From Vulcanimicrobiaceae bacterium (GTDB lineage: Bacteria; Verrucomicrobiota; Verrucomicrobiia; Limisphaerales; Palsa-1400): DNA of 64,000 nt. A program made the translations under genes and the position numbers. The notes below the pieces were generated by a model, which was given only the letters and a program-made list of their open reading frames with translations, did no database searches and was not told where the DNA came from. The stretch spans positions 82,950 through 146,949 of the forward strand of contig DATKFW010000032.1 in assembly GCA_035511075.1 (NCBI GenBank), written 5' to 3'. This document shows, piece by piece, positions 1-64,000 of this stretch; positions within the stretch are counted from its first letter, which is position 1, and each line of letters opens with the position of its first letter.

Positions 1-2
1 TT

Positions 3-623
3 GCCAAGCCGCAGGCGATGAGGATTGGCGGGCTGGTGGTGGGCGCCACTATCGCAGCCGTGCTGTTTTTGGTTTTGCTTTTTTATTTTCTTGTCCAGGG
101 GCCGGAACTGGCCCGCGGCCTTCTGAGCCTGGCGCCGCCGGAATATCGTTCGGCCGTCGCGGCGTTTGCCGGGCAGGCGCATCCGATTCTGCTGCGCTAC
201 ATTCGGGGGCTGCTGATCATTGTGGTTTTTACAGCGTTGGTTGTCTCGATAGGATTGGGAACCATTTTTCACGTCAGGCACGCGGTCCTTTTGGGAATGG
301 CCGCAGGCGTTATGGAATTGCTTCCCATCCTGGGACCGACGACGGCGGCGTTTCTGCTGTTCGGGTCTGTTACGACGCACGGCGGAACGGTATGGACGCT
401 GGCGGGGATGGGCGCATTCTGGTTTGGGCTTCGGCAAACGATCGATCAGGTGGTCGGCCCGATTGTGCTGGGGCGCGCCGTCCGGCTGCCGCCCGTGGCG
501 GTGATATTTGCGTTTCTGGCCGGCGGGGAATTGTTCGGCCTGCTGGGTTTGCTATTGGCCATCCCGGGGGCGGCGCTTTTCAAACTGTTGCTGGACACGT
601 ATTACGCCCTGCCGATCGAGTGA
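3..623 (+). CDS. AI-2E family transporter (PerM-like), C-terminal part; 5' end lies upstream of the window
   Basis: Frame is open from the window edge. Polytopic hydrophobic sequence with LLPILGPTTAAFLLFG and LLLAIPGAALFKLLLD, typical of the C-terminal half of AI-2E/PerM permeases. Confidence 0.75.
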   Translation, partial: AKPQAMRIGGLVVGATIAAVLFLVLLFYFLVQGPELARGLLSLAPPEYRSAVAAFAGQAHPILLRYIRGLLIIVVFTALVVSIGLGTIFHVRHAVLLGMAAGVMELLPILGPTTAAFLLFGSVTTHGGTVWTLAGMGAFWFGLRQTIDQVVGPIVLGRAVRLPPVAVIFAFLAGGELFGLLGLLLAIPGAALFKLLLDTYYALPIE

Positions 624-639
624 CAGCCGCCGAGGCGGT

Positions 640-1410
640 TCACATCCCCATGATTTGATAACCACAATCGACGTAGAGGACCTGTCCGGTGATGGCGGCG
701 GCGCCGTCGCTGGCCAGAAATGTTCCGGTGGCACCCAATTCATCGGGAAGGACGTTTCGCTTCAAAGGAGTGTGGGCCTCGTATTTTTTGAGCATGTCTG
801 AAAAGCCGGAGATGCCGCGAGCGGCCAGGGTGTTGACGGGCCCGGCGCTGATGCAGTTGACGCGAATTCTTTTCGGGCCCAGATCGAAGGCCAGATAGCG
901 CGCGCTGGCCTCCAATGCGGCCTTGGCCACACCCATGACATTGTAATGCGGCACGACTTTTTGCGAGCCGTAATACGTCATGGCGACAATGCTGCCGCCT
1001 TCGCTCATGAGCGGCGCGGCCTCGCGGGCCAGCGCGACCAGCGAATAGGCGCTGACGTCGTGCGCGACGCGGAAAGCCTCGCGTGTGGTGTTGAGGAAGA
1101 TGCCTTCGAGCGACTCCTTCGGAGCGAAGGCAACGGAATGAAGGAGCAAGTGGAGTTTGCCGAATTTATCGCGAACCTGGGCAAACACGCGGGCGATTTC
1201 CTCGTCCCGGGTTACGTCGCACGGCAGAATCAATGTGTCAGGGCCAAAGGACCCCGCCAATTCCGCGACATTTTCCTTAAGGCGTTCGCCCTGATAAGTG
1301 AAGGCCAGCGTGGCGCCCGCGTTGTGCCAGGCCTGGGCGATGGCCCAGGCGATGGAACGCTTGTTGGCGACGCCGGCGACCAATCCGATTTTTCCAGCCA
1401 GCAATGACAT
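640..1410 (-). CDS. fabI: enoyl-[acyl-carrier-protein] reductase (NADH), FabI
   Basis: 256 aa. N-terminus LAGKIGLVAGVANKRSIAWAIA, and the SDR-like FabI signature ...YYGSQKVVPHYNVMGVAKAALEASARYLA... (Tyr/Lys catalytic pair). Confidence 0.9.
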   Translation of the reverse strand: MSLLAGKIGLVAGVANKRSIAWAIAQAWHNAGATLAFTYQGERLKENVAELAGSFGPDTLILPCDVTRDEEIARVFAQVRDKFGKLHLLLHSVAFAPKESLEGIFLNTTREAFRVAHDVSAYSLVALAREAAPLMSEGGSIVAMTYYGSQKVVPHYNVMGVAKAALEASARYLAFDLGPKRIRVNCISAGPVNTLAARGISGFSDMLKKYEAHTPLKRNVLPDELGATGTFLASDGAAAITGQVLYVDCGYQIMGM

Positions 1411-1429
1411 AGCCCTTTAGTATAGTGTC

Positions 1430-4400
1430 TCACTTCCGTAATTTCATCAGCAAATCCTTGCTTTCCACCGTGTCTCCGACTTGCGCCAAAATGGCGTCCA
1501 CCGTGCCGTCCCCGGAGGCATAGAGGGTGCTTTGCATTTTCATGGCCTCCAGTGTGAGCAATTTGTCGCCTTTGCTTACCTTGGTGCCGACGCTGACGGC
1601 CAGCGATGTAATCAGCCCCGGAATGGGCGCGCCCACCTGGAGCGGATCGGCCAGGTCGGCCTTGGGGCGCGTTTTGGCCTTGGCTTGTACGGAGCGGTCG
1701 ACGATGGATGCTTCGCGCGTCATGCCGTTTAACTCGAAAGTCACGGTGCGGCGGCCGTCCTTGTCCACGTCGCCGACGTGGATCAACTTGATGAAAAGGG
1801 TCTTTCCTTCCTCGATGTCCACTGAGATTTCCTCGCCCGGCTTGAGACCGTAGAAAAACGCCGGCGTGGGAAGCACGGCGACATTGCTGTAATCGCGGGT
1901 GAAGCGGACAAATTCCGCGAAGACTTCCGGATACATCAAATGGCGGTACAAATCGTCATCGGTCGCCTCGCGTTTGACTTTGGGGGAAAGCTCCTCCTTG
2001 ATTTTTTTGAGGTTTAACGGCTTGAGTCCGGCGCCGGGGCGGCCGCGAATGGGTTTGCGGTCGCCCAGCACGATTTTTTGGAGTTTCTTGGGCCAGCCGC
2101 CGGTGGGTTGGCCCAGGTTGCCCAAGAGCATGTCAATGACGGAGGCGGGAAACGGAGTGGCACCCGGTTCGAGGTTTAGGACATCGGCTGGGCGGATGCC
2201 GCGCGAAATCAGGAACATCGTCATGTCGCCAACGACTTTGCTGCTTGGGGTGACTTTGACGATGTCGCCAAACAAGGCGTTGACCTCGGCGTAAGTGCGG
2301 GCGATGTCATGCCAGCGATGGGACAGGCCCATGCCGGCGGCCTGCTCTTTGAGATTGGTGTATTGGCCGCCGGGCATTTCGTGCCAATAGACCTCGGCGG
2401 TGCCGCTGCGGGGCGCGGTGTCGAAGGGCGCGTAATAGGCGGCGACATTTTCCCAATATTCGGAAAACTCATTGAGGACCGGCAAATCCAGACCCGTCTG
2501 GCGCGGAGTGTGGTCAAGGGCCGCGACAATCGAGTTGAGATTGGGCTGGCTTGTGGAACCGCTCATGGAGGCGATGGCCAGATCGACGACATCGACTCCG
2601 GCGTCACTGGCTTGGAGGACGGAGGCAGAATTGATGCCGCTTGTGTCGTGCGTGTGGAAATGGATCGGCAGGCCCAATTGCTCTTTGAGGGCCTTTACGA
2701 GCGCCCGGGCGGCGAAAGGCCGGCACAATCCCGCCATGTCCTTGATGCAGAGAAAATGAGCTCCCATCCTTTCCAATTCCTTGCCCAGCTTGATGTAATA
2801 TTTCAGCGAATATTTCGTGCGCGCCGGGTCCAGAATATCGCCGGTGTAGCAAATGGCCGCTTCGCAAACGGCGTGCGTTTCCCGCACGGCCTCCATCGCC
2901 ACCCGGAGGTTGGGCGTGTAATTGAGGGAGTCGAAGATGCGAAAAATGTCGATCCCGGAGGCGGCGGCGTGTTTGACAAATCCGGCCACGACGTTGTCGG
3001 GATAATTGGAATAACCGACGGCGTTGGCGCCGCGAAAGAGCATTTGGAAGCAGATGTTGGGAATGCGTTCCCGCAAGTCCCGCAACCGCGCCCACGGGTC
3101 CTCGTGCAGGAAGCGCATGGCGGTGTCGAATGTCGCCCCGCCCCACATCTCGAGGCTGAAAAACTGCGGCGTCCGGCGCGCCACGGCCGGGGCGATGGCC
3201 AGCATGTCGAAGGAACGGACCCGGGTGGCCAGCAACGATTGATGAGCGTCGCGAAAAGTCGTGTCGGTGATAAGGAGCCGTTTTTGAGCGAGCGTCCATT
3301 GGGCAAATTTCTCGGCGCCCATTTCCAGCAGCAATTGGCGCGTGCCTGGCGGGGGCGCCGCCTTGCGGTCGTGTTGGGGAGGACTGACGGGCACGAAGGG
3401 GGCCTTGAGGCGGTGGCCCTTGGCTTGGGGATTGCCATTGACAATGACATCGCCGAGAAAGGCCAGGAGTTTGGTGGCGCGGTCGCGCCGCGACTTGAAT
3501 TGAAAGAGCTCCGGGGTGGTGTCGATGAGCGTCGTGGTGGCCTGGCCGGAACGGAAAATGGGATTGGCGATGACGTTTTCGAGAAAGGGGATGTTGGTTT
3601 TGACGCCGCGGATGCGAAATTCCCGCAGGGCGCGGTCCACCCGTTGCAGGGCCAGATCGAACGTGCGCCCGTAGCCGGTGATCTTGACCAGCAGAGAGTC
3701 GTAAAACGGTGTGATCACCGCCCCGGCATAACCCATGCCGCCGTCCAGCCGCACGCCGTAGCCGCCTGTGGAACGATAGGTCAAAATCTTTCCGTAATCC
3801 GGGGTGAATTTATTTTCCGGGTCTTCAGTCGTCACCCGCGCCTGAACCGCGTAACCGATGCGCGGGATTTCGTTCTGGGGAGGGAGATTGACTTCCTCGC
3901 CATGCAAATCGTGGCCCTGGGCGATCAGGATTTGCGACCGAACCAGGTCGATGCCGGTAATGACCTCGGTGACCGTATGCTCGACCTGGATGCGCGGGTT
4001 GACCTCGATGAAAAACCAATCGTGTTTGTCCAAGTCGTAAAGGAACTCGACGGTGCCCGCATTATCATACTTGACGGCCCGGGCCATGCTGACGGCCGCA
4101 TCGCATAAATCCTTCCGAACGGCCGGGTCCAAGCCGCAGGAGGGGGCGATCTCGATGACTTTTTGATGCCGCCGCTGGACCGAACAATCGCGCTCGTGCA
4201 AATGGACGGCGTTTCCGTGGCGGTCCCCGAGGATCTGGACTTCGATGTGTTTTGCGCGCGGTATATACTTTTCCAGGAAAACAGACGGATTGCCGAAGGC
4301 GCGCCCCGCCTCGCTTTGGGCTTCGTCAAGCAAATTAGCCAGATCCGAGGCTCGATGCGCCACGCGCATGCCGCGTCCGCCGCCGCCGTAAGCCGCCTTG

Positions 4401-4927
4401 ATGATGAGGGGATATCCGATGTCCTGGGCGATTTTGAGCGCGGCGGTGCGGTCTCCGACCGGCTCCTGGGTGCCCGGGAGGGTGGGGACATTGACTTTTT
4501 TGGCCAGCGCGCGTGCCGCGACCTTGTTGCCCATCAATTCGATTATTTCCGGGCTGGGCCCGACAAACGTGATTCCCGCGGCTGCGCACGCGCGGGCGAA
4601 ATCGGCGTTTTCCGCCAGGAAACCGTAGCCCGGATGGATCAGATCGACTCCCTTCTCCCTGGCCAGCGCGACAATGCCGGGAATATCCAGATAGGCGCTG
4701 ACCGGCCCCATGCCCTGGCCGATCAAATAGGCTTCGTCGGCCTTGAAGCGATGAATGCTCAAGCGGTCTTCCTGCGCGTAAATGGCAACGGTACGCAAGC
4801 CCAGTTCTGAGGCGGCGCGAAAGACGCGAATCGCAATTTCGTTGCGATTGGCGGCCATCAACTTCTTGGCGGGTCGCGGTCGGGCGCCATCAGCGGCGGG
4901 GAGATCAGTGGTGGGCGGGGCGCTCAT
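1430..4927 (-). CDS. pyc: pyruvate carboxylase (single-chain; biotin carboxylase + carboxyltransferase + biotinyl domain)
   Basis: 1165 aa. ATP-grasp biotin carboxylase N-terminus (KKLMAANRNEIAIRVFRAA..), HMGL-like carboxyltransferase (HFHTHDTSG), and C-terminal biotinylation motif LEAMKMQ. Confidence 0.95.
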   Translation of the reverse strand: MSAPPTTDLPAADGARPRPAKKLMAANRNEIAIRVFRAASELGLRTVAIYAQEDRLSIHRFKADEAYLIGQGMGPVSAYLDIPGIVALAREKGVDLIHPGYGFLAENADFARACAAAGITFVGPSPEIIELMGNKVAARALAKKVNVPTLPGTQEPVGDRTAALKIAQDIGYPLIIKAAYGGGGRGMRVAHRASDLANLLDEAQSEAGRAFGNPSVFLEKYIPRAKHIEVQILGDRHGNAVHLHERDCSVQRRHQKVIEIAPSCGLDPAVRKDLCDAAVSMARAVKYDNAGTVEFLYDLDKHDWFFIEVNPRIQVEHTVTEVITGIDLVRSQILIAQGHDLHGEEVNLPPQNEIPRIGYAVQARVTTEDPENKFTPDYGKILTYRSTGGYGVRLDGGMGYAGAVITPFYDSLLVKITGYGRTFDLALQRVDRALREFRIRGVKTNIPFLENVIANPIFRSGQATTTLIDTTPELFQFKSRRDRATKLLAFLGDVIVNGNPQAKGHRLKAPFVPVSPPQHDRKAAPPPGTRQLLLEMGAEKFAQWTLAQKRLLITDTTFRDAHQSLLATRVRSFDMLAIAPAVARRTPQFFSLEMWGGATFDTAMRFLHEDPWARLRDLRERIPNICFQMLFRGANAVGYSNYPDNVVAGFVKHAAASGIDIFRIFDSLNYTPNLRVAMEAVRETHAVCEAAICYTGDILDPARTKYSLKYYIKLGKELERMGAHFLCIKDMAGLCRPFAARALVKALKEQLGLPIHFHTHDTSGINSASVLQASDAGVDVVDLAIASMSGSTSQPNLNSIVAALDHTPRQTGLDLPVLNEFSEYWENVAAYYAPFDTAPRSGTAEVYWHEMPGGQYTNLKEQAAGMGLSHRWHDIARTYAEVNALFGDIVKVTPSSKVVGDMTMFLISRGIRPADVLNLEPGATPFPASVIDMLLGNLGQPTGGWPKKLQKIVLGDRKPIRGRPGAGLKPLNLKKIKEELSPKVKREATDDDLYRHLMYPEVFAEFVRFTRDYSNVAVLPTPAFFYGLKPGEEISVDIEEGKTLFIKLIHVGDVDKDGRRTVTFELNGMTREASIVDRSVQAKAKTRPKADLADPLQVGAPIPGLITSLAVSVGTKVSKGDKLLTLEAMKMQSTLYASGDGTVDAILAQVGDTVESKDLLMKLRK

Positions 4928-5037
4928 AACAATGCGGGGTGGTTATACTGGCGTGCGGGCCGACTTCAAAGACTAAAATTGGCGCAACCTTGATTTAGCG
5001 TTGGTGTTAATCCCAAGGGCGATTATAATTGAATACG

Positions 5038-5637
5038 ATGAAATACAAAGCAACGGCGGGGTTGCTTGGGTGCCTTATAGTTCTGGCCGGAGGATGGCCT
5101 ATGGCCGGTGCCGAGCCCGATGTCGAATCCAATCCGTATGCAGTCATCAGCGAGCGGAACGTGTTCCATTTGAACCCGCCCCCGCCGCCTCCGGCGCCGG
5201 ACGCGCCGAAGGTGGAGTTGCCTGAGATCAAGCTTTCCGGCTTTCTTAGAATCGGAAACACGGCACACGCCCTGTTTTCCTACAGCCCAAAGGACAAGAA
5301 GGAGGCGCCGATCTATTACGATCTGGCCAATGGGGAGAAGGAGGGAATACTCGAGGTGGTCAAGATTCACGAGGACAGGGGCGAGGTGGAGATTATTGAC
5401 AGCGGCACGCCTCTCACGCTGTCCCTGAAAAACGACACGCTTGAACCCAAGGAAACGGTTGCCAACAAAGGCACGCCGGGCGAAGCCGAAGCCCCACGGG
5501 GCGGCAAGTTTCCGGGCGGCCGGGATCATGTGCCCGGCCGGGCCGCGTACCGATTCCCGACTCCCGGCGAGGGTCACGGGGGCGGCGGCGCGCTTGGTTT
5601 TCCCCTGCCCGCGCGGCGAACACGAGTTCCGGAATGA
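5038..5637 (+). CDS. hypothetical secreted protein
   Basis: ATG at 5038 gives a signal-like N-terminus, MKYKATAGLLGCLIVLAGGWPMAGA, followed by a Pro-rich linker (PPPPPPAP). No recognisable family. The ORF track starts it at a TTG at 5029. Confidence 0.5.
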   Translation: MKYKATAGLLGCLIVLAGGWPMAGAEPDVESNPYAVISERNVFHLNPPPPPPAPDAPKVELPEIKLSGFLRIGNTAHALFSYSPKDKKEAPIYYDLANGEKEGILEVVKIHEDRGEVEIIDSGTPLTLSLKNDTLEPKETVANKGTPGEAEAPRGGKFPGGRDHVPGRAAYRFPTPGEGHGGGGALGFPLPARRTRVPE

Positions 5638-5803
5638 CTGCTATTTAAGACGCAACGGAGCATCGGGCGGGCCTGACACGGGTTATTGCATGGGGGCGCT
5701 TCCCCCGAAAGCGGAGGTTGTTACCCCATTCCCCCCGAAGTTCGCCGCCGCGTAGCATCACGACGAACGCTCATAATTCGATATTAATGAAAAAGCACTC
5801 GCA

Positions 5804-6970
5804 GTGAAAAAGGAAATCCGCATTCTGATGGTGGAGGACGAAGCGGCGGACGCCGAATTGTCGCGGCTGGCGTTGCGCAAGGGGGGATTTCATTTTTCCC
5901 TGGTCCGCGTGCAGACGGAGGCAGATTACGCGCGCGAGCTTGACCAACGCCGGCCGGATGTGATTTTGTCGGACTATTCGCTGCCGAGTTTCAACGGGCA
6001 CGCCGCGTTGCGAATCGCGCAGGAGAAATGCCCGGAGGTGCCGTTTATTTTCGTGACCGGCACGATGGGGGAGGAAGTGGCCATCGAAACCTTGAAAAAC
6101 GGCGCGACCGATTATGTGTTGAAAACGCGGCTGACGCGGCTGGTGCCGGCGCTCCAGCGCGCATTGCGCGAGGCGCAGGAACGGGTGGACCGCCAACGGG
6201 CGGAGGTCCAATTGCGCGAGTCGCACAAGCAACTTCGCGCCCTTTCGGTCTATCTCCAGCACGTTCGCGAGGAGGAGCGCACGCGCATCGCGCGGGAAGT
6301 CCACGACGAATTGGGCCAGGCGCTGACCAGTTGCAAGCTGGATGTTTCATGGATGGCGCACCACTTGGCGCGCGGCCAAAAGGAACTGCGCCTGAAAGCC
6401 AAAGGGCTGTCCGCCCATATTGATTCGACGATCCAAACGGTGCGCCGGATTTCCACAGAATTACGACCGGGCATACTGGATCACTTGGGATTGGCGGCGG
6501 CGTTGGAATGGCAGGCCAATGAATTTGAATTGCGCACGGGAATCCGTTGCGACGTTTCGGCTAGTCTCCAGGAGTCCGGGCTGGATCCGGAGCTCACGAC
6601 GGCCTTTTTTCGGATCTTCCAGGAAACGCTCACGAATGTGATCCGGCACGCCGCCGCCACATGGGTCAAAGTCCGGTTGAAGGAGGAGGCGTCGCGGGTT
6701 ATTCTGGAGGTCAGGGACAATGGCCGCGGGATTGCCCGCGATGAAATCAGCGATCCCAGGTCGATGGGTTTGCTGGGAATGCGGGAACGGGCTGCGTTGC
6801 TGGGAGGAGATTTCAGCATCCGGCCCATGCGCGCCGGCAAGGGAACCAGGGCTTGCGTCGCCATTCCGCGGCGCCAGCAAACGATTCAGAGATCATCAAA
6901 CGATGAAGATACTCTTGGCAGACGATCACGCCGTGGTGAGGCACGGATTAAAACAAATTCTCACCGATGA
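5804..6970 (+). CDS. receiver-first cytoplasmic histidine kinase (REC + HisKA_3 + HATPase_c, NarX/DesK-type)
   Basis: GTG start. Receiver (..DVILSDYSLP..), H-box REVHDELGQ, ATPase G-boxes (DNGRGI, GLLGMRERAALLGG). No TM or sensor domain. The 3' end overlaps the next gene by 68 nt. Confidence 0.85.
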   Translation: MKKEIRILMVEDEAADAELSRLALRKGGFHFSLVRVQTEADYARELDQRRPDVILSDYSLPSFNGHAALRIAQEKCPEVPFIFVTGTMGEEVAIETLKNGATDYVLKTRLTRLVPALQRALREAQERVDRQRAEVQLRESHKQLRALSVYLQHVREEERTRIAREVHDELGQALTSCKLDVSWMAHHLARGQKELRLKAKGLSAHIDSTIQTVRRISTELRPGILDHLGLAAALEWQANEFELRTGIRCDVSASLQESGLDPELTTAFFRIFQETLTNVIRHAAATWVKVRLKEEASRVILEVRDNGRGIARDEISDPRSMGLLGMRERAALLGGDFSIRPMRAGKGTRACVAIPRRQQTIQRSSNDEDTLGRRSRRGEARIKTNSHR

Positions 6971-7529
6971 ATTCAAGCGGGCGAGCTTCGGGGAGGCCCG
7001 CAATGCCGCGGAGGCGCTGGACCTGGTCTGGAAACAGGATTGGGACGTCGTGGTCCTGGACATCACGATGCCGGGGCGAAGCGGATTGGACGCATTGCGG
7101 GAGATCAGGAAATCGAAGCCGCGCCTGCCGGTGCTGGTGTTGAGCATGCATCCGGAAAATCAATTCGCGGTGCGCGTGCTCAAGGCGGGCGCTTCCGGCT
7201 ACATGACCAAGGAGAGCGCGCCGGAGCAGTTGGTTGACGCTGTCAAGAAGGTGCTTGGCGGGGGCCGATATGTCAGCGCCGCGCTGGGAGAAACGCTGGC
7301 GGCCTCCCTTTCCAACAGCCACCGGGCGCCGCAGGAGAAACTTTCCGATCGGGAGTTTCAAGTCCTCCGCCTGATTGCCTCGGGGAAGATGGCCACGGAG
7401 ATCGCCAAGGAATTGTCTCTGAGCGTCAAGACGATCAGCACGTATCGCGCTCGCATCCTGGAAAAAATGGGGATGAAGAACAATGCCGAATTGATGCACT
7501 ACGCCATCCAGCACCGGCTGGTCGAGTAG
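6903..7529 (+). CDS. NarL/FixJ (LuxR-type HTH) response regulator
   Basis: Internal ATG at 6903 gives MKILLADDHAVVRHGLKQIL (receiver). C-terminal LuxR HTH: LSDREFQVLRLIASGKMATEIAKELSLSVKTISTYRARILEKM. Confidence 0.9.
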   Translation: MKILLADDHAVVRHGLKQILTDEFKRASFGEARNAAEALDLVWKQDWDVVVLDITMPGRSGLDALREIRKSKPRLPVLVLSMHPENQFAVRVLKAGASGYMTKESAPEQLVDAVKKVLGGGRYVSAALGETLAASLSNSHRAPQEKLSDREFQVLRLIASGKMATEIAKELSLSVKTISTYRARILEKMGMKNNAELMHYAIQHRLVE

Positions 7530-7559
7530 TGACCGGCAAGGGTTGGACCTCGCGGCGTA

Positions 7560-8816
7560 CTAGGACTCCTTAAATCCTGAATCGTCATTTGTTTTCGGTT
7601 CGGCGAGATTAGGCAGGAACCCGGCCAACAGGCCTATGAGCGGGAGGAACGCGCACACTTTGTAAACAAATTCGATGCTGGTCATGTCGGCCAGGCGCCC
7701 CAGAACGGCTGACCCCAGGCCACCCATTCCAAATGCCAGGCCGAAGAACAAGCCGGCGATCATACCGACTTTGCCGGGCACCAGTTCCTGGGCGTAAACC
7801 AAAATGGCTGTGAAGGCCGAAGACAAAATAAGTCCGATCACGACTGACAGAATCGCCGTCCAGAACAACCCAACGTGCGGCAGCAGCAACGTAAAGGGCG
7901 CCACTCCGAGAATCGACGCCCAGATGACGTACTTGCGTCCAATCCGGTCTCCGATCGGTCCGCCAATGAACGTTCCGGCGGCGACGGAGAAGAGGAACAG
8001 GAAAAGGTAAAGCTGGGCGCTTCGGATCGAGACGTGGAATTTGGCGATCAGATAGAAGGTGTAGTAGCTGCTGAGACTGGACAAATAAAAGTATTTGGAA
8101 AAAATCAGGATGACCAAAATCGCAATCGACAGGGCCACCTTGCGCCGCGACAACGAGATCTGGCCGTGTCGCGCCACTTTGCGCGGCCGCGGTTTCAGGC
8201 GGAAGGTGTTTTTCTTGTACCAATGTCCAATGTTCCACAAAACCACGATGGCCAGGACGGCAGCGGCCGAAAACCACAATACGCGGGCCTGGGCGTGTTC
8301 ACCCACGACGATTAGCGCGGCCATCAGCGGCCCCAACGAACTGCCGGTGTTGCCCCCGACCTGAAAAACCGCCTGGGCAAAACCGTGCCGGACGCCCGCC
8401 GCCATATACGCCATACGCGACGCCTCGGGATGGAAGATCGACGAGCCCATTCCGACCAGCGCCACCGACACCAGCAGCATGGGAAAACTGCCGGCCATCG
8501 AGAGGAGCACCAATCCGCATAACGTAAAGCACATGCCGATTGCCAGGGAATACGGATGCGGCCGGCGGTCGGTGTAGAATCCGACGACGGGTTGCAGCAG
8601 CGACGCGGTCATTTGGAAAGTCAAGGTGATGAGTCCGACCTGCGTGTAATCGAGGTGGAATGTTTGTTTTACAACCGGATAGATTGCGGAAATGAGCGAC
8701 TGAATCGTGTCGTTGAGCAAATGACAAAAGCTGATGGCCAGGAGAACGGACATGACTGTCCGCTCCGCGATCTCCCTGGCGGCGGCTTCGGGCGCCGCGG
8801 TTGGTTCCGCACGCAT
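7560..8816 (-). CDS. fsr: MFS transporter, Fsr (fosmidomycin-resistance) family
   Basis: 418 aa with 12 predicted TM helices. Long colinear similarity to E. coli Fsr as I recall it ([16 protein letters not shown]..., [54 protein letters not shown]). Confidence 0.8.
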
Positions 8817-8890
8817 TCGGTCATTGTAAGATAAAATCAGCGCCGACGCAAAAATGTTGCGCCGCCAAGTGCCGGCGGTATGTTGCCGCG

Positions 8891-10960
8891 ATGCCGGCTT
8901 TGCCCGTTCATACGAACCGTTTGGCGCGCGAGAAATCGCCCTACTTGTTGCAGCATCAACATAACCCGGTGGATTGGTTTGCCTGGGGGCAGGAGGCCTT
9001 CGCCAAGGCGCGCCAGGAGAACAAGCCGATCTTTCTGAGCATCGGCTACTCCACCTGCCATTGGTGCCACGTCATGGAGCGGGAATCGTTCGAGGACCCG
9101 AAGATCGCCGATTTCCTCAACGCCCATTTTATCAGCATCAAGGTGGACCGGGAGGAGCGGCCGGACGTGGACAAAATATATATGACGGCAGTGCAGGCAC
9201 TGGCCAGGCAGGGCGGCTGGCCGCTGAACTGCTTTCTGACGCCGGAGCTGAAGCCCTTTTACGGGGGGACGTATTTCCCGCCGGAGAACAAACATGGCAT
9301 GGCCAGTTTCATCGAGGTGCTGCGGCGAATCGCGCAGCTTTGGGAGGATCGGCGCGACAAGATACTGGAGACCGCAAGCGATTTTCATCGTCAGCTTGCG
9401 ATGGTCGCCGCGCGGGAGGTCGGCAATCCGATACTGTCGCCGGCATTGCTCGAAAATGCCGCCGGCGTTTTCAAGCAGGAATACGATCCGGAGTTCGGCG
9501 GGTTTGGCGGCGCGCCAAAATTTCCGCGGCCGAGCCAACCCATGTTCCTGTTGGGCCAGGCTGCGCGCTGGAAAGACGGCGAAGGACTCAAAATGGTGCT
9601 CCACACGTGCGAGCGGATGGCGTCGGGCGGGATTTACGACCATCTCGGGGGCGGATTTGCGCGGTATTCGGTGGACGCGCAATGGCTGGTGCCGCATTTC
9701 GAGAAGATGCTCTACGATAACGCGCAACTGCTGAATCTTTACCTGGACGCCTGGCTGGTGAGCGGCAATCCGCGCCACGCCGAAACCGCGCGCGGCATTA
9801 TTCAATATGTCCTTCGCGATATGACGCATCCCGGAGGCGGGTTTTATTCCGCCGAGGACGCGGACAGCGAAGGCAAGGAAGGAAAGTTCTATTGCTGGAC
9901 GGCGGCGGAGCTTTCCCGGCTATTGACGCCGGCGGAGGCCAAGATCGCTGTGCGTTATTTCGGCGTGACGGAGCAGGGCAATTTCATCGATCACAGCGAC
10001 CCCGATCCGCTGCCAAACCAGAATGTCCTGAGCATCGCCGACCCGAATTTGACGCCGGATGAGGAAAAAATTCTGGAATCGGCGAGGTCTAAAATGTTTG
10101 AAGCGCGCGGCAAACGCGTGCGTCCCCATTTGGACGATAAGGTGCTGGCCTCGTGGAACGGGATGATGCTGGGGGCGCTGGCCCGGGCCTATTCGGTGCT
10201 TGGCGACCCGGCATACCGGGTTGCCGCGGAGAGGAACGCGGCATTTTTGCGCGAGCAACTTTGGGACGAAAAAAGCCACACATTATATCACCGGTGGAGG
10301 GAGGGCCAACGGGATTCGGTGCAGTTGCTGTCCGCCTATGCCAATCTCTGCGCGGGAAGCATCGATCTCTACGAGGCCACGCTGGAGTCCGCGCATCTGG
10401 ATTTCGCCATCGCCCTGGCCGAGGCGATGCTGGCGAAGTTTTACGACGGGGCCAATGGCGGTTTTTACGACAGCGCCGCCGGCGAGGGCGAGTTGATTCT
10501 GCGCTTAAAGGATGATTATGACGGCGCGGAGCCGGCGGGCAATTCAGTCGCGGTGTTGGCGTTGCTTCGTCTGGCGGAGATTTCCGGCCGCGAGGAATTT
10601 GCGGTGGCGGCGAAAAAGACGTTGCAACTCCTGGCGCCGCGTTTGCACGACCTGCCGCAGGCGGCGCCGCACCTGTTGATCGGGCTGGCATTTTTCCTGG
10701 GCGGCACGAAACGGGCCGTTGTCGCCGGCGATCCGAAGCGCTCCGAAACCAGGGCGCTGCTGCGGGCGATTCATGCGGTCTACCAGCCGAACAAGGTTGT
10801 GCTGGGCAATAGGGGAGCCGTTGAACCGTTCGCAAGGACGCTGGCGGCCGGGAACGGGCCCGTTGTTTTTCTATGCACTGAAAACGCCTGTCAGGCGCCG
10901 GCGTCCGACCCGGAGTCTGTCAAGAATCTTATTGCCGAAGTTGCAGGAGGACAATGGTAG
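8891..10960 (+). CDS. thioredoxin-domain protein of the DUF255/YyaL family (thioredoxin-like N-domain + six-hairpin domain)
   Basis: ATG at 8891 gives [37 protein letters not shown]...[13 protein letters not shown], the conserved YyaL N-terminus. The upstream 30 codons of the listed ORF overlap the divergent fsr start. Confidence 0.85.
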
Positions 10961-11118
10961 ATCTTCTTTCCGGCTTCGTGACCTTTGCGACCTTTGTGCG
11001 TAACCGAATCATCTCCGAAGAAAATTGAATGCACTGGGCTACGGCGGACCCGGAAAGGCAGCCAGTCGGTAACTTTGATTGATCGTCGGCCAATCTATGG
11101 TAGAACTGGAGCCGAACC

Positions 11119-11877
11119 ATGAATTGGACAGGAGACACTGCATCCACACCGGAGGAGGCCAGGTCCGGCGCATTTGCTACTACACATTGGAGCCAGGTGA
11201 TGAGGGCGGGGCAGGATGATCCTGCCGCAGCGGACGCGGCCATGGGGCAACTCTATCAGGTTTACAGGCTCCCGATTTACAATTTCATTTGCCGGCAGTA
11301 CCGCTGCACTCGTCAAGACGCGGAGGATTTGACGCAGGGTTTTTTTGAGCATTTGATCGAAAAGGCGACCGTGAAGCGAGCGGATCGCGAGATCGGAAAG
11401 TTTCGCAATTTTCTGCTGGGGGCGTTGAAGCATTTTCGGGCCAACGAGCGAGACCGAATTCTGGCCGAAAAACGGGGCGGCAAGTGCAAGATCGTCTCCC
11501 TTGATGGGACCGGTGCGCCGGAGATGAGCGGGCAAGAGGCTCCCGTTCCCGTTGCGGCGGATAAGGAATTCAACCGGGATTGGGCCTTCGCGCTCGTAAA
11601 GCAGGCGCGCGAACAACTCAAAGACAAGTACACCAATGAAGGCAAGGCGCTTCTATTCGCCACGATGGAACCGGCCATTCTCCGTGAGGATACTAGAGAC
11701 CTGTATGCGAACTGGGCGGACATCCTGAAGGTGAGCGAGGAAGCCACTGCGGTGGCCTTCCACCGTTTGCGGAGGCGATTTGGCGAGGCTCTGCGCCAGG
11801 AAGTTGCGCGTACGGTGAACGATTCAGGGGACGTCAAAGAGGAACTCCGGTATCTTCTTGCGGCCATGGGGGATTAG
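11119..11877 (+). CDS. ECF-type RNA polymerase sigma factor (Ser/Thr-kinase-linked group)
   Basis: N-terminus ..TTHWSQVMRAGQDDP..A..AMGQLYQVYRLPIYNFICRQ...DAEDLTQGFFEHLIE.., then ..FRNFLLGALKHF...KRGG, typical of the PVC ECF sigmas encoded next to Ser/Thr kinases. No anti-sigma gene is adjacent. Confidence 0.75.
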   Translation: MNWTGDTASTPEEARSGAFATTHWSQVMRAGQDDPAAADAAMGQLYQVYRLPIYNFICRQYRCTRQDAEDLTQGFFEHLIEKATVKRADREIGKFRNFLLGALKHFRANERDRILAEKRGGKCKIVSLDGTGAPEMSGQEAPVPVAADKEFNRDWAFALVKQAREQLKDKYTNEGKALLFATMEPAILREDTRDLYANWADILKVSEEATAVAFHRLRRRFGEALRQEVARTVNDSGDVKEELRYLLAAMGD

Positions 11878-11949
11878 GGGCGTCAGACGCGTTGCTTGTA
11901 ATTGTTCCATTGGTTTGCCGGAGAACAGTCTGTGGGACTGTCGTGAACG

Positions 11950-14742
11950 ATGTCTGAATTACGGAAATGTGCGCGTTGCGGTGCGGAGATTTGGCCCTCG
12001 GCACCCGGTGGTCATTGCCTTCGCTGCGTCCTGGAATTAGCGCTGGCCGAGGACTATGATCCCTCTTCGTCGAACGATCCATCCAAACATGCCGCACCCG
12101 GCGACCGCATCGGCCGCTATCGCCTGATTGAAAGAATTGGAAAGGGTGGCTTCGGCATCGTCTTCAAGGCTGAGCAAGAGGAGCCAATACGCCGATTCGT
12201 CGCCCTCAAAATAATCAAGCTGGGCATGGACACTGAGCATGTGATTGCTCGCTTTGAGGCCGAACGTCAGGCCTTGGCGCTCATGGATCATCCGAACATC
12301 GCAAAAGTCCTGGACGCCGGAGCCGACGCAGCCGGCCGGCCGTATTTCGTCATGGAACTTGTGCCCGGCTCGAAAATCACCGACTACTGCGACGCGCATA
12401 AGCTATCACTCCAACAGCGCCTCGCTTTGTTCATTCAAGTTTGCCAGGCCGTGCAGCACGCGCATCAGAAAGGCGTCATTCATCGGGACATCAAACCGAC
12501 CAATATCCTAGTTAGCGAGGCCAATGGGGTTCCCGTGCCCAAAGTGATTGATTTCGGCATTGCCAGGGCAACACAGAATCAGCGGTTGACGGATGAGAGC
12601 TTTTCGACTGCCTTCACGCAGTTTCTCGGGACTCCCGCTTACATGAGTCCCGAGCAGGCCGGGCTAGGCGGGCAGGATATAGATTCGCGCAGCGACATTT
12701 ACTCTCTCGGCATGTTGCTCTACGAATTGTTGACTTCACAACCTGCTTTTGCCGCGGATACCCTCCATGAAGCTGCCATGGATGAAATTCTGCGCTTCAT
12801 CCGCGAGGAGGAGCCTCCGCGCCCGTCAGTCCGCCTCACGAGGCTGCCCCCGGCGGAACTGGACACGGTGGCCCAGAGTCGCCAAGCCCAACCAGCCAGC
12901 CTTCCAAAACTGCTGCGTGGCGACTTGGACTGGATCGTTATGCGGGCGGTGGAGAAGGATCGCAATCGCCGCTACGAGACGGCCAACGGATTGGCATCGG
13001 ACATTCAGCGGTTCCTGGACCACGAGCCGGTTTTGGCGCGTCCTCCAAGCCAGCTTTACCGTTTTCAGAAAGTGGTTCGCCGGAACCGGCTCGCGTTCGC
13101 CGCCGCCGCCATGGTGTTGGCCGCGCTCATTTTCGGGCTTGGTGTTTCCACGTGGCTTTTCTTGCGCGAAAAAGCGGCCCGTCAACGCGCTGACGCCGCC
13201 GAAGCGACCGCCAAAACGGAAGCCTCCAAGAGCCTTCAAGTGGCGCAGTTCCTCAAAGACATGCTTCTTGGAGTCAGACCCGCTGTGGCGCAAGGCCAGG
13301 ACACCAAACTGCTCCGAGGTATTCTTGACAAAACCGGTGATCGGATCAGCCAGGAGTTGAAAAGCCAGCCGGAGTTGGCATCCGATTTAAACGGCACCCT
13401 GGGCAACGTTTATGAGGCGATCGGAGAGTACGACAAGGCGGAAACTGAGTTGCGAGCAGCCCTGGCGTTGAGAAATGGGAGGGAAGGCGAAGACGCAAAA
13501 ATGGCGGCGTTGCTGGACAGCCTGGGTGCCGTGCTGGCGCGCAAGGGCAAATGGACAGAGGCGGAAACGCTGGACCGCGAGGCACTGCTGATTCAGCGGA
13601 AGATGGGAGATTCCAACAGCCCGGCGATTGCCAAAATCCTGGGGAACCTCGGCAACGCCCTTTGGTACCAACACAAGCTGACCGAGGCCGAACCAATATA
13701 CCGGCAGGCGCTGGCTCTCTCAAAGCAGGTTGGCGGCGGGGAGACCGAGCAGATGGCGACCGCGGTCGGCAACATGGGTGTTTTGCTGGCAGAGCAAGGC
13801 AAGCCCGCCGAAGCGGAGCCGCTATTTCGCCAGGCCCTTGGTCTTCAGGAAAAGCTTCTCGGCACGAACCATCCGCAGGTCGCCAAATCGTTGAGTAACC
13901 TTGGCAACTCCCTGGTGGATCAGGGCAAGCTGGCGGAGGCGGAACCGATGTATCGGGAGTCAGTGGATCTGCGACGGCGGATCCTTGGCAATGAGCATCC
14001 TGACCTGGCGTATTCGCTCAATAATCTCGGCGGCTTGCTATTCAAAGAGGGAAAGTTCGCTGAGGCCGAAGCCGCGCATCGCGAGGCATTCGAGATACGC
14101 AAGAAGCGCTTCGGCGACAGCCACACGGATGTGGCCTTCTCATTAACCAAACTGGCCGACGCAGTCGAAGCTCAGGGCAAGTTCGCCGAGGCCGAGACGC
14201 TCTACCGCCAGGACCTGGTCATGTGCAGGAAGCTTTTTGGAGAGGAGAATCCATCTGTGGCCTATGTACTCAACAACCTTGGCGCAACGCTAAAGGAACT
14301 CGGAAAACTTCCCGATGCGGAAACCACGCTGCGCGACGCACTGGCCATGCGCAAGAAGGTCTTGGGTGAAGAGAATCCAGACGTGGCGGAATCCCTCAGC
14401 GATCTCGCCGATGTCCTCGAACGCGAAGGCAAACTGGCTGAGGCTGAGTCGGCTTGCCGGGATGCCCTGGCATTGCGCGGAAAGACTTTTCCGGACGACT
14501 GGGTCACGTTCGATGTGCGCAGCCAACTGGGCGGTATTCTGGCCGCCAGAACGAACTACGCGGCCGCCGAACCGCTCCTCCTCTCGGGTTACGATGGAAT
14601 GAAGCTGCATGAGGCGATGATTCCCGTTCCAAACAGGTCCCGCCTAAGGAAGGCCCTCCAACGCCTCGTTCGCCTCTACGAGGCCACCGGGAATTCCGCA
14701 AAGGCTGCCCAGCGGCGAACGGAGCTGGAAATCAAACCGTAG
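11950..14742 (+). CDS. membrane-spanning Ser/Thr protein kinase with C-terminal TPR array
   Basis: 930 aa. N-terminal CxxC..CxxC (CARCGAEIWPSAPGGHCLRC). Hanks kinase motifs (VALKII, HRDIKPTNIL, DFGIA, MSPEQ). One TM helix (AFAAAAMVLAALIFGLGVSTWLF). About 10 TPR units with a recurring GK..EAE.LYR.AL pattern. Confidence 0.9.
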   Translation: MSELRKCARCGAEIWPSAPGGHCLRCVLELALAEDYDPSSSNDPSKHAAPGDRIGRYRLIERIGKGGFGIVFKAEQEEPIRRFVALKIIKLGMDTEHVIARFEAERQALALMDHPNIAKVLDAGADAAGRPYFVMELVPGSKITDYCDAHKLSLQQRLALFIQVCQAVQHAHQKGVIHRDIKPTNILVSEANGVPVPKVIDFGIARATQNQRLTDESFSTAFTQFLGTPAYMSPEQAGLGGQDIDSRSDIYSLGMLLYELLTSQPAFAADTLHEAAMDEILRFIREEEPPRPSVRLTRLPPAELDTVAQSRQAQPASLPKLLRGDLDWIVMRAVEKDRNRRYETANGLASDIQRFLDHEPVLARPPSQLYRFQKVVRRNRLAFAAAAMVLAALIFGLGVSTWLFLREKAARQRADAAEATAKTEASKSLQVAQFLKDMLLGVRPAVAQGQDTKLLRGILDKTGDRISQELKSQPELASDLNGTLGNVYEAIGEYDKAETELRAALALRNGREGEDAKMAALLDSLGAVLARKGKWTEAETLDREALLIQRKMGDSNSPAIAKILGNLGNALWYQHKLTEAEPIYRQALALSKQVGGGETEQMATAVGNMGVLLAEQGKPAEAEPLFRQALGLQEKLLGTNHPQVAKSLSNLGNSLVDQGKLAEAEPMYRESVDLRRRILGNEHPDLAYSLNNLGGLLFKEGKFAEAEAAHREAFEIRKKRFGDSHTDVAFSLTKLADAVEAQGKFAEAETLYRQDLVMCRKLFGEENPSVAYVLNNLGATLKELGKLPDAETTLRDALAMRKKVLGEENPDVAESLSDLADVLEREGKLAEAESACRDALALRGKTFPDDWVTFDVRSQLGGILAARTNYAAAEPLLLSGYDGMKLHEAMIPVPNRSRLRKALQRLVRLYEATGNSAKAAQRRTELEIKP

Positions 14743-15134
14743 ATCGTCGGCGCTTTGGGTTCCTTGATGACAGTGCTACCCGCAACGGATGGGCTGGGAG
14801 CGAAAGCTCAAGAATAATCAACTGCAAGCCATTGATAATCGACGGGTAGTGATTATTCTTAAAATTCCCTGTAATTCTGGCGGAACTTTGCCTGAAGGCT
14901 ATGCGACGGGCGGTGTGTCGCCTGCCGAAAAGGTATGTCAAATATACAAAGTGACGCCGAAATCAATGAAAGAATGGAAACCGCGCGCACGGCCGGTCGG
15001 CTCCGCCTTGGTCCGGCGGCCGCCGAAAGCGGCCCCCCGTTCCCGCGGACAGCATCAATTGTTTGTCAGATTTCAAAACTTCGTCCGTATTTCGGCCCAA
15101 GGGCAACCGATAATCACATGCGCCAATCTAAACA

Positions 15135-16562
15135 ATGAGCAAACACATAACTATGAAAACACAACTACAATTATTCCCGTTGAATCTGAGATCAAACTTT
15201 CGATTCCTAATTCTTAGCCTGGTCACCGTCTGTTTGTCCGTTCCAGGCGTAGCGCGCGCGCAAACCGTCGTCTGGTCGGAAACCTTTGCCGATGGAAATG
15301 GCAATAGCCGATGGTATGCTGACGAGGGTGTCTGGCAAATAGGGTCCCCTACCATAGGGCCTGAAACAAATTCCGCCGGAGACCGCACCTACCCCGCCTA
15401 CGCGGATGCCACCTTGTGCCCATACTGCGCCACTACCGGGTTAACCGGAAACTATCCATCCGGCATGGATTCGAGGTTAATACGCATCCAGACATTTACT
15501 GTTCCTCCTGCCAATCTATTTCCGCGCCTGCGATTCTGGCATTGGTATAGTTTTGCCTGCGCATTTTACGGCTGCGATTATGGCGTAGTGGAGATTCAGG
15601 TCGGAAATAGTGGCTGGCAGGCGGTGTCTCCGAACTACACGGAATACTGCGGGGACTGGACTTATGCTTCAATTGACTTGAGCGCTTTTGCCGGAGAGAC
15701 GGTGCAATTGGCCTTTCATGCCGTGTACATAAACGGTCAGAACGCCACGAATCCAGGCTGGTATGTGGATGACATTGCCCTTGAAGAAGGAACGCCAGTG
15801 TTCAATAATCCTGAAGGCTGGACAAACGGGATTGGGGATTGGTATGCGGAACAGGGAACCTGGCAGGTGGGATCGCCTACAAAGAGTTCCGGTCCTGCAA
15901 CAAATTCACTTGGCGCTCAGGCTTATGAAGGAACCAACTGCGCGGTGACTTTATTGAATTCCGACTACCAAGCTGGCATGAATTCCCGCCTTATTTCTCC
16001 CTATTTTGTACTTCCGCCTCCTTCTTCCAGCCCGTACCTTCGTTTTTGGCACTGGTATAGTTTCGCTTGCGCCTTTTACGGCTGCGATTACGGTTTAGTG
16101 GAGATCCAAGTTGGAACAAATGACTGGCAGGCGGTATCTCCTCAATACACAGAGTATAGTGGGAGCTGGACCGAGCCATTTGTTGATCTCACGAGTTTCG
16201 GAGGACAGACAGTGCGACTGGCCTTCGAGGCCGTGTATGTGAACGGTCAGGGTGCCGTTAATTCAGGCTGGTATGTGGATAACATTCAGGTCTATCCTTA
16301 CGCAGCCTCCGCCTCCAATCCATACATAAACATAAGTATGGATTCAACCGGAACAAACGTTGTTATGAATTGGACTTCGCTGGCCAATTACGCTGACTAC
16401 ACTCTGCAATCCATCACCAATCCTGTTTCACAGACGACTTGGAATACCCAGACAAATTGGAATACCGTTTCGACGGCGCCGGTCGTCGTCAACGGACAAA
16501 ACGTAGTGACCAATCCGGTCTCCGGAGCGTCACAGTTTTACCGGCTGGTACTCCCTCAGTAA
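15135..16562 (+). CDS. secreted protein with two tandem MAM/jelly-roll-like (choice-of-anchor-J-like) domains and a C-terminal FYRL module
   Basis: Signal peptide (..LVTVCLSVPGVARAQ). Two ~170-aa units sharing RFWHWYSFACAFYGCDYG(V/L)VEIQVG..WQAVSP.YTEY...VDL..F.G.TV.LAF.AVY.NGQ......GWYVD. The family name is tentative. Confidence 0.7.
   Translation: MSKHITMKTQLQLFPLNLRSNFRFLILSLVTVCLSVPGVARAQTVVWSETFADGNGNSRWYADEGVWQIGSPTIGPETNSAGDRTYPAYADATLCPYCATTGLTGNYPSGMDSRLIRIQTFTVPPANLFPRLRFWHWYSFACAFYGCDYGVVEIQVGNSGWQAVSPNYTEYCGDWTYASIDLSAFAGETVQLAFHAVYINGQNATNPGWYVDDIALEEGTPVFNNPEGWTNGIGDWYAEQGTWQVGSPTKSSGPATNSLGAQAYEGTNCAVTLLNSDYQAGMNSRLISPYFVLPPPSSSPYLRFWHWYSFACAFYGCDYGLVEIQVGTNDWQAVSPQYTEYSGSWTEPFVDLTSFGGQTVRLAFEAVYVNGQGAVNSGWYVDNIQVYPYAASASNPYINISMDSTGTNVVMNWTSLANYADYTLQSITNPVSQTTWNTQTNWNTVSTAPVVVNGQNVVTNPVSGASQFYRLVLPQ
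15264..16295 (+). repeat. intragenic tandem duplication (unit 1 15264-15791, unit 2 15792-16295)
   Basis: The two units align at protein level and locally at nucleotide level (e.g. tggcattggtatagttttgcctgcgcattttacggctgcgattatgg versus tggcactggtatagtttcgcttgcgccttttacggctgcgattacgg). Confidence 0.85.
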
Positions 16563-16629
16563 GGACTCGATCGAATACAAGACTCCCATAAGTATGAAGT
16601 GAGAATGGCTCGTCCTGTTAAGATTAGAA

Positions 16630-17889
16630 TTAAGGGGACGCATCCCCTTCCGGCAGGAAAATGGAGGCGAATGCGGCCAGGACGAACAGGCCGCCGATGG
16701 CCATCAGGGCGTTGCGGAAATCCCCGATCTGGAGGTAAAGGCCGAAAATGACGGTGCCAATGGCGGCGGCGACGCGTCCGATGTTGAAGCAGAAGCCGGC
16801 CCCTGTCGTGCGCAGCAGGGTCGGAAACAACGGCGGCAGATACATCGTGAACAGACCAAATATGCCCGAACAAAATCCAATCGTCGGCAGCCAAAACATC
16901 AACGCCTCATAGCCGCGCGGGATATGGTAGGTCAGGTAAAACGTAGCGGCGAAAGCCAGGGAACCGCCAAGGATGACGCGGCGGTAACCGAGGAAGGTCG
17001 CCAGCCACGAAACGAAAAAGTTGCCAGCCATCGAAACAAAAATGATGAGGAAAAACGCCTTGGTCACCAGTTGCCGTTTTGCCGACGCGGTCCAGGAGGC
17101 AAGCTCCGGGAGGCTTTGCAAATGTTGGGGGTTCCAAAACAGAAACGCCCACCAACCGGTCAGCGTCAGCGAACAAACCGCGGTGGTCAGGAGCGTGGTG
17201 CGGGCCAGTTTGCCCCGAAAGAGTTCTTTGACGGACGGCTTCGGTGCGGAAGCGGTCTGGGCGGCGCGCCATTCCTCCGGTTCGGGAACGCGCCGGCGAA
17301 TCCAAAAGACTATCAGCGCGGGAATGACCCCGATTAGAAAGAGGTATCGGGGCGGGTATGGAGCCAGAACGTAGGCAAACAGGCATGCGCAAAGGATTCC
17401 GACGTTGACGCCGCATTGCAGGACGGCGGCGATCCAGGGCCCCCAGCGCCTGGGCCAGGTTTCCGAAAGCAGGCACGCGCCGACGGCCCATTCTCCGCCG
17501 ATGCCCAGCGCGGAGACAAAGCGGAAAATGAGCAATTGCCACCAGGTCCGGGCGAAGAAAGAAAGGCCGGTAAAGGCCGCGTAAGTGAGAATTGTCAGGC
17601 TCAGGGCGCGGCTGCGTCCGAGGCGGTCGCCAAGGCGCCCAAAGAAGCCGCCGCCCAGCGCCCATCCGATCAGAAAGGAGGCTTGAATCCAGGAACTGTA
17701 TTTCTTGACCAGGGGATCGCCGGCGTCGGCAACGTTGAGGAGGTGGGCGACGAAAGGAGCGGCCACCAGTGTGTAAAGATGAATGTCCAGGCCATCGAAA
17801 AACCACCCCATCCACGCCGCAATTCCGGTCTTCCATTGCAACGGCGAAAGATCGCGCAGCCGGTATCGTGGGGCATCGGATGGCGGCAT
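16630..17889 (-). CDS. MFS transporter (sugar/organic-acid porter-like)
   Basis: 419 aa with 12 hydrophobic segments. MFS loop motif GRLGDRLGRSR between TM2 and TM3. Confidence 0.8.
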   Translation of the reverse strand: MPPSDAPRYRLRDLSPLQWKTGIAAWMGWFFDGLDIHLYTLVAAPFVAHLLNVADAGDPLVKKYSSWIQASFLIGWALGGGFFGRLGDRLGRSRALSLTILTYAAFTGLSFFARTWWQLLIFRFVSALGIGGEWAVGACLLSETWPRRWGPWIAAVLQCGVNVGILCACLFAYVLAPYPPRYLFLIGVIPALIVFWIRRRVPEPEEWRAAQTASAPKPSVKELFRGKLARTTLLTTAVCSLTLTGWWAFLFWNPQHLQSLPELASWTASAKRQLVTKAFFLIIFVSMAGNFFVSWLATFLGYRRVILGGSLAFAATFYLTYHIPRGYEALMFWLPTIGFCSGIFGLFTMYLPPLFPTLLRTTGAGFCFNIGRVAAAIGTVIFGLYLQIGDFRNALMAIGGLFVLAAFASIFLPEGDASP

Positions 17890-17900
17890 GGAATGCGCGA

Positions 17901-19088
17901 CTATTTCCCCTGTCCCTGCGCCTGGAGCCAGCGTTGGAAGGCTTCGGGACCGAGGAGTTGCTCCAGGGATTGTTGTTGCTGGACTTGTGTCTGGGCGAGG
18001 GCCTCGACTTTTTCGTCGTTGCTTAAAGTGTCATCGTTTCGGATGCGGTTGAGTTCGGCCTGGGTGGCGCGGTTGATGTCATAGAGCGGTGTGATGGCGG
18101 TTGCCGGGACGCCCAGTTGCTCGATGGTTGTCTTGGAGGAACGGTAAAGCGGGTCCTGATTAAGTTGGTAGGCTGAATAGACCTGCTGGCCCAGGACCGT
18201 CTTCATCAGAGCCTGGCTCTGGGCTTGAAGTTGCTGTTGCTGCCGGAGCAATTGCGGGTCGTCACCCGAATAAAAATAGACCGGCTGGCCGATGATTGAG
18301 CCGACGGCGTTGAATAGATCGTGGAATTGATCCTGGGACAAATCCATGCCGCGCATCTCCTCGCGCAATTGCTGGGCCGCGGGCGAATAGCGGAGCACGA
18401 ATTCGTCGTATTGCGGCGGCGCCAGGATGGTGACCAATTGGACGAACGGATCTTCGCGAAGCCGGACCATTTGCATCGGGTCGACGGGCTTGCCCAGGCG
18501 GGCCTGCTCTTCCTGGTAGGCCTCGATTTTTTCCTGGGCGTCGGCGATAATGATGAACGCGCCCTCCTTGACGTCGGGGGGCAGATCGCCGAGAACCGGT
18601 CCGGTCAACGTGATGCCCGCGCGCGCGGCGACGAGCGCCTTGCTCTCGGTGTTCCAACCGGGTCCCAACAGCGACGAGAGCAGTTCGCGCCGTTCGGCGT
18701 CGAGGCTTTGAATTTTAGCGTTCGCGGCCTCGACCAGGGCCGGGTCGGGGTCCGAGCGCCACCATTGGTAATTTGGATAGTCGACTTCGGTCACGCGGCG
18801 GCGAGCGTAGAGGCGATTGATTTCGGCGGAGACGATGTCGGATATGGTCCGGTCGGGGCAACCGACGGCGCGGAGGTTTTTGATGAATTCGACGTAGTTG
18901 GTTGATGAGATCTGGTCCCAGGTGAAATTCTCGTGGCGCACCACGACGTTGGTCTTGAGCACAGGGCCATTGAAGTCGGGGGAAGCTGGCGGAGGCGGCT
19001 CACGGAACGGTTCGGTGGCGACATAAAGGCAGACTGCCGCGAACACGTTGAAGGCAATCGAGAGAACCAGCCAAAGCCGCACGCGCAT
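17901..19088 (-). CDS. hypothetical membrane-anchored protein
   Basis: 395 aa. Single N-terminal TM (MRVRLWLVLSIAFNVFAAVCLYV), then a soluble Gln-rich domain. No recognisable family. Codon usage resembles its neighbours. Confidence 0.5.
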   Translation of the reverse strand: MRVRLWLVLSIAFNVFAAVCLYVATEPFREPPPPASPDFNGPVLKTNVVVRHENFTWDQISSTNYVEFIKNLRAVGCPDRTISDIVSAEINRLYARRRVTEVDYPNYQWWRSDPDPALVEAANAKIQSLDAERRELLSSLLGPGWNTESKALVAARAGITLTGPVLGDLPPDVKEGAFIIIADAQEKIEAYQEEQARLGKPVDPMQMVRLREDPFVQLVTILAPPQYDEFVLRYSPAAQQLREEMRGMDLSQDQFHDLFNAVGSIIGQPVYFYSGDDPQLLRQQQQLQAQSQALMKTVLGQQVYSAYQLNQDPLYRSSKTTIEQLGVPATAITPLYDINRATQAELNRIRNDDTLSNDEKVEALAQTQVQQQQSLEQLLGPEAFQRWLQAQGQGK

Positions 19089-19144
19089 GACGGTATATTC
19101 CCCAAATGCAATCCCGATGCAACCGTTTTATGGCCGGGCGCGCA

Positions 19145-19825
19145 TCACTTGTGCAGGACCCAATCAAATATAATTTTGACGTCGGGACCGGTTTTCATCA
19201 GCCCCAGGCCAAAGCTCGGCGCGGGAGGCGTGATGCCGAAATCGGTCATCTTGACCGGGACCGTGCCGCTGACCTTGATGTGGCTGTCATCCATGCATTC
19301 GATGACGATGGGGAAGGTGGCGTTGTTGGTCACGCCGGAGATGGCGAGGTCGCCAGTGACGTCGAAGTCAAAGGGTTTGCCCGCGTCGTGCGGACCCTTG
19401 AAGGTCATCTCCTTCAAAGTGAATTGGATCCTGGGAAATTGAGACTCTTTGAGCGCGTCCTGCATAAGATGATCCATGACGTCGGGCATATGCTCGGCCT
19501 TGCTGTGAACGCCGCGGACGGGGATGATGACGCGGGCCGTGGCAGGCACCTTGTCGCCTTGAATTCCGGCGATGCTGGTTTGCGCCGGGTCCAACTGGAC
19601 GCCGGCGCCAAAGTCGATGAAACCGCCAACCAAGGTTCCTTCCATCTCCCAATCATGGAGGCTCGAAGTGCCTTCGACCTTGACTGAGCTGCCATTGGGC
19701 TGGCTGGTGTAATGGGTTTGGGCGGTTGCCGGGATCGCGGGAGCAAGGAAAAGCGTCCCAACAACCAGCGTGAAGGCGGCGGCCGATTGAAGGTTTTTGG
19801 GAATAAGCGGTGTGGGAAAATTCAT
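19145..19825 (-). CDS. YceI-like periplasmic (polyisoprenoid-binding) protein
   Basis: Start at MNFPTPLIP...AIPATAQ (signal). Then ..SSVKVEGTSSLHDWEMEGT.. and ..VTGDLAISGVTN.., typical YceI-family motifs. The ATG overlaps the upstream stop (ATGA at 19822-19825). Confidence 0.8.
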   Translation of the reverse strand: MNFPTPLIPKNLQSAAAFTLVVGTLFLAPAIPATAQTHYTSQPNGSSVKVEGTSSLHDWEMEGTLVGGFIDFGAGVQLDPAQTSIAGIQGDKVPATARVIIPVRGVHSKAEHMPDVMDHLMQDALKESQFPRIQFTLKEMTFKGPHDAGKPFDFDVTGDLAISGVTNNATFPIVIECMDDSHIKVSGTVPVKMTDFGITPPAPSFGLGLMKTGPDVKIIFDWVLHK

Positions 19826-21201
19826 ATCTCGAACCATTCGTCCTTAAACGTGATTTTTTGTTTCTTGACAGCGGCCTCGTTGCCTATGATTGCCATGACA
19901 GTCGCGTCCAAACCATCCTGCCAGGAGGCGGCGGGCTGGATGTTCAAGGCCTTGATCTTGTCAATCAAGTCCTTGAAGTCGCCGTCGCCGTAGAGATCGG
20001 TGAAATCCTTGGTCGTCTGGCTGACTTGGCCGACGTTTCTGGCGAACGCGTCGAGAGCGTAATAGAGGGGTGTATGTTCATAGGGCTTGGTCGAAGCGGC
20101 GTTTCCCACCAGAGCCGATTGGTGGCTGCCATTGGCAATGAGCATGATGCCGGACTCCTTGTAAAAGGTGTCTTTGCGCGCGTAAACTTCCCATCCGCCC
20201 AGAGGCGCGCCGGCTTCCTTGAATTGCCAGGCCTTGGAGTCGCGCACCATGATCGTGGACTCGGTGCCGTAATACATCTCGTAGGCGTCATCGAAGGAGT
20301 TGCACAGGGTGGCGTCGTACATGCCATTGACGCCGCCGGGAAATTCAAAAACAGCCTGCACGGTGTCGGCAACATCGCGTCCGTCCTTCCATAGTATCAA
20401 GGAGCTGAAACCGGTCACCGCAACCGGGCGGTTTTTCAAGAACCACGAAACGACGTCGATCTGGTGAACCCCGACTTCTCCGATGAGGCCGATGCTGGAT
20501 TTCTGGTCGAGCCGCCAATTCAAGGCCAAGGCTCGTTGGTCATTGGGCGATTCGCGGCGCCAACTGTCGTACTGGTGCCACTGGGCGCGGGCCATGACGT
20601 CCCTGCCCAGCGCGCCGCTGCGAATGAATGGGACCAGAAATTGCCGCTGAGGATGCGAGCGCTCCTGCAAACCGGCCTGGAAAACAATTTTGACCGCGTC
20701 GCGCGCCGCCGTGGCGATGGCTTTGGCGTCTTCGATGGTATTGGCCAGCGGAGCTTCGCAATACACGTGCTTGTTTGCGGCGATCGCGGCCAGCGCGATC
20801 TCGCGGTGCGTCCCGGTCGGCGTGGCGATGACGACGGCCTGAACATTGGGGTCGGCCAGGAGTTCCTTGTAATCGGCGTAGGTCTTGGAATTTGCCGCTT
20901 CCTGGCCGGCTTTGTGAAGGGCATGCGGGTAATTATCGCACACGGCGACCACCGGCGCATACGGCATGAGGGAAAGCTGGTGAAGAATTTCGCGGCCCCA
21001 GTCGTTGACGCCGATGACGCCGAAGTTGACTGTCGGCGGGGGCGGGATTTTGGTCAGTGGGGCTTCGCCGGCTGGGGCGGCTTTAGAGGTGTCCTGGGCG
21101 CGCAATTCCACGCCGCCCATAAGGGTCATCAAGGTGGCCAGCGATGTGTTTTTCAGAAACTCCCGACGATTGGACTCCGACAGTGGATCTTTGTCATTCA
21201 T
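19822..21201 (-). CDS. Gfo/Idh/MocA-family oxidoreductase with twin-arginine signal
   Basis: MNDKDPLSESNRREFLKNTSLATLMTLMGGV (Tat-type signal). Rossmann N-domain NFGVIGVNDWGREIL. EAPLANT motif typical of the family. Confidence 0.85.
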   Translation of the reverse strand: MNDKDPLSESNRREFLKNTSLATLMTLMGGVELRAQDTSKAAPAGEAPLTKIPPPPTVNFGVIGVNDWGREILHQLSLMPYAPVVAVCDNYPHALHKAGQEAANSKTYADYKELLADPNVQAVVIATPTGTHREIALAAIAANKHVYCEAPLANTIEDAKAIATAARDAVKIVFQAGLQERSHPQRQFLVPFIRSGALGRDVMARAQWHQYDSWRRESPNDQRALALNWRLDQKSSIGLIGEVGVHQIDVVSWFLKNRPVAVTGFSSLILWKDGRDVADTVQAVFEFPGGVNGMYDATLCNSFDDAYEMYYGTESTIMVRDSKAWQFKEAGAPLGGWEVYARKDTFYKESGIMLIANGSHQSALVGNAASTKPYEHTPLYYALDAFARNVGQVSQTTKDFTDLYGDGDFKDLIDKIKALNIQPAASWQDGLDATVMAIIGNEAAVKKQKITFKDEWFEI

Positions 21202-21254
21202 GAATAATATCGCTAAAGGAAGCCATGAAGAGACAGAAAATGGCAAGCAGTAAT

Positions 21255-21692
21255 TCAGTGAACCGAATTGAAGAAATCCTTGACGATTTTTGCCGGGGAA
21301 AAGATGATCAATTTCCCGAGATCACAGTGTTCCAAAAGTTCGCCCAATGCCGATTGATTTATATCCTTCATGTGGCCGTCGCTGCTCAGAAGCAAAGTGA
21401 CGTTTGCCAGGGCGGATTCGGCAATAATGAAAGAATCATGGACCTCCTCGTCTGGAATAAGGCCGGTTGCGCGAATTTTTCGCAACGCATTCAAGGCCGA
21501 TTGCTTTTCTGATTCAGAATCCCCGTCAGTTGCAATATCCGTAAGTTCCACCAGAACTGTAGGAGTGACGATGATGGGCGCCTTTGGAAACTTACGGCGG
21601 ATCGTGGAAAGACAGTCAACAGCGGTTTCGTTCTCGTCGGCCAGATCAATTAGAACATTTGTGTCAACTGCGATTAACGGAGGATTTGGCAT
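21255..21692 (-). CDS. PIN-domain protein (VapC-like toxin candidate)
   Basis: ATG at 21692 gives MPNPPLIAVDTNVLIDLADE.. (first acidic PIN residue), then ..TPTVLVELTD.. and ..LLLSSDGH... Lower G+C than flanks. The upstream part of the listed ORF is probably not translated. Confidence 0.65.
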   Translation of the reverse strand: MPNPPLIAVDTNVLIDLADENETAVDCLSTIRRKFPKAPIIVTPTVLVELTDIATDGDSESEKQSALNALRKIRATGLIPDEEVHDSFIIAESALANVTLLLSSDGHMKDINQSALGELLEHCDLGKLIIFSPAKIVKDFFNSVH

Positions 21693-21834
21693 GGTCAAGC
21701 CCGCCATAAATAATCGCCATTCCCTTTTCCAAGAGAGCGCTCCGCTTCTGATCGGTATATTTGTTGGCCTTTGCCCTCGCCTTTTCGGCAATGACGGTTC
21801 CGCGTGTCTTAACAACTCGGCTGGACGTTTTCAT
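21664..21834 (-). CDS. small ORF upstream of and overlapping the PIN gene (antitoxin candidate)
   Basis: 56 aa from the ATG at 21834 (MKTSSRVVKTRGTVIAEKARAKANKYTDQKRSALLEKG..). Its 3' end overlaps the PIN start by 29 nt. Called on position and size only. Confidence 0.35.
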   Translation of the reverse strand: MKTSSRVVKTRGTVIAEKARAKANKYTDQKRSALLEKGMAIIYGGLDHAKSSVNRS

Positions 21835-22120
21835 TCCTGGAGAAACAATCCCATGCGAGAGATCAAAAATCAATCGTCAAATTAGCCCCCACCGACGATC
21901 GCGATGAACTCTTCGGCGAGGGCAGAATCGAATGTCCGTGTGTGATTCCGATTCAAGGATCCACACGACCCTGAAAAAGGCTCGCGGTGACGACGGCGCG
22001 GGTGTGTTTTGACCGGAGCGGGCCGCGTCGGCTGTCCAGATGGCGCGAATGGCTTCTTCGTCGCCAAGCCCGGCGCCGAATCACTCGCGTTCCGGAGGGG
22101 GACATGTTAATTTTAACGCG

Positions 22121-23017
22121 ATGTCGCAAGCTCGCATAAGCAGTGCCGGGCAACGTTTTCGGCAGGCGCTTGAGCAGGAGAGGCCGTTGCAAATCGCCGG
22201 GGTCATCAACGCGTACACGGCGATTCTGGCCGGGAAAAGCGGCTTCCGCGCGCTTTACCTTTCCGGCGCGGGAGTGGCCAATGCCTCGTACGGGTTGCCC
22301 GATTTGGGCATGACTTCCCTGAGCGATGTCCTCCAGGACGTTTGCCGGATCACCGCGGCAACCAATCTCCCGTTGCTGGTCGATGCGGACACGGGGTGGG
22401 GCGAAGCGTTGGGCATTCAACGAACGACGCGGGAAATGATTCGGGCGGGCGCGGCGGCGATTCATCTGGAAGACCAGGTGGCTGCCAAACGTTGCGGGCA
22501 CCGCCCCGGCAAGGAGCTGGTTGCCACAACGGAAATGTGCGACCGGATTGCGGCGGCGGTCGATGCACGAACTGACCCGGCATTCGTCGTGATGGCGCGC
22601 ACGGACGCGGCATCGGTGGAAGGCATTGCGATGGCTGTTGAGCGGGCGCGGGCGTATTGCGAGGCAGGTGCGGACATGATTTTTGCCGAGGCGCTGACGA
22701 GCCTGAAGGAATACAAGGCGTTCTGCCAGGCGGTGGAAGCCCCGGTGCTGGCCAATATGACGGAGTTCGGCATGACGCCGTTGTTCACGGTGTCGGAACT
22801 GGCGTCCTGCGGTGTGGCGCTGGCGCTCTACCCGCTTTCGGCGTTTCGGGCGATGAGCGCGGCGGCGTTGGAGGTGTTTGGCGCGATTCGCAAGGAAGGA
22901 ACACAGAAAGGCGTCCTCGGCAAAATGCAAACGCGGGCCGAGCTGTACGAATTTCTGGATTATCACGCTTACGAAGCAAAATTGGACAATCTGTTTGCGG
23001 CGAAGAGGAAAATATGA
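22121..23017 (+). CDS. prpB: 2-methylisocitrate lyase
   Basis: ATG at 22121. PEP-mutase/ICL superfamily motifs [10 protein letters not shown] and [14 protein letters not shown]. About 298 aa, as expected for PrpB. Confidence 0.9.
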
Positions 23018-24135
23018 GCGACCCGCGCAAAACGGACGGCCTGGCCGGAGTCGTCGCCGGCCAAACCGCAATTTCCACCGTGGGCAAGGACGGCGTGGGA
23101 CTCACTTACCGGGGTTACAGCATCGAGGACCTCGCGGCGGGCGCAACTTTCGAGGAAGTCGCCTATCTGTTGATTTATGGCGTGTTGCCGACGAAAGAGG
23201 AACTCTCCGGCTACCGGCAAAAATTGATTTCGCAGCGCGGATTGCCCGCGGCATTGAGAAAGTTGCTGGAGGAATTGCCGGGAAACGCAAACCCCATGGA
23301 TGTCCTGCGCACCGGTTGCTCGGCGCTGGGCGTTTTTGAGCCGGAAACTGCCGCGCATGGACAGTATGAAGTCGCCGACCGCCTTCTGGCGTTGTTTCCG
23401 TCGATGCTCCTGTACTGGCGTCACTTTCACACGAGCGGCAAGGGGATTGAAACGGCATCGAGCGCGCCGGGCACGGCGTCGCATTTCCTGGGAATGCTGC
23501 GCGGCGAGGCGCCGGGGGAATTGGAGGAGCGCGCGCTGGATGTGTCGCTGATCCTCTATGCCGAGCATGAGTTCAATGCGTCAACATTTGCCTGCCGGAC
23601 CGTGGCCTCGACCCTGCCGGATTTTTATTCGGCGGTGACGGCGGGAATCGGCGCATTGCGCGGGCCATTGCATGGGGGCGCAAACGAATCGGCGATGAAA
23701 CTCATGGAAAAGTTCCGGGACCCGGAGGAGGCGGAGAAAACGTTGTTGGAGATGCTTGGGCGCAAGGAATTAATCATGGGCTTTGGGCATCGGGTCTATA
23801 AATCAGCCGATCCGCGTTCGGACATCATCAAGGTCTGGTGCGGAAGGCTCGCCGAAGCCCGGGGCGATCAGTCGTTGTTCGCCGTGGCCGAACGCGTGGA
23901 AGCGGTGATGCGTCGGGAAAGGAAGATGTTTCCGAATCTGGATTTTTACAGTGCGCCCGTTTATCGTTTTTTGGGTATTCCGACCGAAATGTTCACGCCG
24001 CTTTTTGTGATCGCGCGCATTTCCGGGTGGTCGGCGCATATTTTTGAGCAGCGCGCCCACAACCGTTTGATCCGGCCCACCGCCGAATACATTGGTCCGG
24101 CGCCGCGCGCCTTTGTGCCGCTGGAGAAGAGGTGA
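23014..24135 (+). CDS. prpC: 2-methylcitrate synthase
   Basis: ATG at 23014 overlaps the prpB stop (ATGA). Citrate-synthase motifs GPLHGGANE and [13 protein letters not shown]. Confidence 0.9.
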
Positions 24136-24141
24136 TCGCGC

Positions 24142-25587
24142 ATGAGCCACGAAATTGAGAATGTCCGACCGACCCCGGACCGGCTGCTCTCGGAGATTGC
24201 CGATTACGTTTGCGCGGGGCCGGAATTGAGCGCGCTGGCGTTCGAGACGGCGCGCTATTGTTTGCTGGACACGCTGGGGTGCGGGATTCTCGCGTTGAAT
24301 TTTCCCGCCTGCGCAAGGCTTCTCGGTCCGATTGCGCCGGGGACGGTCGTGCCCCATGGCGCGCGGGTGCCTGGGACGAATTACGAATTGGACCCGGTGA
24401 CGGCGGCATTCAACATCGGATGCGCCATTCGCTGGCTGGATTTCAACGACGCGTGGCTCGCCGCGGAGTGGGGGCATCCGTCGGACAATCTGGGGGCAAT
24501 CCTGGCCGTGGGAGATTACCTTGGCCGCACGCGTCCTGAAATGGGACTGACGATGCGCGATCTCCTCACGGCGATGATTCAGGCGCACGAGATTCAAGGG
24601 GTGCTGGCGCTGGGCAACAGCTTCAACCGCGCCGGACTCGATCACGTGTTGCTGGTGCGGGTGGCATCGACAGCGGTGGCGACGCAACTGATGGGGGGGA
24701 CGCGCGCAGAGGTCATCAACGCTGTCTCCAACGCGTGGGTGGATGGCGGCGCGCTGCGGGTCTATCGTCACGCGCCCAATACGGGACCGAGGAAATCGTG
24801 GGCGGCCGGGGATGCGACGGCCCGCGCGGTGTGGCACGCGTTGCTGGCGTTAAAGGGTGAAATGGGCTATCTCTCGGCGCTCTCGGTCGAAGGCTGGGGA
24901 TTCTGCGACGCGCTGTTTCGGTCCAGGCCGATTGAATTGGCGCGGCCATTTGGTTGTTACGTGATGGAGAACATTTTGTTCAAGATTCGCTTTCCCGCGG
25001 AATTTCACGCGCAGACGGCGGTCGAGGCGGCAATCCAGCTTCATCCTCACGTCGCGGACCGGCTTGCGGAAATTGAACGGGTTGAGTTGAAAACGCACGA
25101 GTCGGCCATTCGCATCATAGACAAGAGAGGCCCGCTGCACAATCCGGCCGACCGCGATCATTGCCTGCAATACATGACGGCCGTCGGGCTGATATTTGGC
25201 GCGCTGAAAGCGGAGGATTACGAGGACAAGACGGCGGCGGACCCGCGCATCGACGCGTTGCGCGAAAAAATGAGGGTGACGGAGGAGCCGCGGTACAGCT
25301 ACGAGTATTTGGAGCCTGACAAGCGCGCCATTGCCAACGCCGTGCAGGTTTTTTTCAAGGACGGATCGAGCACAGCAAAAGTGGAAGTGGAATATCCGAT
25401 AGGTCATCGGCGCCGGCGCGCCGAGGGGTTGCCGTTGCTGCTGCGCAAGGCGCGCGAGAACCTGTCGACACGATTTCCCCCCAGCCAGGTGGAGCGCATT
25501 GTCCAATTGTGCCACGATGCCGGACGTTTGGAGGCGATGAGGGTGTGCGAATTCATGGAATGCTTTCTCCCGGCTGGAGCGTTTTAA
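24142..25587 (+). CDS. prpD: 2-methylcitrate dehydratase (MmgE/PrpD family)
   Basis: 481 aa, colinear with PrpD as I recall it (..[12 protein letters not shown].., ..WGHPSDNLG..). Completes a prpBCD operon. Confidence 0.9.
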
Positions 25588-25782
25588 GAAATACTGTAGC
25601 CGTTTGGAGCGAGGATTTTTGGGTTTTGGCGAGGCTTCGGCGAAGGAGCAGAGCATCCGCTTTGCGGTGCATCTTTTGTATTGTGCTGTCTCCTGCGGCA
25701 CGTGACTGAGCCGAAACGAAGCCAAAACCCAAAAAGACCGCTTCTTAATTCCATTCAGCCAAACGGCTACAGTATTTCTTAA
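25584..25782. repeat. ~200-bp nested inverted repeat (MITE-like / large hairpin element) abutting the prpD stop codon
   Basis: Outer arms TTAAGAAATACTGTAGCCGTTTGG (25584-25607) and CCAAACGGCTACAGTATTTCTTAA (25759-25782) are perfect complements. Inner arms TTTTTGGGTTTTGGC (25616-25630) and GCCAAAACCCAAAAA (25721-25735) are also perfect complements. Confidence 0.85.
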
Positions 25783-26329
25783 ACCGCTCTCCCAAAGGCG
25801 TGACGCCTCAAACGCAGACAGGGCGCAATTGACTTTTTGGGCGTCAATCAACCGATCGAAAAGGGAAAAGTGTCAGCGGTAGTTTGGATTGTTTTCGGCT
25901 TCGGTTTCCGACAGGTTTCACGCGTCCCGTCCTTCGCCGTGAACGGGGAAGTGCGGTTTCACCGTTCATTTCCGGGGGTTCAATTTTTGTTGATTCGGGT
26001 CCAATGGTCGCGGCGAGCGCCGTGGCGGTGAGAGCTTGTATTGTCGTCATATTGACTTCGTAGTTTGCGACCGTTCCACATCCATAGACACCGAGGGATC
26101 CGTAATTGTTTCCAAAAAATGCAAACGATTGAAAATTCGGTTTCCGGCAAATTGCCAATGCCATCTGGAACACCCCGGCTCGGGCACTGATCGGTTCGCG
26201 GAATACCGGTGGGAACGACACCGGTCCTGGTCGCCCAAAAACACGCCCGGGATTGGGGTTTTTCGCCAGGAACCGCCTATTTCTGTGCTTGCCATTTGGG
26301 ATGGATACGCCTAGCGTCTGATAAAGAGG

Positions 26330-26404
26330 GCGCGGTTAGCTCAGTGGTAGAGCATCACCTTGACACGGTGGGGGTCACAGGTTCAATCCCTGTATCGCGC
26401 ACCA
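26330..26404 (+). tRNA. tRNA-Val (anticodon GAC), CCA encoded
   Basis: Manual cloverleaf. Acceptor GCGCGGT/ATCGCGC (one G-U), D arm GCTC-AGTGGTA-GAGC, anticodon arm TCACC-TTGACAC-GGTGG, T arm ACAGG-TTCAATC-CCTGT, discriminator A plus CCA. Confidence 0.9.
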
Positions 26405-27673
26405 TTTGGACTCTTCTTGACTCTTCGCGACAGAAGCCGACAAACCATGACAATCCCCTTTGTTTTCAAGGCTTTTGGCAATTTGCGTTACCGCAAAATC
26501 CGCGACAGACCGCGACACCGCGGGACTGCTCTGGACTATAGTTTGTGAGTCCAGTTGTGAGTCAGGTTTTGCGGCCTTCTCACCGTCGATAAAAGCCAGC
26601 TTTTGCACCGCTTCAAATGTGCCAAGCTGCTCTTCGTCAGTGTAGTCCATGTCCGTAAGCTTGCGCGTCCCGTGTCGCATCAATTGCATCGCCTGACGCC
26701 CTGACACGTTTGCCCGGTGCAGGTTCGTGCAAAACGTGTGACGCAAGGCGTGAAAATCCGCCCGCAATCCCCGCTCATCAACGAACAGGATTTGCGCTTT
26801 ATCCATGTCCGACTTGAACGTTTCCATTTTCGGTAACAATCCGGCAAACACCCTGTCTGAATCACCCGCCCGCGCAGATCGAAGGGCTTTTAATTCAACG
26901 GCCAGGCTCAAATGCAGCGGAATAAACGCCTGCTTGCCATTCTTCGTTGTACCCGCGCGGAGCACCAATCGCGGTTGCGGACAGTCCAAATGAACGTCTC
27001 CCCATAAAAGTTCCCGCAATTCGCCCCGCCGAACTCCCGTCAGCATCGCCATCAAATAGACTATCCGCCGCCGACCAGCCACCGCCAGCAACCGCGACGC
27101 CTCATTGTCGGTCAGAGCGCGACGTGCATACCGTGGTTTGATCGCCCGCGTGGTACGCCATCCTTCAACAATTTTGAGCGGATTCGCCTGGAGGCGCTCC
27201 CGCCGTTCCATCCAGTTCAGCAATGCCTTGAACGAGATCAAGTATTCATTGAGGGTTTTGTCCGATTGCTTTTGCTCCGCCCGCCATGCGCGGAACGAGT
27301 CCGGCGAAATGTCCCGCGCAAATTCCCAACCACAGTCGCCGGCGACTTTCAATACGCGGTTCTTCAATTCGTAAAGATAACGCTCGTCGCGTCCACCCTC
27401 CCGACGCTCCGCCACAAAATCGGCCAGGTGTTCCGCAATCGTCTTTTGCGCACCCTCACGGATGTTTTTCGGGGTGATCACCCCTTCAGCCTCCTGTTGC
27501 CTCTCACGAGCGATTTTCTTCAACCTCTCAAGCGCCACTTGCTTGTCGAAAGTGTGCAACGGAATGTCGGTTGTCTTTGTGGCCCCATCCAATCGCAAAC
27601 GACCGCGATACATTCGGGCGGTTTTCGACCGACCCTTTTTGCTCCGTTTGGGTTTGAACACATATAAAATCAC
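26375..27673 (-). CDS. int: tyrosine recombinase / phage-type integrase
   Basis: Probable GTG start at 27673 (GTGA overlap with the upstream ORF stop), giving (M)ILYVFKPKRSKKG... Catalytic residues in ..LTGVRRGEL.., ..HALRHTFCTNL.., ..LMRHGTRKLTDMDYTD... The 3' end runs into the tRNA core and stops at a TGA at 26375-26377. Confidence 0.9.
   Translation of the reverse strand: MILYVFKPKRSKKGRSKTARMYRGRLRLDGATKTTDIPLHTFDKQVALERLKKIARERQQEAEGVITPKNIREGAQKTIAEHLADFVAERREGGRDERYLYELKNRVLKVAGDCGWEFARDISPDSFRAWRAEQKQSDKTLNEYLISFKALLNWMERRERLQANPLKIVEGWRTTRAIKPRYARRALTDNEASRLLAVAGRRRIVYLMAMLTGVRRGELRELLWGDVHLDCPQPRLVLRAGTTKNGKQAFIPLHLSLAVELKALRSARAGDSDRVFAGLLPKMETFKSDMDKAQILFVDERGLRADFHALRHTFCTNLHRANVSGRQAMQLMRHGTRKLTDMDYTDEEQLGTFEAVQKLAFIDGEKAAKPDSQLDSQTIVQSSPAVSRSVADFAVTQIAKSLENKGDCHGLSASVAKSQEESKWCAIQGLNL
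26377..26405 (+). repeat. att core copy 1 (within the intact tRNA-Val 3' end)
   Basis: ACAGGTTCAATCCCTGTATCGCGCACCAT. Identical at 34528-34556 and with one mismatch at 35809-35839. Confidence 0.9.
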
Positions 27674-27870
27674 GCTGGCAATCCTCTCTGACGTTGTTTC
27701 AGTTTGCTCAAGTACGCTTGGACATCCGACAGATACAGCATCGGTTTTTTCGTCGGCCTGACGGGCGTCGGAAGCTCGCCTTTCGCGATCAATCTTTCCA
27801 CTGACCGGGCACAAATCCCACCCAGGAACCTGCCAGCCTCTCTCAAATCAATTAAACGTTCCTCGTTCAT
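27670..27870 (-). CDS. excisionase/AlpA-like helix-turn-helix DNA-binding protein
   Basis: 66 aa from the ATG at 27870: MNEERLIDLREAGRFLGGICARSVERLIAKGELPTPVRPTKKPMLYLSDVQAYL.. (MerR/Xis-type HTH_17 pattern). Translationally coupled to int. Confidence 0.65.
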   Translation of the reverse strand: MNEERLIDLREAGRFLGGICARSVERLIAKGELPTPVRPTKKPMLYLSDVQAYLSKLKQRQRGLPA

Positions 27871-27907
27871 GTGTTTTTCTCTACTGAGGGATTCCACCAA
27901 CTGCCAT

Positions 27908-28342
27908 TCACCGTCGCTCCTCCTCGTCCATAGCATCACGATACGCCGCCTCCTGCTCTTCTTGGAAGGACAAGCGCTTGGTGTATTCACGATAAACCGA
28001 ATTATGGTCGCACTCGATGCCCCGTTCTTGCAACCATTCCGCGATTTCGCGAAACGTGAACCGTTTGTCGTCCCGCAGGAGCCTGATTGAATCGCCGTAC
28101 TCTGCCACAAGCGTTCGATCTGGTTCTTCCATTGCCTCTCGCAACACAAATTCCGGCAGAGGATTTCCACGCTCCGTTACAGCCAAAGCAGGCTGTGTTT
28201 CGGTTTTGACCTCCTGAGAGGGAAGCGACAACGGTTCCTTAACCTTGACTTTCTTGACACGCATCTTTGTTTTCACGGGAACAAAGTAAACGAACATCCC
28301 GAACAGCGCAAGGGAAAACAACAAAGTATCTCGCCTATGCAT
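27908..28342 (-). CDS. membrane-anchored protein with C-terminal resolvase-like HTH
   Basis: ATG at 28342 gives MHRRDTLLFSLALFGMFVYFVPV (TM). C-terminus ..IRLLRDDKRFTFREIAEWLQERGIECDHNSVYREY.. resembles HTH_7-type DNA-binding motifs. The start codon is uncertain. Confidence 0.5.
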   Translation of the reverse strand: MHRRDTLLFSLALFGMFVYFVPVKTKMRVKKVKVKEPLSLPSQEVKTETQPALAVTERGNPLPEFVLREAMEEPDRTLVAEYGDSIRLLRDDKRFTFREIAEWLQERGIECDHNSVYREYTKRLSFQEEQEAAYRDAMDEEERR

Positions 28343-28653
28343 CTCATGTATAATCCACACTGATATACTGAAACCTGTCATTCCCTGCTGCGCGTTCCTG
28401 TGTTGGCATCCGGCTTGCGGCAAACAGGAACGCCAAGCCAAATGCCAACACGCGAACGCTCCGCCCCCACAAGTGCCTGGTCGTGAAGTCGCTGGATTCC
28501 AGCTTGCGCCCTGTTTGCCCTTCGCAAGATGGAATCCACCGCCATCACCGCCAGGAAGCTGACGCCACGGGGAAGGCCGCTTTTAGGGTGTCATTTATGG
28601 CTGTCCGCTGTCGCGGGGGGTGGAAAATCAGACCGTGCTTTTACTCGCTCTCC

Positions 28654-28671
28654 GCCGCCGCGAGCGGCGGC
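28654..28671. promoter_or_regulatory. perfect 8+8 palindrome GCCGCCGC-GA-GCGGCGGC in the leader of the cargo operon (possible operator)
   Basis: Read directly in the 527-nt region between the divergent HTH gene and the cargo operon. Function is not established. Confidence 0.25.
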
Positions 28672-28968
28672 AATCCGGTGTAAATGCGACGCACGAGCCG
28701 CGGTGTTCTTTGTTTCACGATTGTTTCAATTTAAAACTTGCTATCAGGATGCCCGTCGCTCAATGCTCCGAGTGGTTCTTTAACAGTTCAGATTTTGCGT
28801 AGCGTTGACCGCTACTCAAAGCCGCAGGAAAGACCCGCCAAGTTTCAAGGGCACGAACAAGAAACTCTCTTGCAGGTGCCGTAGCGTGTCGCCTCCTGAC
28901 CGGAGCGCCGGTGTGCGCCCCTCAGGTTTTCTCTGGAGCGAACGGTCAAATTTAAAGGAGTCCCAAAT

Positions 28969-31038
28969 ATGAATCGTCAATCAGCCCTTTTGCATGGAGT
29001 CTTTATCGCCGCGATTGGTCTTTGGCTTGCAGTCAACGCCTCAGCACAACTGCAATTTACGTCAATCTCAAACACCCCTGAAGGGACCATTCAATTGAAA
29101 TGGGCGAGCATAAGCAAGGAAACCTATGAAATTGACGAAGCCGATACACTGGAAACGAACGCCCAGGGATCCCTCACTTGGAACGAACTTTACAAAGAAT
29201 ATCCATCTCAAGGCTCAAGTACGTTCTGGCTGGACACCGGGAACTATATTTCTGTGCCCCCCATCCTCAATCCTAAGTACACGACTAACCGGTTTTATCG
29301 CGTCGTCGATCTTGGGCCTGACACCACATCCGACGAGCCGACCGTCTCGATCACGTCCCCTGCCAGTGGCTCCACGGTATCTGGGAGTTTGACGATAACG
29401 GTTGCCGCCAGCACCGATCAGACCAGCCTTTCGACGTTGCTTTACGTTGACGGCCAGGAGATGCCGGTTAGCGCTGGTGGCTCCAATTACGTCATCAACA
29501 CCTGCGAATGGCTGAATGGTCAGCATATCCTGTTTGCAACTGCCCGATGCACCTCGGCACCCGAAGGTGGGGACAATAGCCCGGCAGTCCTGGTCGGACA
29601 TGCGGTATCCGCATTCGTGCCTGTAACATTTAACAACCTCGTTACCGGTATTACCTTTTCGCAGCCGTTCTTTGATCCCACACTTGGCCAAACCCAGTTG
29701 GTCACTGCCGTTTTTGCCTCGAATTCAGATTGGACGCTGACAATTATCAACGCAGCGAGCAACACCGTGAGAACGGCAACTGGAAGCGGAACCACGATGG
29801 CTTTTAACTGGGATGGAACAGGAACTGGAGAAATAAGCTTACCGGCAGGCGTCTATAATTACCTGATTTCAGCATACACAAACGGACTGGGTTCAGGGGG
29901 TAGTGGCACCAATGGAGGAGGAAACGGGGAACCGCCGCCGCCTGGTGGCGACGAGGTCTCGCCTGGGTCACCGGCATCGGTCAGTGGGACCGGAATGGAA
30001 ACAGTTCAACTTCCCCCTGCCCCTGTTCCATTCTTTTATGGAAGGAACGCTGACGGAACCGAAATTACGACGATGGAGGTTCCTGTGCCTGACAATACAA
30101 TCGACGAAAGCGCGCTACTTGCAGGCGGGATACATCCTGATGGCGCTCCATCGGCCCCCAGTTCGCAATCGGCTCCTGCTGCTCCGGTGCGCCCGCCGAC
30201 CGCACCGGTCAGAGGCACGGTCGGAACATTTGGGGTGGCATATCAATCCTATATAGAAAACGGCGCGGCGGGCTATACGCTAGGCGACCCTCTGAACTGC
30301 GAGATTGGCGGCGTCATCAAAATAGAGGGTTTCCCGACCGATGAAAACAACAACTTTCCGCCGCTGCCGTCATACGGTCCGCAAGCGAGAAACTTCATCG
30401 CCGCAATGAAACAGGGAGGCTGGAACGCCAGCTTTGTGACTGCTGATAATCAGGTAAGGTCTACTACGATTACAGGCAGCGCAAGCCCTTTCAATCAAGT
30501 CAATTTAGGATTGCTCATGCTTCACGGCGTTTACGGCGCTACAGCCGACTATTGCTACAACGGCTGCAAACAAATGTACTTTCCGCTCGGAAACCTCTAC
30601 GGCAGCGCCAGTTGGATTAATATGGGCGACATGAATTTTGGCGGCACGCCCACAAACGGGCTTGAGTGGATGGCAATCGAAGCCTGCTTTAGCCTTTACC
30701 AGCCCAACTGGACGAGTATGCAAAGCGCAAATATAAAGCCTTATAATAGTAACCTCCATTTGCTTTTGGGGGTAAATACAACCAGCTTCACCGATCGAAA
30801 CCGAGAGGCGCTTTGGGCCCAATACATGCAGTTCGGAAAGACTCCCGGCAGTCCGATGACAATCCAGGCAGCTTGGTATCAGGCTGCCAGAGATGGGTTT
30901 CAATTGAGCAAATTCAGCTACGACGGTACGATAAGCTACGCCGTTGCGGGGGATGCCAACTGCTCAGGTGATTACTTGTTAACTAATTCGCCTCCGACGG
31001 GAACGCAGTTTTATTTCAGCCAGCAAATTTATCCCTAG
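28969..31038 (+). CDS. secreted multidomain protein: FYRV module + Ig-like + FlgD-Ig-like + Gly/Pro linkers + C-terminal clan-CD-like (His-Gly...Ala-Cys) domain
   Basis: AAGGAG 8 nt upstream of the ATG. Signal peptide (..AIGLWLAVNASAQ). PTVSITSPASGSTVSGSLTITVAAS (Ig-like). ..WTLTIINAASNTVRTATGSGTTMAFNWDGTG..LPAGVYNYLI (FlgD-Ig-like). GSGGSGTNGGGNGEPPPPGG linker. LGLLMLHG (His519) and WMAIEAC (Cys573) in the last ~270 aa. Confidence 0.75.
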   Translation: MNRQSALLHGVFIAAIGLWLAVNASAQLQFTSISNTPEGTIQLKWASISKETYEIDEADTLETNAQGSLTWNELYKEYPSQGSSTFWLDTGNYISVPPILNPKYTTNRFYRVVDLGPDTTSDEPTVSITSPASGSTVSGSLTITVAASTDQTSLSTLLYVDGQEMPVSAGGSNYVINTCEWLNGQHILFATARCTSAPEGGDNSPAVLVGHAVSAFVPVTFNNLVTGITFSQPFFDPTLGQTQLVTAVFASNSDWTLTIINAASNTVRTATGSGTTMAFNWDGTGTGEISLPAGVYNYLISAYTNGLGSGGSGTNGGGNGEPPPPGGDEVSPGSPASVSGTGMETVQLPPAPVPFFYGRNADGTEITTMEVPVPDNTIDESALLAGGIHPDGAPSAPSSQSAPAAPVRPPTAPVRGTVGTFGVAYQSYIENGAAGYTLGDPLNCEIGGVIKIEGFPTDENNNFPPLPSYGPQARNFIAAMKQGGWNASFVTADNQVRSTTITGSASPFNQVNLGLLMLHGVYGATADYCYNGCKQMYFPLGNLYGSASWINMGDMNFGGTPTNGLEWMAIEACFSLYQPNWTSMQSANIKPYNSNLHLLLGVNTTSFTDRNREALWAQYMQFGKTPGSPMTIQAAWYQAARDGFQLSKFSYDGTISYAVAGDANCSGDYLLTNSPPTGTQFYFSQQIYP

Positions 31039-31043
31039 GCGGC

Positions 31044-32006
31044 ATGAAAGCGGCGGGAGTCTGCATTTTGCTTCAGGTTCTTTGCGCCGCAGGTTATTCC
31101 GAGAATCTGCGGTTTAAGCAGTTCGGAACACCTATTCCAGCACGCGCTGATCTGGACGTGCGCTGGAATGGGCCTTCCAATGCGTTTCCGGCGAAGCTGT
31201 GGATTTATCACCTGCTGCCAGCAAAGTTTTCCGCTGAGACCATCGGCACTTTGACAGAGCTAGGTTCATTCACGGACAAAGATAGAACTGATTCAGGGGC
31301 AACCGAAATGCGCTTTCGCAGCGCTGACAAGGCTCGCAGTTTATACATATCCTTTCCCCTTGGAGTGATCGATTACGAAGGCGTACCTAAGTACAACCCG
31401 ACTAATCTGGTCGAAGACATTCCAAGTAAGGAAACGGCGGTCGATCTGACGCGGCAACTTCTGCCTAAGCTTGGAGTCAGGCTTTCCGACATAGACAAAG
31501 AGGAAAACAGCCCGGAACCCGCATTCCATGTGGGCGATTCTGCGATTACGTTTTTTGTTAATGGCACATTCGTCAGCAACATTGTCGAACGCCGGGTCGG
31601 TTTCCGGCGCGCCGTGGACGGCGCGTCATTTCTCAGCGCAGGCTCAGGCGGCGACGGAGACGTGAAATTCGGGGACCACGGCAAAATAGTCCAGATTTAC
31701 ATTTCGTGGCGTGGGTTGGACCGGGACAAGTCCTGTCCGACTGTTACACTCGACAAGATCGTCGAGTCGATTCGTAAAGGCCAAGCCGTGCAAGGATTGC
31801 TTCCATCCGACGCTCCTGGGATCGACTGGCCGAAGGTGAAAAGCATCACCATCAAGAAGGCGTGGCCTTGTTATTACGCCGGGAACCCTCTTGCTCCTTC
31901 CGATTGGCTTTATCCGTTTGCGGCGCTCTCAACAACCGTCGATACTGGCCGCCGGAATGTTGATGTCGAAATCGATTGCCCTATCATCGAAGAAGCTGGG
32001 GAATGA
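31044..32006 (+). CDS. secreted hypothetical protein, paralogue of the next gene
   Basis: 320 aa with a signal peptide (MKAAGVCILLQVLCAAG). Aligns with the next ORF (FPAKLWIYHLLPAKFSAETIGTL versus LPGDFWIYRRVLPHIFSASVISN; LLPKLGVRLSDI versus CASRLGVDLAQV). Starts 5 nt after the previous stop. Confidence 0.65.
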   Translation: MKAAGVCILLQVLCAAGYSENLRFKQFGTPIPARADLDVRWNGPSNAFPAKLWIYHLLPAKFSAETIGTLTELGSFTDKDRTDSGATEMRFRSADKARSLYISFPLGVIDYEGVPKYNPTNLVEDIPSKETAVDLTRQLLPKLGVRLSDIDKEENSPEPAFHVGDSAITFFVNGTFVSNIVERRVGFRRAVDGASFLSAGSGGDGDVKFGDHGKIVQIYISWRGLDRDKSCPTVTLDKIVESIRKGQAVQGLLPSDAPGIDWPKVKSITIKKAWPCYYAGNPLAPSDWLYPFAALSTTVDTGRRNVDVEIDCPIIEEAGE

Positions 32007-33004
32007 AAGCTTTTGTGCTCATCGCAATGATTTCGGGGATGGCTTTACCCTCTATTTGCGGTCCATATGCGTCGATGGAGAAATTCTCTCCCCATTTCTC
32101 CACAAATACACCGATTCTCTGGAAAGCAACGAATCAATTGCCCGGGGATTTTTGGATTTATAGGAGGGTTCTTCCGCATATCTTTTCCGCATCGGTGATT
32201 TCCAACGCAATCCTTCTGGCCTCGTTGGAGAAAGGCGGCTTTCCCAAGCCTTCCGCCAATGACTTTTACGTGCATGAAGATAAGGAACCAAACTACCCTG
32301 GCGCGATCTCCTGTTATTTTGGCATTATCCCTGGTGACGCGCATCTGTATTATGGCGCGCCCCACCCGGATACCAATTCAACGGAAATTCCAGATGACGA
32401 AATTCTCATAAAACGCGCGCGGGACTGTGCATCCCGACTCGGGGTTGATCTCGCACAGGTCGTTGCGGAGAAGCCAAGTTCCATTTTTAATCGGGATAAG
32501 GATTGGCACACGTTGACGAATCAGATTTGTGGCCGCCGCGTCTTTTTGTCGCGTCAGCTTGACGGAATTACATTTTACGACCACAACGACAACGGATGGA
32601 GTGAAGGCTTGAGTTTTGCCCTCAGCAATGGCGGAACAATCAGGTCCTTTTATCTGGACTGGCCAGAGGTTAAGCGGGCTGACCGGGGTCAAACGGCCAG
32701 CGTTCAGCAAATCATCGCCCTCATACGGGCACATAGAGTCATTGTGCTTCCCAATGTCGGTGAAGAAACGTATTTTCAGAGGGTCAAAGCGCTGGCAAAC
32801 GCCAAAACGTTCAGCATCACGAATGTTACTCCGTACTATCTCGACGGTGAGTTGGGGGACACGAATCAAAATTACGCGCCGCCTAAATACGCAACCCCGA
32901 TTGCTGAACTGGACGCTGTTGCCGACTTCGGGAACAGTAATGCCGCCGTTCGGATGTTTTCTTTCATCCTGTCCTCTGACGCGACGAGAGCGCTTACCAA
33001 ATAG
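32003..33004 (+). CDS. secreted hypothetical protein, paralogue of the previous gene
   Basis: ATG at 32003 overlaps the upstream stop (ATGA). Signal-like MKAFVLIAMISGMALPSICG. Colinear similarity to the 31044-32006 product. Confidence 0.65.
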   Translation: MKAFVLIAMISGMALPSICGPYASMEKFSPHFSTNTPILWKATNQLPGDFWIYRRVLPHIFSASVISNAILLASLEKGGFPKPSANDFYVHEDKEPNYPGAISCYFGIIPGDAHLYYGAPHPDTNSTEIPDDEILIKRARDCASRLGVDLAQVVAEKPSSIFNRDKDWHTLTNQICGRRVFLSRQLDGITFYDHNDNGWSEGLSFALSNGGTIRSFYLDWPEVKRADRGQTASVQQIIALIRAHRVIVLPNVGEETYFQRVKALANAKTFSITNVTPYYLDGELGDTNQNYAPPKYATPIAELDAVADFGNSNAAVRMFSFILSSDATRALTK

Positions 33005-33207
33005 ATTACCCGCAAATTCACTCTCCACCAGCGGCGTGAAACCATCGCTCGTGGCATAAGGCGGGCCGGTTTTTGCCGGTCATTCTGGCTGTCTCTTAAA
33101 ATTACTTTCCCGACTACGCCGTGCGGCCTTTCTGATGAGCACGCTAAAGTCCCCGCCGTGACACGCAAGCCGAAAAGCGGTTCTCCCCGTAACACCGTTG
33201 GTCCCGG

Positions 33208-33705
33208 TCATCCGCGCGAAAGTGTTAAATCTCCCGCATACGCCGGATGACGCGGGCCCAAAAGTTTCACGTTCCACCATGAACCTTCTTTCGTGACGTA
33301 TTTGGCGCAGTAATCGGCGACGTCATCTCGATTATTGACTGGCTCGATCCGGTTGCGACCATAACGCTCAAACCAAGTTCGCCAGGTTTCGCGCCGCGAT
33401 TTACTTTTACAATCACACCACAACGCGTGGACATGGTATCCATCCCTTCCTGGATTTTGTTCCAACGCGTAGAAATACGACACGCCCCACATTTCCCGTT
33501 TCATGAACTTTTCGTAACACCGTTGCGCCGACCAAATGGACGCTTCCCATGCAAATGTCATGTGTGAAATGACCTGCCACGGAGCCAGCGAATGCACCCA
33601 ATCGCCCATCTCCACGTTCAACTGCGCGACTTTCAACCGCATCGCCGGTTCAAGATTCCTCGCGTTGTTCATATTTACCCGTGGGCTGATTATTTCTGTA
33701 CACAC
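33208..33705 (-). CDS. small HUH-superfamily rolling-circle Rep/relaxase-like protein (two-tyrosine type)
   Basis: Motif I-like ISHMTFAW. HUH motif GYHVHALW (33427-33435). Two-Tyr motif YCAKYVTK (33289-33312), 6/8 identical to the phiX174 gpA active-site octapeptide YVAKYVNK as I recall it. Confidence 0.7.
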   Translation of the reverse strand: MCTEIISPRVNMNNARNLEPAMRLKVAQLNVEMGDWVHSLAPWQVISHMTFAWEASIWSAQRCYEKFMKREMWGVSYFYALEQNPGRDGYHVHALWCDCKSKSRRETWRTWFERYGRNRIEPVNNRDDVADYCAKYVTKEGSWWNVKLLGPRHPAYAGDLTLSRG

Positions 33706-33721
33706 CTTTCGGACAAGGATG

Positions 33722-33773
33722 GGGCAGTGGCCGGGCGCACCCGCTAAAGCGGGTGCATCCCGGCCACTTGCCC
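33722..33773. promoter_or_regulatory. long imperfect hairpin between the 112-aa ORF and Rep (candidate nick site/origin or operator)
   Basis: GGGCAGTGGCCGGGCGCACCCGC-TAAA-GCGGGTGCATCCCGGCCACTTGCCC: a ~23-bp stem with one bulge, one 2-nt mismatch and a 4-nt loop. It lies 17 nt upstream of the Rep start codon. Confidence 0.5.
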
Positions 33774-33810
33774 TTCTCCCACGAGGCCGCCATGTGTGGC
33801 CGCGTTACCA

Positions 33811-34149
33811 CTACTCCAAGGGCAGCGTTGAAACCGCCCGAATCATGACGCCGTTCTTGGCGTCAAACGTGTTCGGTTCCATCAGGTCGAATTCGATCAC
33901 CAGCTTTTGCCCGTCTTTGAAGATGCACGGGCATTGCGAAGTGGCTTGTTCGACTGTCTGGACGCTCCGAGGGCACCAGGTTTGAACCGTCGGTGCCTTC
34001 CCGTCGGCACATTGAACTTCGTAAAGGTTCACGATGCCGACGACCTTTTGTGCCTTGTTCTGAACTTCTTTGTAGCGATGCGCCACAAACTTGGCGATGG
34101 CCACACGGCGGCCCGCCAAGAACTGATTAACTGCTTCTGCTTGTTTCAT
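33811..34149 (-). CDS. hypothetical protein (first gene of the Rep transcription unit)
   Basis: 112 aa, same strand as and directly upstream of Rep. No recognisable motif. A single-strand-binding role is only a guess from position. Confidence 0.4.
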   Translation of the reverse strand: MKQAEAVNQFLAGRRVAIAKFVAHRYKEVQNKAQKVVGIVNLYEVQCADGKAPTVQTWCPRSVQTVEQATSQCPCIFKDGQKLVIEFDLMEPNTFDAKNGVMIRAVSTLPLE

Positions 34150-34311
34150 GTTTTTCCATTTGGCTTAACTGCGCAACAGGCGACGCCACGGCCTTCGCCG
34201 TTGAGGTTCACAACGATCAGTCCTTCGATTTTTCCATCCACGCCGGCCGAGCGAGCAGAATGGCCGGTTAGTTGCGCGACAGGCAGGCCACGCCTATTGC
34301 GAAAGGGAGCA

Positions 34312-34340
34312 TTGACAGTGCGCCGCTTCATTGGTAAAGT
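34312..34340 (+). promoter_or_regulatory. outward-facing sigma70-like promoter in end module copy A
   Basis: TTGACA (34312-34317), 17-nt spacer, TAAAGT (34335-34340). Points across the att core toward the PEP-CTERM gene. Confidence 0.45.
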
Positions 34341-34527
34341 TTCGTTGAAGTGGAACCCATTTCAGCCAGTGCCAGGATTGCAGCTTTGACAGCGGGAAGG
34401 AGCGTCGGCCAAGCGTTGATGACCGAAGCCAACTCGGCGGGAACAGGTGCCACTTGGTGTCCGACTGCGGTTTGTGAGTCTATTTGTGAGGCTCTTGGCG
34501 TAACGGCTTGATTTGCATCAGGCTTTG

Positions 34528-34556
34528 ACAGGTTCAATCCCTGTATCGCGCACCAT
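34528..34556 (+). repeat. att core copy 2 (attR of the 8.2-kb element)
   Basis: Identical 29 nt to 26377-26405. Confidence 0.9.
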
Positions 34557-34791
34557 CTAATCGGAAACGACCGCCCTGATGCTCTTGGCCGCGTCCGCCC
34601 CATCCGCGCTCTTTCTCCGGCCAGCGTCCAAAGACGCGCCGTGGAGTTGCTGACGACGCTGACGGACGCGAATTCGCTGATGGCCGAAAAGTGACTACGA
34701 ATGTCCCATAATCGGGTAGATGAGTTTTGTGGGGTCTGGTATTTTTATTATGAAAGCGTAGTTAGAAGACTAAAAAAAAAGACCAAAAATT

Positions 34792-35478
34792 ATGAAGAGT
34801 AGCATCGTTAAATTCTGCTTAGTGGGTATGACAATCGCGAGCGGACTCGCGTTGGCTGGCGAGGCTCAGGCCACGATTATTACCACGGCAACGCAAACCC
34901 CCACTTTTGACCCCACCGATTTTAACAATCCGGGCGGCGGCTATAGTTTTAACAATCTCTCACTGCCCGCCGGCACCTCTATTGGAACCACGGTGCTGCA
35001 AATTGACATTCCATTGTCAAGCAGTATCACCTTGACCAGCGTGGGCATGGGGTACAACTACGGCTTTGGCATGGGTGGCCTCGACCCTGAAATCCAGCCT
35101 GGCGGCGAAGCGTTCAGCTTTTACATTCAGTTGCTCAACAATGGTTCGGCCATTACCCCGAGTTATGCTTATCTCATGGCAAATCCCTATACTTTCGGGT
35201 TCACAGAGCCTAATCCGTTTGGTGTTCCCGAGAACAATTTGTATGTCACCACCGGCACCGGGTCGCTTGCCTCAAGCCTGACCTTTAATGAAATCGACAT
35301 TCAGGTTTTTAACTATAGCCAGACCGAAGCTGCAGACAGTTTCGGTGTTTCGTTGGGGGTCAATGAGCCTCTTAACGCCGTTCCCGAGCCGACAACGCTG
35401 ATCTCCGGCGCGATGCTGCTGCTGCCGTTTGGATCGAGTGCCCTGCGGCAGTTGCGCAAGAAATTACAGACGGCTTAA
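34792..35478 (+). CDS. PEP-CTERM sorting-domain protein
   Basis: Signal peptide (..GLALAGEAQA). C-terminal VPEPTTLISGAMLLLPFGSSALRQLRKK (PEP motif + TM + basic tail). Confidence 0.85.
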   Translation: MKSSIVKFCLVGMTIASGLALAGEAQATIITTATQTPTFDPTDFNNPGGGYSFNNLSLPAGTSIGTTVLQIDIPLSSSITLTSVGMGYNYGFGMGGLDPEIQPGGEAFSFYIQLLNNGSAITPSYAYLMANPYTFGFTEPNPFGVPENNLYVTTGTGSLASSLTFNEIDIQVFNYSQTEAADSFGVSLGVNEPLNAVPEPTTLISGAMLLLPFGSSALRQLRKKLQTA

Positions 35479-35507
35479 TAAGCGATTCGATTTTTCCGAT
35501 CTCCGAG

Positions 35508-35539
35508 AGGCGTTGGCTCTGGCCAGCGCCTTTTTGTTT
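35508..35539 (+). terminator. rho-independent terminator of the PEP-CTERM gene
   Basis: AGGCGTTGGC-TCTG-GCCAGCGCCT: a 10-bp stem with one G-U, followed by TTTTTGTTT. Confidence 0.7.
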
Positions 35540-35629
35540 CCTTCGATTTTTCCATCCACGCCGGACGAGCAGGCAGAATGGCCGGTTAGTTGCGCAACAG
35601 GCTGGCCAAGCCTATTACAAAAGGGAGCA

Positions 35630-35658
35630 TTGACAGTGCGCCGCCTCATTGGTAAACT
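35630..35658 (+). promoter_or_regulatory. outward-facing sigma70-like promoter in end module copy B
   Basis: TTGACA (35630-35635), 17-nt spacer, TAAACT (35653-35658). Points toward the prepilin-type gene at 35894. Confidence 0.4.
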
Positions 35659-35808
35659 TCCTCTGAAGTGGAACCCGTGCCAGCCGCGCCAGGATTGCAG
35701 CTTTGACATCGGGAATGAGCGTCGGCCAAGCGTTGATGACCGAAGCCAACTCGGCTGAAACAGGTGCCACTCGGTGCTCGGCTGCGGTTTGATTTGCATC
35801 AGGCTTTG

Positions 35809-35839
35809 ACAGGTTCGATCCCTGTATCGCGCACCATTT
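35809..35839 (+). repeat. att core copy 3 (outermost, one mismatch)
   Basis: ACAGGTTCGATCCCTGTATCGCGCACCATTT. One A-to-G change relative to the tRNA. Matches 2 further nt of the tRNA 3' flank. Confidence 0.85.
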
Positions 35840-35893
35840 AAGGAGGGAATTTTTTTGACTTTAGAGTCTTAACGATTAAAATAAGGTAAAGCT

Positions 35894-36670
35894 ATGTTGA
35901 AGAGATCGTATCTCACTCCAAACCGCCCTGAACAGGCGTTCACGCTGATCGAGCTTCTTGTCGTCATCGCCATCATCGCAATCCTGGCCGGGATGTTGTT
36001 GCCCGCGCTGGGGCAGGCCAAGATCAACGCCCAACGGAAAGTGACCCAGGCTGAGGAGAACAACCTGGTCGGCGCCATCAACCAGTACTATGCAACCTAT
36101 AGCCGGCTCCCCGCCTCTTCCAACGCTGTCAACGCGGCCACAGGCGCAACCCTCAACTCGAACGATTTCACATTTGGCACCTACGATTTGAAGATACCTG
36201 CCCTGGCCGATCCGATCCTGACTCGCGGCGTCGGCTCCAAGAACGGAGGGGACTACCAGACCAACAATGCCGAAGTGATGGCCATTCTTCGGGATGACAA
36301 CTGGTACCCGGAATTCAATGGCAACTTCGGTCACATTTACAATCCGCAGCAAACGGTGTTTTACTCGCCGAAGGCGGCAGCGGGCACCAACACGCCGGGC
36401 GTCGGTTTCGGCAATCCCGGCCTGGGTTCGGACGAGGTGCTGCGCGATATTTGGGGCATGCCCTATATAATTACCCTGGACCTGAACTATAACAATCGAG
36501 TTTACGATGATACGCTGGAGCAGATGTATAAGGTAAATCATGCTGGCGCCCCTGCGTTGATAACACCGGGGGAAGCCGTGGTGTGGTCTTTTGGCCCTGC
36601 AAAAACGATTAACACAGGCGTGGGACTGGGCGTAAGCTCAAACAAGTACGCCGTCCTGAGTTTCCAATAA
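35894..36670 (+). CDS. prepilin-type N-terminal cleavage/methylation domain protein (type II secretion pseudopilin-like)
   Basis: ..PEQAFTLIELLVVIAIIAILAGMLLPALGQAK.., the canonical PVC prepilin-like N-terminus. Confidence 0.85.
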   Translation: MLKRSYLTPNRPEQAFTLIELLVVIAIIAILAGMLLPALGQAKINAQRKVTQAEENNLVGAINQYYATYSRLPASSNAVNAATGATLNSNDFTFGTYDLKIPALADPILTRGVGSKNGGDYQTNNAEVMAILRDDNWYPEFNGNFGHIYNPQQTVFYSPKAAAGTNTPGVGFGNPGLGSDEVLRDIWGMPYIITLDLNYNNRVYDDTLEQMYKVNHAGAPALITPGEAVVWSFGPAKTINTGVGLGVSSNKYAVLSFQ

Positions 36671-36686
36671 AGGCTGGCTGCGGGAC

Positions 36687-37079
36687 GTGAGTTCAAGTCA
36701 AGGATTTCTGGAGCCAGAGGGCTTGCGCGTGACGGTGGATCGCGTCATCTACAATCCGGAGGCGAGAACACCGCCGGACCGGCCGCATTGTTTCATTTAC
36801 GTTATCACCATTCATAACGGCAGCGATCACGCCGTGACGATCAAGGGGCGCAAGTGGGTGGTGACCAATGATCACGGAGAAGTGACCGCGCTGGAGGGCG
36901 ACGGCGTGGTAGGCCAGACCCCCACGATTAATCCCGGCCAAAAATTCACCTACAATTCTTTCCACTTGCTGGATTCAAAATCCGCAAAGGCCGAGGGGAG
37001 CTATGTCGGCAAGGATGACCTCGGCCGCAAGGTGTTGGCGCGGATCCCGGCTTTTCAGATGGCGGTGCCGGGAAGTTAG
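36687..37079 (+). CDS. apaG: ApaG (DUF525) protein
   Basis: GTG start, 130 aa. ..FIYVITIHNGSDHAVTIKGRKWVVTNDHGEVTALEGDGVVGQTPTINPGQKFTYNS.. matches the ApaG fold family. Confidence 0.85.
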   Translation: MSSSQGFLEPEGLRVTVDRVIYNPEARTPPDRPHCFIYVITIHNGSDHAVTIKGRKWVVTNDHGEVTALEGDGVVGQTPTINPGQKFTYNSFHLLDSKSAKAEGSYVGKDDLGRKVLARIPAFQMAVPGS

Positions 37080-37080
37080 G

Positions 37081-37101
37081 AGCGTGTCTCAAACACACGC
37101 T
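37081..37101. terminator. hairpin between convergent apaG and infA
   Basis: AGCGTGT-CTCAAAC-ACACGCT (7-bp stem) in the 22-nt gap. U-tracts are weak. Confidence 0.35.
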
Positions 37102-37320
37102 TTAACTGTGGCGGAATGTGATCCGGGCCTTGCCCAGATCGTACGGGGACATCTGGACGTTGACCTTGTCTCCCACGCTGATACGGATGAAATTCTTGCG
37201 CATCTTGCCGGAGATATGGGCGAGGACCTCGTGGCCGTTGGGCAGGGCGACGCGAAACATTGTGCCCGGCAACACTTGCGTCACCGTTCCCAGTAGTTCA
37301 ATTGGTTCTTCTTTTGCCAA
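37102..37320 (-). CDS. infA: translation initiation factor IF-1
   Basis: TTG start at 37320 gives (M)[71 protein letters not shown]: 72 aa, colinear with E. coli IF-1. Confidence 0.92.
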
Positions 37321-37500
37321 GCATTGAATTGGGCTACGCGAACCCCTTATTCCATCGCGGTCGCGAACCTTGGCTCGCTCCCGGGCGAAAATCAAGGAAA
37401 GTTTTCATCGCCGGTCACTGGTCGAGGTTTCTTTGGGCTTGGGCGGCGTCGGAAACAGCCGCAAGGGGGGTCAACAATAATACGATTGCCGATATGCGGC

Positions 37501-39324
37501 TCACGCAGGCTTGAAAGGAACGATCGAGTCGATCCGGTAGCGTTTCTTGCCGCCTTCGACCGGCACTTCGACTTCCTCCGGCGGCTTGCGGTTAAGGAGC
37601 GCCTGGGCGACGGGTGTCAAATAACTGATGATGCCCTTTTCGGGATCGGAGTCCCACGCGCCAAGGACGATGAACTGTTCGCTGTGCTGCTGGTCCAGAT
37701 CGGTGACACCGACCTGGGTTCCGATGCTGACGACGTCGATTCGGGGATTGGCAAAATCGGAGCCGCGCGCGCGGACCAATTGCGATTCCAGTTCGCCCTT
37801 GCGGCGCATCAGGATTTTCTGCATTTCCTTGGCGGCCTTGTATTCGTGGTTTTCGCGCAAATCGCCGTAACTGCGCGCCACGGCGATCTCTTTTGAATTG
37901 GCCGGGATGGATTTCTGCACCAGTTCGGCGTATTCGTTTTTGCGGCGTTCCAGGCTTTCCCAGGAAACGATGAACGAGGTGTCCTGCCGGGTCTGTTCGC
38001 CGGAAATCATGGTCTGCACCGCCGCATAGCTCTTGACGATGCGCGCCAGCAGCGAGCGTTTATCCATGTCGTCAAAACAAGGCGAAAGCTGCAACGCGCG
38101 CGTCAAGTCCTTGATCACCTCCAAATCGGCCGAGCCGATCAGTTCAACCAGCAGCGTTTGATCGTCCAGAATGTAATCGCGGAGCTTGTTGGACCGCTTT
38201 TCATTGAATTGGTCCCGCTCCATGGCCGTGAGCATGGCGCGGAAGACTTCCGGACCCAGGATGTCGGCAAAACTGTCCGACCGTTCGCGGGCCAGCCACA
38301 GAAGCAAATCGCTGCTGGCCTGATGCTGGCTGATGAGGCGCGCCAAAAGCTCCTTCAAACCGTCGAGTTTGCCGCCGGAAATCAGCGCGTGGGCGACTTC
38401 GGAAGCGACCTTGGCGGAAACGTGGTTCAACGATGCCAGGAGAGCGTCCGGCCAACGGTCGGGATTGCTGGCCTTGAAGGATTCCAGCGCCCGGCGATGT
38501 TTGGCCGCGGGCATCTGCTCCAAAATCGCGCCAATCCGCCCCGCCTCCTGTTGCCAGATGGAATTGGCGGCCAGTTCGCCTTCAGTGGGGGGCGCGCCCG
38601 TGGCCTGGCGGATGTCATCGCGCACAAAAATGGCCTCAAGGGCGATGGTCGGCTGCGTGCGTTGATGGGTGGCGATTTCCGAATTAAGGGTGGGTATGAT
38701 TTCCGAGGCCGCTGCAGCCTTGTCATCCAGGTCGGACAGGCTCTTGAGAATTTCGTGCGTGACAACCCCGCGAGCCTTGAGACCTTTGGCGGCGCGGAAT
38801 TCCTCCATCAGCCGTTTTTGCAACGAGACTTCCTTGGCTTGATAAATAATGGGTTCGGACTTCTTTGAAGACACCTGAAAATGTCCGTCCCGTTTCAACT
38901 CGCGCTTGGCCCCTTCCCACCATTTTTTCCAATCATCCTTGATCACATCAGGCACCAGGACCTGCTGGATTTGATCGATGGTGGCGCGATTGCCGAAACT
39001 TTGCAGAACAAGTTTGATCAGGTCCAGATGATGGAGCGCCGCCATCTGGCGGAGGTTGTCCAGATCGGAGACTTTGCGGGCGTAAATGTGGTCGCTGGGG
39101 ATGGGCTTGAGGGATTCGGCGGCGAAGTCCATGTCCATGGTGTGGCCGGGTTTGTTTTGAAAATCGATGGTGAAACGGCCAAACACCGTGTCCACGCTGG
39201 CTATTTTTCCGAACCCCCAGCTTCGATGATAGCAATAACCGCTCTCGGTCAAAGCCACCAGCGCATCCACGTGTTGGCGTGTCAATTTCCCGGCGGCGGC
39301 AAGTTTTTCAAATTCTTCTTTCAT
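37501..39324 (-). CDS. GreA/GreB-domain protein with a long N-terminal extension (CarD/Tudor-like N-terminus + helical region + GreA-like C-terminal half)
   Basis: C-terminal ..ARSYGDLRENHEYKAAKEMQ.. (Gre coiled-coil tip region) and ..VSIGTQVGVTDL...FIVLGAWDSDPEKGIISYLTPVAQALLN (Gre FKBP-like domain). N-terminus ..GYCYHRSWGFGKIASVD... The start may be 39324 or 39345. Confidence 0.7.
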   Translation of the reverse strand: MKEEFEKLAAAGKLTRQHVDALVALTESGYCYHRSWGFGKIASVDTVFGRFTIDFQNKPGHTMDMDFAAESLKPIPSDHIYARKVSDLDNLRQMAALHHLDLIKLVLQSFGNRATIDQIQQVLVPDVIKDDWKKWWEGAKRELKRDGHFQVSSKKSEPIIYQAKEVSLQKRLMEEFRAAKGLKARGVVTHEILKSLSDLDDKAAAASEIIPTLNSEIATHQRTQPTIALEAIFVRDDIRQATGAPPTEGELAANSIWQQEAGRIGAILEQMPAAKHRRALESFKASNPDRWPDALLASLNHVSAKVASEVAHALISGGKLDGLKELLARLISQHQASSDLLLWLARERSDSFADILGPEVFRAMLTAMERDQFNEKRSNKLRDYILDDQTLLVELIGSADLEVIKDLTRALQLSPCFDDMDKRSLLARIVKSYAAVQTMISGEQTRQDTSFIVSWESLERRKNEYAELVQKSIPANSKEIAVARSYGDLRENHEYKAAKEMQKILMRRKGELESQLVRARGSDFANPRIDVVSIGTQVGVTDLDQQHSEQFIVLGAWDSDPEKGIISYLTPVAQALLNRKPPEEVEVPVEGGKKRYRIDSIVPFKPA

Positions 39325-39368
39325 CGCTAAATTCTCGCGTCCCATTCAAGTCTCAGCATTATTAGGAC

Positions 39369-40652
39369 GTGAGTGAAGAAAGTCCACGAGAAATTGCCGT
39401 CCGCGTTCTGGGCCGGCGGGCCAAGACGGGCCATTTTGTGGAACAACTGCTTGATCGCGAACTGGCCCGCCAGGCGCTTTCCGCCCAGGACCGGGGTTTG
39501 TGCCAGGAATTGGTGTTCGGAATGGTGCGCTGGCGGAGCACGCTGGATTGGCTGGTGGCGCGCAAAACGGAAGGACGAACTCAAAACGCAACAGTCCGCC
39601 TGCTGCTGGAACTGGGCCTTTATCAGCTATTTTGGCTGGAACGAATCCCGGACCACGCCGCCGTCCACGAAACGGTCGAGTTGGGCAAACGCCTTGGTTT
39701 CGGGGCGCGGGCCGGATTTCTCAATGCCATCCTGCGCGGATATATCCGCCAACGCGACCAAACCAGAGCGGCCCTGGAGGAATTAAAGCAATCCGATCCG
39801 GCCCTTGGCTATTCCCATCCGCCATGGCTGGTCCAACGGTGGCAGGAACGTTGGGGTTGCGAGCCGACATTGCGATTGCTCCAATGGAACAACAGCCCAC
39901 CTCCTGTTTTTGCGCGGCTTAACCGGTTGAAAACCGATTTTCCGGGTTTGGCGGATCGATGGCGCAAGGAGGGGATCGAATTCGACCAACGGACCTGTGA
40001 TTGGACGGAGCCGAATCTCGTCTTTGAATTGCGTTCGCACCCGCCGCTTGCCGATTGCGAGAGTTTTCAGGACGGATTTTTTTACGTCCAGGACCCGAGC
40101 ACGCTGCTGGCCGTCCAACAATTGGCGCCGCAACCGGGTGAGACGATCCTTGACCTCTGCGCCGCCCCGGGGGGCAAAACCAGTTTCATTGCCCAAAAGA
40201 TGGGCAATCGCGGGCGGATTGTCGCCCATGACACGCAACCCGGCCGTCTCAAGTTGCTTGAGGAAAACTGCCATCGTCTCGGCGTCGCCTGCGTTGAGGC
40301 GACTGGGACGCAGGACCCCTCCATCCAGTTTGATCGCATTTTGATTGATGCTCCCTGCTCAAATACCGGCGTTTTGCGACGGCGCGTGGATTTGCGATGG
40401 CGGGTGCAATCCGCGGAAATCGACCGATTGCGCAAGGGGCAGGCTGCGTTGCTGGCCCAGGCGGCGCCGCGCTTGAAACCCGGCGGCCTGCTCGTTTACA
40501 GCACGTGCAGCCTGGAGCCGGAGGAAAATGAGGAAGTTGTGAAGGAGTTTCTTGGCGCGCATCCTCAATTCCAATTGGAGGGCCAACGCCAACTGCTTCC
40601 CTTCACCGATCAAGTGGACGGCGCCTACGTCGCGAAGTTGCGAAAACGCTGA
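39369..40652 (+). CDS. rsmB: 16S rRNA (cytosine-C5)-methyltransferase RsmB/Sun
   Basis: NusB-like N-domain. SAM MTase motifs DLCAAPGGKT, DAPCSNTGVLRR, YSTCSLEPEENE. Confidence 0.85.
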   Translation: MSEESPREIAVRVLGRRAKTGHFVEQLLDRELARQALSAQDRGLCQELVFGMVRWRSTLDWLVARKTEGRTQNATVRLLLELGLYQLFWLERIPDHAAVHETVELGKRLGFGARAGFLNAILRGYIRQRDQTRAALEELKQSDPALGYSHPPWLVQRWQERWGCEPTLRLLQWNNSPPPVFARLNRLKTDFPGLADRWRKEGIEFDQRTCDWTEPNLVFELRSHPPLADCESFQDGFFYVQDPSTLLAVQQLAPQPGETILDLCAAPGGKTSFIAQKMGNRGRIVAHDTQPGRLKLLEENCHRLGVACVEATGTQDPSIQFDRILIDAPCSNTGVLRRRVDLRWRVQSAEIDRLRKGQAALLAQAAPRLKPGGLLVYSTCSLEPEENEEVVKEFLGAHPQFQLEGQRQLLPFTDQVDGAYVAKLRKR

Positions 40653-40670
40653 TTGACAGGGGCGCGCAAA

Positions 40671-41531
40671 TTACACAGTGATCACGGGATTGCGGAGGAT
40701 GCCGATTCCGCTGATTTCGATTTCGACGATGTCCCCCGCCAGCAATCTGAAATTGTCGAAAGGAACGATGCCGGTGCCTGTCAACAGGACGGCCCCGTGA
40801 GGAAACCGCTGGCAGCGCAGGAGAAAGCCGGCCAGTTCCGCGAAACTGCGTTTGATTTGGGCGGCGGAGGTTTCGCCGGCGAAGACGGTCTGGCCGTTTC
40901 GCTGAATCGTCAGGCGGATTTGCCAGGCGCGGGCCTCGATTTCGGTTACGCCCAGTTGAATCCACGGGCCAAGCGCGCACGAGCGGTCATAAACCTTGGC
41001 CTGCGGAAGATACAACAGGTTCTCCCCCTCGATATCGCGCGAACTCATGTCGTTGCCAATGGTGTGGCCGACAATGTCACCACCCGAATTGAGGACCAAC
41101 GCCAGTTCAGGCTCCGGCACGCTCCAGGTCGCGTCGCGGCGAATGCCAACAGGCTCGCCGTGGGCGGCGACTTTCTCCCCCAGCGATTTGAAGAAGAGTT
41201 CGGGTCGTTCCGCCGCGTAAACCCGGTCGTACGCCGTCGCGCTGAACTGGGATTCCTCCATGCGCGCCGCCTTGCTGCGCAGATACGTGACTCCGGCGGC
41301 CCAGATTTCCTGGCGCTCCACGGGCGCGCACCAGAGCGCCTGGGAAATCGGGAAACGCGGCAGGCCCTCCGACGCAAGCCGCGTCAGCCGCTCCAACACG
41401 TCCTGGCTTTCCAGCAACGGCTCCAGTTGCGTGATTCCGGCGGGCGTCAAATCGAATAATTCGGAGCCGTCCGCCGCCAATCCCACGCGAACGATGTCGC
41501 CGGCGTCGCGCCTAAATCGGCAGATTTTCAT
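40671..41531 (-). CDS. fumarylacetoacetate hydrolase (FAH) family protein
   Basis: 286 aa. ..IGNDMSSRDIEGENLLYLPQAKVYD.. and ..GTGIVP.. are typical of FAH-family hydratases/hydrolases. Confidence 0.8.
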   Translation of the reverse strand: MKICRFRRDAGDIVRVGLAADGSELFDLTPAGITQLEPLLESQDVLERLTRLASEGLPRFPISQALWCAPVERQEIWAAGVTYLRSKAARMEESQFSATAYDRVYAAERPELFFKSLGEKVAAHGEPVGIRRDATWSVPEPELALVLNSGGDIVGHTIGNDMSSRDIEGENLLYLPQAKVYDRSCALGPWIQLGVTEIEARAWQIRLTIQRNGQTVFAGETSAAQIKRSFAELAGFLLRCQRFPHGAVLLTGTGIVPFDNFRLLAGDIVEIEISGIGILRNPVITV

Positions 41532-41581
41532 AAACTCTCGCTTGTAAATGATCCTTTTACACCATAAAGCTGGCGCGGAAA

Positions 41582-42910
41582 ATGAAAATTGACCAACAAA
41601 TCCAGCCGGCCAATTTGACCCGCAAAATCAACCGGCTTTGGGAGTTGTCCGGTCAGAAAATTCGTTCGATCGAGCGCGCCTTCGATCCCGCCAAAGGTTC
41701 CCCGGTTTTCACTGTTCGCGGGCGTTACACCGCGCGCGGGTGGACGGAGTGGACGCAGGGCTTCAAGGTCGGCGCGGCCCTCTTGCAGTTTGACGCGACG
41801 GGCGAGGCTGATTTTCTCGAATTGGGAAGGACTCAAACGGTGAAGTCGATGGCGCCGCACGCGAGCCATTTCGGCGTTCACGATCACGGTTTCAACAACG
41901 TCAGCACGTACGGGAATTTGTTGCGCCTGATGGCCGAGGGCCGCATTGCCGAAAACCCGTGGGAGCGCGCTTTTTACGAATTGGCGCTCAAACTCAGCGG
42001 CGCGACGCAAGCCCGGCGATGGACGGCGCTCAAGGACGGCGGCGGCTTCATTTATTCCTTCAACGGTCCGCATTCGCTTTTCGTGGACTCCATCCGCACG
42101 TTGCGCGTCCTGGCCCTCTCCCATCAATTGGGCCACGTCCTGATGGAGGAGAACGACCGCCGCGTTTCGTTGCTCGACCGTATCAAAGCTCACGCCGCCG
42201 CAACGGCGAAGTATTCCGTTTATTATGGGGAAGGCCGCGACGCCTACGACATCCGCGGACGCACCGCGCACGAATCCATCTTCAACACCAACGACGGAAG
42301 TTTCCGTTGCGCCAATTCGCAGCAGGGATACTCGCCGTTGAGCACGTGGACGCGCGGGCTGGCCTGGGCCATGTGCGGATTTGCCGAACAACTGGAATTC
42401 ATGCGGGCCATCGGCGACAATTCCATCACGGCCCAATTGCGCAAGGCGGCCGAGGCGACCTGCGATTTCTATATACGACAAGCCACCGCCGCCGACGGCA
42501 TTCCGTATTGGGACACCGGCGCGCCGCAATTGCATTTCCTGGGAGATTGGCGCTCGCGCCCGGCGGACCCGTTCAATCCGCACGAACCGGTGGACAGCTC
42601 CGCCGCCGCCATCGCCGCGCAAGGTCTGCTGCGCCTGGGCCGGCACCTGAAAAACAAACGCTATTGGCAGGCGGGCCTTACTGTTTTGAACGCGCTGTTC
42701 GATGAACCCTACATCAGCGCCGACCCGAAACACCAGGGCCTCATCCTGCATAGCATCTATCATCGCCCCAACGGCTGGGACCACATTCCGCGCGGGCGCA
42801 CTGTTCCTTGCGGGGAGTCCAGCATGTGGGGGGATTATCACGCGCGCGAGGCCGCGCTCTACGTCCAGCGCGCCGCCACCGGCGCCCGATACCTGACTTT
42901 TTTTCTATGA
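41582..42910 (+). CDS. six-hairpin glycoside hydrolase-like protein (GH88/GH105-type unsaturated uronyl hydrolase candidate)
   Basis: ..VHDHGFNNVSTYGNLLRL.., ..WTRGLAWAMCGFAEQ.., ..DSSAAAIAAQGLLRL... Genomic context includes a polysaccharide lyase. The family assignment comes from remembered motifs only. Confidence 0.55.
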   Translation: MKIDQQIQPANLTRKINRLWELSGQKIRSIERAFDPAKGSPVFTVRGRYTARGWTEWTQGFKVGAALLQFDATGEADFLELGRTQTVKSMAPHASHFGVHDHGFNNVSTYGNLLRLMAEGRIAENPWERAFYELALKLSGATQARRWTALKDGGGFIYSFNGPHSLFVDSIRTLRVLALSHQLGHVLMEENDRRVSLLDRIKAHAAATAKYSVYYGEGRDAYDIRGRTAHESIFNTNDGSFRCANSQQGYSPLSTWTRGLAWAMCGFAEQLEFMRAIGDNSITAQLRKAAEATCDFYIRQATAADGIPYWDTGAPQLHFLGDWRSRPADPFNPHEPVDSSAAAIAAQGLLRLGRHLKNKRYWQAGLTVLNALFDEPYISADPKHQGLILHSIYHRPNGWDHIPRGRTVPCGESSMWGDYHAREAALYVQRAATGARYLTFFL

Positions 42911-43686
42911 CCCCAAAGAAACCTGTGGCCCTGGTGACCGGCGGATCTCGAGGCATTGGCCTGGGCATCGCGCAGGCGCTGGCGCGCGAAAATTTTGATT
43001 TGGCCCTTTGCGGTGTTCGCGATGAAACCGCCGTTGCGCCGTCGCTGGCCGGCTTGCGAAGGCTTGGCGCGAAGACCCTGTATATTCGGGCGGACGTCAG
43101 CGATCCCGCAGCGCGGGACAAGCTGGTCCAGGCGGTGCAAAGAAAATTCGGCCGCCTTCACGTGCTGGTCAACAACGCCGGCATCGCTCCCAAAGTCCGG
43201 GCCGACTTGCTGGAAGCGACGGAAGAAAGTTTCGAATCGGTGCTGAAGGTAAACCTCCAAGGCCCCTATTTCCTGACGCAACTTTGCGCGCGATGGATGA
43301 TCGCGCAAAAAAAGGCGGACCCAGACTGGCGGGGATGCGTGATCAACGTCTCGTCGGTTTCCGCGACTCTCGCGTCGATCAATCGCGGCGAGTATTGCAT
43401 TTCCAAAGCCGGGGTGGCGATGGCCACGCAACTCTGGGCGGCGCGCCTTGGGGAGTTTGGAATTCCCGTTTATGAGATACGCCCCGGCATTGTCAAAACC
43501 GACATGACCGCCGGCGTGCAAGGCAAATACGACAAACTCATTGAGGAAGGTTTGCTGCTGCAGTCCCGATGGGGCGAGCCACACGACGTTGGCAGAGCCG
43601 CGTCAATGCTGGCGCGCGGCGATCTCCCCTACTCCACCGGCCAGGTCATTACCGTCGACGGCGGTCTGACTGTAAACCGGTTATGA
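42907..43686 (+). CDS. SDR-family oxidoreductase
   Basis: ATG at 42907 overlaps the upstream stop (ATGA). TGGSRGIGLGIA cofactor motif, NNAG, catalytic YCISK. Confidence 0.85.
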   Translation: MTPKKPVALVTGGSRGIGLGIAQALARENFDLALCGVRDETAVAPSLAGLRRLGAKTLYIRADVSDPAARDKLVQAVQRKFGRLHVLVNNAGIAPKVRADLLEATEESFESVLKVNLQGPYFLTQLCARWMIAQKKADPDWRGCVINVSSVSATLASINRGEYCISKAGVAMATQLWAARLGEFGIPVYEIRPGIVKTDMTAGVQGKYDKLIEEGLLLQSRWGEPHDVGRAASMLARGDLPYSTGQVITVDGGLTVNRL

Positions 43687-43702
43687 CGCTTGTGTACGGC
43701 GC

Positions 43703-45685
43703 TCACTCGTTTACGGCGGGATCGGGCGGCGGCGCCGATTCATCCAGTTCGAGGCGGAGGTAATCGTAGGCGATGCCGCTGGTCAAACTGCCGGCGGGAA
43801 TGGTCAGCGTCATCAGGTTTTGGCCCGCCTTCATCTTGGCGGCGTCGAATGCCAGGTCGCGCTCCGACCAGTTGCCGGCAACGCCGTCCCGATTGATCGT
43901 TGCGTTGTAAACCAGGCCGGTTACAGCGCCCAGGGACTGGTCATTGACGCCGACGGCAATGCTGCGCGCGCCAACGCCACAGAGCGCCAGGCGCAAGGTC
44001 GCCTTCCCATGCGGCGCCTGCGGCAGGTCGAAGGCCACCGTCCACGTTGTGCTTCGCCCGCGGCCGCGGCCGGTGGTGTCGGCCGGGTCCTCGTTGTGCG
44101 GCACTTGCTCGAAAAACCAGTCTTTGCGGAAATCGCTCCTGCCGATGACGTAATGCACGTCGTCCGGGAAAAGTTTCGGATACTCCACGTACCAGCCCCA
44201 GTGATAATACTCGTCGCCCTTGAAAAATTCCGATGCCGAACGATTCGGGATGCCGATGTCCCAAAGCTGTCTTCCATAACGGACCGGCTCCCAGGTCAAC
44301 GCCGGAAGGCGGAGCGTTTCTCCGGACTCGACGACGATGTTTGTCAAGGTGAATTCGCAGAGAACGCCGTCCGCGATGGCGTGAAGTGTGTAAGAGCCGG
44401 GGCGCACATTCGGAATCGAGAAACTCCCGTCGGAGTCGCCGCGGACCCAGAACTCATAGTGCTTGGCGTCATTTTGCCAGTCCACCCGGCGCGGGCCCGA
44501 TCCGCTGAAGCCGCCGCCATTGCCGCGCGGCGCCGCGTAATCCGGCGCGGAAAGGCCGACCAGCCACCGACCCAGCCGGGTCTCCGGCGCTCCGGGATCG
44601 TTCAGGTTGATCTGCCCGCTTACCGTTCCGCGCTCGTTCTTGTGCGGATAATCCACACCGGAAACCCAGTCGTAAGGCCACGCGTTCGATTCCGACGACG
44701 CCCGGGCCAGCGCGTCCTTCCACATCACGTCGTGACTTTGTCCTGAGTTGCAGTAAATCAGAAATGGCCCGATGACCTTGGTCCATGCGTCGGTCTCGGC
44801 GATGGCGCAGAGGCTGCCGCCGTAATGACTGCCGCGCCAGTAATTGAGCAGCGTCGGGGGAGCGGGAGCCGTGAGGGCATTGGTGTCGAAGGTCGCGTCG
44901 CGGTGCGCGGAAAGTTCCATTTTGGTGGGGCCGCCGCTGAGATATTCCACGGAAGGATTGATAAACCAAATGCCGACGTGTCGGGCCGTGCTCGACCATC
45001 CCCAGGCGCGAACGTCAAATTGGTTGGCGGAATAATCGTACTTGTGCTCGACCTGCCCGCGATAGATGCCGCTGTTCATCCGACGGGCCTCCTTCATATT
45101 CATTTGCGTGCCGTGGTTCCAATCGTAGGCCGTGATCATTTCCATGTTGCGATTCGCATCGACCGTCATCCAGTCAAATATATTGTCATTGAGCTTCGCG
45201 CAAAAACGGGCTTCGCCGACGGAGGTGGCGGGGTAATTGGTCGGATGACTGAAAACGCAATAGGTGTAGAGGCCGGAATCGCCGCGGCCCAGCGCGTAGC
45301 GGATTTCGATGTCGGCTATGACACTGCCGCCGGGGCCGCTGCCCATCGGGCCGCCGCCTGAAATGCCCTGGATGGAAACCTCGCCGCGCGCGCCGCCATT
45401 GGCCGCGGGATCGATCGTCACACGAGCGCTCCGTCGGCCGCGCGAGACGTCGTGCGACCAATATGCGGACCCGCGGGCCGATTTTCCGTCCAGCATTTCC
45501 AGGTCTTCGTATCTCAGCGAGGTGAGGTCGCCGGTCCGTTTGGACACGCGCGCGGCGACCATGCCGTTGGTCAGCGTGAAACTGTCTTGATCCTCGGAGA
45601 TACCGACCGCCGTTTCGGACTCCGCCCGGATTCCCGGCGCGAGCAGGACCAAAGACGCGATGACAAGGAGACTCAAGCGTTTCAT
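43703..45685 (-). CDS. secreted polysaccharide lyase, rhamnogalacturonan-lyase (PL4)-like
   Basis: ATG at 45685 gives the MKRLSLLVIASLVLLAPGIRA signal. ..FTLTNGMVAARVSKRTGDLTSLRYEDLEML.. and the overall ~660-aa layout recall PL4 lyases. Not verified by search. Confidence 0.6.
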   Translation of the reverse strand: MKRLSLLVIASLVLLAPGIRAESETAVGISEDQDSFTLTNGMVAARVSKRTGDLTSLRYEDLEMLDGKSARGSAYWSHDVSRGRRSARVTIDPAANGGARGEVSIQGISGGGPMGSGPGGSVIADIEIRYALGRGDSGLYTYCVFSHPTNYPATSVGEARFCAKLNDNIFDWMTVDANRNMEMITAYDWNHGTQMNMKEARRMNSGIYRGQVEHKYDYSANQFDVRAWGWSSTARHVGIWFINPSVEYLSGGPTKMELSAHRDATFDTNALTAPAPPTLLNYWRGSHYGGSLCAIAETDAWTKVIGPFLIYCNSGQSHDVMWKDALARASSESNAWPYDWVSGVDYPHKNERGTVSGQINLNDPGAPETRLGRWLVGLSAPDYAAPRGNGGGFSGSGPRRVDWQNDAKHYEFWVRGDSDGSFSIPNVRPGSYTLHAIADGVLCEFTLTNIVVESGETLRLPALTWEPVRYGRQLWDIGIPNRSASEFFKGDEYYHWGWYVEYPKLFPDDVHYVIGRSDFRKDWFFEQVPHNEDPADTTGRGRGRSTTWTVAFDLPQAPHGKATLRLALCGVGARSIAVGVNDQSLGAVTGLVYNATINRDGVAGNWSERDLAFDAAKMKAGQNLMTLTIPAGSLTSGIAYDYLRLELDESAPPPDPAVNE

Positions 45686-45779
45686 GGGCGTTGCCTCGTA
45701 ATGTCGGCCAGTGTAATGGCTGCCACGGGCGGTTCCAATCGGCAAATGGCTTGTCAAACCCGTTGCGCGGGCACAGGAT

Positions 45780-46385
45780 TTGGCCGGTAAGAGAACCGTC
45801 GTCGTGAAAGTCCAAAGCGCTTGCCGGTTGCTGTTGCTGTTGCCCGCGTTGGCGGGAGGCGGTTGCGCCACACACGCGCTGTGGACCCGGGCGGATCTCG
45901 AGGATTGCAACCTGCCCGCGCAGAATGCCAACTTGCGCCTCTTTACCGACGGTTCGCGCGGCGAATTGGTGGTCGTCTATGACGAATACTCGGAACGCCA
46001 CGATTCGACCCGCACACGAGCGTACCTGCTGCGCGAAAACCAAACCAGAATCGAACAACAACGTTCTCCGTTGTTTGCCAGGACCAATTCCTTTTCAGCA
46101 CTGCGGCCGGTGCCGGTGTTTCTGACAACCAACGCCATTTCGCCGGTGGCGCCGCCGTTTTACGCGGTGCTTTCAACCAACGACCAGTCCTTTACCCTGT
46201 GCTCCAATGGCCGCGTGACCGGCCCATACGCGTTGCCCGTGTACGATGATGGAAAAGCAAAGATGGAACGAATCACCCTGACACCTCTGGCGGCGACGGC
46301 GGACCTGACCATTGTCGGCGGCATTCTCGGTTATTATTACGTGATATCCTGCTGGCCGGACGGCGCTTCATTCAAGGTCCCGTAA
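45780..46385 (+). CDS. hypothetical lipoprotein
   Basis: ..LLLLLPALAGGGC.. lipobox-like N-terminus. No family recognised. The start codon is uncertain (TTG at 45780 in the ORF track). Confidence 0.45.
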   Translation: MAGKRTVVVKVQSACRLLLLLPALAGGGCATHALWTRADLEDCNLPAQNANLRLFTDGSRGELVVVYDEYSERHDSTRTRAYLLRENQTRIEQQRSPLFARTNSFSALRPVPVFLTTNAISPVAPPFYAVLSTNDQSFTLCSNGRVTGPYALPVYDDGKAKMERITLTPLAATADLTIVGGILGYYYVISCWPDGASFKVP

Positions 46386-46569
46386 CGTTTCGTTACTTCA
46401 ACAATCCAATTGCGGAAAGACCCGGCTTCCCCGATATTCGCAGCAGAGCGATGGTCGTGAGGCGGGGAAAAAAATTCGGAACTCATGAAATCAGGAAACC
46501 GATGCGAGGCACAGGTTCGGCGCCTTTGCCGGGCCCCTGATTTCCAGACCGGCTCCCTGTATCACTAAT

Positions 46570-48402
46570 ATGGCAGACACCAAGAAAAACGTCTACGACG
46601 AGAGCAAAATCAAAACGCTTTCGTCCCTCGAACACATCCGCCTTCGCACGGGCATGTACATCGGCCGCATTGGCGATGGCTCGAATTTCGACGACGGCTG
46701 CTATATCCTTCTCAAGGAAGTCATCGACAACGCCATCGACGAATACATCATGGGCCACGGCAAGGAGATCCAAATCAACGTCGATGGCACCGCGGTCAGC
46801 GTGCGCGACTTTGGACGCGGCATCCCTTTGGGAAAGGTCGTTGATTGCGTTTCCAAGATCAACACCGGCGCAAAATACAACGATGATGTGTTCCAATTCA
46901 GCGTCGGCCTCAATGGCGTTGGCACCAAGGCCGTCAACGCGCTGTCGAAGGACTTTTTGGTGCGCAGCCACCGCGACGGCCAGTATGTGGAGGCGGCTTT
47001 CAAGGCGGGCAAACTCAAGAACGAGAAAAGCGGCAAGGATTCCAACGAGGCGGACGGGACGTTCATTCGCTTCATTCCCGACCCGGAGATTTTCAAGGAC
47101 AGCGTTTTGCGGCCGGAATTTGTCGAGCGTCGATTGCGGCATTACAGCTACCTCAACACGGGGCTGAAACTGATTTACAACGGGCAGACCTTTGTCTCGC
47201 GCAACGGGCTGCTGGACCTGGTGCTGGAGGACATGCGCGCGGACAATTCCGAAGCGATCTACCCGCCGCTCCACTATTCGAGCAAGACCCTGGAGTTTTG
47301 TTTTACGCACAGCAACAGCCGCTATGGCGAGACGTTTTTCTCGTTCGTCAACGGGCAGTTCACGGGCGACGGCGGCACGCATTTGAGCGCCTTTCGCGAG
47401 GGGCTTCTCAAGGCCGTCAACGAATATTCCAAGGGGAAATTCGAGGGCGACGACGTCCGGGAGTGCATGGTGGGAGCGGTGGCCATCCGGCTGAAGGACC
47501 CCGTGTTCGAATCCCAAACCAAGAACAAGCTCGGCAACACGGAAATCCGCTCCGATCTGGTCAACACGGTGCGCGAGGAGTTGCTCCATTTTTTCAACCG
47601 CAACAAGGACGTGGCCGAAAAAATCATGGCCAAGGTCCAGGACACCCAGCAGTTGCGCAAGGAATTGCAGGAAGTCAAGAAACTGGCGCGCGAACGGGCC
47701 AAGGCCATCACCATCCGCATCCCGCAGCTCAAGGACTGCAAAATTCACTTTGACAAGTCGAAGGGGAAGGGCAAAGGGTCGATGATTTTCGTCACCGAAG
47801 GCCAGTCCGCCGCCGGTTCGATCGTCAGTTGCCGCGATGTCAACACGCAGGCGATCTTCGTCCTCAAGGGCAAACCGCTCAACGTCTGGGACCTCAAGCG
47901 CGACGTCGTCTATAAAAACGACGAGATGTACAACCTGATGCGCAGCCTGGACATCGAGGACAACATCGAAAACCTGCGTTACGAAAGGGTGATTCTGGCC
48001 ACCGACGCCGATGTTGACGGCCTGCACATCCGCAATTTGCTCATCACTTATTTTTTCCGGTTCTTCGACCACCTGGTGCATGACGGGCATCTGCACGTCT
48101 TGGAGACGCCGCTCTTTCGCGTGCGGAGCAAGGAGCGGACCCTTTATTGTTACAGCGAGGCGGAACGGGACGAGGCCGCGCGCACTCTGGGAAAATCCTG
48201 CGAGATCACGCGCTTCAAAGGGCTGGGAGAGATTTCCCCCGGCGAATTCAAACAATTCATCGGCCAGAACATGAAGTTGAGCCAGGTCGAATACGCGACG
48301 AAGCCCGAGTCCGCCGGGATTTTCGGATTTTACATGGGCAAAAACACCCCTGAGCGGAAGGATTACATCATGGAAAAATTGGTTGTGCCAGTGGAGGAGT
48401 AA
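46570..48402 (+). CDS. parE: DNA topoisomerase IV subunit B (type IIA topoisomerase ATPase subunit, short Bacteroidetes/PVC type)
   Basis: ..LEHIRLRTGMYIG.., LLKEVIDNAIDE (GHKL), EGQSAAGS (Toprim), LATDADVDGLHIRNLL. 610 aa. Confidence 0.85.
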   Translation: MADTKKNVYDESKIKTLSSLEHIRLRTGMYIGRIGDGSNFDDGCYILLKEVIDNAIDEYIMGHGKEIQINVDGTAVSVRDFGRGIPLGKVVDCVSKINTGAKYNDDVFQFSVGLNGVGTKAVNALSKDFLVRSHRDGQYVEAAFKAGKLKNEKSGKDSNEADGTFIRFIPDPEIFKDSVLRPEFVERRLRHYSYLNTGLKLIYNGQTFVSRNGLLDLVLEDMRADNSEAIYPPLHYSSKTLEFCFTHSNSRYGETFFSFVNGQFTGDGGTHLSAFREGLLKAVNEYSKGKFEGDDVRECMVGAVAIRLKDPVFESQTKNKLGNTEIRSDLVNTVREELLHFFNRNKDVAEKIMAKVQDTQQLRKELQEVKKLARERAKAITIRIPQLKDCKIHFDKSKGKGKGSMIFVTEGQSAAGSIVSCRDVNTQAIFVLKGKPLNVWDLKRDVVYKNDEMYNLMRSLDIEDNIENLRYERVILATDADVDGLHIRNLLITYFFRFFDHLVHDGHLHVLETPLFRVRSKERTLYCYSEAERDEAARTLGKSCEITRFKGLGEISPGEFKQFIGQNMKLSQVEYATKPESAGIFGFYMGKNTPERKDYIMEKLVVPVEE

Positions 48403-48420
48403 ATCCGATAACCGATTTTT

Positions 48421-50520
48421 ATGGCAGCCAGACGCAAAATCCCCCCTCAACAGCCGGAATTGCCCATCGCGGGCGCCGAAGCCCCAACGCCCGCCGTCGA
48501 AAAACAGGCCGACGGCCAAATGCACGTCCAGGCCGAACAGGTCGAGACCCCCGTCCATCCCCCTTTTTCGCCGGGCAGGATCGACCTGCCGCTGCACCGC
48601 CGCGTCGATCGCAGTTTTTTGGAGTATGCCTCCTACGTCATCCGGGACCGCGCCCTTCCCAACCTAAGCGACGGCCTCAAACCGGTTCACCGCCGCATAT
48701 TGTGGACCTTGCATGAGAAGGACGACGGGCGCTTCATCAAGGTTGCAACGGTGGCGGGCGCCGCGATGCAGTATCACCCGCACGGGGACGCCTCGATCAA
48801 CGACGCTTTGGTGGTGCTGGCCAACAAACGCTATTTGATCGAGGGCCAGGGCAACTACGGCAATATTTTCACCGGCGACGTCGCCGCCGCGGGCCGATAC
48901 ATCGAATGCCGGCTGACGGAACTGGCCCGGTCTGAAATTTTCAACAACGAAATCACCGATTTCGTGCCCAGTTACGATGGCCGCGCCAGGGAGCCGGTCA
49001 CCCTCCCCAGCAAACTGCCGCTGCTGCTCATGCTTGGCACCGAAGGCATCGCCGTCGGCATGTCCGCCCGCATCCTGCCGCATAATTTTGGCGAGTTGAT
49101 CGAGGCGCAGATCGCCATTCTCAAGAAGCAGCCGTTTAAAGTGCTGCCCGATTTTCAAACCGGCGGATTGATGGACGCCCGCGAATACCGCGACGGCGCC
49201 GGCCAGATCAAGGTCCGCGCCAAAATCAAGATCAAGGACGACTCGACCGTCCTGATAACAGAAATTGCGCCGACGACCACCACCGATTCGCTCACGGCGT
49301 CGATCGAAGACGCCTCGCGCAAGGGGAAAATCAAAGTCAAAAGCATCAACGATTTTACTTCCGAGGAGGCTGAGATCGAGGTGCGGGCGCCCGCCGGCAT
49401 CAGCGCCGCGCAAATGGTCGATGCCCTCTACGCCTTTACCGATTGCGAAGTGACCGTCGCCAGCCGCATTGTCGTCATCCGGGACAATCGCCCCGTCGAA
49501 TTGACTGTTTCCGAAGTGCTGCGCCACAACACAGCGCAGCTTGTGGCGACGCTCAAGCGCGAACTGGAGTTGAAGGAAAAGCAACTGGAGCAGGAACTCC
49601 ATTTCAAAACGCTGGTGCGGCTGTTTGTGGAAAATCGTATCTACAAAAGAATCGAACAGGCGCGCACCAACGAAGCCGTCATTGAAGAAATCCACGAAGG
49701 CTTGAAGCCCTTTCGCCGCCAGATTCGCCGCGACCCGACGGCCGAAGACGTTGAAATGCTGCTGGCCATCCGCATCCGCCGCATTTCTCTATTTGATATC
49801 AGTAAGCACCGCGAGGAGATGGACAAGGTCAAGGCCGATCTGGACCAGACGCGCGAGCATTTGAAGAACGTCACCCGGTACGCCATCGCCCACTTGGAAG
49901 CGCTTTTGGAGAAATACGGGCCGCTCTATCCGCGCCGGACAAAGTCCAGCCGCTACGACGAAGTGGATGCCCGCGAAGTGGCCTTCAAAAGTTTCAAGGT
50001 GGCCTATGACCGGGAGTCCGGTTACATCGGCTACAAAGTTTCGGGGGAGGAATACAAATGCGATTGCACCAAGTTCGACAAACTGCTGCTGGTGTTTAAA
50101 GACGGCCATTACAAGGCTGTCGAGTTGCAGGAAAAAATGTTCGTCGGGCCCGACCTGGTCTATGCCTCGGTGCCGGAGCGGGAAAAAGTCATCACCCTGG
50201 CCTACACCAACCGCGACGCGACCTATCTAAAGCGGTTCACCTTCGGCGGCACGATTTTGAACAAGGAATATTTTTGCATCCCGCCCAAATCGAAAATCCT
50301 ATTCTTCGAGCTGGATACGCCCGCGCAGTTATTCATACGTTACAAGGCGGCGCCCTACCAGAAGGTCAGTCAACAAACGTGCAACCCGGCCGACGTGGAA
50401 ATCAAGGGGCCCAAGACGCGGGGACGGCAGATTTCAATCAAAGAAGTCGCCGCCATCGCCAGCAAGCCCCCGCGCGGCTGGGACCCGGAGGCAGCGACGA
50501 CCAAGCTGGAATTTGTTTAG
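48421..50520 (+). CDS. parC: DNA topoisomerase IV subunit A
   Basis: ..YVIRDRALPNLSDGLKPVHRRILW.., MQYHPHGDASI, AAGRYIECRLT (catalytic Tyr region). 18 nt downstream of parE. Confidence 0.85.
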   Translation: MAARRKIPPQQPELPIAGAEAPTPAVEKQADGQMHVQAEQVETPVHPPFSPGRIDLPLHRRVDRSFLEYASYVIRDRALPNLSDGLKPVHRRILWTLHEKDDGRFIKVATVAGAAMQYHPHGDASINDALVVLANKRYLIEGQGNYGNIFTGDVAAAGRYIECRLTELARSEIFNNEITDFVPSYDGRAREPVTLPSKLPLLLMLGTEGIAVGMSARILPHNFGELIEAQIAILKKQPFKVLPDFQTGGLMDAREYRDGAGQIKVRAKIKIKDDSTVLITEIAPTTTTDSLTASIEDASRKGKIKVKSINDFTSEEAEIEVRAPAGISAAQMVDALYAFTDCEVTVASRIVVIRDNRPVELTVSEVLRHNTAQLVATLKRELELKEKQLEQELHFKTLVRLFVENRIYKRIEQARTNEAVIEEIHEGLKPFRRQIRRDPTAEDVEMLLAIRIRRISLFDISKHREEMDKVKADLDQTREHLKNVTRYAIAHLEALLEKYGPLYPRRTKSSRYDEVDAREVAFKSFKVAYDRESGYIGYKVSGEEYKCDCTKFDKLLLVFKDGHYKAVELQEKMFVGPDLVYASVPEREKVITLAYTNRDATYLKRFTFGGTILNKEYFCIPPKSKILFFELDTPAQLFIRYKAAPYQKVSQQTCNPADVEIKGPKTRGRQISIKEVAAIASKPPRGWDPEAATTKLEFV

Positions 50521-50540
50521 AGCAATCTCTCTTCCCGGTA

Positions 50541-50570
50541 GGGACGGCGCTGCCGCGCCGCCCATTCTTG
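50541..50570 (+). terminator. weak hairpin after parC
   Basis: GGGaCGGCGC-TGCC-GCGCCGCCC, followed by ATTCTTG. G+C-rich stem but a poor U-tract. Confidence 0.3.
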
Positions 50571-51360
50571 CCACTCCACTTCCATCAGACGGCGAGATTC
50601 AACGCATCCAAAGAACGTGCGTCATCTCTGTGATCGTGCCACCAACAGTTGGGAACTGCCGATTCACTTCCGCTTGAATTTCCCTCTCGATGCGTCTCCG
50701 TTCCGATTTCGTCGCCGTCGCCAATTCATCAGCCCTGGCCTTGTGCAATTGTTCAGTGAGCCGTTTTCGCCACATCGCAATCGAATAACCTCGCGGCAGG
50801 ATGGCTCGCATAATCTCCTGGAAAACATAGCAGCCATCTTTTCAATAGCAACCCGGATTGGCGATGAAATCAGCCGCCCGGCACAGATCAGACTTGCCCA
50901 ATCCCCTCGATGCCAGTGGAGGAGATCGGAAGAGAGCGCTTGCGCGTCCCACTGTTATGTGGGATATTGTGGGTTGGCAGTGTCGTTCTTTGAAAATCTG
51001 GAAGCGACGGTTATCGGCGGACCGGCCGGCAAGCGACGCAAGACAAATGCTTCGGTCTTGACGAAGGCGCGGCCGGAATCGCGTCAATCAAGGCTTGCCA
51101 CGCAAAACCTGGTGAAGCTCTTATCGACGCCGTAGTGCGATTGGACCTGGAAAATTACGCAAAGCACTTACAATCAGCCAGTAACATCGTTTTTATATGA
51201 TTTCCGGCTCAACCCCAGTTAAGCCTAATCAAGGTTGATCAAGGTTCGCCGAATTCTTTCAACGAACCCCAAACTTGAACGGTCGGCACACTGGGCTGAA
51301 GTCCGTTAAACCTTGACGATGGCGCCGTTGGCCCCGATTGTTCCGCCGGTCGATTCATTG

Positions 51361-52509
51361 ATGAATGCAATTCTCGCACTCGAAGACGGTTCGGTATTTC
51401 ACGGACAAGCCTTTGGCGCGCCGGCTCAGGCCTGCGGCGAAGTCTGTTTCAACACCTCGATGACCGGGTATCAGGAGATCCTTACCGACCCTTCTTACAA
51501 GGGCCAGATCGTCACCATGACTTATCCCTTGATCGGCAATTATGGGGTCAATGACGCGGACGTCGAATCATGGCAACCACACGTGGCCGGTTTCGCGATT
51601 CGCGAACTTTCGACGGTGGTCAGCAATTGGCGCGCGCAGCATTCGCTGGCCGAATACCTGGAGAAATATGGCATTCCGGGCATTCAGGGAATCGACACCC
51701 GCGCCTTGACCAAAAAATTGCGCGTCCGCGGCGCCCTTAACGGCTTCATTTCGACGCTCGATATTTCCGAAGCGGAGGCCGTGGCGCGCGCGAAGAACTG
51801 GCCCGGCCTGGCCGGAGTGGATTACGTCAAAACCGTCACGCATCCCAAGGCGTTCCTTTGGGACCAAGGCGATGGTCAAAGCGGGAAGTTCGAATTGACG
51901 CGCGGCCCGGACAACGCGGTGGAACCGGCGCGGCTGCCGCCGGCGGACATCCCCATCGTGGCGTTCGACTACGGAATGAAATACAATATACTGCGGCGTT
52001 TGCGCCAGCACGGTTTCAAGGTGCAAGTGGTTCCCGCCACAGCCACCGCCGCCGAAGCCCTGGCCTTCAAACCGGCCGGAATTTTTCTCTCCAACGGACC
52101 GGGGGATCCGGCGGCGCTGGATTACGCGGTTCGGACAGTGGGCGATTTAATCCGGAGCGGCCCGCCGATTTTTGGCATTTGCCTGGGACACCAGATTTTG
52201 GGGCAGGCCTTTGGCGGTAAGACCTTCAAACTTAAATTCGGCCATCGCGGCGGCAATCAACCGGTCAAGGACCTGGCCAGCGGGAAGGTGGAAATTACCT
52301 CCCAAAACCACGGCTTCGCGGTGGACCCGGCCAGCTTGCCGCCAGAAGTGACGGTGGACCGGATCAACCTCAACGATCAAACGGTCGAAGGAATGCGCCA
52401 CAAGAGCAAACCGATTTTCTGCGTGCAATATCATCCCGAGGCGTCACCCGGCCCGCATGATTCGACCCCTCTGTTCGCCGAATTTCGAGAATTGATAAAA
52501 AGGTCGTAG
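51361..52509 (+). CDS. carA: carbamoyl-phosphate synthase small (glutamine amidotransferase) subunit
   Basis: [20 protein letters not shown].., GICLGHQIL (catalytic Cys), [12 protein letters not shown]. The ORF track starts it at a TTG at 51313. Confidence 0.9.
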
Positions 52510-52587
52510 GCACACGTGTAGGGATTTCCCCCACAACGAAAACCGTTTGACTTGCGCCGTGCGCCGGACATAATTCAAACAGTCGCT

Positions 52588-53091
52588 ATGGCACGACTGG
52601 TAATTCTCAGCGAAGGGCTCACAGGCAAGGCTCACGAACTGGCGGTGGACAAGACCACCATCGGGCGCGTCGATGATAACGCATTTCCCATCCCGGAAGG
52701 ATCCGTTTCAAGCCATCACTGCGAGATACTCCTGCGCGGCGGCGAGGTCATCGTCCACGATCTCAATTCCACCAACGGCACCTTTGTCAACGGCCATCAA
52801 GTCACCGGCGAGGCCCCGCTCAAAGGCGGACAAATTCTCCGGCTCGGCCAGGTGGAATTGCGGCTGGAGGACAGTAGCGCCCAAAAAGCCGCCCCGAAGA
52901 AATTACCCGATCAAACCATGGTCATCCCTCAGGGCGTCAAACTCGGGCAGGAACCGTCCACCAAGTCGGTGCCCTTTGACAAGAACACCTTTGCCAAGAA
53001 GAGCAATACAGGAACAAAGATATTCATCGCTGTGGTCATCGTCCTGGCCATCGCGGTCACTGTCCTGCTGATCATGGTTTGGCGGCACTGA
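52588..53091 (+). CDS. FHA-domain protein with C-terminal membrane anchor
   Basis: ..TTIGRVDDNAFPIPEGSVSSHHCEI..DLNSTNGTFVNG.. (FHA). C-terminal TM KIFIAVVIVLAIAVTVLLIMVW. Confidence 0.8.
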   Translation: MARLVILSEGLTGKAHELAVDKTTIGRVDDNAFPIPEGSVSSHHCEILLRGGEVIVHDLNSTNGTFVNGHQVTGEAPLKGGQILRLGQVELRLEDSSAQKAAPKKLPDQTMVIPQGVKLGQEPSTKSVPFDKNTFAKKSNTGTKIFIAVVIVLAIAVTVLLIMVWRH

Positions 53092-53095
53092 GAAA

Positions 53096-54100
53096 TCACC
53101 CTTCCTGGAGCCAGCGCGACGCTTCCGCGGCCGAGTAAGTGACGATGAAGTCGGCTCCCGCCCGCCGCATCGCGTGCAAAGTTTCCAGCGTGACCTGGCG
53201 TTCGTCGATCCAGCCCTTGGCGGCGGCGGCTTTAATCATGGAAAATTCCCCGCTGACCGAATACACCGCGGTTGGATAGCCAAATTCCGCCTTCACACGA
53301 TGCAAAATATCCAGGCAAGGCAGGGCCGGTTTGACCATCACGATGTCGGCCCCCTCGCCAATGTCCATCGCCACTTCCCGCAATGCTTCCAAAGCGTTGC
53401 CGGCGTCCATTTGATACGCGCGCCGGTCGCCGAATTGCGGCGCGGACTCCGCCGCCTCCCGGAACGGGCCGTAATAGGCGGAAGCGAATTTGGCCGCATA
53501 CGACAGTATCGGAGTGTCCTCGAGCCCTCCGGCATCCAACGCCTGCCGGATCGCTGCGACGCGGCCATCCATCATGTCGCTCGGCGCCACGAGGTCCGCG
53601 CCGGCCTCGGCGTGGCTCACAGCCGTGCGCGCCAGCAGCTTGAGCGTGCGATCATTGGCAATGCGCCCGCCTTTATTCTTCTCGACTATCCCGCAATGGC
53701 CGTGGCTCATGTATTCGCAAAGGCAGACGTCGGTGAAGACCAGGAGGCCGGGAATTTCCTTTTTTAACTGCCGCACTGTTTGCTGGACGATGCCGTTGCG
53801 CGCGTAAGCGCCCGAAGCAACGTCGTCCTTGGCCTCGGGAATTCCGAAAAGCAAAACCGCCGGCACTCCCAACTCGTGCGCCGCTTCCGCGGCGCGAAGG
53901 ATTTCGTCGGGCGACAACTGAAAAACTCCCGGCATGGAAGCGACTGGCCGCCGAACCTTGCGCCCGGCGCGGGCAAACAGGGGGAGAACCAGACGGTCCG
54001 CCGAGAGCGAACTTTCCCGCACCAGGCGCCGCAACGCCGCCGATTGCCGAAGCCGCCGCGGCCGGTAGCCTGGATATTCTCCCAAAGCGGTGAAACTCAT
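53096..54100 (-). CDS. hemB: porphobilinogen synthase (delta-aminolevulinate dehydratase)
   Basis: ATG at 54100 gives MSFTALGEYPGYRPRRLRQSAALRRLV... Active-site Lys regions ..DIVMVKPALPCLDI.. and ..YSVSGEFSMIKAAA... 334 aa. The longer listed ORF is an upstream read-through. Confidence 0.9.
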   Translation of the reverse strand: MSFTALGEYPGYRPRRLRQSAALRRLVRESSLSADRLVLPLFARAGRKVRRPVASMPGVFQLSPDEILRAAEAAHELGVPAVLLFGIPEAKDDVASGAYARNGIVQQTVRQLKKEIPGLLVFTDVCLCEYMSHGHCGIVEKNKGGRIANDRTLKLLARTAVSHAEAGADLVAPSDMMDGRVAAIRQALDAGGLEDTPILSYAAKFASAYYGPFREAAESAPQFGDRRAYQMDAGNALEALREVAMDIGEGADIVMVKPALPCLDILHRVKAEFGYPTAVYSVSGEFSMIKAAAAKGWIDERQVTLETLHAMRRAGADFIVTYSAAEASRWLQEG

Positions 54101-54181
54101 CCCGCCAGCGTAGTGAAGAGCACCACGGGGCGCAAAGAATTTCAGGCTTTGAACTTTGCGCTTTGAACTTAAATTACAGGA

Positions 54182-54760
54182 ATGTTTAAGAAAATGGCCG
54201 TGGCTATCGGCCTCGTTGCGATCATTTTCATGGCGGGCCTCTTTTTCGGGGTTTTCTCGTATCGCTGGCTGGCGTCGAAGCCCGGCGGCATTTTCAGCAC
54301 CGCAACTCTGCTTAAAAAGGTGCAGACCCTTTCGCAGTTCGTCACCGTCAAATATAACCTGGAAAAAGTGGTGGTGCTCGACGACGTCAAATGGTACGGC
54401 GACAGCCACGTCGTGCTGGTGGCGCACGGCGTCGTCAAAGCCGCGATCGACCTCGATCAACTTGGCCCCAATGACATCCAGATTTCCGGCAAGAGGATCA
54501 GCGTCAGGCTGCCACGCTCGCATATCGTGGACGCCTACCTGGACGATCAGCGCACTCAAATTGTGGAAAGATACACCGGCGTGCTGCGCGTCTTCGACAA
54601 GGACCTGGAGGAAAATGCCCGCCGCGAGGCCGTGGAGGAATTGCGTCTCGCCGCCTTGCAGAACGGGATTTTGAACGACGCCTCGGAACGCGCCCGCGCG
54701 CAATTGACAATATTGCTCTACCAGGTCGGCTTCGCGGACGTGGATCTGAGCACCAAGTAG
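54182..54760 (+). CDS. DUF4230-like membrane-anchored protein
   Basis: N-terminal TM, then ..LKKVQTLSQFVTVKYNLEKVVVLDD..GVVKAAIDLDQL.., the pattern I associate with DUF4230. Confidence 0.6.
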   Translation: MFKKMAVAIGLVAIIFMAGLFFGVFSYRWLASKPGGIFSTATLLKKVQTLSQFVTVKYNLEKVVVLDDVKWYGDSHVVLVAHGVVKAAIDLDQLGPNDIQISGKRISVRLPRSHIVDAYLDDQRTQIVERYTGVLRVFDKDLEENARREAVEELRLAALQNGILNDASERARAQLTILLYQVGFADVDLSTK

Positions 54761-54793
54761 TTCCCACCATCCAGGGTGAGGTATGACAATTCT

Positions 54794-54852
54794 CGGGAGG
54801 GCGGAGCGCCGCGACGCCCTGATTATATTAGGGACTCGCGGCGCTTCCCTCC
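54794..54852. repeat. 59-nt imperfect palindrome in the intergenic region
   Basis: GGGAGGGCGGAGCGCCGCGACGCCCTGA...TTAGGGACTCGCGGCGCTTCCCTCCC. The arms pair over ~24 of 28 positions. Followed by an AT-rich tract (TATATATATACTCATATACT). Confidence 0.7.
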
Positions 54853-54995
54853 CGGAAACCATCGGTCGTATATATATACTCATATACTTCCAAGGCGCAA
54901 TCCGGTCCAATGGAAGAACTCTGTCCCACACCCATGTCGTGCGACGGATGAAGTTTTGTGTCGCCAGACAAACTTTGCCGCGTTAAGCAATCCCG

Positions 54996-55319
54996 ATGCA
55001 CGGCGACGCCACCAGGATCAAAGACCGAAGCCGCAATTATCCGTTGCTGCTGGCGAGCCAGTTCTTGAGCGCGTTTGGCGACAACCTGATTCTGATGATT
55101 ATTCTCGGGCCGTTCCTCACGGAACGCAGACTCGGCAAAACGATTGCCACCCAGAACGGCTTGGAAAACCTCGCCATGCTCGGCGGCGCATTGATCGCCT
55201 TCCTGGACATCAAAATCGGCTTCAATCCTTCCGAACTTCTTCTTGCCATGGCGGCCTTTGTTGCTGTCGTTGTCATCTGGCTGAAAATTCCCGGCAAGAA
55301 CCCCGCGCCGGCAATATGA
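54996..55319 (+). pseudogene. 107-aa mini-LplT: apparent in-frame internal-deletion derivative of a lysophospholipid transporter (MFS)
   Basis: N-terminus ..LLLASQFLSAFGDNLIL.. (LplT TM1 motif) joins directly to ..IATQNGLENLAMLGGALIAF...VAVVVIWL.. (resembles the last two LplT helices). The stop overlaps the aas start (ATGA). Confidence 0.55.
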
Positions 55320-57451
55320 AATCAATCCTGCGCTTTTTCCTGCGGGTCTTGTTCCGGTTTCGCGCCGAGAACACCGGGGCGCTCAACACTCCCGGGCCGG
55401 TCATGCTGCTGCCCAATCACACGTCCTGGATCGATTGGCTGTTCATCGCGGCTTGCGTCGATACGAGTTGGCGCTTTGTAACCTCCAAGGACGGCGCGCA
55501 AGTCAGTTGGGTGCATCGATTGGTAATGATCAATCGTTTTACCTTCCCGGTCGAAGTCGATTCGCCCTACGCCGTCAAACGCATCGCCGAATACCTTAAG
55601 AGCGGGGGCAAATTGGTGCTCTTTCCCGAAGGGCGCCTTTCGCGCACGGGGTCGCTGATGAAACTTTTTGACGGCACAGGCTTTTTGCTTTTCAAGACCG
55701 ACGCCAGGATCATTACCTGCTACCTGCGCGGCGCGGAAAGGCTCCCCTTCTCACCCAATCCCAACCGCAAATCGCCGTTGCCAACCGTCTCGGCCCACTT
55801 CAGCGACATTTTGACTCCACCCAAGTTGGAAGGGATGAGCACCATGCGCGCGCGCCAGAAATTGACCCGCTGGCTCTATGACGTCATGGTGCTCCAGCAA
55901 TTTGAACTTGAGATGGCCGCCGCTCCGCAGACGATCCTGGGCCAGATCGTGCAAGCGGCGCGGTGTTTTCCCTCGGCGACGGTCCTCCAGGATGTCACGC
56001 GGAAAAAACTCACTTTGCGCCGGTTGCTGGCGAGCGCCGCGGCCATCGCGGAACAATGGCGCCAGTTATTGCCGGCTGGCTCCGACGAACGCATCGGCGT
56101 GCTGCTTCCCAATTCCAACGCCGTTCCCGCAACTCTTCTCAGCCTCTGGTCGGTCTCCAGGGTTCCCGCCATTTTCAACTACTCCACCGGCATTCCGACG
56201 ATGCTCGCCTGCGCCCAATTGGCCGGAGTCAAAGATATTATTACGTCACGGACGTTCCTGGAACGGGCCAGGCTGAACCTTCAACCGATGGCGGACGCGG
56301 GCATCCGCATCATCTATCTGGAGGACGTGCGCGCCCGCATTTCCCGCCCACGGCAATGGCGCGCCCTGGCCCGCGCCGCGTTTTGGCCCCAATCCCTTGT
56401 CGGAACGCAACAACGCGACTCGACGGCCGTCATTCTCTTTACCAGCGGGTCCGAGGGTCCGCCCAAAGGCGTCGAATTGACTCACGGCAACCTGGTCTCC
56501 AATATCGGCCAGATGCTTGCGGTGCTGGATTTGATGGATTGCGATCGCATGTTCAACGCGCTGCCGCTGTTCCATAGTTTTGGATTGCTGGGGTTGCTCC
56601 TTGGCCTGGCGCGCGGGATTTTCGTTTTTCTTTATCCCTCGCCGTTGCACTACCGCATCATCCCGTCGCTCTTTTACGATTTGGATTGCACGATTTTTTT
56701 CGGCACCGGCACCTTTCTCAACGGCTACGCGCGCAAGGCCAATGCATACGATTTCCGCACCGTGCGACTACTCGTTGCCGGCGCGGAAAAATTGCAGGAA
56801 ACCACCGCCAACACGTGGGCGCGGCAATTTGGCGTGCGCGTGCTGGAAGGATACGGCGCCACCGAATGCAGCCCGGCAATTACAGTCAACACGCTGCTAA
56901 ATCCGCGTTTCGGGTCCGCCGGCAGGTTGCTGCCGGGAATCCAGCATCGCCTCGAACCGGTCGAAGGCGTCACGGAAGGCGGACGCCTTTGGGTGCGCGG
57001 GCCCAACATCATGCGCGGCTACCTCAACCCGGAGGCCAACGCCCGGTTCATTGAACAAGGCGGATGGTACGACACCGGTGATATTGCCCGAATTGACGAC
57101 GATGGGTTTCTTTACATATTGGGACGCCTTAAGAGGTTTGCAAAGGTGAGCGGCGAAATGGTCAGCCTGACCGCCGCCGAGGAAGTCCTGGCCGGCGCGT
57201 TTCCGAAATACGGAGTGCGGTTTCAAATTGCCGTGCTTGCCCGACCCGACCCGGAGCGCGGCGAGGCATTGATCGCCGTGTCGAACGAACCGAAGTTGAA
57301 TTTGGACGAGGTTCGCGCCGCCATTCGGGCCGGCGGCTTGAGCAACCTTTACGTGCCGCGTGAGGTCAAATATCTACACGACATCCCCAAGCTGGGCACC
57401 GGCAAGGTCGATCATCGAGAGCTCCAGCGGTTGACTGCGCAAGAAAAATGA
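55316..57451 (+). CDS. aas: bifunctional 2-acylglycerophosphoethanolamine acyltransferase / acyl-ACP synthetase (Aas-like)
   Basis: ATG at 55316. PlsC HX4D motif NHTSWID. AMP-binding motifs TSGSEGPPKGV and EGYGATE, with C-terminal ..PKLGTGKVD... The upstream 180 codons of the listed ORF are a spurious extension. Confidence 0.85.
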   Translation: MKSILRFFLRVLFRFRAENTGALNTPGPVMLLPNHTSWIDWLFIAACVDTSWRFVTSKDGAQVSWVHRLVMINRFTFPVEVDSPYAVKRIAEYLKSGGKLVLFPEGRLSRTGSLMKLFDGTGFLLFKTDARIITCYLRGAERLPFSPNPNRKSPLPTVSAHFSDILTPPKLEGMSTMRARQKLTRWLYDVMVLQQFELEMAAAPQTILGQIVQAARCFPSATVLQDVTRKKLTLRRLLASAAAIAEQWRQLLPAGSDERIGVLLPNSNAVPATLLSLWSVSRVPAIFNYSTGIPTMLACAQLAGVKDIITSRTFLERARLNLQPMADAGIRIIYLEDVRARISRPRQWRALARAAFWPQSLVGTQQRDSTAVILFTSGSEGPPKGVELTHGNLVSNIGQMLAVLDLMDCDRMFNALPLFHSFGLLGLLLGLARGIFVFLYPSPLHYRIIPSLFYDLDCTIFFGTGTFLNGYARKANAYDFRTVRLLVAGAEKLQETTANTWARQFGVRVLEGYGATECSPAITVNTLLNPRFGSAGRLLPGIQHRLEPVEGVTEGGRLWVRGPNIMRGYLNPEANARFIEQGGWYDTGDIARIDDDGFLYILGRLKRFAKVSGEMVSLTAAEEVLAGAFPKYGVRFQIAVLARPDPERGEALIAVSNEPKLNLDEVRAAIRAGGLSNLYVPREVKYLHDIPKLGTGKVDHRELQRLTAQEK

Positions 57452-58995
57452 CGGAAGTCTGCCCATCGCCACCGCGGTCGGCGGAGAGTTGCTGGCTGAC
57501 ACGGTTTGTCATTCTTCGTTTGCTGGGTTGTGTGTACGCGGTGGCATTTTTGGCCGCGGCGAAGCAAATCCTTCCACTGATCGGCTCTCACGGACTCCTG
57601 CCGCTGGATTTATTTTTCACACGCGTGGAGAACGCTTTGGGATCGTCTGCCGCCGGTTTTGCGCGATTGCCCTCCGTGTTCTGGTTCGCGCATTCGGACG
57701 CAGTCCTGCAACTGACGGCGTGGGGCGGTTTCGTCCTCTCATGCGTCGTGGTGGCCGGCTACGCCAACGCCATCGTCATGACGGTGCTATGGATCCTCTA
57801 CATGTCATTCGTCCACGTCGGACAGGACTGGTATGGCTACGGGTGGGAAATCCAACTGCTGGAGACCGGATTCCTGGCGATCTTTCTTTGCCCGTTGCTG
57901 GATGGCCGTCCGTTTCCAAAACGGGACCCGCCGCTGGTGGTGCTCTGGCTGTTTCGCTGGCTTATCTTTCGTATCATGTTCGGCGCAGCGATCATCAAAC
58001 TGCGCGGCGACCCGGCCTGGCGCGATCTGACGGCGCTCTACTACCATTTCGAGACCCAGCCGATCCCCAATCCGTTGAGCCGCTTTATTCACTTCCTGCC
58101 GCGCTGGATGCTCGAAGCCGGCGTCCTGTTCAATTTCCTGGCGGAACTGATCGCGCCGTGGTTTGCTTTTTATCCACGCATCTCCCGGCACATTGCGGGA
58201 GTGATAATGGTCGTATTTCAATTCACGCTCATTCTGGGCGGCAACCTTTCCTTCCTGAACTGGCTGACCATCGTGCCGGCGCTGGCGTGTTTCGACGATG
58301 GCTTCTGGGCGAAGTTGTTCCCCCGCGCGCTGGCAAATCGCGCAATCACGGCCGCCGCCGCGGCGCAACCCAGCCGTCCGATGCGCGGCGCGGCGTGGAC
58401 GGTGGCTGCGATTGTCGGCGTCTTGAGCGTTCTGCCCGTGGCCAACATGCTTTCGCCGGGGCAGATCATGAATACGTCGTTCGATCCGCTGGACCTGGTC
58501 AACACCTACGGCGCCTTCGGCAGCGTGGGCCGCGAGCGGTTGAACGTCGTTTTTGAAGGCACGGACGCCGAGGCGCCCGACGCCCGTGCTGTGTGGAAGG
58601 CGTATCCTTACGAGGCGTTGCCGGTGGCGTTGAACCGGATGCCCCGGCAGATTGCGCCCTACCAGCCGCGACTGGACTGGCAGATGTGGTTCGCCGCAAT
58701 GAGCACTGCCGACGAATATCCCTGGACGCTGCATCTGGTTTGGAAACTTCTGCACAACGATCCGGGCGCGCTGAGTCTCTTTGGCGGAAATCCGTTTCCC
58801 AAAAAACCGCCCCGCTACATTCGCGCCGTGCTGTATCGTTACGAATTTGCGCGGCCGGGAAATCCCGAAGGCAACTGGTGGAATCGCCAGGAGTTGGGCC
58901 TCTGGCTGCCGCCGTTGTCCGCGAACGATCCGCGTCTGCTCACTCTGTTGAAAGACGCCGGCTGGCTTGAACACACAAACCGGGTCAGTCCATGA
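57448..58995 (+). CDS. polytopic membrane protein, lipase-maturation-factor (LMF/DUF1222)-like
   Basis: The ATG overlaps the aas stop (ATGA). ..WYGYGWEIQLLETGFLAIFL.. and ..YGAFGSV..R.EVV.EGT.. resemble LMF-family signatures as I recall them. Confidence 0.5.
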   Translation: MTEVCPSPPRSAESCWLTRFVILRLLGCVYAVAFLAAAKQILPLIGSHGLLPLDLFFTRVENALGSSAAGFARLPSVFWFAHSDAVLQLTAWGGFVLSCVVVAGYANAIVMTVLWILYMSFVHVGQDWYGYGWEIQLLETGFLAIFLCPLLDGRPFPKRDPPLVVLWLFRWLIFRIMFGAAIIKLRGDPAWRDLTALYYHFETQPIPNPLSRFIHFLPRWMLEAGVLFNFLAELIAPWFAFYPRISRHIAGVIMVVFQFTLILGGNLSFLNWLTIVPALACFDDGFWAKLFPRALANRAITAAAAAQPSRPMRGAAWTVAAIVGVLSVLPVANMLSPGQIMNTSFDPLDLVNTYGAFGSVGRERLNVVFEGTDAEAPDARAVWKAYPYEALPVALNRMPRQIAPYQPRLDWQMWFAAMSTADEYPWTLHLVWKLLHNDPGALSLFGGNPFPKKPPRYIRAVLYRYEFARPGNPEGNWWNRQELGLWLPPLSANDPRLLTLLKDAGWLEHTNRVSP

Positions 58996-58999
58996 ACCG

Positions 59000-59476
59000 T
59001 CATTTGAAGGCTTCCAGCAGGCCGGATTGGAAATAGGCGCTCATGTCCATTGCCGCCACGGCGCGGGCTTCCTCCGGTGTGAGGCCGCCCCGGCGCACGG
59101 TATCCGTGTCCGGCGAGCCAAGCTGGACCCAACTGCCCACGCGGATGTCATTCAAGACCTGCAGGAGCCACTCCAATTGTTCGCCACTGAGATTCAAATA
59201 AAGCTCGTCCCCGGCTTCCTGGAACACAGGGGCGTCGGCGCGAAGAAATTCGGTTAATCTGGCCTTGTGTTCCGCGGTCTGCCGCGCCATCGCCTCTTCG
59301 AGCAGGCATTGCTCGGCGGGCACGGCATTCTTTGGATCCTTGGTGAGCCGATGGTAGGAGGGGTCAAGCACAGGAAAGATTTGGACCGTCGCCAGCAACA
59401 ATGCCTTTTCCAGCTTGCTGATTTGAAAGCGGAGAACCTGCGGGGCGGTGGCGGTTGGGGCTGGGTCAAATCTCAT
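59000..59476 (-). CDS. hypothetical protein translationally coupled to clpS (DUF2017-like by context)
   Basis: 158 aa. The ATG overlaps the clpS stop (ATGA at 59473-59476). ..LEWLLQVLNDIRVGSW.. is reminiscent of the ClpS-adjacent DUF2017 proteins. Confidence 0.5.
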   Translation of the reverse strand: MRFDPAPTATAPQVLRFQISKLEKALLLATVQIFPVLDPSYHRLTKDPKNAVPAEQCLLEEAMARQTAEHKARLTEFLRADAPVFQEAGDELYLNLSGEQLEWLLQVLNDIRVGSWVQLGSPDTDTVRRGGLTPEEARAVAAMDMSAYFQSGLLEAFK

Positions 59477-59781
59477 TCTTCGCGTTCCATCGTGGCCTGG
59501 AGCCCGTAACCGTGCAGTTGATGGACATAATGTTCGGCTTTTTCAAAAGTCTCGCGCACCAGGAGGCTCTTGCCGGCATTATGCACCTCCAGCATGTGCT
59601 TTTCCGCCTTGGCCCTGGCCCAGCCAAAAACCACCTGGAACACATGGCTCACATAATCCATTAAATTCACCGGGTCGTTCCAGCAAATGACCAGATAGCC
59701 GCGGTCGAGGTCTTCCTTGGACCTGGTTTGCTCATCCTGTTCTTCATCTGGAACCGTGATTGGCGTTGTTGTTTCCGGCAT
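59473..59781 (-). CDS. clpS: ATP-dependent Clp protease adaptor ClpS
   Basis: ATG at 59781. ..YLVICWNDPVNLMDYVSHVFQVVFGWARAKAEKHMLEVHNAGKSLL.., the canonical ClpS core. Confidence 0.9.
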   Translation of the reverse strand: MPETTTPITVPDEEQDEQTRSKEDLDRGYLVICWNDPVNLMDYVSHVFQVVFGWARAKAEKHMLEVHNAGKSLLVRETFEKAEHYVHQLHGYGLQATMEREE

Positions 59782-59883
59782 GGAGCAATGATACTCAATT
59801 CTTGGAAAAATCCCTATGAAATTATCACGCGCAAAATCCCGCCGTCGCATCTTCTCCGTGTCATCCGGGCCGATCCGTGGTAA

Positions 59884-62187
59884 ATGCTGGGGCCAATGCG
59901 CGGCCCCGGCGATCCACAACCTGGTTTTGACGGCTGGTTTTCACCCGGTCGGTTTTTGTTCCTGCTGGGTATTTTAACCGTCATTACCTATCCGGGAATC
60001 GTTTTTGGGACGCGCGTCTTCACTTATCGCGATGCGGGATTGTTTACCTATCCCGTCGCCTATTATTTTCGCGATTGTTTTTGGCACGGACAGTGGCCGC
60101 TCTGGAACCCTTACAACAACTGCGGCATACCGTTCCTGGCCCAATGGAACACGCTGACGCTCTATCCGCCGTCCCTCATTTATCTTCTCCTGCCATTGCC
60201 GTGGTCGTTAAACGTATTTTTGCTCGCCCATCTCTTTCTGGCCGCACTCGGAATGTATCGCCTCTGTCATCTTTGGTTTGGAAGCCGCCTCGGCGCCAGC
60301 GTGGCGGCCCTGGCCTTCGCATGGAATGGATTGACCTTTCAATTCCTTGCATGGTCGAGTCACGTCGCCGCGCTGGCGTGGATGCCGTGGGTGATTTTGA
60401 ATTGCGCGCGCGCCACACGCGAGGGAGGACGCCGTTGGGTTTGGGCCGCTTTGGCAGGCGCATGCCAAATGCTGACCGGCGCGCCCGAGACCGTTCTCTT
60501 CACCTGGCTGATAGTCGTCGCGGTCCTGGTTCTCGACGTCGTGCACTCGAAGCAGGCTTTTTGGACTGCGGCAATGCGCCTGGCGTGGGTTGTGGCGCTG
60601 GTTTGCGCGTTAAGCGCCGCCCAGTTGTTGCCGTGGCTGGATTTGTTGGCGCACGGGGATCGTTCCAGCGGGAGCGGGGGCAATGCCTGGGCGTTGCCTC
60701 CGTGGGGCCTGGCGAACTTTCTTGTCCCGCTTTTCCACTCCGCCGGCTCCGTCACCGGCGTTTTCATGCAGGCGGAACAACAATGGACCTCCTCCTATTA
60801 TCTGGGGATTCTACCGCTGCTGCTGGCCCTGGTCGCGGTCTGGCGGCAGCGGGGGGCGCGATGCGTCCTGCTGGCAGTTCTGGCCCTGGCGGCGATCCTG
60901 CTCGCATTCGGCGACGCCGGATATCTTCTCGCGTTGCTCCGTCGTTGCATCCCGCTTTTGGGCTTCACCCGGTATCCGATCAAGTTTATTGTCATGGCGA
61001 TTTTTTGTTTGTCGCTGCTGGCCGGGGCGGGCGCGGCATGGCTGCAAACGCAGACGTTTGAGGAAATTGCGGCGACACTGCGGCCGATGGCGGGGCTGTT
61101 GGCCCTTGGGGTGCTCGTGGTGCTGGCCGTCGGATTCTGGTTTCCATTTCCTTCCGATTCATGGAGGGCCACCTGGCTTAACGGTCTTGGCCGCCTGATT
61201 GTCCTGGGCATCGGACTCGGTTTGCTGCTGTTCATTTTTGCGGCCGGGCGCGAGCGGACCCGCGCGCTCCTTGCGTTTGGATTTCTTTTATTGGCAGGTC
61301 TGGACGTTTCCGTTCACGAACCGCGGCAAAATCCCGACGTGGCCGCCGAAGCTTACGGCGAGCGGATGCCGGCGATGTCCGGCGCGCCGCGATTGGGTGA
61401 ATCGCGCGCCATGCTCAGCCCGCCCGCGGACCGGACGATGGGCGTGCTGGCCAACTCGGATTTGCTGCAATTGTATCTAGGCGAGCGCGCCGAGCTGTAC
61501 GAGAATTGCAACCTGCTGAACCGGATTCCCAAAGTGGACGGTTTCTTTGGCATTCATCTGGCGTGGCAGCAAGAAGTCGCCGGCCTCCTCAACAGCAGCG
61601 AGCCGCCGCCGGGCCTGCTTGAATTTCTCGGCGTCTCGCAGATCGCCTCGCCGCGAGATCTCTTCGTCTGGGTCGCGCAAACCAATTTCATGCCGCTGGC
61701 CACAATCGGCCAGAAGCCGGAATTCCTTGACGATGACGCCGCGTTTTCGGCGTTGGGATCGCCGGAATTTCTGCCGCGACAAATTGTCTATCTGCCGTCC
61801 AACGCGCGGCAGTCCCTGCAAGCCGTCGCCGACCCCGGCGCGCGTGTCCTTTCCAGCGATGTGCATTCGGGAGAATGCATTTTTGAGACCAGCGCCGAGT
61901 CGCGCGCGATTCTGGTGATCGCGCAGTCCTATTACCACTGTTGGAAAGCGACCGTGGATGGAAAAGCCGCCGAGTTGTATCGGGCCAATTACGCGTATCA
62001 GGCCGTCGAAGTTCCAGCCGGCCGGCATGAGGTGCGTCTGGTTTATCGAGACCGGCTTTTCTGGCTTGGGCTGGGCATCTCGCTGGCGGCGCTGATTTGT
62101 TGCTTTGGCGGGTTGGTGAAAACCGGGCGGAATACGGGAAAAGTGCGCGGTCTGGACGGAAGCGAGGGCAATGCCAGCGACGCCTGA
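59884..62187 (+). CDS. large polytopic membrane protein, YfhO-like (putative glycosyl-transfer membrane protein)
   Basis: 767 aa with more than 12 TM segments. N-terminus ..FTYRDAGLFTYPVAYYFRDCFWHGQWPLWNPYNNCGIPF... C-terminus ..CWKATVDGKAAELYRANYAYQAVEVPAGRHEVRLVY.. as in YfhO-type proteins. Confidence 0.55.
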   Translation: MLGPMRGPGDPQPGFDGWFSPGRFLFLLGILTVITYPGIVFGTRVFTYRDAGLFTYPVAYYFRDCFWHGQWPLWNPYNNCGIPFLAQWNTLTLYPPSLIYLLLPLPWSLNVFLLAHLFLAALGMYRLCHLWFGSRLGASVAALAFAWNGLTFQFLAWSSHVAALAWMPWVILNCARATREGGRRWVWAALAGACQMLTGAPETVLFTWLIVVAVLVLDVVHSKQAFWTAAMRLAWVVALVCALSAAQLLPWLDLLAHGDRSSGSGGNAWALPPWGLANFLVPLFHSAGSVTGVFMQAEQQWTSSYYLGILPLLLALVAVWRQRGARCVLLAVLALAAILLAFGDAGYLLALLRRCIPLLGFTRYPIKFIVMAIFCLSLLAGAGAAWLQTQTFEEIAATLRPMAGLLALGVLVVLAVGFWFPFPSDSWRATWLNGLGRLIVLGIGLGLLLFIFAAGRERTRALLAFGFLLLAGLDVSVHEPRQNPDVAAEAYGERMPAMSGAPRLGESRAMLSPPADRTMGVLANSDLLQLYLGERAELYENCNLLNRIPKVDGFFGIHLAWQQEVAGLLNSSEPPPGLLEFLGVSQIASPRDLFVWVAQTNFMPLATIGQKPEFLDDDAAFSALGSPEFLPRQIVYLPSNARQSLQAVADPGARVLSSDVHSGECIFETSAESRAILVIAQSYYHCWKATVDGKAAELYRANYAYQAVEVPAGRHEVRLVYRDRLFWLGLGISLAALICCFGGLVKTGRNTGKVRGLDGSEGNASDA

Positions 62188-62343
62188 CATCCGGCGGCGA
62201 CGGAGCGGTTGCGCAAACTTCTCCGCGCCCGGAAATGAATCCGGGAGATTTGCCTGAAACGTATGGCCGGCCAAGAGTCGCTCGCTTAAATGATTGATGA
62301 GGCGGAGCGAATTCAGAAACGGCGTTAGGCATCTTCGATTTTC

Positions 62344-62529
62344 TTGCTGGTCATTTGTCTGTTTGATAGGCTCCACCTCATGCCGGTGACGTTTGAGGAA
62401 TCATTTGCAGTAGTTCAATCGCTTGGGAAGGAACGCGGGTCGCTTGGCCGCCAGATTGACGCCCTCGTTTACGACCTTTACAGCCTGACAGATAATGATT
62501 TCAAGATTGTGGAGGGAGGCTCTAAATGA
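62344..62529 (+). pseudogene. C-terminal remnant of a restriction-modification/BREX-type methyltransferase gene
   Basis: ..RQIDALVYDLYSLTDNDFKIVEGG matches the (I)D.LVY.LYGLTEEEI.IVE tail common to type IIG/Eco57I-like and PglX-type enzymes. No upstream catalytic domain is present. Low G+C. Confidence 0.5.
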
Positions 62530-62738
62530 ACCTTGAAAGGTGGTCGTGGATTGCGGGGATTGCTGCAATACCATTGGGTGTTTTCGTTTGGTTATTCGAC
62601 CGCAAACAAGTTATCAAGTTTTGCAAACGGCGATGGGGAACTGTTTTGGTTGCATTTGCAATAGTTGGGTCAACCGTTCTCTGGATACGTGGATGTTTCA
62701 ATTGGCTCTTTCATCCTGTCACTTTACCTCTTTGGATT

Positions 62739-63071
62739 TTAGTAGAGATTTCCCGAACCGTCAAAAGCCAGGGAAGTGATCTGGCCGTCCACCCCCGAGC
62801 CGAGCGCGCTCCAACTGTTGCCGTCCCATTTTGCAATGTTGGCGGCAAAGATCGTGCCGATTGTGCCGAAACTTCCTCCCACATAAAGATTGCCGTTCGT
62901 ATCGACCGCCGTCGCGTAAATCACGCCGCCGGCCCCGGCAATTCCGCCCAGGCTGACCCAGTTGGCATCGCTGAAGGTCGCTTGCGCACGGGCGGTGGCA
63001 ACAATCATGGCGGCAGGCGGGAGGAATAGCAGCAGTGACAGCCATTGGATGATGCGATGATTCTTTTTCAT
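62739..63071 (-). pseudogene. truncated 5' part of a secreted repeat (beta-propeller-like) protein gene
   Basis: Signal peptide plus ..NWVSLGGIAGAGGVIYATAVDTNGNLYVGGSFGTIGTIFAANIAKWDGNSWSALGSG..SGNLY. It ends abruptly after 110 aa at the boundary with low-G+C DNA. Such repeats normally continue for hundreds of residues. Confidence 0.5.
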
Positions 63072-63100
63072 AGTTTTCCATTCTCAATGAATTGTTGCCG

Positions 63101-64000
63101 TTACGGGAAGCTGACGCCGTAGAAGCGATTGGGATAATTGGTCCACTGCGGATCGCTGAAATAGGACGCGCCTCCGGTCAAAGTATTGGTGGCCACCGGC
63201 ACCCAGACGGGATTCGACAGATTCGTGCAGGCTTCCACCACGACGACCAAATTGTTCGGGCCCGTGATGTTAAACCCGAACTGATTTGACACCACGCCGA
63301 AACTGGCATCACCAGTCTGTACATGTGGATTCCACAATACTGCTGGAGCCAAACCACTCTCTTCATTAAAGGCGCCCCAGCCCGTGGTCCCGGGCAGATA
63401 GTAAGCAGAGGGGGCGCCGCCGATTTCGTCAAAAGGCTCGGAATTAGTTATAGTGGGGGCATTGCCTTGGAAATAAACAGCCCTCAGGCTGATGCAGTCA
63501 CCGAACGCCTGACCGCCAATGCTAGTGACGCCACCGCCAATGGTGACACTCGTCAGGTAGCGGCACGAATCGAACGCATAGGCTGAGATACTGGTGACGG
63601 TGTTGGGAACCGTGTAACTTCCGCTGATGCCGACCGGAGCTTCAACAAGCGCTGTTTGGTTTTTGTCGAACAACACGCCAGCCGCGCTGCTATAAAATAG
63701 ATTGCTTGGATCCACCGTTATGTTGGTAAGATTGAAGCAGAAATAGAATACCTCGGCTCCGATGTTGGTGACGCTCTCAGGAATCGTGACGGTTGTCAGT
63801 CCTTCGCACGAAGAGAACGCCTCATATCCGATGGTAGTGACGCTGTCCGGGATCGTCACACTGGTCAGTGAGCAGCCGGAGAACGCGCCATCTCCGATGG
63901 TGGTGAGGCTGTCGGGAATAGTGACGTTCGTCAGAGGGCAACCGGCGAAGGCGTTTCCGAGGGTGGTGAGGCTGGTGGGAATGACAAGGCTCGTCAGTGG
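63101..64000 (-). CDS. BspA-type leucine-rich-repeat surface protein, C-terminal part (5' end beyond the window)
   Basis: Repeating ..TIPDSVT(T/N)IG..AF..C..LT.V.. units. My translation of 63860-64000 stays open and continues the repeats (..LTNVTIPDSLTTIGDGAFSGCSLTSVTIPDS..). Ends ..NRFYGVSFP. Confidence 0.8.
   Translation of the reverse strand, partial: PLTSLVIPTSLTTLGNAFAGCPLTNVTIPDSLTTIGDGAFSGCSLTSVTIPDSVTTIGYEAFSSCEGLTTVTIPESVTNIGAEVFYFCFNLTNITVDPSNLFYSSAAGVLFDKNQTALVEAPVGISGSYTVPNTVTSISAYAFDSCRYLTSVTIGGGVTSIGGQAFGDCISLRAVYFQGNAPTITNSEPFDEIGGAPSAYYLPGTTGWGAFNEESGLAPAVLWNPHVQTGDASFGVVSNQFGFNITGPNNLVVVVEACTNLSNPVWVPVATNTLTGGASYFSDPQWTNYPNRFYGVSFP

Follow-up and report, generated by a model that had tools for sequence, protein, structure and literature searches.

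The tRNA-Val(GAC) locus

The window analysed here, a stretch of 64,000 nucleotides from the metagenome-assembled genome of a peat verrucomicrobium (156 contigs, 98% complete), contains an intact tRNA-Val(GAC) gene (ARAGORN; Rfam tRNA, 66.8 bits). Integrase, regulatory, cargo and replication genes and a second, decayed unit lie between copies of its 3' end. The left flank carries PrpC/PrpD, and the right flank a pilin-like gene starting at 35894, ApaG and a GreA fusion. The features are as follows, with the strand in parentheses where there is one.

26330–26404 (+): tRNA-Val(GAC), intact; its 3' end is the attL core
26375–27673 (−): tyrosine integrase, 432 aa in the integrated form
26377–26405: att core copy 1 (attL), exact 29-nt repeat
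26543–26563 (+): tandem pair TTGTGAGTC-N3-TTGTGAGTC, candidate arm-type integrase site, left arm
27670–27870 (−): Xis-like small HTH gene, 66 aa, translationally coupled to the integrase gene
27908–28381 (−): HTH protein with one N-terminal hydrophobic segment (LLFSLALFGMFVYFVPV); start codon uncertain
28381–28676: structured non-coding block upstream of the three genes above; hairpins 28392–28459 and 28476–28556
28969–31038 (+): cargo 1, secreted, 689 aa; Ig-like domains, Gly-rich linker, C-terminal DUF6345
31044–32006 (+): cargo 2, secreted, 320 aa; Verrucomicrobiota-only family (Atlas clusters)
32003–33004 (+): cargo 3, paralogue of cargo 2; inferred start ATG at 32003 (listed ORF from TTG 31976)
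33208–33705 (−): two-tyrosine HUH rolling-circle Rep, 165 aa; alternative ATG start at 33672
33722–33773: GC-rich hairpin, then invariant CCATCCTTGTCCGAGAGGTGTG; candidate double-strand origin
33811–34149 (−): OB-fold protein, SSB-like, 112 aa; core gene of the element family
34221–34527: end module A, with the integrase tail exon and the right-arm TTGTGAG pair (34472–34492)
34331–34528 (−): integrase tail exon, 66 codons, joining the integrase frame only in circular form; ends ...ELASVINAWPTLLPAVKAAILALAEMGSTSTKLYQ
34528–34556: att core copy 2 (attR of the intact element), exact repeat
34557–35808: relic of an older related element (235 nt of unassigned DNA, PEP-CTERM-like gene, hairpin, module B)
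34792–35478 (+): PEP-CTERM-like gene, by pattern only (VPEP, hydrophobic stretch, RK-rich end)
35505–35534: terminator-like hairpin, in the relic
35539–35808: end module B, decayed; 36 nt shorter and with a 1-nt deletion
35809–35837: att core copy 3, degenerate with one mismatch, bordering the original flank of the chromosome on its right

A 29-nt string, made up of the last 28 nt of the tRNA gene plus one T, occurs in exact copies at 26377–26405 and 34528–34556 and, with a single T-loop mismatch (A to G), at 35809–35837. The copies are spaced 8151 and 1281 nt apart, and the string had no match in 100 shuffles. A preliminary description of this DNA had reported all three copies, placing the end of the third at 35839 instead of 35837. 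The 3' end of the tRNA gene is identical to that of four aligned relatives; since all four have A at the T-loop position, the G in copy 3 represents drift.

Empty tRNA-Val sites, which the preliminary description had proposed to look for in close relatives, are present in seven related genomes of five genera (G001, G002, G006, G008, G014, G017 and G018). At these sites the tRNA directly adjoins the pilin-like gene, and the tRNA match runs into the match to the DNA on the right of copy 3, the overlap being precisely the core. In a base-by-base alignment of four of them (G001, G002, G006 and G017), the flank after copy 3 (TTGACTTTA...) aligns. The empty sites thus identify the whole 9.4 kb, by sequence comparison, as a site-specific insertion. 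The element has a G+C content of 53.5% and the relic one of 53.1%, lower than the 58.1% and 59.5% of the flanks, as had been noticed earlier, and the 58.0% of the whole genome; values as low as the element's occur in 0.7% of genomic 8.15-kb windows.

Positions 26377–34556 most probably represent a site-specific integrative element, intact and 8,151 bp long, that entered tRNA-Val(GAC) at its 3' end; we put the joint probability of the whole explanation given here at roughly 0.8. All of its backbone genes are open, and its gene content is that described previously: an integrase reading into copy 1, a coupled Xis-like HTH gene, a membrane HTH gene, secreted cargo and an HUH Rep.

Integrase gene and its circle-only tail

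The integrase (PF00589, E 1.8e-15; phrog_1, E 3.7e-38) shares R215, K244, H308, R311, H334 and Y344, invariantly, with 19 homologues, and none of its catalytic residues is missing. Its frame runs across the att core and ends at a TGA to which tRNA bases contribute, and its GTG start at 27673 overlaps the stop of the small HTH gene. Weak scores, to phrog_66 ('excisionase and transcriptional regulator', E 2.6e-5) and to HTH_17 (E 0.048, under the Pfam cut-off), suggest that this 66-aa protein may be Xis-like.

In all eight elements compared, the att core lies inside the integrase gene, and the frame enters a conserved tail of ~60 residues only when the element is circularised. The circularised stop-to-stop frame is 499–505 codons long in five full-length elements; in the tRNA-Val element the circular form would encode 498 aa from the start codon, as against 432 aa when integrated. 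The tail motif, VVxxWxxLPxxxKAAILAIV, is found in 17 other loci, always in a short ORF at the Rep-proximal end. Differences among 18 tails number 1466, 1122 and 2747 at the three codon positions, a third-position excess that indicates purifying selection on the tail. As read from the frames, the integrase gene loses a conserved tail upon integration, and the chromosomal 432-aa and circular 498-aa forms are predicted to be two different integrases, as in phage Mx8. A joined integrase-tail protein was found neither among 1.8 billion representatives nor in a word-indexed search.

All four matches to TTGTGAGNC in the window lie inside the element, as two pairs, one per arm, and these tandem pairs are candidate arm-type integrase sites. 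The integrase subfamily is patchy in its order (32 of 301 genomes); the further homologues with a tRNA in the locus read into that tRNA in eight of eight cases.

Replication module

The Rep protein matches PF23343 (REP_ORF2-G2P) with E 1.5e-6 and 28.9 bits, against a cut-off of 27.8, and its motifs vIsHxTF, GxHxHALW and DYCAKYVxKe are kept in 20 homologues. The sequence of the adjacent hairpin varies among family members, while its arms stay complementary in the alignment as read and the flanking 22 nt are nearly invariant; hairpin and invariant sequence together are a candidate double-strand origin. The 112-aa OB-fold protein, 70–96% identical in 24 aligned homologues, is SSB-like as judged from its AF2 model (pLDDT 83), the closest folds being the OB domains of SSB, PriB and RPA (Foldseek E 6e-4; VIA Z 8.0).

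Membrane HTH gene, non-coding block and cargo

The membrane HTH protein has a weak match to HTH_32 (E 0.021) and a homologue with 38% identity at the same position in a second element of this genome, at tRNA-Gly; protein clusters of this kind occur in six elements. The neighbouring non-coding block is 91% identical in the tRNA-Gly element. It has a fold z-score of −4.3, with compensatory changes at nine base pairs among 23 copies, and lies 1.2–1.5 kb from integrase genes at 11 loci in four genomes; no Rfam family matched it.

The three cargo proteins have signal peptides. Cargo 1 matches DUF6345 (E 1e-9) and Big_7 (E 1.4e-7), and the Atlas model of its C-terminal part resembles CHAT, C11 and C25 folds (TM 0.53–0.70), a likeness that may serve as a lead only. 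Cargo 2, which matched no Pfam family, is 24% identical to cargo 3, whose ATG at 32003 would overlap the cargo 2 stop.

End modules and relic

Module A has a promoter-like site on the + strand (34312–34340; 10 of 12 matches, by consensus only). Positions 34221–34556 are duplicated at 35539–35837, with ~91% identity outside the 36-nt and 1-nt deletions, and core copies 2 and 3 are the ends of this duplication. The duplicated end module recognised earlier between these copies corresponds to it. The preliminary description had also considered that the repeats might belong to a longer, unrelated duplication: a longer duplication does exist, but it is the element's own end. Module B lacks the 36 nt that hold the TTGTGAG pair (a candidate arm-site pair), and its 1-nt deletion shifts the tail frame. 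With these losses and the drifted core, the sequence marks the 1,281-bp unit (34557–35837) as the decayed relic of an older related element, as had been surmised; its interior matched no other family locus. Between copies 2 and 3, the gene named PEP-CTERM in the preliminary description fits the pattern, while no HMM scored over threshold; the last 32 residues of its product are common to four other loci of the genome.

An element family in Verrucomicrobiota

The tRNA-Val element belongs to an undescribed, Verrucomicrobiota-wide family with a backbone of 3.4–4.3 kb. Read in the direction of Rep, the integrase tail exon comes first, followed by the OB-fold SSB-like gene, the origin-like hairpin, the two-tyrosine HUH Rep, variable cargo, the membrane HTH gene, the Xis-like HTH gene, the integrase and, last, the att core. 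The sister element at tRNA-Gly(GCC) (contig C125) has 90% nucleotide identity to the tRNA-Val element over Rep and the OB-fold gene, whereas the integrases are 36% identical and the cargo differs. A third element of the same genome is located at tRNA-Asp (contig C96). The Rep module was recognised in 58 species-level Verrucomicrobiota genomes of several orders and in 246 metagenome contigs; elements bounded by tRNA 3' ends occupy Val, Gly-GCC, Gly-CCC, Ser, Gln, Cys and Asp genes and range from 3,436 to 11,470 bp. Sister elements at other tRNAs, in this genome and across the phylum, show that the family is mobile. No identical contig ends were found across 138 family loci.

Activity and proposed cycle

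Mining for the attP circle and the repaired attB, as suggested in the preliminary description, yielded no junction in the contigs of three public DNA runs and one RNA run, a weak test because such contigs break at repeats. In run X3 the element has a depth of 26.4, in line with the 26–31 of its flanks. Of its reading as an excision-competent integrative element with its own Rep, the integrative nature, the integrase, the Xis-like gene and the HUH Rep stand, while excision is without a junction in these four runs.

On the explanation given above, an older related element was already present at the tRNA-Val site; the incoming element, which carried the last 28 nt of the gene, restored tRNA-Val and displaced the older one distally, and the latter has decayed to 1,281 bp. 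We infer the following cycle, none of whose steps has been observed. Recombination of attL with attR by Int and Xis would release an 8.15-kb circle, placing the att core inside the integrase gene and giving the 498-aa protein with its conserved C-terminal tail. Rep would then nick at the hairpin and invariant sequence, starting rolling-circle replication in which the displaced strand would be coated by the OB-fold protein. Finally, the full-length integrase would integrate the circle at a tRNA-Val gene. Since the element encodes neither a capsid nor conjugation functions, it would need a helper, or passive uptake of its DNA, to spread between cells.

It is rather unlikely that the element, having come by site-specific integration, is now a fixed island kept only for its cargo, which the tail-less chromosomal integrase cannot excise. 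The missing attP/attB junctions and an element depth equal to that of the flanks in four runs agree with such immobility, as do the occurrence of nearly identical copies of the element in many peat and permafrost runs and the lack of a joined integrase-tail protein in large protein libraries. However, the six backbone genes are all intact, as is the tail exon, next to a relic that shows how decay looks, and the 29-nt cores are identical. The 90% identity of the Rep module to that of a co-resident element with another integrase points to recent exchange, and purifying selection on the tail makes sense only if circles form. That the tandem is a chimera of strain variants joined by the assembler through the shared repeat is highly improbable, even for a metagenome-assembled genome and with public contigs breaking at every repeat. 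If strains having the block were mixed with strains lacking it, depth should differ from part to part, but in run X3 it is uniform (left flank 28–41, element 26.4, relic 20.9, right flank 26); a contig starting at 26376 carries the attL junction, and the same stretch was found again in 14 DNA runs.

Two other readings concern the helper, and we give little credence to either. The Rep match to REP_ORF2-G2P, the Atlas lead of the OB-fold protein (Putative_G5P, score 0.89) and an inovirus-like fragment of the same genome with a Zot ATPase and a pVIII-like coat gene (C121:375–4608) would fit a satellite whose gene II/gene V-type module is packaged by a helper inovirus. The G5P lead, however, scores lower than the tool itself regards as trustworthy, and the folds matched are OB domains of the generic SSB type. 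Zot and four neighbouring ORFs had no homologue in 140 family loci with flanks of up to 10 kb; within the taxonomic family, a Zot match is missing in four of five Rep genomes, and Rep in two of three Zot genomes. Rep is also absent from IMG/VR. Alternatively, the HUH Rep might double as the relaxase of an integrative mobilisable element riding a conjugative system, as relaxases related to rolling-circle initiators, phage-type included, are found in many streptococcal IMEs (PMC5704250). Known cases need TcpA-type coupling proteins (PMC5704250), but the element lacks a coupling protein, and the 98%-complete genome yielded no VirB4-family gene.

Comparison with known systems

The integrative element with a circle-only integrase tail resembles several known systems in part. 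In phage Mx8, the attP site is located within the tyrosine integrase gene, towards its 3' end, and integration creates a new 3' end while keeping the catalytic domain (PMC6070905). The IntP/IntX arrangement of Mx8 (and Mx9) is thus like that of the tRNA-Val element, and the small MerR-like HTH gene uoi overlaps the int start, an arrangement that recurs with the Xis-like gene of the element. The integration target of Mx8 is likewise a tRNA gene. In contrast, there is no detectable sequence similarity (integrase body, BLASTP E 1.1; tail, hhalign probability 0.1%), Mx8 is a 49.5-kb tailed phage whereas the present elements are 3.4–11.5 kb without virion genes, and the conserved tail motif is specific to the verrucomicrobial family.

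The phiX174-like and filamentous phage modules (gpA or gpII plus an ssDNA-binding protein) likewise have a Y-x-x-K-Y two-tyrosine HUH protein and a small OB-fold protein beside Rep; the element Rep is merely 165 aa, however, and no family member has morphogenesis or coat genes. The AICEs contain int and xis genes together with one for a rolling-circle Rep (repSA in pSAM2), and their replication follows excision; a split integrase gene is not known among them. They differ in their phylum, Rep family and self-transfer by an FtsK-like Tra protein, for which the tRNA-Val element has no gene. The pSAM2-type AICEs are, like the present elements, small (about 11–17 kb) and integrated in tRNA genes (PMC2440964). 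Streptococcal IMEs also combine a tyrosine integrase with an HUH or rolling-circle-type initiator in a small helper-dependent island (PMC5704250), but mostly have a TcpA coupling protein and ride Firmicutes ICEs.

The 'suicidal' SSV-type integrases of archaeal viruses and plasmids, described in a review as exclusive to archaea, likewise have an att site within the integrase gene, which is split on integration (PMC8371274). There, the split parts the N-terminal from the catalytic part and inactivates the enzyme, whereas in the verrucomicrobial element the split falls after the catalytic tyrosine and is predicted to leave the enzyme catalytically complete.

Insertion at the tRNA-Val gene

The single tRNA gene recognized by ARAGORN in the window is that of tRNA-Val(GAC), at 26330-26404. 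The last 28 nt of this gene plus one T (26377-26405) have an exact second copy at 34528-34556 and a third, with a single mismatch, at 35809-35837, confirming the three copies of the tRNA 3' end in the preliminary description, and the 29-nt core had no match in 100 shuffled sequences. The exact 29-nt direct repeat of the tRNA 3' end bounds an 8,151-bp element, and core copies 2 and 3 enclose a second unit of 1,281 bp (34557-35837), here called the relic. A longer duplication (34221-34556 versus 35539-35837) ends in core copies 2 and 3, with 276 identities over 303 aligned bases in a gapped alignment in which the second copy lacks 36 nt and a further 1 nt. The G+C contents of the element (53.5%) and the relic (53.1%) are low compared with that of the genome (58.0%), in agreement with the drop in base composition noticed previously within the interval, and a G+C content this low is seen in no more than 0.7% of equally long genomic windows. 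The left flank contains a citrate-synthase-family gene and PrpD, and the right flank a prepilin-type gene, ApaG and a GreA fusion.

An empty tRNA-Val site was found by DNA search in seven of 30 related genomes (G001, G002, G006, G008, G014, G017 and G018), representing five genera. In each of these, a single contig matches both the tRNA and the DNA to the right of core copy 3, and the two matches overlap by exactly the core. In the four empty sites that were aligned, tRNA-Val is followed, about 20 nt on, by TTGACTTTA, which is the sequence 3' of core copy 3 in the window and matches the promoter-like site of the pilin-like gene (35855-35882). All four have A at the T-loop position where core copy 3 has G, so that the mismatch represents drift in a non-functional relic. 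Since seven relatives have an empty tRNA-Val, the possibility that no relative has an empty site does not hold, and these comparisons support the earlier proposal that the 9.4-kb block is a site-specific insertion at the tRNA gene. As a tRNA-borne island, the locus is ordinary.

Two other features of the flanks were noted. A 214-bp nested inverted repeat (25577-25790) overlaps the prpD stop; copies with 80-93% identity exist on four other contigs (C126, C107, C15 and C80) and in the related genome G002, so that this is a repeated MITE-like element. The GreA fusion (37501-39345) is a 614-aa protein in which the GreA N- and C-terminal domains are confined to the last 155 residues, after a long, unassigned N-terminal extension.

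Gene content of the element and the relic

The features of the element are as follows.

26375-27673, - strand: tyrosine integrase (PF00589, E 1.8e-15); the GTG start overlaps the xis stop
27670-27870, - strand: Xis-like HTH protein, 66 aa (phrog_66, E 2.6e-5)
27908-28381, - strand: protein having a single hydrophobic segment and matching an HTH weakly
+ strand: cargo 1, a 689-aa signal-peptide protein with Ig-like domains and a C-terminal DUF6345
+ strand: cargo 2 and 3, signal-peptide paralogues of 320 and about 333 aa, of families seen almost only in Verrucomicrobiota
minus strand: Rep, 165 aa, above the Pfam cut-off for REP_ORF2-G2P (PF23343)
minus strand: OB-fold protein, 112 aa, with a confident predicted fold

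The HTH, Xis-like and integrase genes all read toward the tRNA. The integrase gene adjoins one end of the element, and its R-K-H-R-H-Y catalytic set is invariant in 19 homologues. All four matches of TTGTGAGNC in the window fall inside the element, as tandem pairs with one pair per arm, and these pairs are candidate arm-type integrase sites. The Atlas model of cargo 1 is similar to the caspase-like CHAT, C11 and C25 folds (TM 0.53-0.70). NCBIfam and PHROGs gave no name to the cargo, the OB-fold protein or the membrane HTH protein, and an Rfam search of 25000-37000 gave no match beyond the tRNA.

In the Rep, the motifs vIsHxTF, GxHxHALW and DYCAKYVxKe are kept in 20 homologues, with two tyrosines spaced by three residues (YxxKY). 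By its motif 1, His-hydrophobic-His motif, YxxKY motif and PF23343 match above cut-off, the protein qualifies as a predicted member of the two-tyrosine HUH rolling-circle class. The best structural matches of the OB-fold protein are SSB, PriB and RPA domains, with middling values (Foldseek E 6e-4, VIA Z 8.0). A GC-rich hairpin lies between the Rep and OB-fold genes, upstream of Rep, and is followed by a nearly invariant 22-mer. Because the arms stay complementary while the hairpin sequence varies among family members, and because of the adjoining 22-mer, this region is a candidate origin.

Between core copies 2 and 3, the relic contains 235 nt of unassigned DNA, a PEP-CTERM-like gene (no match was obtained with the PEP-CTERM HMM for 34792-35478), a terminator-like hairpin and end module B (35539-35808), the counterpart of end module A (34221-34527) in the element. 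Module B still encodes most of the integrase tail described below. Its deletions, namely the 36 nt holding the TTGTGAG pair and the 1 nt whose absence puts the end of the tail out of frame, together with its drifted core, uphold the earlier view of this unit as a decayed insertion. The relic interior has no match among the family loci. The relic fits an older family member from which all that lay between the left end and the end module has disappeared. In tandem tRNA arrays the element adjoining the tRNA is usually the later arrival, and we take the tRNA-proximal element to be so here.

An integrase gene that spans the att core

In the integrated state, the int frame runs through the core and ends at a TGA formed with a tRNA base, giving 432 aa. 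In the circular state, the frame would extend 66 codons into end module A and end in ...ELASVINAWPTLLPAVKAAILALAEMGSTSTKLYQ. Eight elements with defined ends were compared (four at tRNA-Gly (GCC), and one each at Val, Gly-CCC, Ser and Asp). In all eight the att core is situated inside the int frame, beyond the codon for the catalytic tyrosine, and on circularization the frame would run on into a conserved tail with the motif VVxxWxxLPxxxKAAILAIV, which int gains solely in that state. The stop-to-stop circular frame measures 499-505 codons in the five full-length elements other than the tRNA-Val element, and the chance of frame agreement across five different cores is about (1/3)^5. Among 18 tails, the differences at codon positions 1, 2 and 3 number 1466, 1122 and 2747, respectively; this excess at position 3 argues that the tail stretch is protein-coding in this frame. 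In 17 other loci the tail motif is always within a short ORF at the Rep-proximal end. No joined integrase-tail protein was found among longer proteins in a word-indexed search, nor by phmmer against 1.8 billion representatives, where all matches were short ORFs (41-152 aa), apart from a single spurious repeat protein.

A comparable arrangement is known in phage Mx8, in which attP lies inside int and integration makes a new 3' end, altering the behaviour of the enzyme (PMC6070905). The present element has the same placement of attP inside int and acquires a new int 3' end on integration. The proteins of the two systems have no detectable similarity. The integrase matches Mx8 IntP with a BLASTP E of 1.1, the tail profile matches the IntP C-terminus with a probability of 0.1%, and an organism tally of 140 phage hits includes no Myxococcus phage. 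No homology to Mx8 was found. Phage records contain no match to the tail. The archaeal 'suicidal' split of SSV-type integrases inactivates the enzyme (PMC8371274), whereas the catalytic domain of the element's integrase remains whole.

A more far-reaching reading, to which we assign a probability of about 35%, is that in an entire and hitherto undescribed verrucomicrobial integrase family the splitting of the gene at attP would act as a state switch: the circle alone would make the full-length tailed enzyme, driving integration, and the tail-less chromosomal enzyme would be attenuated or limited to excision. Mini-replicons with this integrase, a phiX/inovirus-type Rep and an SSB-like protein would then be helper-dependent hitchers, spreading cargo genes for secreted proteins among the Verrucomicrobiota of peat and soil.

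Some further observations concern the end modules. Each contains one promoter-like site (34312-34340 and 35630-35658; TTGACA-17-TAAAGT/TAAACT, with TG), recognized by consensus match only; both point outward across the core, and in the circle would read antisense into the int end. Three short database proteins from elsewhere (P0003, P0004 and P0005) share the AWPxL...AILA motif, which occurs twice in P0003, and P0004 starts with a tRNA-like GLEPS stretch, as expected of a tail ORF beside an att core.

Relatives and distribution

Duplicated tRNA 3' ends exist in the source genome at the Val, Gly and Asp sites and at no others. The latter two sites contain the following elements.

C125:11104-18474 (L009:6104-13474): sister element at tRNA-Gly(GCC), 7,341 bp, 30-nt repeats
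C96:39845-45180: third element, at tRNA-Asp(GTC), 5,307 bp, 29-nt repeats

The Rep and OB-fold genes of the tRNA-Gly sister are 90% identical in DNA to those of the tRNA-Val element, its integrase is 36% identical in amino acids, and its cargo is a DUF5122 beta-propeller. The tRNA-Asp element has a 42% identical integrase with the same split tail and a larger, different PF23343 (G2P)-type Rep (C96:43419-44474), and is without the family OB-fold gene.

The tRNA-Val Rep has homologues with 62-87% amino acid identity in 58 species-level genomes, and it also occurs in 246 contigs from metagenomes. The genomes are labelled Limisphaerales, Opitutaceae, Chthoniobacterales, Udaeobacter and others, and a few contigs bear different labels; IMG/VR has no contig with this Rep. 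Elements bounded by tRNA 3'-end repeats are located at Val, Gly-GCC, Gly-CCC, Ser, Gln, Cys and Asp tRNA genes and vary from 3,436 to 11,470 bp. Gene clustering gives a backbone of tail exon, OB-fold gene, Rep, membrane HTH gene, Xis-like gene and integrase, the cargo being placed after Rep and before the HTH gene. Patchy in its distribution, the integrase subfamily is present in 32 of the 301 genomes of the order, at identities up to 46%, and all eight further integrase homologues with a tRNA in the locus read into it (Lys, Val-CAC, Pro, Asp or Ser).

Excision and transfer

The runs containing element DNA are peat and permafrost metagenomes. Three DNA runs and one RNA run over 24000-38000 contain no attP or attB joint, but all are contigs that end at 26376, 34529 and 35726, at the repeats, and so argue neither for nor against excision; the depth of the element equals that of the flanks in contigs from public runs. 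Contigs of the RNA library are identical to 27598-27780, 27985-28232, 29950-30173 and 34529-34783, possibly by DNA carry-over. Circular contigs account for none of the 138 family loci examined for identical ends. Excision is plausible, because all backbone genes are intact and the cores of the element are identical, yet unproven, because no joint, joined protein or circular contig was found.

As to the route of transfer, an integrative conjugative element is ruled against by the element's own content, in which there are no conjugation or virion genes and no type IV secretion or FtsK-like gene among the ORFs, and by the absence of a VirB4 family match in the source genome. An inovirus-like prophage fragment does exist in this genome (C121:62-4608, locus L170, cut by the contig start). 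It encodes a pVIII-like coat protein (375-755), a secreted protein of 662 aa and an ATPase of the Zot family (3319-4608, E 1.7e-12), besides an ORF of 252 aa. The element itself has no P-loop protein, hence no Zot/pI ATPase, and no coat genes, and is rejected as an inovirus. That it might be a satellite of such a phage is a weak idea, because Zot and Rep do not co-occur across the 31 genomes of the taxonomic family and none of 140 family loci has a homologue of this Zot. In streptococcal IMEs, rolling-circle initiators act as relaxases (PMC5704250); for the tRNA-Val element no helper is evident. Contig C121 also has a tail-like ORF (14189-14353) adjoining host genes.

Significance of the family

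The novelty lies in the combination of an int gene rewritten by integration throughout the family, a minimal rolling-circle module and phylum-wide spread. The family unites two mechanisms otherwise known from unrelated systems, the rolling-circle replication of two-tyrosine HUH Reps and the self-rewritten integrase gene of Mx8, and our literature search found no description of mobile elements of this kind in Verrucomicrobiota. With its exact boundaries, empty sites and co-resident relatives, the present locus makes a clean type example. In peat and soil, Verrucomicrobiota are an abundant phylum for which, to our knowledge, few genetic tools have been established; integrases using at least seven tRNA species, 21-30-nt cores and a 3.4-kb backbone could serve as compact integration tools. 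The variable cargo, including secreted caspase-fold-like proteins and beta-propellers, shows what these bacteria exchange.

A two-hairpin non-coding block

Directly upstream of the HTH-xis-int genes is a non-coding block (28381-28676) that is 91% identical in the tRNA-Gly element, whereas the adjacent proteins are <50% identical. Its first 175 nt (28381-28555) fold into two hairpins, with compensatory changes at nine pairs in 23 copies. The block has no match in Rfam and is a candidate for a new kind of structured element. Its possible roles are operator or leader region for the integrase operon, single-strand origin, and site of module exchange. At 11 loci in four genomes, copies are oriented divergently from integrase genes at a distance of 1.2-1.5 kb, and solo copies are scattered in two genomes (19 and 23). 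Two-hairpin copies with 75-95% identity across genera occur in the related genomes G010, G016, G012, G006 and G017, and on contigs C5, C83, C91, C92 and C117 of the source genome.

Two further ORFs of the source genome match REP_ORF2-G2P (C153:3468-3833 and C92:16145-16480) and possibly belong to further rolling-circle elements; that on C92 is separated by about 3.5 kb from one of the two-hairpin copies.

Follow-up and report, generated by a model that had tools for sequence, protein, structure and literature searches.

A soil Verrucomicrobium gene for a secreted, PrtH-like putative cysteine peptidase is paired with genes for predicted YycI/YycH-fold partners on a tRNA-Val element

The window analysed here is a 64,000-nt stretch from a soil Verrucomicrobium, Vulcanimicrobiaceae bacterium (Verrucomicrobiota; Limisphaerales; Palsa-1400; GenBank GCA_035511075.1, contig DATKFW010000032.1, 82,950-146,949, forward), and all coordinates count within it. 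It carries three closely packed genes, g1 to g3, behind a long leader:

28442-28968, + strand: non-coding leader of g1, 527 nt, with AAGGAG at 28955-28960
28969-31038, + strand: g1, ORF of 689 aa, putatively secreted protein of several domains, the C-terminal one PrtH-like
31044-32006, + strand: g2, ORF of 320 aa, putatively secreted, predicted YycI/YycH-like fold; near-obligate partner of g1-type genes
32003-33004, + strand: g3, ORF of 333 aa, paralogue of g2; optional second partner

The g1/g2 junction reads TAG-GCGGC-ATG, a gap of 5 nt, g2 and g3 are translationally coupled through an ATGA overlap, and AAGGAG lies 8 nt upstream of the g1 ATG; the leader (28442-28968) contains no Rfam family and no convincing sigma-70-like site. 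Products of 689, 320 and 333 aa recur, from independent gene calls, in six metagenome contigs with the same element. All three proteins have a charged residue at the start and a hydrophobic stretch behind it, as candidate signal peptides do, and AlphaFold models place an N-terminal helix at g1 residues 3-24 and g2 residues 2-16. The preliminary description of this DNA had claimed three coupled ORFs of these lengths with a 5-nt gap and an ATGA overlap, a 527-nt leader with AAGGAG, and Sec-type signal peptides; the sequence bears out the first two, and the N-termini and model helices agree with the third, as putative signal peptides. The three-gene observation goes beyond chance, because hundreds of homologues share its features.

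The operon lies within an 8.2-kb element integrated at tRNA-Val, whose boundaries are the tRNA gene itself and a 29-nt right att copy:

26330-26404, + strand: tRNA-Val(GAC), integration target (ARAGORN; Rfam tRNA 66.8 bits)
26375-27814, - strand: tyrosine integrase, 479-aa ORF (Pfam Phage_integrase E 1.8e-15; PHROG 1 integrase E 3.7e-38)
26377-26405, + strand: left att copy, the tRNA-Val 3' end (repeat alignment)
27670-27936, - strand: small excisionase/HTH-like gene, following the gene call on contig L050 the C-terminal 88 aa of a 166-aa ORF; a weak assignment
27908-28441, - strand: element gene with a 177-aa ORF, transcribed away from the operon; the gene call on contig L049 gives 144 aa
33208-33705, - strand: rolling-circle-type replication initiator (Pfam REP_ORF2-G2P E 1.4e-6, 28.9 bits against a cut-off of 27.8)
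34532-34560, + strand: right att copy, 29-nt exact repeat of the tRNA-Val 3' end (ACAGGTTCAATCCCTGTATCGCGCACCAT; repeat search and alignment)

The integrase abuts the tRNA, and the G+C content of the element region is 0.52-0.54 compared with 0.58-0.61 in the flanks, so that the lower-G+C integrative element recognised earlier is confirmed by the G+C island, the tRNA-Val, the att repeats and the tyrosine integrase. The excisionase-like ORF matches PHROG 66, 'excisionase and transcriptional regulator', weakly (E 2.6e-5, ORF residues 92-162); the 177-aa ORF has no Pfam family and a single relative, at locus L042, and the Rep gene is not shared with other g1 loci. A related integrase occurs at just three other g1 loci, two of which (L033 and L048) have it adjoining a tRNA as here, in their case tRNA-Ser, upstream of the g1 homologue. 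Because there are only these three, the cassette is not mobile cargo as a rule: the earlier view of the operon as cargo holds for this element and does not extend to the family.

The g1 product is built from the following parts:

28969-29046, + strand: putative signal peptide (aa 1-26, ending ...NASA/Q), hydrophobic N-terminus in all homologues
29050-29883, + strand: three β-sandwich modules, all-β in the model, with Foldseek matches to Ig/FN3 arrays
29884-30198, + strand: Gly/Pro-rich disordered linker (aa 306-410; pLDDT 25-57)
30202-31035, + strand: DUF6345/PrtH-like (MEROPS C84) putative cysteine-peptidase domain (aa 412-689)
30523-30525, + strand: codon of His519 (LHG), putative catalytic His, 2 residues past strand 513-517
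30685-30687, + strand: codon of Cys573 (EAC), putative catalytic Cys, 2 residues past strand 567-571

The first module is FN3-like (aa 28-117) and ends in FYRV; the other two, described earlier as Ig-like and FlgD-Ig-like, are both found by Pfam, as Big_7 (residues 124-186 and onward, E 1.4e-7) and as FlgD_ig (residues 251-305, E 2e-5, 24.9 bits, slightly under the 27-bit cut-off). This architecture of ~700 aa (g1 model pLDDT 75.6) is common to 347 homologues; in an alignment of homologues the linker columns vary in length and are poorly conserved.

Residues 471-642 of g1 match DUF6345 (PF19872) with 38.6 bits against a cut-off of 26.9, which replaces the earlier reading of a peptidase domain of unnamed family. 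PrtH, or forsythia detaching factor (FDF), of Tannerella forsythia is a gum-disease protease. Its 536-aa ORF, recovered from metagenome contigs via a published prtH primer, has the length of BFO_1417 'prtH' and of the T. forsythia 'DUF6345 domain-containing protein', and matches PF19872 over residues 44-253 (50.5 bits, E 2.4e-13). Because PrtH also matches DUF6345, g1 carries a PrtH-like domain; moreover, hhalign aligns the g1-family domain profile with PrtH (E 5e-4) over the Cys motif, W-x-x-x-x-C-x-S-L in both, and the next strand. In this alignment Cys573 matches PrtH Cys147, and a His-Gly stands upstream of the Cys in both proteins (H104/C147 in PrtH, H519/C573 in g1), with a spacing of 43 residues in PrtH as against 54 in g1. 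Profile matches thus assign the g1 C-terminal domain to the DUF6345/PrtH family. In PrtH, the protein of a host-associated member of the Bacteroidota, the domain lies near the N-terminus and Ig-like modules are lacking; in g1 it is C-terminal and preceded by the three β-sandwich domains and the long linker. PrtH is MEROPS family C84, which was put in clan CD from a predicted caspase-like fold; no structure of it exists, and the clan CD placement is itself a prediction (PMC4357240).

Both LGLLMLHG and WMAIEAC are present in the g1 translation, and the His-Gly/Ala-Cys signature seen in them is family-wide: His519 and Cys573 are each kept in 210 of 211 members, down to the most divergent at ~30% identity, within HGxxG and WMxxxxC motifs. 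His519 is invariant across a 32-sequence alignment, and Asp527 (D/E), His597 and Asp668 are nearly invariant. The modelled domain runs β1-α1-β2-α2-β3(His)-small three-stranded sheet-β4(Cys)-α-β5-α-α-β6, an α/β order that agrees with the published description of clan CD (PMC4357240) and so supports a PrtH/clan CD-type reading. Legumain (C13; FTDHGSTG, and YIEAC, in which the IEAC noted earlier is confirmed) shares with g1 an HGxxG that follows one hydrophobic strand and an (I/L)-x-A-C that follows a second. The model puts His and Cys where β3 and β4 end and adds a small sheet past β3, as in legumain and caspases (C14); unlike in those enzymes, a predicted β-hairpin, and no helix, lies between the His and Cys strands. 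HMMER profile searches matched neither a clan CD family nor a solved structure, even at E <= 10, sequence and profile links to C11, C13, C14 and C25 were undetectable, and hhalign of the g1 domain profile with human legumain gave an insignificant score (probability 0.2%), aligning the Cys motif alone. The preliminary assignment to clan CD peptidases hence holds through membership in DUF6345/PrtH (C84), not through a direct link to C11, C13, C14 or C25, and the g1 domain would adopt a caspase-like three-dimensional fold and be catalytically active.

The g2 and g3 products are 25% identical over 288 aa (BLASTP E 1e-14), as expected for the paralogues they had been taken for. They had been assigned to no named family, and none of 116 g2 homologues has a Pfam domain, nor do g2 and g3 resemble the Pfam YycH or YycI families or any PDB chain in sequence. 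The g2 AlphaFold model (pLDDT 90.5), by contrast with these sequence searches, is matched by Foldseek to EUBREC_2869 (5coz), YycI and YycH (E 8e-7 to 3.5e-5, probability 1.00; TM 0.38-0.57 over ~290-336 aligned columns), which places the predicted fold in the YycI/YycH-like class. Like g2 as modelled, all of these are extracytoplasmic; unlike Bacillus subtilis YycI and YycH, regulators of the kinase WalK, g2 and g3 have short signal-peptide-like N-termini with no clear membrane anchor, and their cassette contains no histidine kinase, the conserved neighbour being a putative peptidase. The PrtH region just past DUF6345 is weakly like g2: it aligns with the g2/g3 profile marginally (E 0.003, probability 10%), with a score that beats 100 shuffles and 130 unrelated ORFs, which suggests that peptidase and g2-like modules may be fused in Bacteroidota PrtH. 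On the one contig read, prtH is followed by a papain-family gene, without a separate g2-like gene.

Of 41 informative loci, 40 have a g2-family gene directly downstream of the g1 homologue, the pairing persists down to 29-33% g1 identity, and 4-nt overlaps between the two genes are common. Partner copies number 1 to 3 per locus, with a second, g3-type copy (orthologues 35-52% identical) behind the g2-type gene in 10 loci, and some genomes hold several cassettes. The conserved unit is therefore of two genes with an optional third, and of the co-occurrence envisaged for three families, the g1-g2 pair stands while g3 does not belong to it regularly. The gene order and overlaps, kept in 40/41 loci, argue against accidental linkage.

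How the partners act is suggested by comparison. Gingipains and PorU (C25, clan CD) of Porphyromonas gingivalis are secreted bacterial His/Cys peptidases with Ig-like domains, as g1 putatively is, and prodomains or contacts between molecules control their latency; they differ from g1 in having no sequence or profile similarity to it and a reversed domain order, and no T9SS C-terminal domain was found in g1 above the Pfam threshold (CHU_C at best, E 0.078). In staphopain-staphostatin and SpeB-Spi, the gene for a secreted cysteine peptidase is followed in one operon by that for a small cognate protein, offering a functional analogy for g1 and g2/g3; staphopain and SpeB, however, are of papain-like CA/CA-like clans with inhibitors of other folds, and staphostatins stay in the cytoplasm, unlike g2 and g3 with their putative export signals. 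The legumain C-terminal prodomain is likewise a separate inhibitory domain, a part proposed here for separate gene products.

From the observed gene structure, family membership, residue conservation and partner co-occurrence, we consider it probable, if far from certain, that g1 is a secreted cysteine peptidase of the PrtH type and that at least one cognate protein binds it, to keep it latent, to inhibit it or to provide immunity. Against an inhibitor role speaks the fact that YycI and YycH regulate kinases and do not inhibit proteases.

It is unlikely that g1 is instead a processing or sorting transpeptidase, positioned at the envelope by its Ig-like domains, that cleaves or attaches g2 and g3 as substrates or cargo. 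PorU, GPI8 and plant asparaginyl ligases are clan CD precedents for processing or transpeptidation, the near-obligate partners are putatively co-secreted, and the T9SS sortase PorU is the top PDB match (E 3e-6) in a Foldseek search with the full-length g1 model. That search is dominated by Ig/FN3 arrays, and the match cannot be assigned to the g1 catalytic domain, because PorU too has Ig-like domains, which alone may account for it. The strongly conserved EIDCPIIDE in which g2-type proteins end fits this reading, but in the model it is the last β-strand of the fold (residues 305-313) and no free tail, g3-type proteins have SPILSS instead, and no lipid- or wall-anchoring machinery is conserved beside the cassette.

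We give equally little credence to an antagonistic effector-immunity module, with g1 an exported toxin-like peptidase against competitors and g2/g3 periplasmic immunity proteins of variable copy number. The C-terminal peptidase domain with an exported partner immediately downstream, the one to three partner copies, varying as immunity genes do, the several cassettes in one genome and the location of some on integrative elements all fit, and polymorphic toxin systems include caspase-like toxin domains with immunity genes downstream (PMC3482391). Yet trafficking modules of the RHS, filamentous-haemagglutinin, T6SS, T7SS or PVC kind are absent, the surroundings hold no conserved secretion-system gene, and the N-terminal part of g1 is co-conserved with the C-terminal domain, with no swapping of toxin tips; this reading also overlaps the preferred one, because immunity is inhibition by binding. 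Least credible is a non-catalytic surface or adhesion protein with DUF6345 as a binding module and g2/g3 as unrelated, merely co-transcribed periplasmic proteins: the dominance of the three Ig/FN3-like modules among structural matches and the lack of detectable likeness to any experimentally solved peptidase are outweighed by the catalytic-dyad pattern of His and Cys (each 210/211, to ~30% identity), a family that contains PrtH, a cysteine protease per the literature, and the gene order and 4-nt overlaps in 40/41 loci.

In summary, g1 would be a Sec-exported, multidomain PrtH-type cysteine peptidase in which three N-terminal β-sandwich modules, with a binding or spacer role, precede a disordered Gly/Pro linker of ~100 residues and a DUF6345 domain with a clan CD-type His519/Cys573 dyad, His before Cys, with a β-strand ending at each of the two. 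Exported too, and made in fixed proportion to it through translational coupling, the YycI/YycH-fold g2 and g3 would bind the peptidase domain as cognate partners and most likely keep g1 latent, or shield the producer, until the site of action is reached, as a trans-acting prodomain, inhibitor or immunity protein; here this cassette rides an 8.2-kb tRNA-Val element with integrase, excisionase-like and Rep genes. The pairing of a PrtH-like gene with a g2-type partner is previously undescribed, and the family in which it occurs includes one biochemically studied member.

The cassette comprises three genes on one strand, each encoding a product with an export signal:

28969–31038, + strand: g1, an ORF of 689 aa
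31044–32006, + strand: g2, an ORF of 320 aa
32003 (ATG)–33004, + strand: g3, an ORF of 333 aa

The placement of these ORFs in the preliminary description agrees with the ORF list and with six metagenome contigs that carry the same element and, gene-called independently, yield the same three products; the codons of His519 and Cys573 of g1 also lie where it had put them. Read directly from the sequence, TAG-GCGGC-ATG joins g1 to g2 and ATGA joins g2 to g3, and an AAGGAG stands 8 nt before the g1 start. The supposed paralogy of g2 and g3 is confirmed by BLASTP (25% identity over 288 residues, E 1e-14). The preceding 527 nt hold no convincing gene, and this leader gave no match in an Rfam scan and a promoter scan; an Arg/Ala-rich 84-aa ORF within it (28529–28783, + strand), which gene calling accepted on L051, one of those six contigs, and not on L049 or L050, is probably spurious.

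The product of g1 is a multidomain protein in which Pfam recognizes the following regions:

Residues 124–186: Big_7
Residues 251–305: FlgD_ig (24.9 bits, just under the 27-bit cut-off)
Residues 471–642: DUF6345 (PF19872; 38.6 bits, E 1e-9, with a gathering cut-off of 26.9 bits)

DUF6345 is likewise matched by 20 of 21 homologous domains (best E 1.3e-13). Among 5.8 billion proteins searched, g1 has 347 homologues, nearly all of about 700 aa and alike in architecture, whose N- and C-terminal parts are in every case conserved jointly and whose named members all belong to Verrucomicrobiota; 1.84 billion representatives, searched exhaustively with a profile, gave only 307 clusters at E ≤ 1e-3, and a further search aimed at Bacteroidota, with a profile built from the most divergent members, gave only 12 close matches. 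Genome loci with g1 homologues come almost entirely from Verrucomicrobiota MAGs of soil, peat and lakes, and one MAG often has several copies. The preliminary description, which proposed a clan CD peptidase from His519 and Cys573, had named homologues lacking these two residues as evidence against it; both are invariant in an alignment of 32 sequences, and each is kept in 210 of 211 domain sequences, and near-invariance in the same set extends to F476, Y537, L565, W567, P591, H597, W636 and D668. The pair persists in the most divergent members, including proteins of 1,300–4,400 aa that carry the domain C-terminally. In three such giants (P0340, 4359 aa; P0301, 1584 aa; P0367, 1314 aa) DUF6345 occupies the extreme C-terminus with His and Cys retained, and in P0301 and P0367 Big_7 and FlgD_ig lie directly ahead of it.

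The sole paper mentioning DUF6345 reports a 536-aa Tannerella forsythia "DUF6345 domain-containing protein" in vesicles, and the prtH gene of this species (BFO_1417, 1522327–1523937) measures 1,611 nt, equal to 536 codons and a stop (PMC3925233 supplement). For retrieval of prtH, the qPCR forward primer from PMC9633823 was scanned against metagenome contigs; it matched three, and in both of the two that were read it fell within a 536-aa ORF. This ORF matches DUF6345 over residues 44–253 (E 2.4e-13, 50.5 bits, model positions 12–219 of 221) and carries both H104-G105 and ...LFWSTC147LSL, a match that, judged by sequence, identifies DUF6345 as the PrtH family. In a direct hhalign comparison, a 211-sequence profile of the g1 family aligned with PrtH at E 5e-4 over 87 columns that cover the Cys motif and the next strand (E 0.003 with a smaller profile), pairing g1 Cys573 with PrtH Cys147; H104-G105, 43 residues before Cys147, falls outside the significant alignment. 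By shared family, g1 belongs to MEROPS C84, its pairwise similarity to PrtH being weak. PrtH itself owes its place in clan CD to a fold predicted to be caspase-like, no structure existing (PMC4357240, citing Pei and Grishin 2009). Arg is listed at P1 for PrtH (PMC4357240), which makes a conserved R-P-P-x-x-P-(V/I)-x-G segment at g1 residues 406–415 (30184–30213), where the disordered linker meets the peptidase domain's first strand, a candidate for processing. On the oral-metagenome contig with prtH (L056), a papain-family gene (Peptidase_C1, E 3e-19; 2300–3112) follows on the same strand after about 450 nt.

The AlphaFold model of g1 (pLDDT 75.6 overall, about 77–94 in the C-terminal domain) runs from a signal helix through three β-sandwich modules and a disordered linker (residues 306–410) into an α/β domain. 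To the latter, DSSP assigns, in order, β419–425, α469–482, β485–492, α498–510 and β513–517; small strands 521–523, 536–541 and 547–551, then β567–571, α578–586 and β598–602; and finally α612–621, α632–647, β655–662 and β680–688. H519-G520 comes after strand 513–517 and A572-C573 after strand 567–571, so that both His and Cys are the second residue beyond a strand. In the clan CD scheme (PMC4357240), five helices flank a six-stranded sheet of order 2-1-3-4-5-6 whose last strand is antiparallel; the His lies at the C-terminal end of β3 and the Cys at that of β4, and β3 is followed by a small three-stranded sheet. Read along the chain, the elements of the g1 model come in a matching order, small sheet included, and the predicted catalytic pair sits just after strands as in the clan.

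Neither phmmer nor a profile of the catalytic domain (HMMER) found a PDB chain at E ≤ 10; when 21 domain sequences were scanned permissively against Pfam (E ≤ 10), DUF6345 was the only family to match; and no similarity to C11, C13, C14, C25, C50 or C80 was detected by sequence or profile. hhalign with human legumain, whose query sequence was verified against the PDB, gave a probability of 0.2% and aligned the Cys motif alone, and when every ORF in the window and the related loci was searched with legumain by phmmer, nothing matched that could serve as a local clan CD reference. Mean-field covariation analysis (DCA) of 185–210 domain sequences for strand pairing returned indel artefacts as its top couplings. 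Profile similarity between clan CD families is commonly undetectable, a situation compatible with a shared fold. With the full-length g1 model, Foldseek found PorU (6za2) as the best PDB match at E 3e-6, and this match is ambiguous because its aligned region is unspecified and all remaining matches (PDB, BFVD) are Ig/FN3 arrays. PorU is a gingipain-like clan CD sortase, and a rival reading of the cassette makes g1 a sortase-like transpeptidase that acts on g2 and g3. The reading of g1 as a clan CD peptidase draws on membership in the PrtH family, the residue pattern and the order of secondary-structure elements, but no direct fold match stands beside them.

Of 48 related loci, the 41 that reach at least 300 nt beyond the g1 stop are informative. 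A g2-family gene starts a few bases from the g1 stop in 37 of these by tblastn, and a family HMM adds three more (L045, L046 and L048); the sole exception is L043, in which g1 is frameshifted. The g1/partner junctions are often 4-nt overlaps: the partner is near-obligate and translationally coupled, and no other neighbour is conserved around the cassette. A second, g3-type copy occurs in 10 loci, one of which, L025, has three copies. With the partner near-constant and the second copy confined to these loci, the core unit therefore consists of two genes, the third being optional. Co-occurrence elsewhere, the check set by the preliminary description, is the rule for g1 and a partner gene (40/41) and extends to a third gene in the 10 loci. 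Several individual loci deserve mention: partners are ordered g3-type, g2-type, g3-type at L025:12084–15043, a frameshift interrupts the first of the partner genes at L028:3187–4127, and at L043:10001–12056 the g1 homologue, broken into pieces in several frames, lacks a partner.

The 116 homologues of g2 are all annotated as hypothetical and none has a Pfam domain; a permissive Pfam search with 45 members (E ≤ 10) found no match, YycH and YycI included, nor did a PDB profile search of the family. The g2 model is confident (pLDDT 90.5, pTM 0.84) and resembles by Foldseek EUBREC_2869 (5coz), YycI (2o3o) and YycH (9a5d), with E values of 8e-7 to 3.5e-5, probability 1.00 and TM 0.38–0.57. By this comparison the modelled g2 has an extracytoplasmic fold like that of YycI and YycH, and by sequence it belongs to neither family. 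Unlike the YycI/YycH regulators, which are linked to a WalK-type histidine kinase, the g2 cassette and its conserved neighbours include no kinase. At the C-terminus, g2-type proteins share a nearly invariant (V/I)EIDCPIIDE (residues 305–315; 31956–31988), the final β-strand in the model. In g3-type proteins the corresponding stretch reads (V/L)RLxSPILSS, and the Cys of the segment is therefore found only in the g2 type. Since the conserved motif closes the fold as a strand, the idea that g2 ends in a sorting signal was not retained.

PrtH extends 280 residues past its DUF6345 domain. When an 88-sequence g2/g3 profile was compared with PrtH (L056:242–1852) by hhalign, residues 325–436 aligned with g2 104–223 (score 29.6, E 0.003). 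The C-terminal segment of PrtH alone scored 28.2, versus 13.5 ± 2.2 (maximum 24.3) for 100 shuffles of the segment, and 130 unrelated real ORFs scored 14.9 ± 3.3 (maximum 26.7), versus 29.6 for full-length PrtH. These scores are suggestive, not conclusive, of a partner-like module fused to the peptidase; such a fusion, if real, would be a Rosetta-stone case supporting physical interaction of the two modules. A broader proposal, which we regard as tentative and on balance doubtful, is that DUF6345/PrtH peptidases might be two-component, the YycI/YycH-fold protein serving as an obligatory trans-acting prodomain (for folding, latency or immunity) that is separate and present in 1–3 copies in Verrucomicrobiota and fused in Bacteroidota PrtH/FDF. 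If true, this would constitute a new peptidase–regulator pairing in clan CD and assign a role to the uncharacterized C-terminal half of a periodontal virulence factor.

The cassette lies in a region of lowered G+C (0.52–0.54 at about 25–37 kb of the window, 0.58–0.61 outside) that includes the following features:

26330–26404: tRNA-Val(GAC), its 3' end overlapped by a minus-strand tyrosine integrase (Pfam E 1.8e-15; PHROG integrase E 3.7e-38)
33208–33705, − strand: REP_ORF2-G2P initiator, rolling-circle, HUH-type (Pfam E 1.4e-6)
34532–34560: exact 29-nt repeat of the last nucleotides of the tRNA region, 8.15 kb away

The repeat at the tRNA 3' end and at 34532–34560 therefore delimits an element of about 8.2 kb (26.38–34.56 kb). 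An integrase beside a tRNA, a far-border repeat and deviating composition are all present, as in tRNA-targeting integrative elements of the tyrosine recombinase type, and together they substantiate the earlier view that the operon is carried by a lower-G+C integrative element. Within it are also an excisionase-like ORF (PHROG 66, E 2.6e-5) and an unknown divergent ORF; the HUH-type initiator, encoded in addition to the tyrosine integrase, is absent from the other integrase-bearing g1 loci. A phage structural role for g1–g3 was rejected, none of the three matching a PHROG family. A 1.3-kb second module follows the element: a third att core copy with one mismatch lies at 35813–35841, the approximately 250 nt before the second att copy (34221–34474) recur at 35539–35791 with 89–92% identity, and the module holds a 228-aa ORF (34792–35478) with a PEP-CTERM-like end (VPEPTT...hydrophobic...RKK). 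The interval 34221–35841 appears to be what is left of a second element integrated in tandem.

Elsewhere, integrase relatives occur upstream of g1 only in L033, L044 and L048, abutting a tRNA-Ser in L033 and L048 in the same arrangement as in the window, and no related integrase lies within 10 kb of the cassette at the remaining loci. Mobile carriage, as first described, holds for this genome, but across the family the cassette is cargo of small tRNA-targeting elements in a minority of cases. Other mobility genes occur near some loci (DUF5906 and HTH; an IS200-type transposase). Six cassette contigs (L018, L027, L034, L037, L040 and L043) are in MAGs labelled Acidiferrales, Sulfotelmatobacter, Bifidobacteriaceae, Limnocylindria, Elusimicrobiota and Alphaproteobacteria; as these copies are 40–50% identical to those of Verrucomicrobiota, mis-binning appears more likely than a wide distribution, and horizontal transfer may also lie behind the labels.

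In the mechanism that we favor, g1 would be an active clan CD-type cysteine peptidase whose Ig-like modules bind a substrate or surface, and g2 and g3 would bind the catalytic domain and control it through latency, folding or self-protection, by analogy with the control that prodomains exert over other clan CD enzymes. Besides a transpeptidase, the cassette could represent an effector–immunity module; in terms of polymorphic toxins, g1 has only Ig-like domains upstream and no trafficking module (RHS, T6SS, T7SS, PVC and others). A non-catalytic adhesin is a third alternative, to be weighed with the Ig-like modules on one side and the invariant His/Cys pair on the other.

In summary, the peptidase–partner cassette is real and well conserved, representing a new architecture within the PrtH (C84) peptidase family together with a partner family not described before. 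To our knowledge, PrtH/FDF is the only studied member of C84, a family without structure or known regulation. The anonymous Pfam family DUF6345 is now tied to PrtH, and a large branch from the environment comes to light: it counts about 300 clusters at 50% identity, has an invariant His/Cys pair and a different architecture, and is joined by a near-obligate partner family with a YycI-like fold and without a Pfam entry. The element shows that such cassettes can travel between genomes on small tRNA-targeting elements. If the partner is a latency or immunity factor, it would offer a handle on the control of C84 and may account for the unexplained half of PrtH; the main value of the finding lies in the link between DUF6345 and PrtH and in a testable peptidase–partner pair.

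Follow-up and report, generated by a model that had tools for sequence, protein, structure and literature searches.

Integration is predicted to remove a conserved C-terminal module from the tyrosine integrases of small tRNA-targeting islands

The integrases of the phage Mx8 and of SSV extend across attP (Islander paper, PMC4383910). In Mx8, where attP lies inside int, the gene acquires a new 3' end on integration and the enzyme altered properties (PMC6070905). In the 'suicidal' integrases of the SSV type the att site is located in the integrase gene, which is partitioned on integration, the integrase and its site making up a compact module (PMC8371274). Int(N) is thereby split from the catalytic Int(C) and the gene, matching PF16795, is inactivated (PMC8371274). 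According to the same review, recombinases with the target site in their own gene are confined to archaea (PMC8371274). In the mycobacteriophage BPs, attP lies in a gene whose product is trimmed at the C-terminus and changed in behaviour upon integration (PMC4557955). A literature search of incomplete coverage for this arrangement in the integrase clade treated here returned no description of it.

The sequence analysed, hereafter the window, is 64,000 nucleotides of DNA from a soil Verrucomicrobium and contains an 8.1-kb element at tRNA-Val that spans the interval between core copies 1 and 2 (Table 1). The 28-nt core occurs exactly at 26377-26404 and 34528-34555 and with 1 mismatch at 35809-35836 (copy 3), against a chance expectation of 0 for such matches in the window. 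The integrase adjoins tRNA-Val and its 3' end is within the tRNA gene, with the TGA placed one codon beyond the core, while its GTG start shares bases with the stop of the xis-like ORF (GTGA). Its length was taken as 432 aa on account of homologue length and start context, the closest homologues being 432 aa long and ending in WCAIQGLNL. The PF00589 match in integrase P0001 scored 57.6 bits over residues 234-394 at a cut-off of 27.1, and comparison with PHROGs gave phrog_1 integrase at E 3.7e-38. Residues R195, K224, H288..R291, H314 and Y324 (P0003 numbering) were invariant or nearly so in 33 homologues, which covers the catalytic set of Arg, Lys, His-x-x-Arg, His/Trp and Tyr. The integrase ORF contains the att core, which lies 3' to the codon of the catalytic tyrosine. 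Three secreted-protein genes on the + strand make up the cargo of the element. At its attR end, the tail segment described below is followed by a 61-aa ORF, a 112-aa ORF and then the Rep gene, so that two small ORFs lie between tail and Rep. Neither ORF had a family match in Pfam or PHROGs. They were also considered as pieces of a broken large Rep, which was rejected as tblastn with nine Reps from relatives gave nothing significant outside the known Rep ORF. Past core copy 2 there is roughly 1 kb with a PEP-CTERM protein gene, and then end-module copy B.

Table 1. Positions of the features of the tRNA-Val element and of the adjoining end module within the window.
Feature	Position	Strand	Evidence or remark
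tRNA-Val(GAC), integration target	26330..26404	+	ARAGORN; 3' 28 nt = core copy 1 (attL side)
Tyrosine integrase, integrated-state form, 432 aa	26375..27673	-	PF00589 E 1.8e-15
P-arm double 12-nt repeat (GACTCACAAAC + degenerate copy), read DSQLDSQ in linker	26541..26563	-	Probable arm-type sites
ORF with excisionase-like HTH in C-terminal ~70 aa	27670..28170	-	phrog_66 excisionase/regulator E 2.6e-5
Small HUH rolling-circle Rep, same orientation, downstream	33208..33705	-	PF23343 REP_ORF2-G2P E 1.5e-6
112-aa ORF, ATG overlapping 61-aa ORF stop (ATGA)	33811..34149	-	ORF overlap
61-aa ORF, ATG overlapping tail stop (ATGA)	34146..34331	-	ORF overlap
Tail segment (tail A), 66 codons + TGA, integrase phase	34328..34528	-	Tail profile match E 5e-7
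Conserved module ELASVINAWPTLLPAVKAAILAL, tail residues 32-54, predicted helix-turn-helix	34367..34435	-	Alignment, codon pattern, AF2
P'-arm double 12-nt repeat (GCCTCACAAAT + GACTCACAAAC), read ASQIDSQ	34470..34492	-	Deleted in remnant B
Core copy 2 (attR side)	34528..34555		Core search; identical to tRNA 3' end
End-module copy B, with core copy 3 (35809-35836) and tail B	35539..35841		Tail profile E 6e-6
Tail B	35618-35809	-	36-nt deletion + 1-nt frameshift vs A

Core copy 1 is read on the minus strand in the integrase frame as ..WCAIQGLNL, and the frame ends at a TGA (26377-26375) whose second base (G) directly adjoins the core and is specific to the tRNA. At core copy 2 the same frame again reads WCAIQGLNL, continues through TCA (Ser) and remains open for 66 codons until a TGA at 34330-34328. 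The original prediction had placed the stop at core copy 1 on a tRNA-specific base outside the core and had described the open frame beyond TCA at core copy 2 down to 34328, and both descriptions agreed with the sequence in coordinates and bases. Integrase joined to tail through the core would amount to 498 aa. An open frame of this length is insignificant by itself, as 66-codon open runs are common in the window, being found from 33% of its positions and from 9% of positions once it is shuffled.

Evidence on the tail was sought among relatives of the integrase, of which there are at least 542 in species-representative genomes. Most relatives at 40-50% identity end in peptides that correspond to tRNA genes read backwards (..GFEPAT.., ..RVRTCD.., ..WCAIQGLNL) and on account of these ends were regarded as integrated forms. 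Homologues with AWP.L....KAAILAL tails encoded contiguously, which had been proposed as a check, were found in the form of ten integrases, with P0098, P0042, P0070, P0077 and P0119 coming from the integrase search and P0124, P0131, P0132, P0136 and P0138, together with the partial P0142, being added by a search with the tail alignment. The ten are 443-556 aa long and carry a tRNA-like core peptide and then the motif (D/E)L..V(V/I).AWP.LP...(K/R)AAILAIV. A tail profile was built from eight contiguous tails of distant homologues, without any window sequence, and run against 1538 six-frame fragments of the window, where it matched tail A and tail B (Table 1), the next best fragment being at E 0.2. 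Tail matches in 83 related loci (34,079 fragments) were all on the integrase strand and either upstream (attR side) or contiguous with int.

Locus geometry was evaluated at 80 loci from species-representative genomes, mostly of Verrucomicrobiota and some of Planctomycetota. The attR test was anchored on the tRNA and not on the tail: 16 nt or more of the tRNA 3' part had to recur upstream, which was so at 18 loci. At 16 of the 18 the integrase phase was open for 62-77 codons from the attR core, motif included, across six types of tRNA target (Val, Lys, Ser, Arg, Pro and Leu). For the attR phase alone the binomial P was 1.7e-6 with relatedness ignored, and since relatives are not independent such binomial figures overstate significance and are indicative only. 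The two exceptions were L049, which has a premature stop in its integrase, and L051, a doubtful 1.7-kb 'island'. The tails of L041 and L076 were downstream of int and out of frame, and these four elements may be decayed. The linker leading to the tRNA (52-83 codons, ~59) was open in the integrase frame at 55 of 58 loci and in the other two frames at 4 and 2 of them. Homologues ending near the catalytic domain, or tails interrupted by stops, which had been named as the pattern that would speak against the proposal, were thus not what was found. The relatives instead support the proposal of an integrase extended in frame by a tail in the circle, with a length and C-terminus that would differ between the two states.

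Several individual elements bear on this geometry. The window's own genome holds a second, paralogous element at tRNA-Gly with an in-phase tail. P0098 is located in a tandem array; past a core its ORF enters the tail of the element next to it, and another core with its tail is found 6.7 kb upstream. P0138 (27% identity to the window integrase) is encoded on L091, a contig of 5573 bp whose ends share a complex 30-mer, and its contiguous int-tail ORF, which has the motif at its end, spans an entire tRNA-Leu-like sequence. The terminal overlap is as expected for a circle assembled with 31-mers and suggests that L091 is a free circular form; no terminal overlap was found in L090 or L092. Among the closest relatives of the integrase, whose attR ends were sought, the P0007 island exceeds the 10-kb flank and the P0008 contig ends 1.5 kb upstream of int, and the closest tail was taken from P0144 on L120. 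As regards annotation, gene calls for integrases in this clade routinely end in tRNA-encoded sequence, and the true C-termini turn up as orphan hypothetical proteins at the far side of the island.

Conservation of the tail was analysed by codon position. Over a block of 31 codons in 28 tails, diversity at codon positions 1, 2 and 3 was 0.50, 0.34 and 0.66, respectively, and at the conserved Leu, Ala, Ile and Val codons it was near 0 at position 2 and near 0.7 at position 3. W40 and L43 were invariant in 30 tails. The closest tail compared was that of P0144 on L120, an element at the same chromosomal locus beside the same prepilin-type host gene, in which an identical core, a 66-codon tail and an ATGA overlap at the tail stop are all as in the window. 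A dN/dS analysis of the tail across related elements had been suggested as a further check. Against L120 the Nei-Gojobori dN/dS was 0.40 for the tail overall and 0.16 at motif codons 31-55 (dS 0.75); the last 11 tail codons looked unconstrained in this comparison.

The AF2 model of P0098, calculated from an alignment that included tails, was confident for the integrase body to around residue 340. Disorder was predicted at 366-391 and 412-438, flanking the core-encoded part, and helices at 443-452 and 455-468 made up a predicted helix-turn-helix (443-468) with a pLDDT of 83-88. Predicted docking of P0098 residues 1-365 with residues 425-472 scored 0.00, which gives no answer either way. The tail had no family match in Pfam or PHROGs, its matches in the ESM Atlas were short hypothetical proteins only, with scores of at most 0.88, and a phage collection searched with P0098 returned one weak match to an unannotated record and none to Mx8.

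A different pattern was observed in the segments that flank the core. GACTCACAAAC occurs exactly at 26541-26551 and at 34470-34480, with a second degenerate copy 12 nt from each, and the candidate arm-type repeats are GACNCACAAATA repeats. The repeat corresponds to GAC-NCA-CAA-ATA x2. Its third positions are invariant in the majority of the arms compared (57 P and 16 P'), and the codons it uses (TCA, CAA, ATA) are rare in these genomes of ~58% G+C. In the L063 lineage both arms carry TCC-CGA. Because its third positions are invariant and its codons rare, the opposite of the motif pattern, the DSQxDSQ segment was taken to be conserved at the DNA level. A resemblance of the pre-core KPDSQLDSQ to the post-core ASQIDSQ had been noted in the original prediction; the resemblance is real, but it is that of a 12-nt DNA repeat and does not hold as a similarity between proteins. 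Most likely the repeats are arm-type integrase sites lying within the reading frame. They fit the arms of a lambda-type attP, being short direct repeats on both arms that are conserved as DNA and co-vary with the integrase lineage, and are treated here as putative sites. Arm sites that serve as DSQIDSQ codons would illustrate neatly how one stretch can be constrained both as DNA and as protein.

The state of the window copy was evaluated from the end module that adjoins it. Copy B is ~300 bp long and ends in core 3. Its frame is open from that core, as had been claimed, over a measured 64 codons. The indel between the copies is indeed 36 nt, the segment missing from B being exactly the one that holds the double 12-nt repeat, and the block VAPV.AELASVINAWPTL(L/I)P(A/D)VKAAILA, said to be retained, is present in both A and B. 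A further 1-nt deletion just past ..AAILA shifts the remaining frame, and copy B is for that reason interpreted as a decaying remnant of an earlier tandem element. Tails A and B differ at 2 synonymous and 6 non-synonymous sites, so that evidence internal to the window shows no coding selection; B being frameshifted, a selection test on this pair is uninformative. With such a remnant at its side, the element of the window could itself be a fixed and immobile relic of a family whose architecture is real, forming no circle and making no long integrase in this organism. Its unusually small Rep, 165 aa against 328-561 aa in relatives, would be in line with this, as would the two ORFs without matches between tail and Rep. 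The element is however identical in its cores over 28 nt and intact in its integrase, xis-like gene, both pairs of arm sites and tail, and purifying selection has acted on the motif since its lineage parted from that of the closest relative. A relic is accordingly the alternative that we take most seriously, while holding it to be unlikely.

The genes after the tail raise a second alternative. Of 28 tails, 11 have a stop that overlaps the next start as ATGA or GTGA, and in 3 more the start is 8-11 nt before the stop. Of ten downstream genes scanned in relatives, 7 matched rolling-circle Rep families (PF23343 or PF02486). The frame could on this evidence be kept open only in order to carry ribosomes across attP to the replication genes, with the peptide itself being functionless. 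Coupling of this kind needs an open frame but not an amino-acid motif, and the invariant W and L, the low dN/dS of the motif and the confident helix-turn-helix obtained for the module with AF2 make a functionless peptide improbable.

The tail might also be a small gene in its own right that starts in the P' arm, is expressed in both states and is never fused, in which case the phase that it shares with the integrase would be incidental. Gene callers do annotate orphan tails as small ORFs, P0144 being one example and the 140-239-aa ORFs P0127-P0130, P0133-P0135, P0137, P0139, P0141 and P0143 being others, and the coupling of the tail stop to downstream genes would then imply an operon at the attR end. 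Nothing would require such a gene to stay in phase with the integrase through the core, but the phase was kept stop-free at all but two of the loci in the attR test, and on the other side the integrase linker is open to the core at nearly all loci. Contiguous integrase-tail ORFs exist, and no conserved start codon was seen between core and motif in the alignment. No sigma70-like promoter was found on the tail strand between flank and tail, which is weak evidence. We consider a separate gene very unlikely. Finally, a tail that is a chance open frame over DNA conserved only as the P' arm of attP, which the original prediction had offered as its alternative, is favoured by the commonness of such open runs, by the A/B DNA conservation that extends ~107 nt past the tail stop at similar identity and by the ASQIDSQ segment that is truly conserved as DNA, but it is contradicted by the saturated third and fixed second positions of the motif and by its dN/dS against the closest relative, the tail is recognised by a protein profile made from contiguous homologues, and the arm-site segment provides an internal contrast with the opposite pattern, which leaves it a negligible probability.

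The tail is thus very probably genuine coding sequence and part of the integrase in its attP state. The geometry, the phase, the conservation of the tail as protein and the contiguous forms in relatives are established at the level of sequence. In the proposed mechanism the whole attP would lie within the 3' part of the integrase ORF, as a P arm with arm-type sites, the 28-nt core and a P' arm with arm-type sites. The ORF of the circle would encode the catalytic domain, a P-arm linker of ~65 aa and nine core-encoded residues, followed by ~30 aa from the P' arm, the ~25-aa module ELxxV(V/I)xAWPxLPxxx(K/R)AAILA(I/L)V and ~12 residues. The integrase made from the circle would be the full 498-aa form, and its TGA would overlap the next ATG, thereby coupling xis, int-tail and the replication-side genes. 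Upon integration, crossover at the core would cut this ORF and leave an integrase of 432 aa with a TGA derived from the tRNA gene. The tail and the genes downstream of it would be left 8 kb away at attR, without the integrase promoter upstream. As stop/start overlaps join these genes and integration puts the tail and the genes after it at the opposite end, xis, int-tail and the replication-side genes would be one overlap-coupled chain in the circle only.

By analogy with IntP and IntX of Mx8, the two integrase forms may differ in activity or directionality, and integration may uncouple the replication genes from the int operon, a proposition for and against which we see about equal weight. Somewhat more tentative, and to our mind a little under even, is the wider reading in which recombination acts as a switch throughout this clade of Verrucomicrobiota and Planctomycetota. 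Only the circle would then make the module-bearing integrase and translate the coupled Rep, integration would shorten the enzyme and silence replication at once, and the module would be a new built-in regulator of directionality or activity, with attP arm sites doubling as codons. This provides a testable model for how small integrative elements might sense or lock their integrated and free states. For island-finding software it means that coding sequence across attP must be allowed for.

Compared with the described systems, the location of the att site in the integrase gene is common to the element analysed here and to the SSV-type members SSV1, pTN3 and pT26-2, which are archaeal viruses and plasmids. 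Identity with the SSV type was rejected, since here integration would leave the catalytic domain whole and take away a C-terminal module only, and PF00589 alone matches. In BPs the gene concerned encodes a repressor and the part removed is an ssrA-like degradation tag, whereas here it is an integrase that would lose a conserved helix-turn-helix-like module, and the tail module gave no sign of a degradation tag. The pSAM2-type elements of actinomycetes are small tRNA-integrating elements with a tyrosine integrase, an excisionase and a rolling-circle Rep, and the same parts are found here. Some of the tail-coupled Reps gave weak RepSA matches (PF20199, E 0.0015-0.008), which are below the cut-off. 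To our knowledge neither this gene order nor an att site inside int is a known feature of pSAM2.

The closest likeness is to Mx8, in which attP of IntP (phage) and IntX (prophage) lies in the integrase coding sequence past the catalytic domain with a core from a tRNA gene, as is the case here. The prophage integrase of Mx8 has a different C-terminus after integration, and the same is predicted for the present elements. The order within Mx8 Int, namely catalytic domain, linker, tRNA-like ..TGLEPV.. peptide and ~110-aa tail, is also the order here, and the Mx8 excisionase gene uoi overlaps the start of int as the xis-like ORF does in the window. Functional consequences of the two Mx8 integrase forms were reportedly measured by Magrini et al. 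in 1999. The likeness is one of architecture and not of family, as BLASTP of Mx8 Int with the integrases analysed here gave E 1.6 or worse, and the Mx8 tail is without the AWPxLP...AAILAIV module (hhalign probability 0.15%). Mx8 is a tailed phage of 49.5 kb, whereas the elements here are islands of 2.5-10 kb with rolling-circle Rep genes coupled to the tail, and a single phage is set against a large clade in Verrucomicrobiota and Planctomycetota that uses many tRNA targets. Judged from the genomes compared, the architecture of the Mx8 type is present in an unrelated large clade of integrases, with its own conserved and putatively switched module and a link to replication genes. What has been treated as a curiosity of Mx8 would thus be a conserved rule in a large bacterial clade, across many tRNA targets.

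Integrases of the same family are encoded at two further sites in the genome to which the window belongs, one at a tRNA-Gly and one at a tRNA-Asp. In the tRNA-Gly element the tail, that is, the conserved integrase C-terminal segment carrying the AWPxLP...AAILAIV motif, lies 7.3 kb upstream of the integrase and is in phase with it. Two tandem orphan tails at a contig end in this genome are accompanied by tRNA-Val-like att cores.

Features of the integrase family and its tail in the window, its genome and a related contig
Feature	Sequence	Positions	Strand	Remarks
tRNA-Gly integrase element	window's genome, contig C125 (L116)	int 9307-10495; tRNA-Gly 10448-10524; tail fragment 3061-3330
tRNA-Asp integrase	window's genome, contig C96 (L118)
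Two tandem orphan tails	window's genome, contig C121 (L117)	3832-4125; 5130-5372		at contig end
Integrase with tRNA-Leu-like sequence	L091, Logan contig of SRR5754826	1-5573; int 2275-3831; tRNA-Leu-like 3572-3655		tRNA-Leu-like within int, on opposite strand
Second conserved linker patch, ..SLENKGDCHGLSASV..	window	26455-26500	minus	~20 codons before core
Sigma70-like promoter match	window	34312-34340	+	TTGACA-17-TAAAGT, 10/12

The tail was also observed in continuous reading with an integrase on the related contig L091, 5.5 kb long and apparently circular, where the integrase ORF reads through the complete tRNA-Leu-like sequence and then into the tail motif. A serine resolvase gene is also present on this contig. 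At a further related locus (L006:4557-13172) ParD/ParE pairs are duplicated together with core and tail in a tandem array, directly past which lies a Cas9-Cas1-Cas2 locus.

Departures from the in-frame arrangement were found at two loci (L041:11179-11370 and L076:11146-11733), where the tail lies immediately 3' of the integrase in a different frame. These tails may represent frameshifted fused forms or sequencing errors; possibly, they reflect programmed shifts. At L061:10001-13073 the integrase frame remains open for 685 codons past the catalytic domain, and a second integrase copy and a tail are located upstream at the same locus.

The tail motif additionally follows two other proteins without interruption, namely a Clp_N domain protein (P0126), in which no tRNA-core peptide was obvious, and a PF11459 protein (P0125), where the only such peptide ahead of the tail is ..QELNL... 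This arrangement arises either from insertion of related elements at or adjacent to these genes, or from host reading frames that continue into attR.

Within the window, the conserved patch in the linker between catalytic domain and core has counterparts of the form (I/L)(E/D)N(K/R)G(D/E)...LS..V in many relatives, and may be maintained either as protein sequence or as a P-arm DNA site. The outward-facing sigma70-like match spans the tail stop codon and is antisense to both the tail and the 61-aa ORF whose ATG overlaps that stop; a sigma70-like match also occurs at the corresponding place in copy B, the decaying end-module remnant.

Two relatives could serve as candidate experimental systems: a minimal 2.5-kb element at tRNA-Lys with the tail in phase, from an Akkermansia muciniphila MAG (L083:8677-11375), and a family member at tRNA-His in the complete genome of the cultured planctomycete Planctomycetales bacterium ZRK34 (L028).
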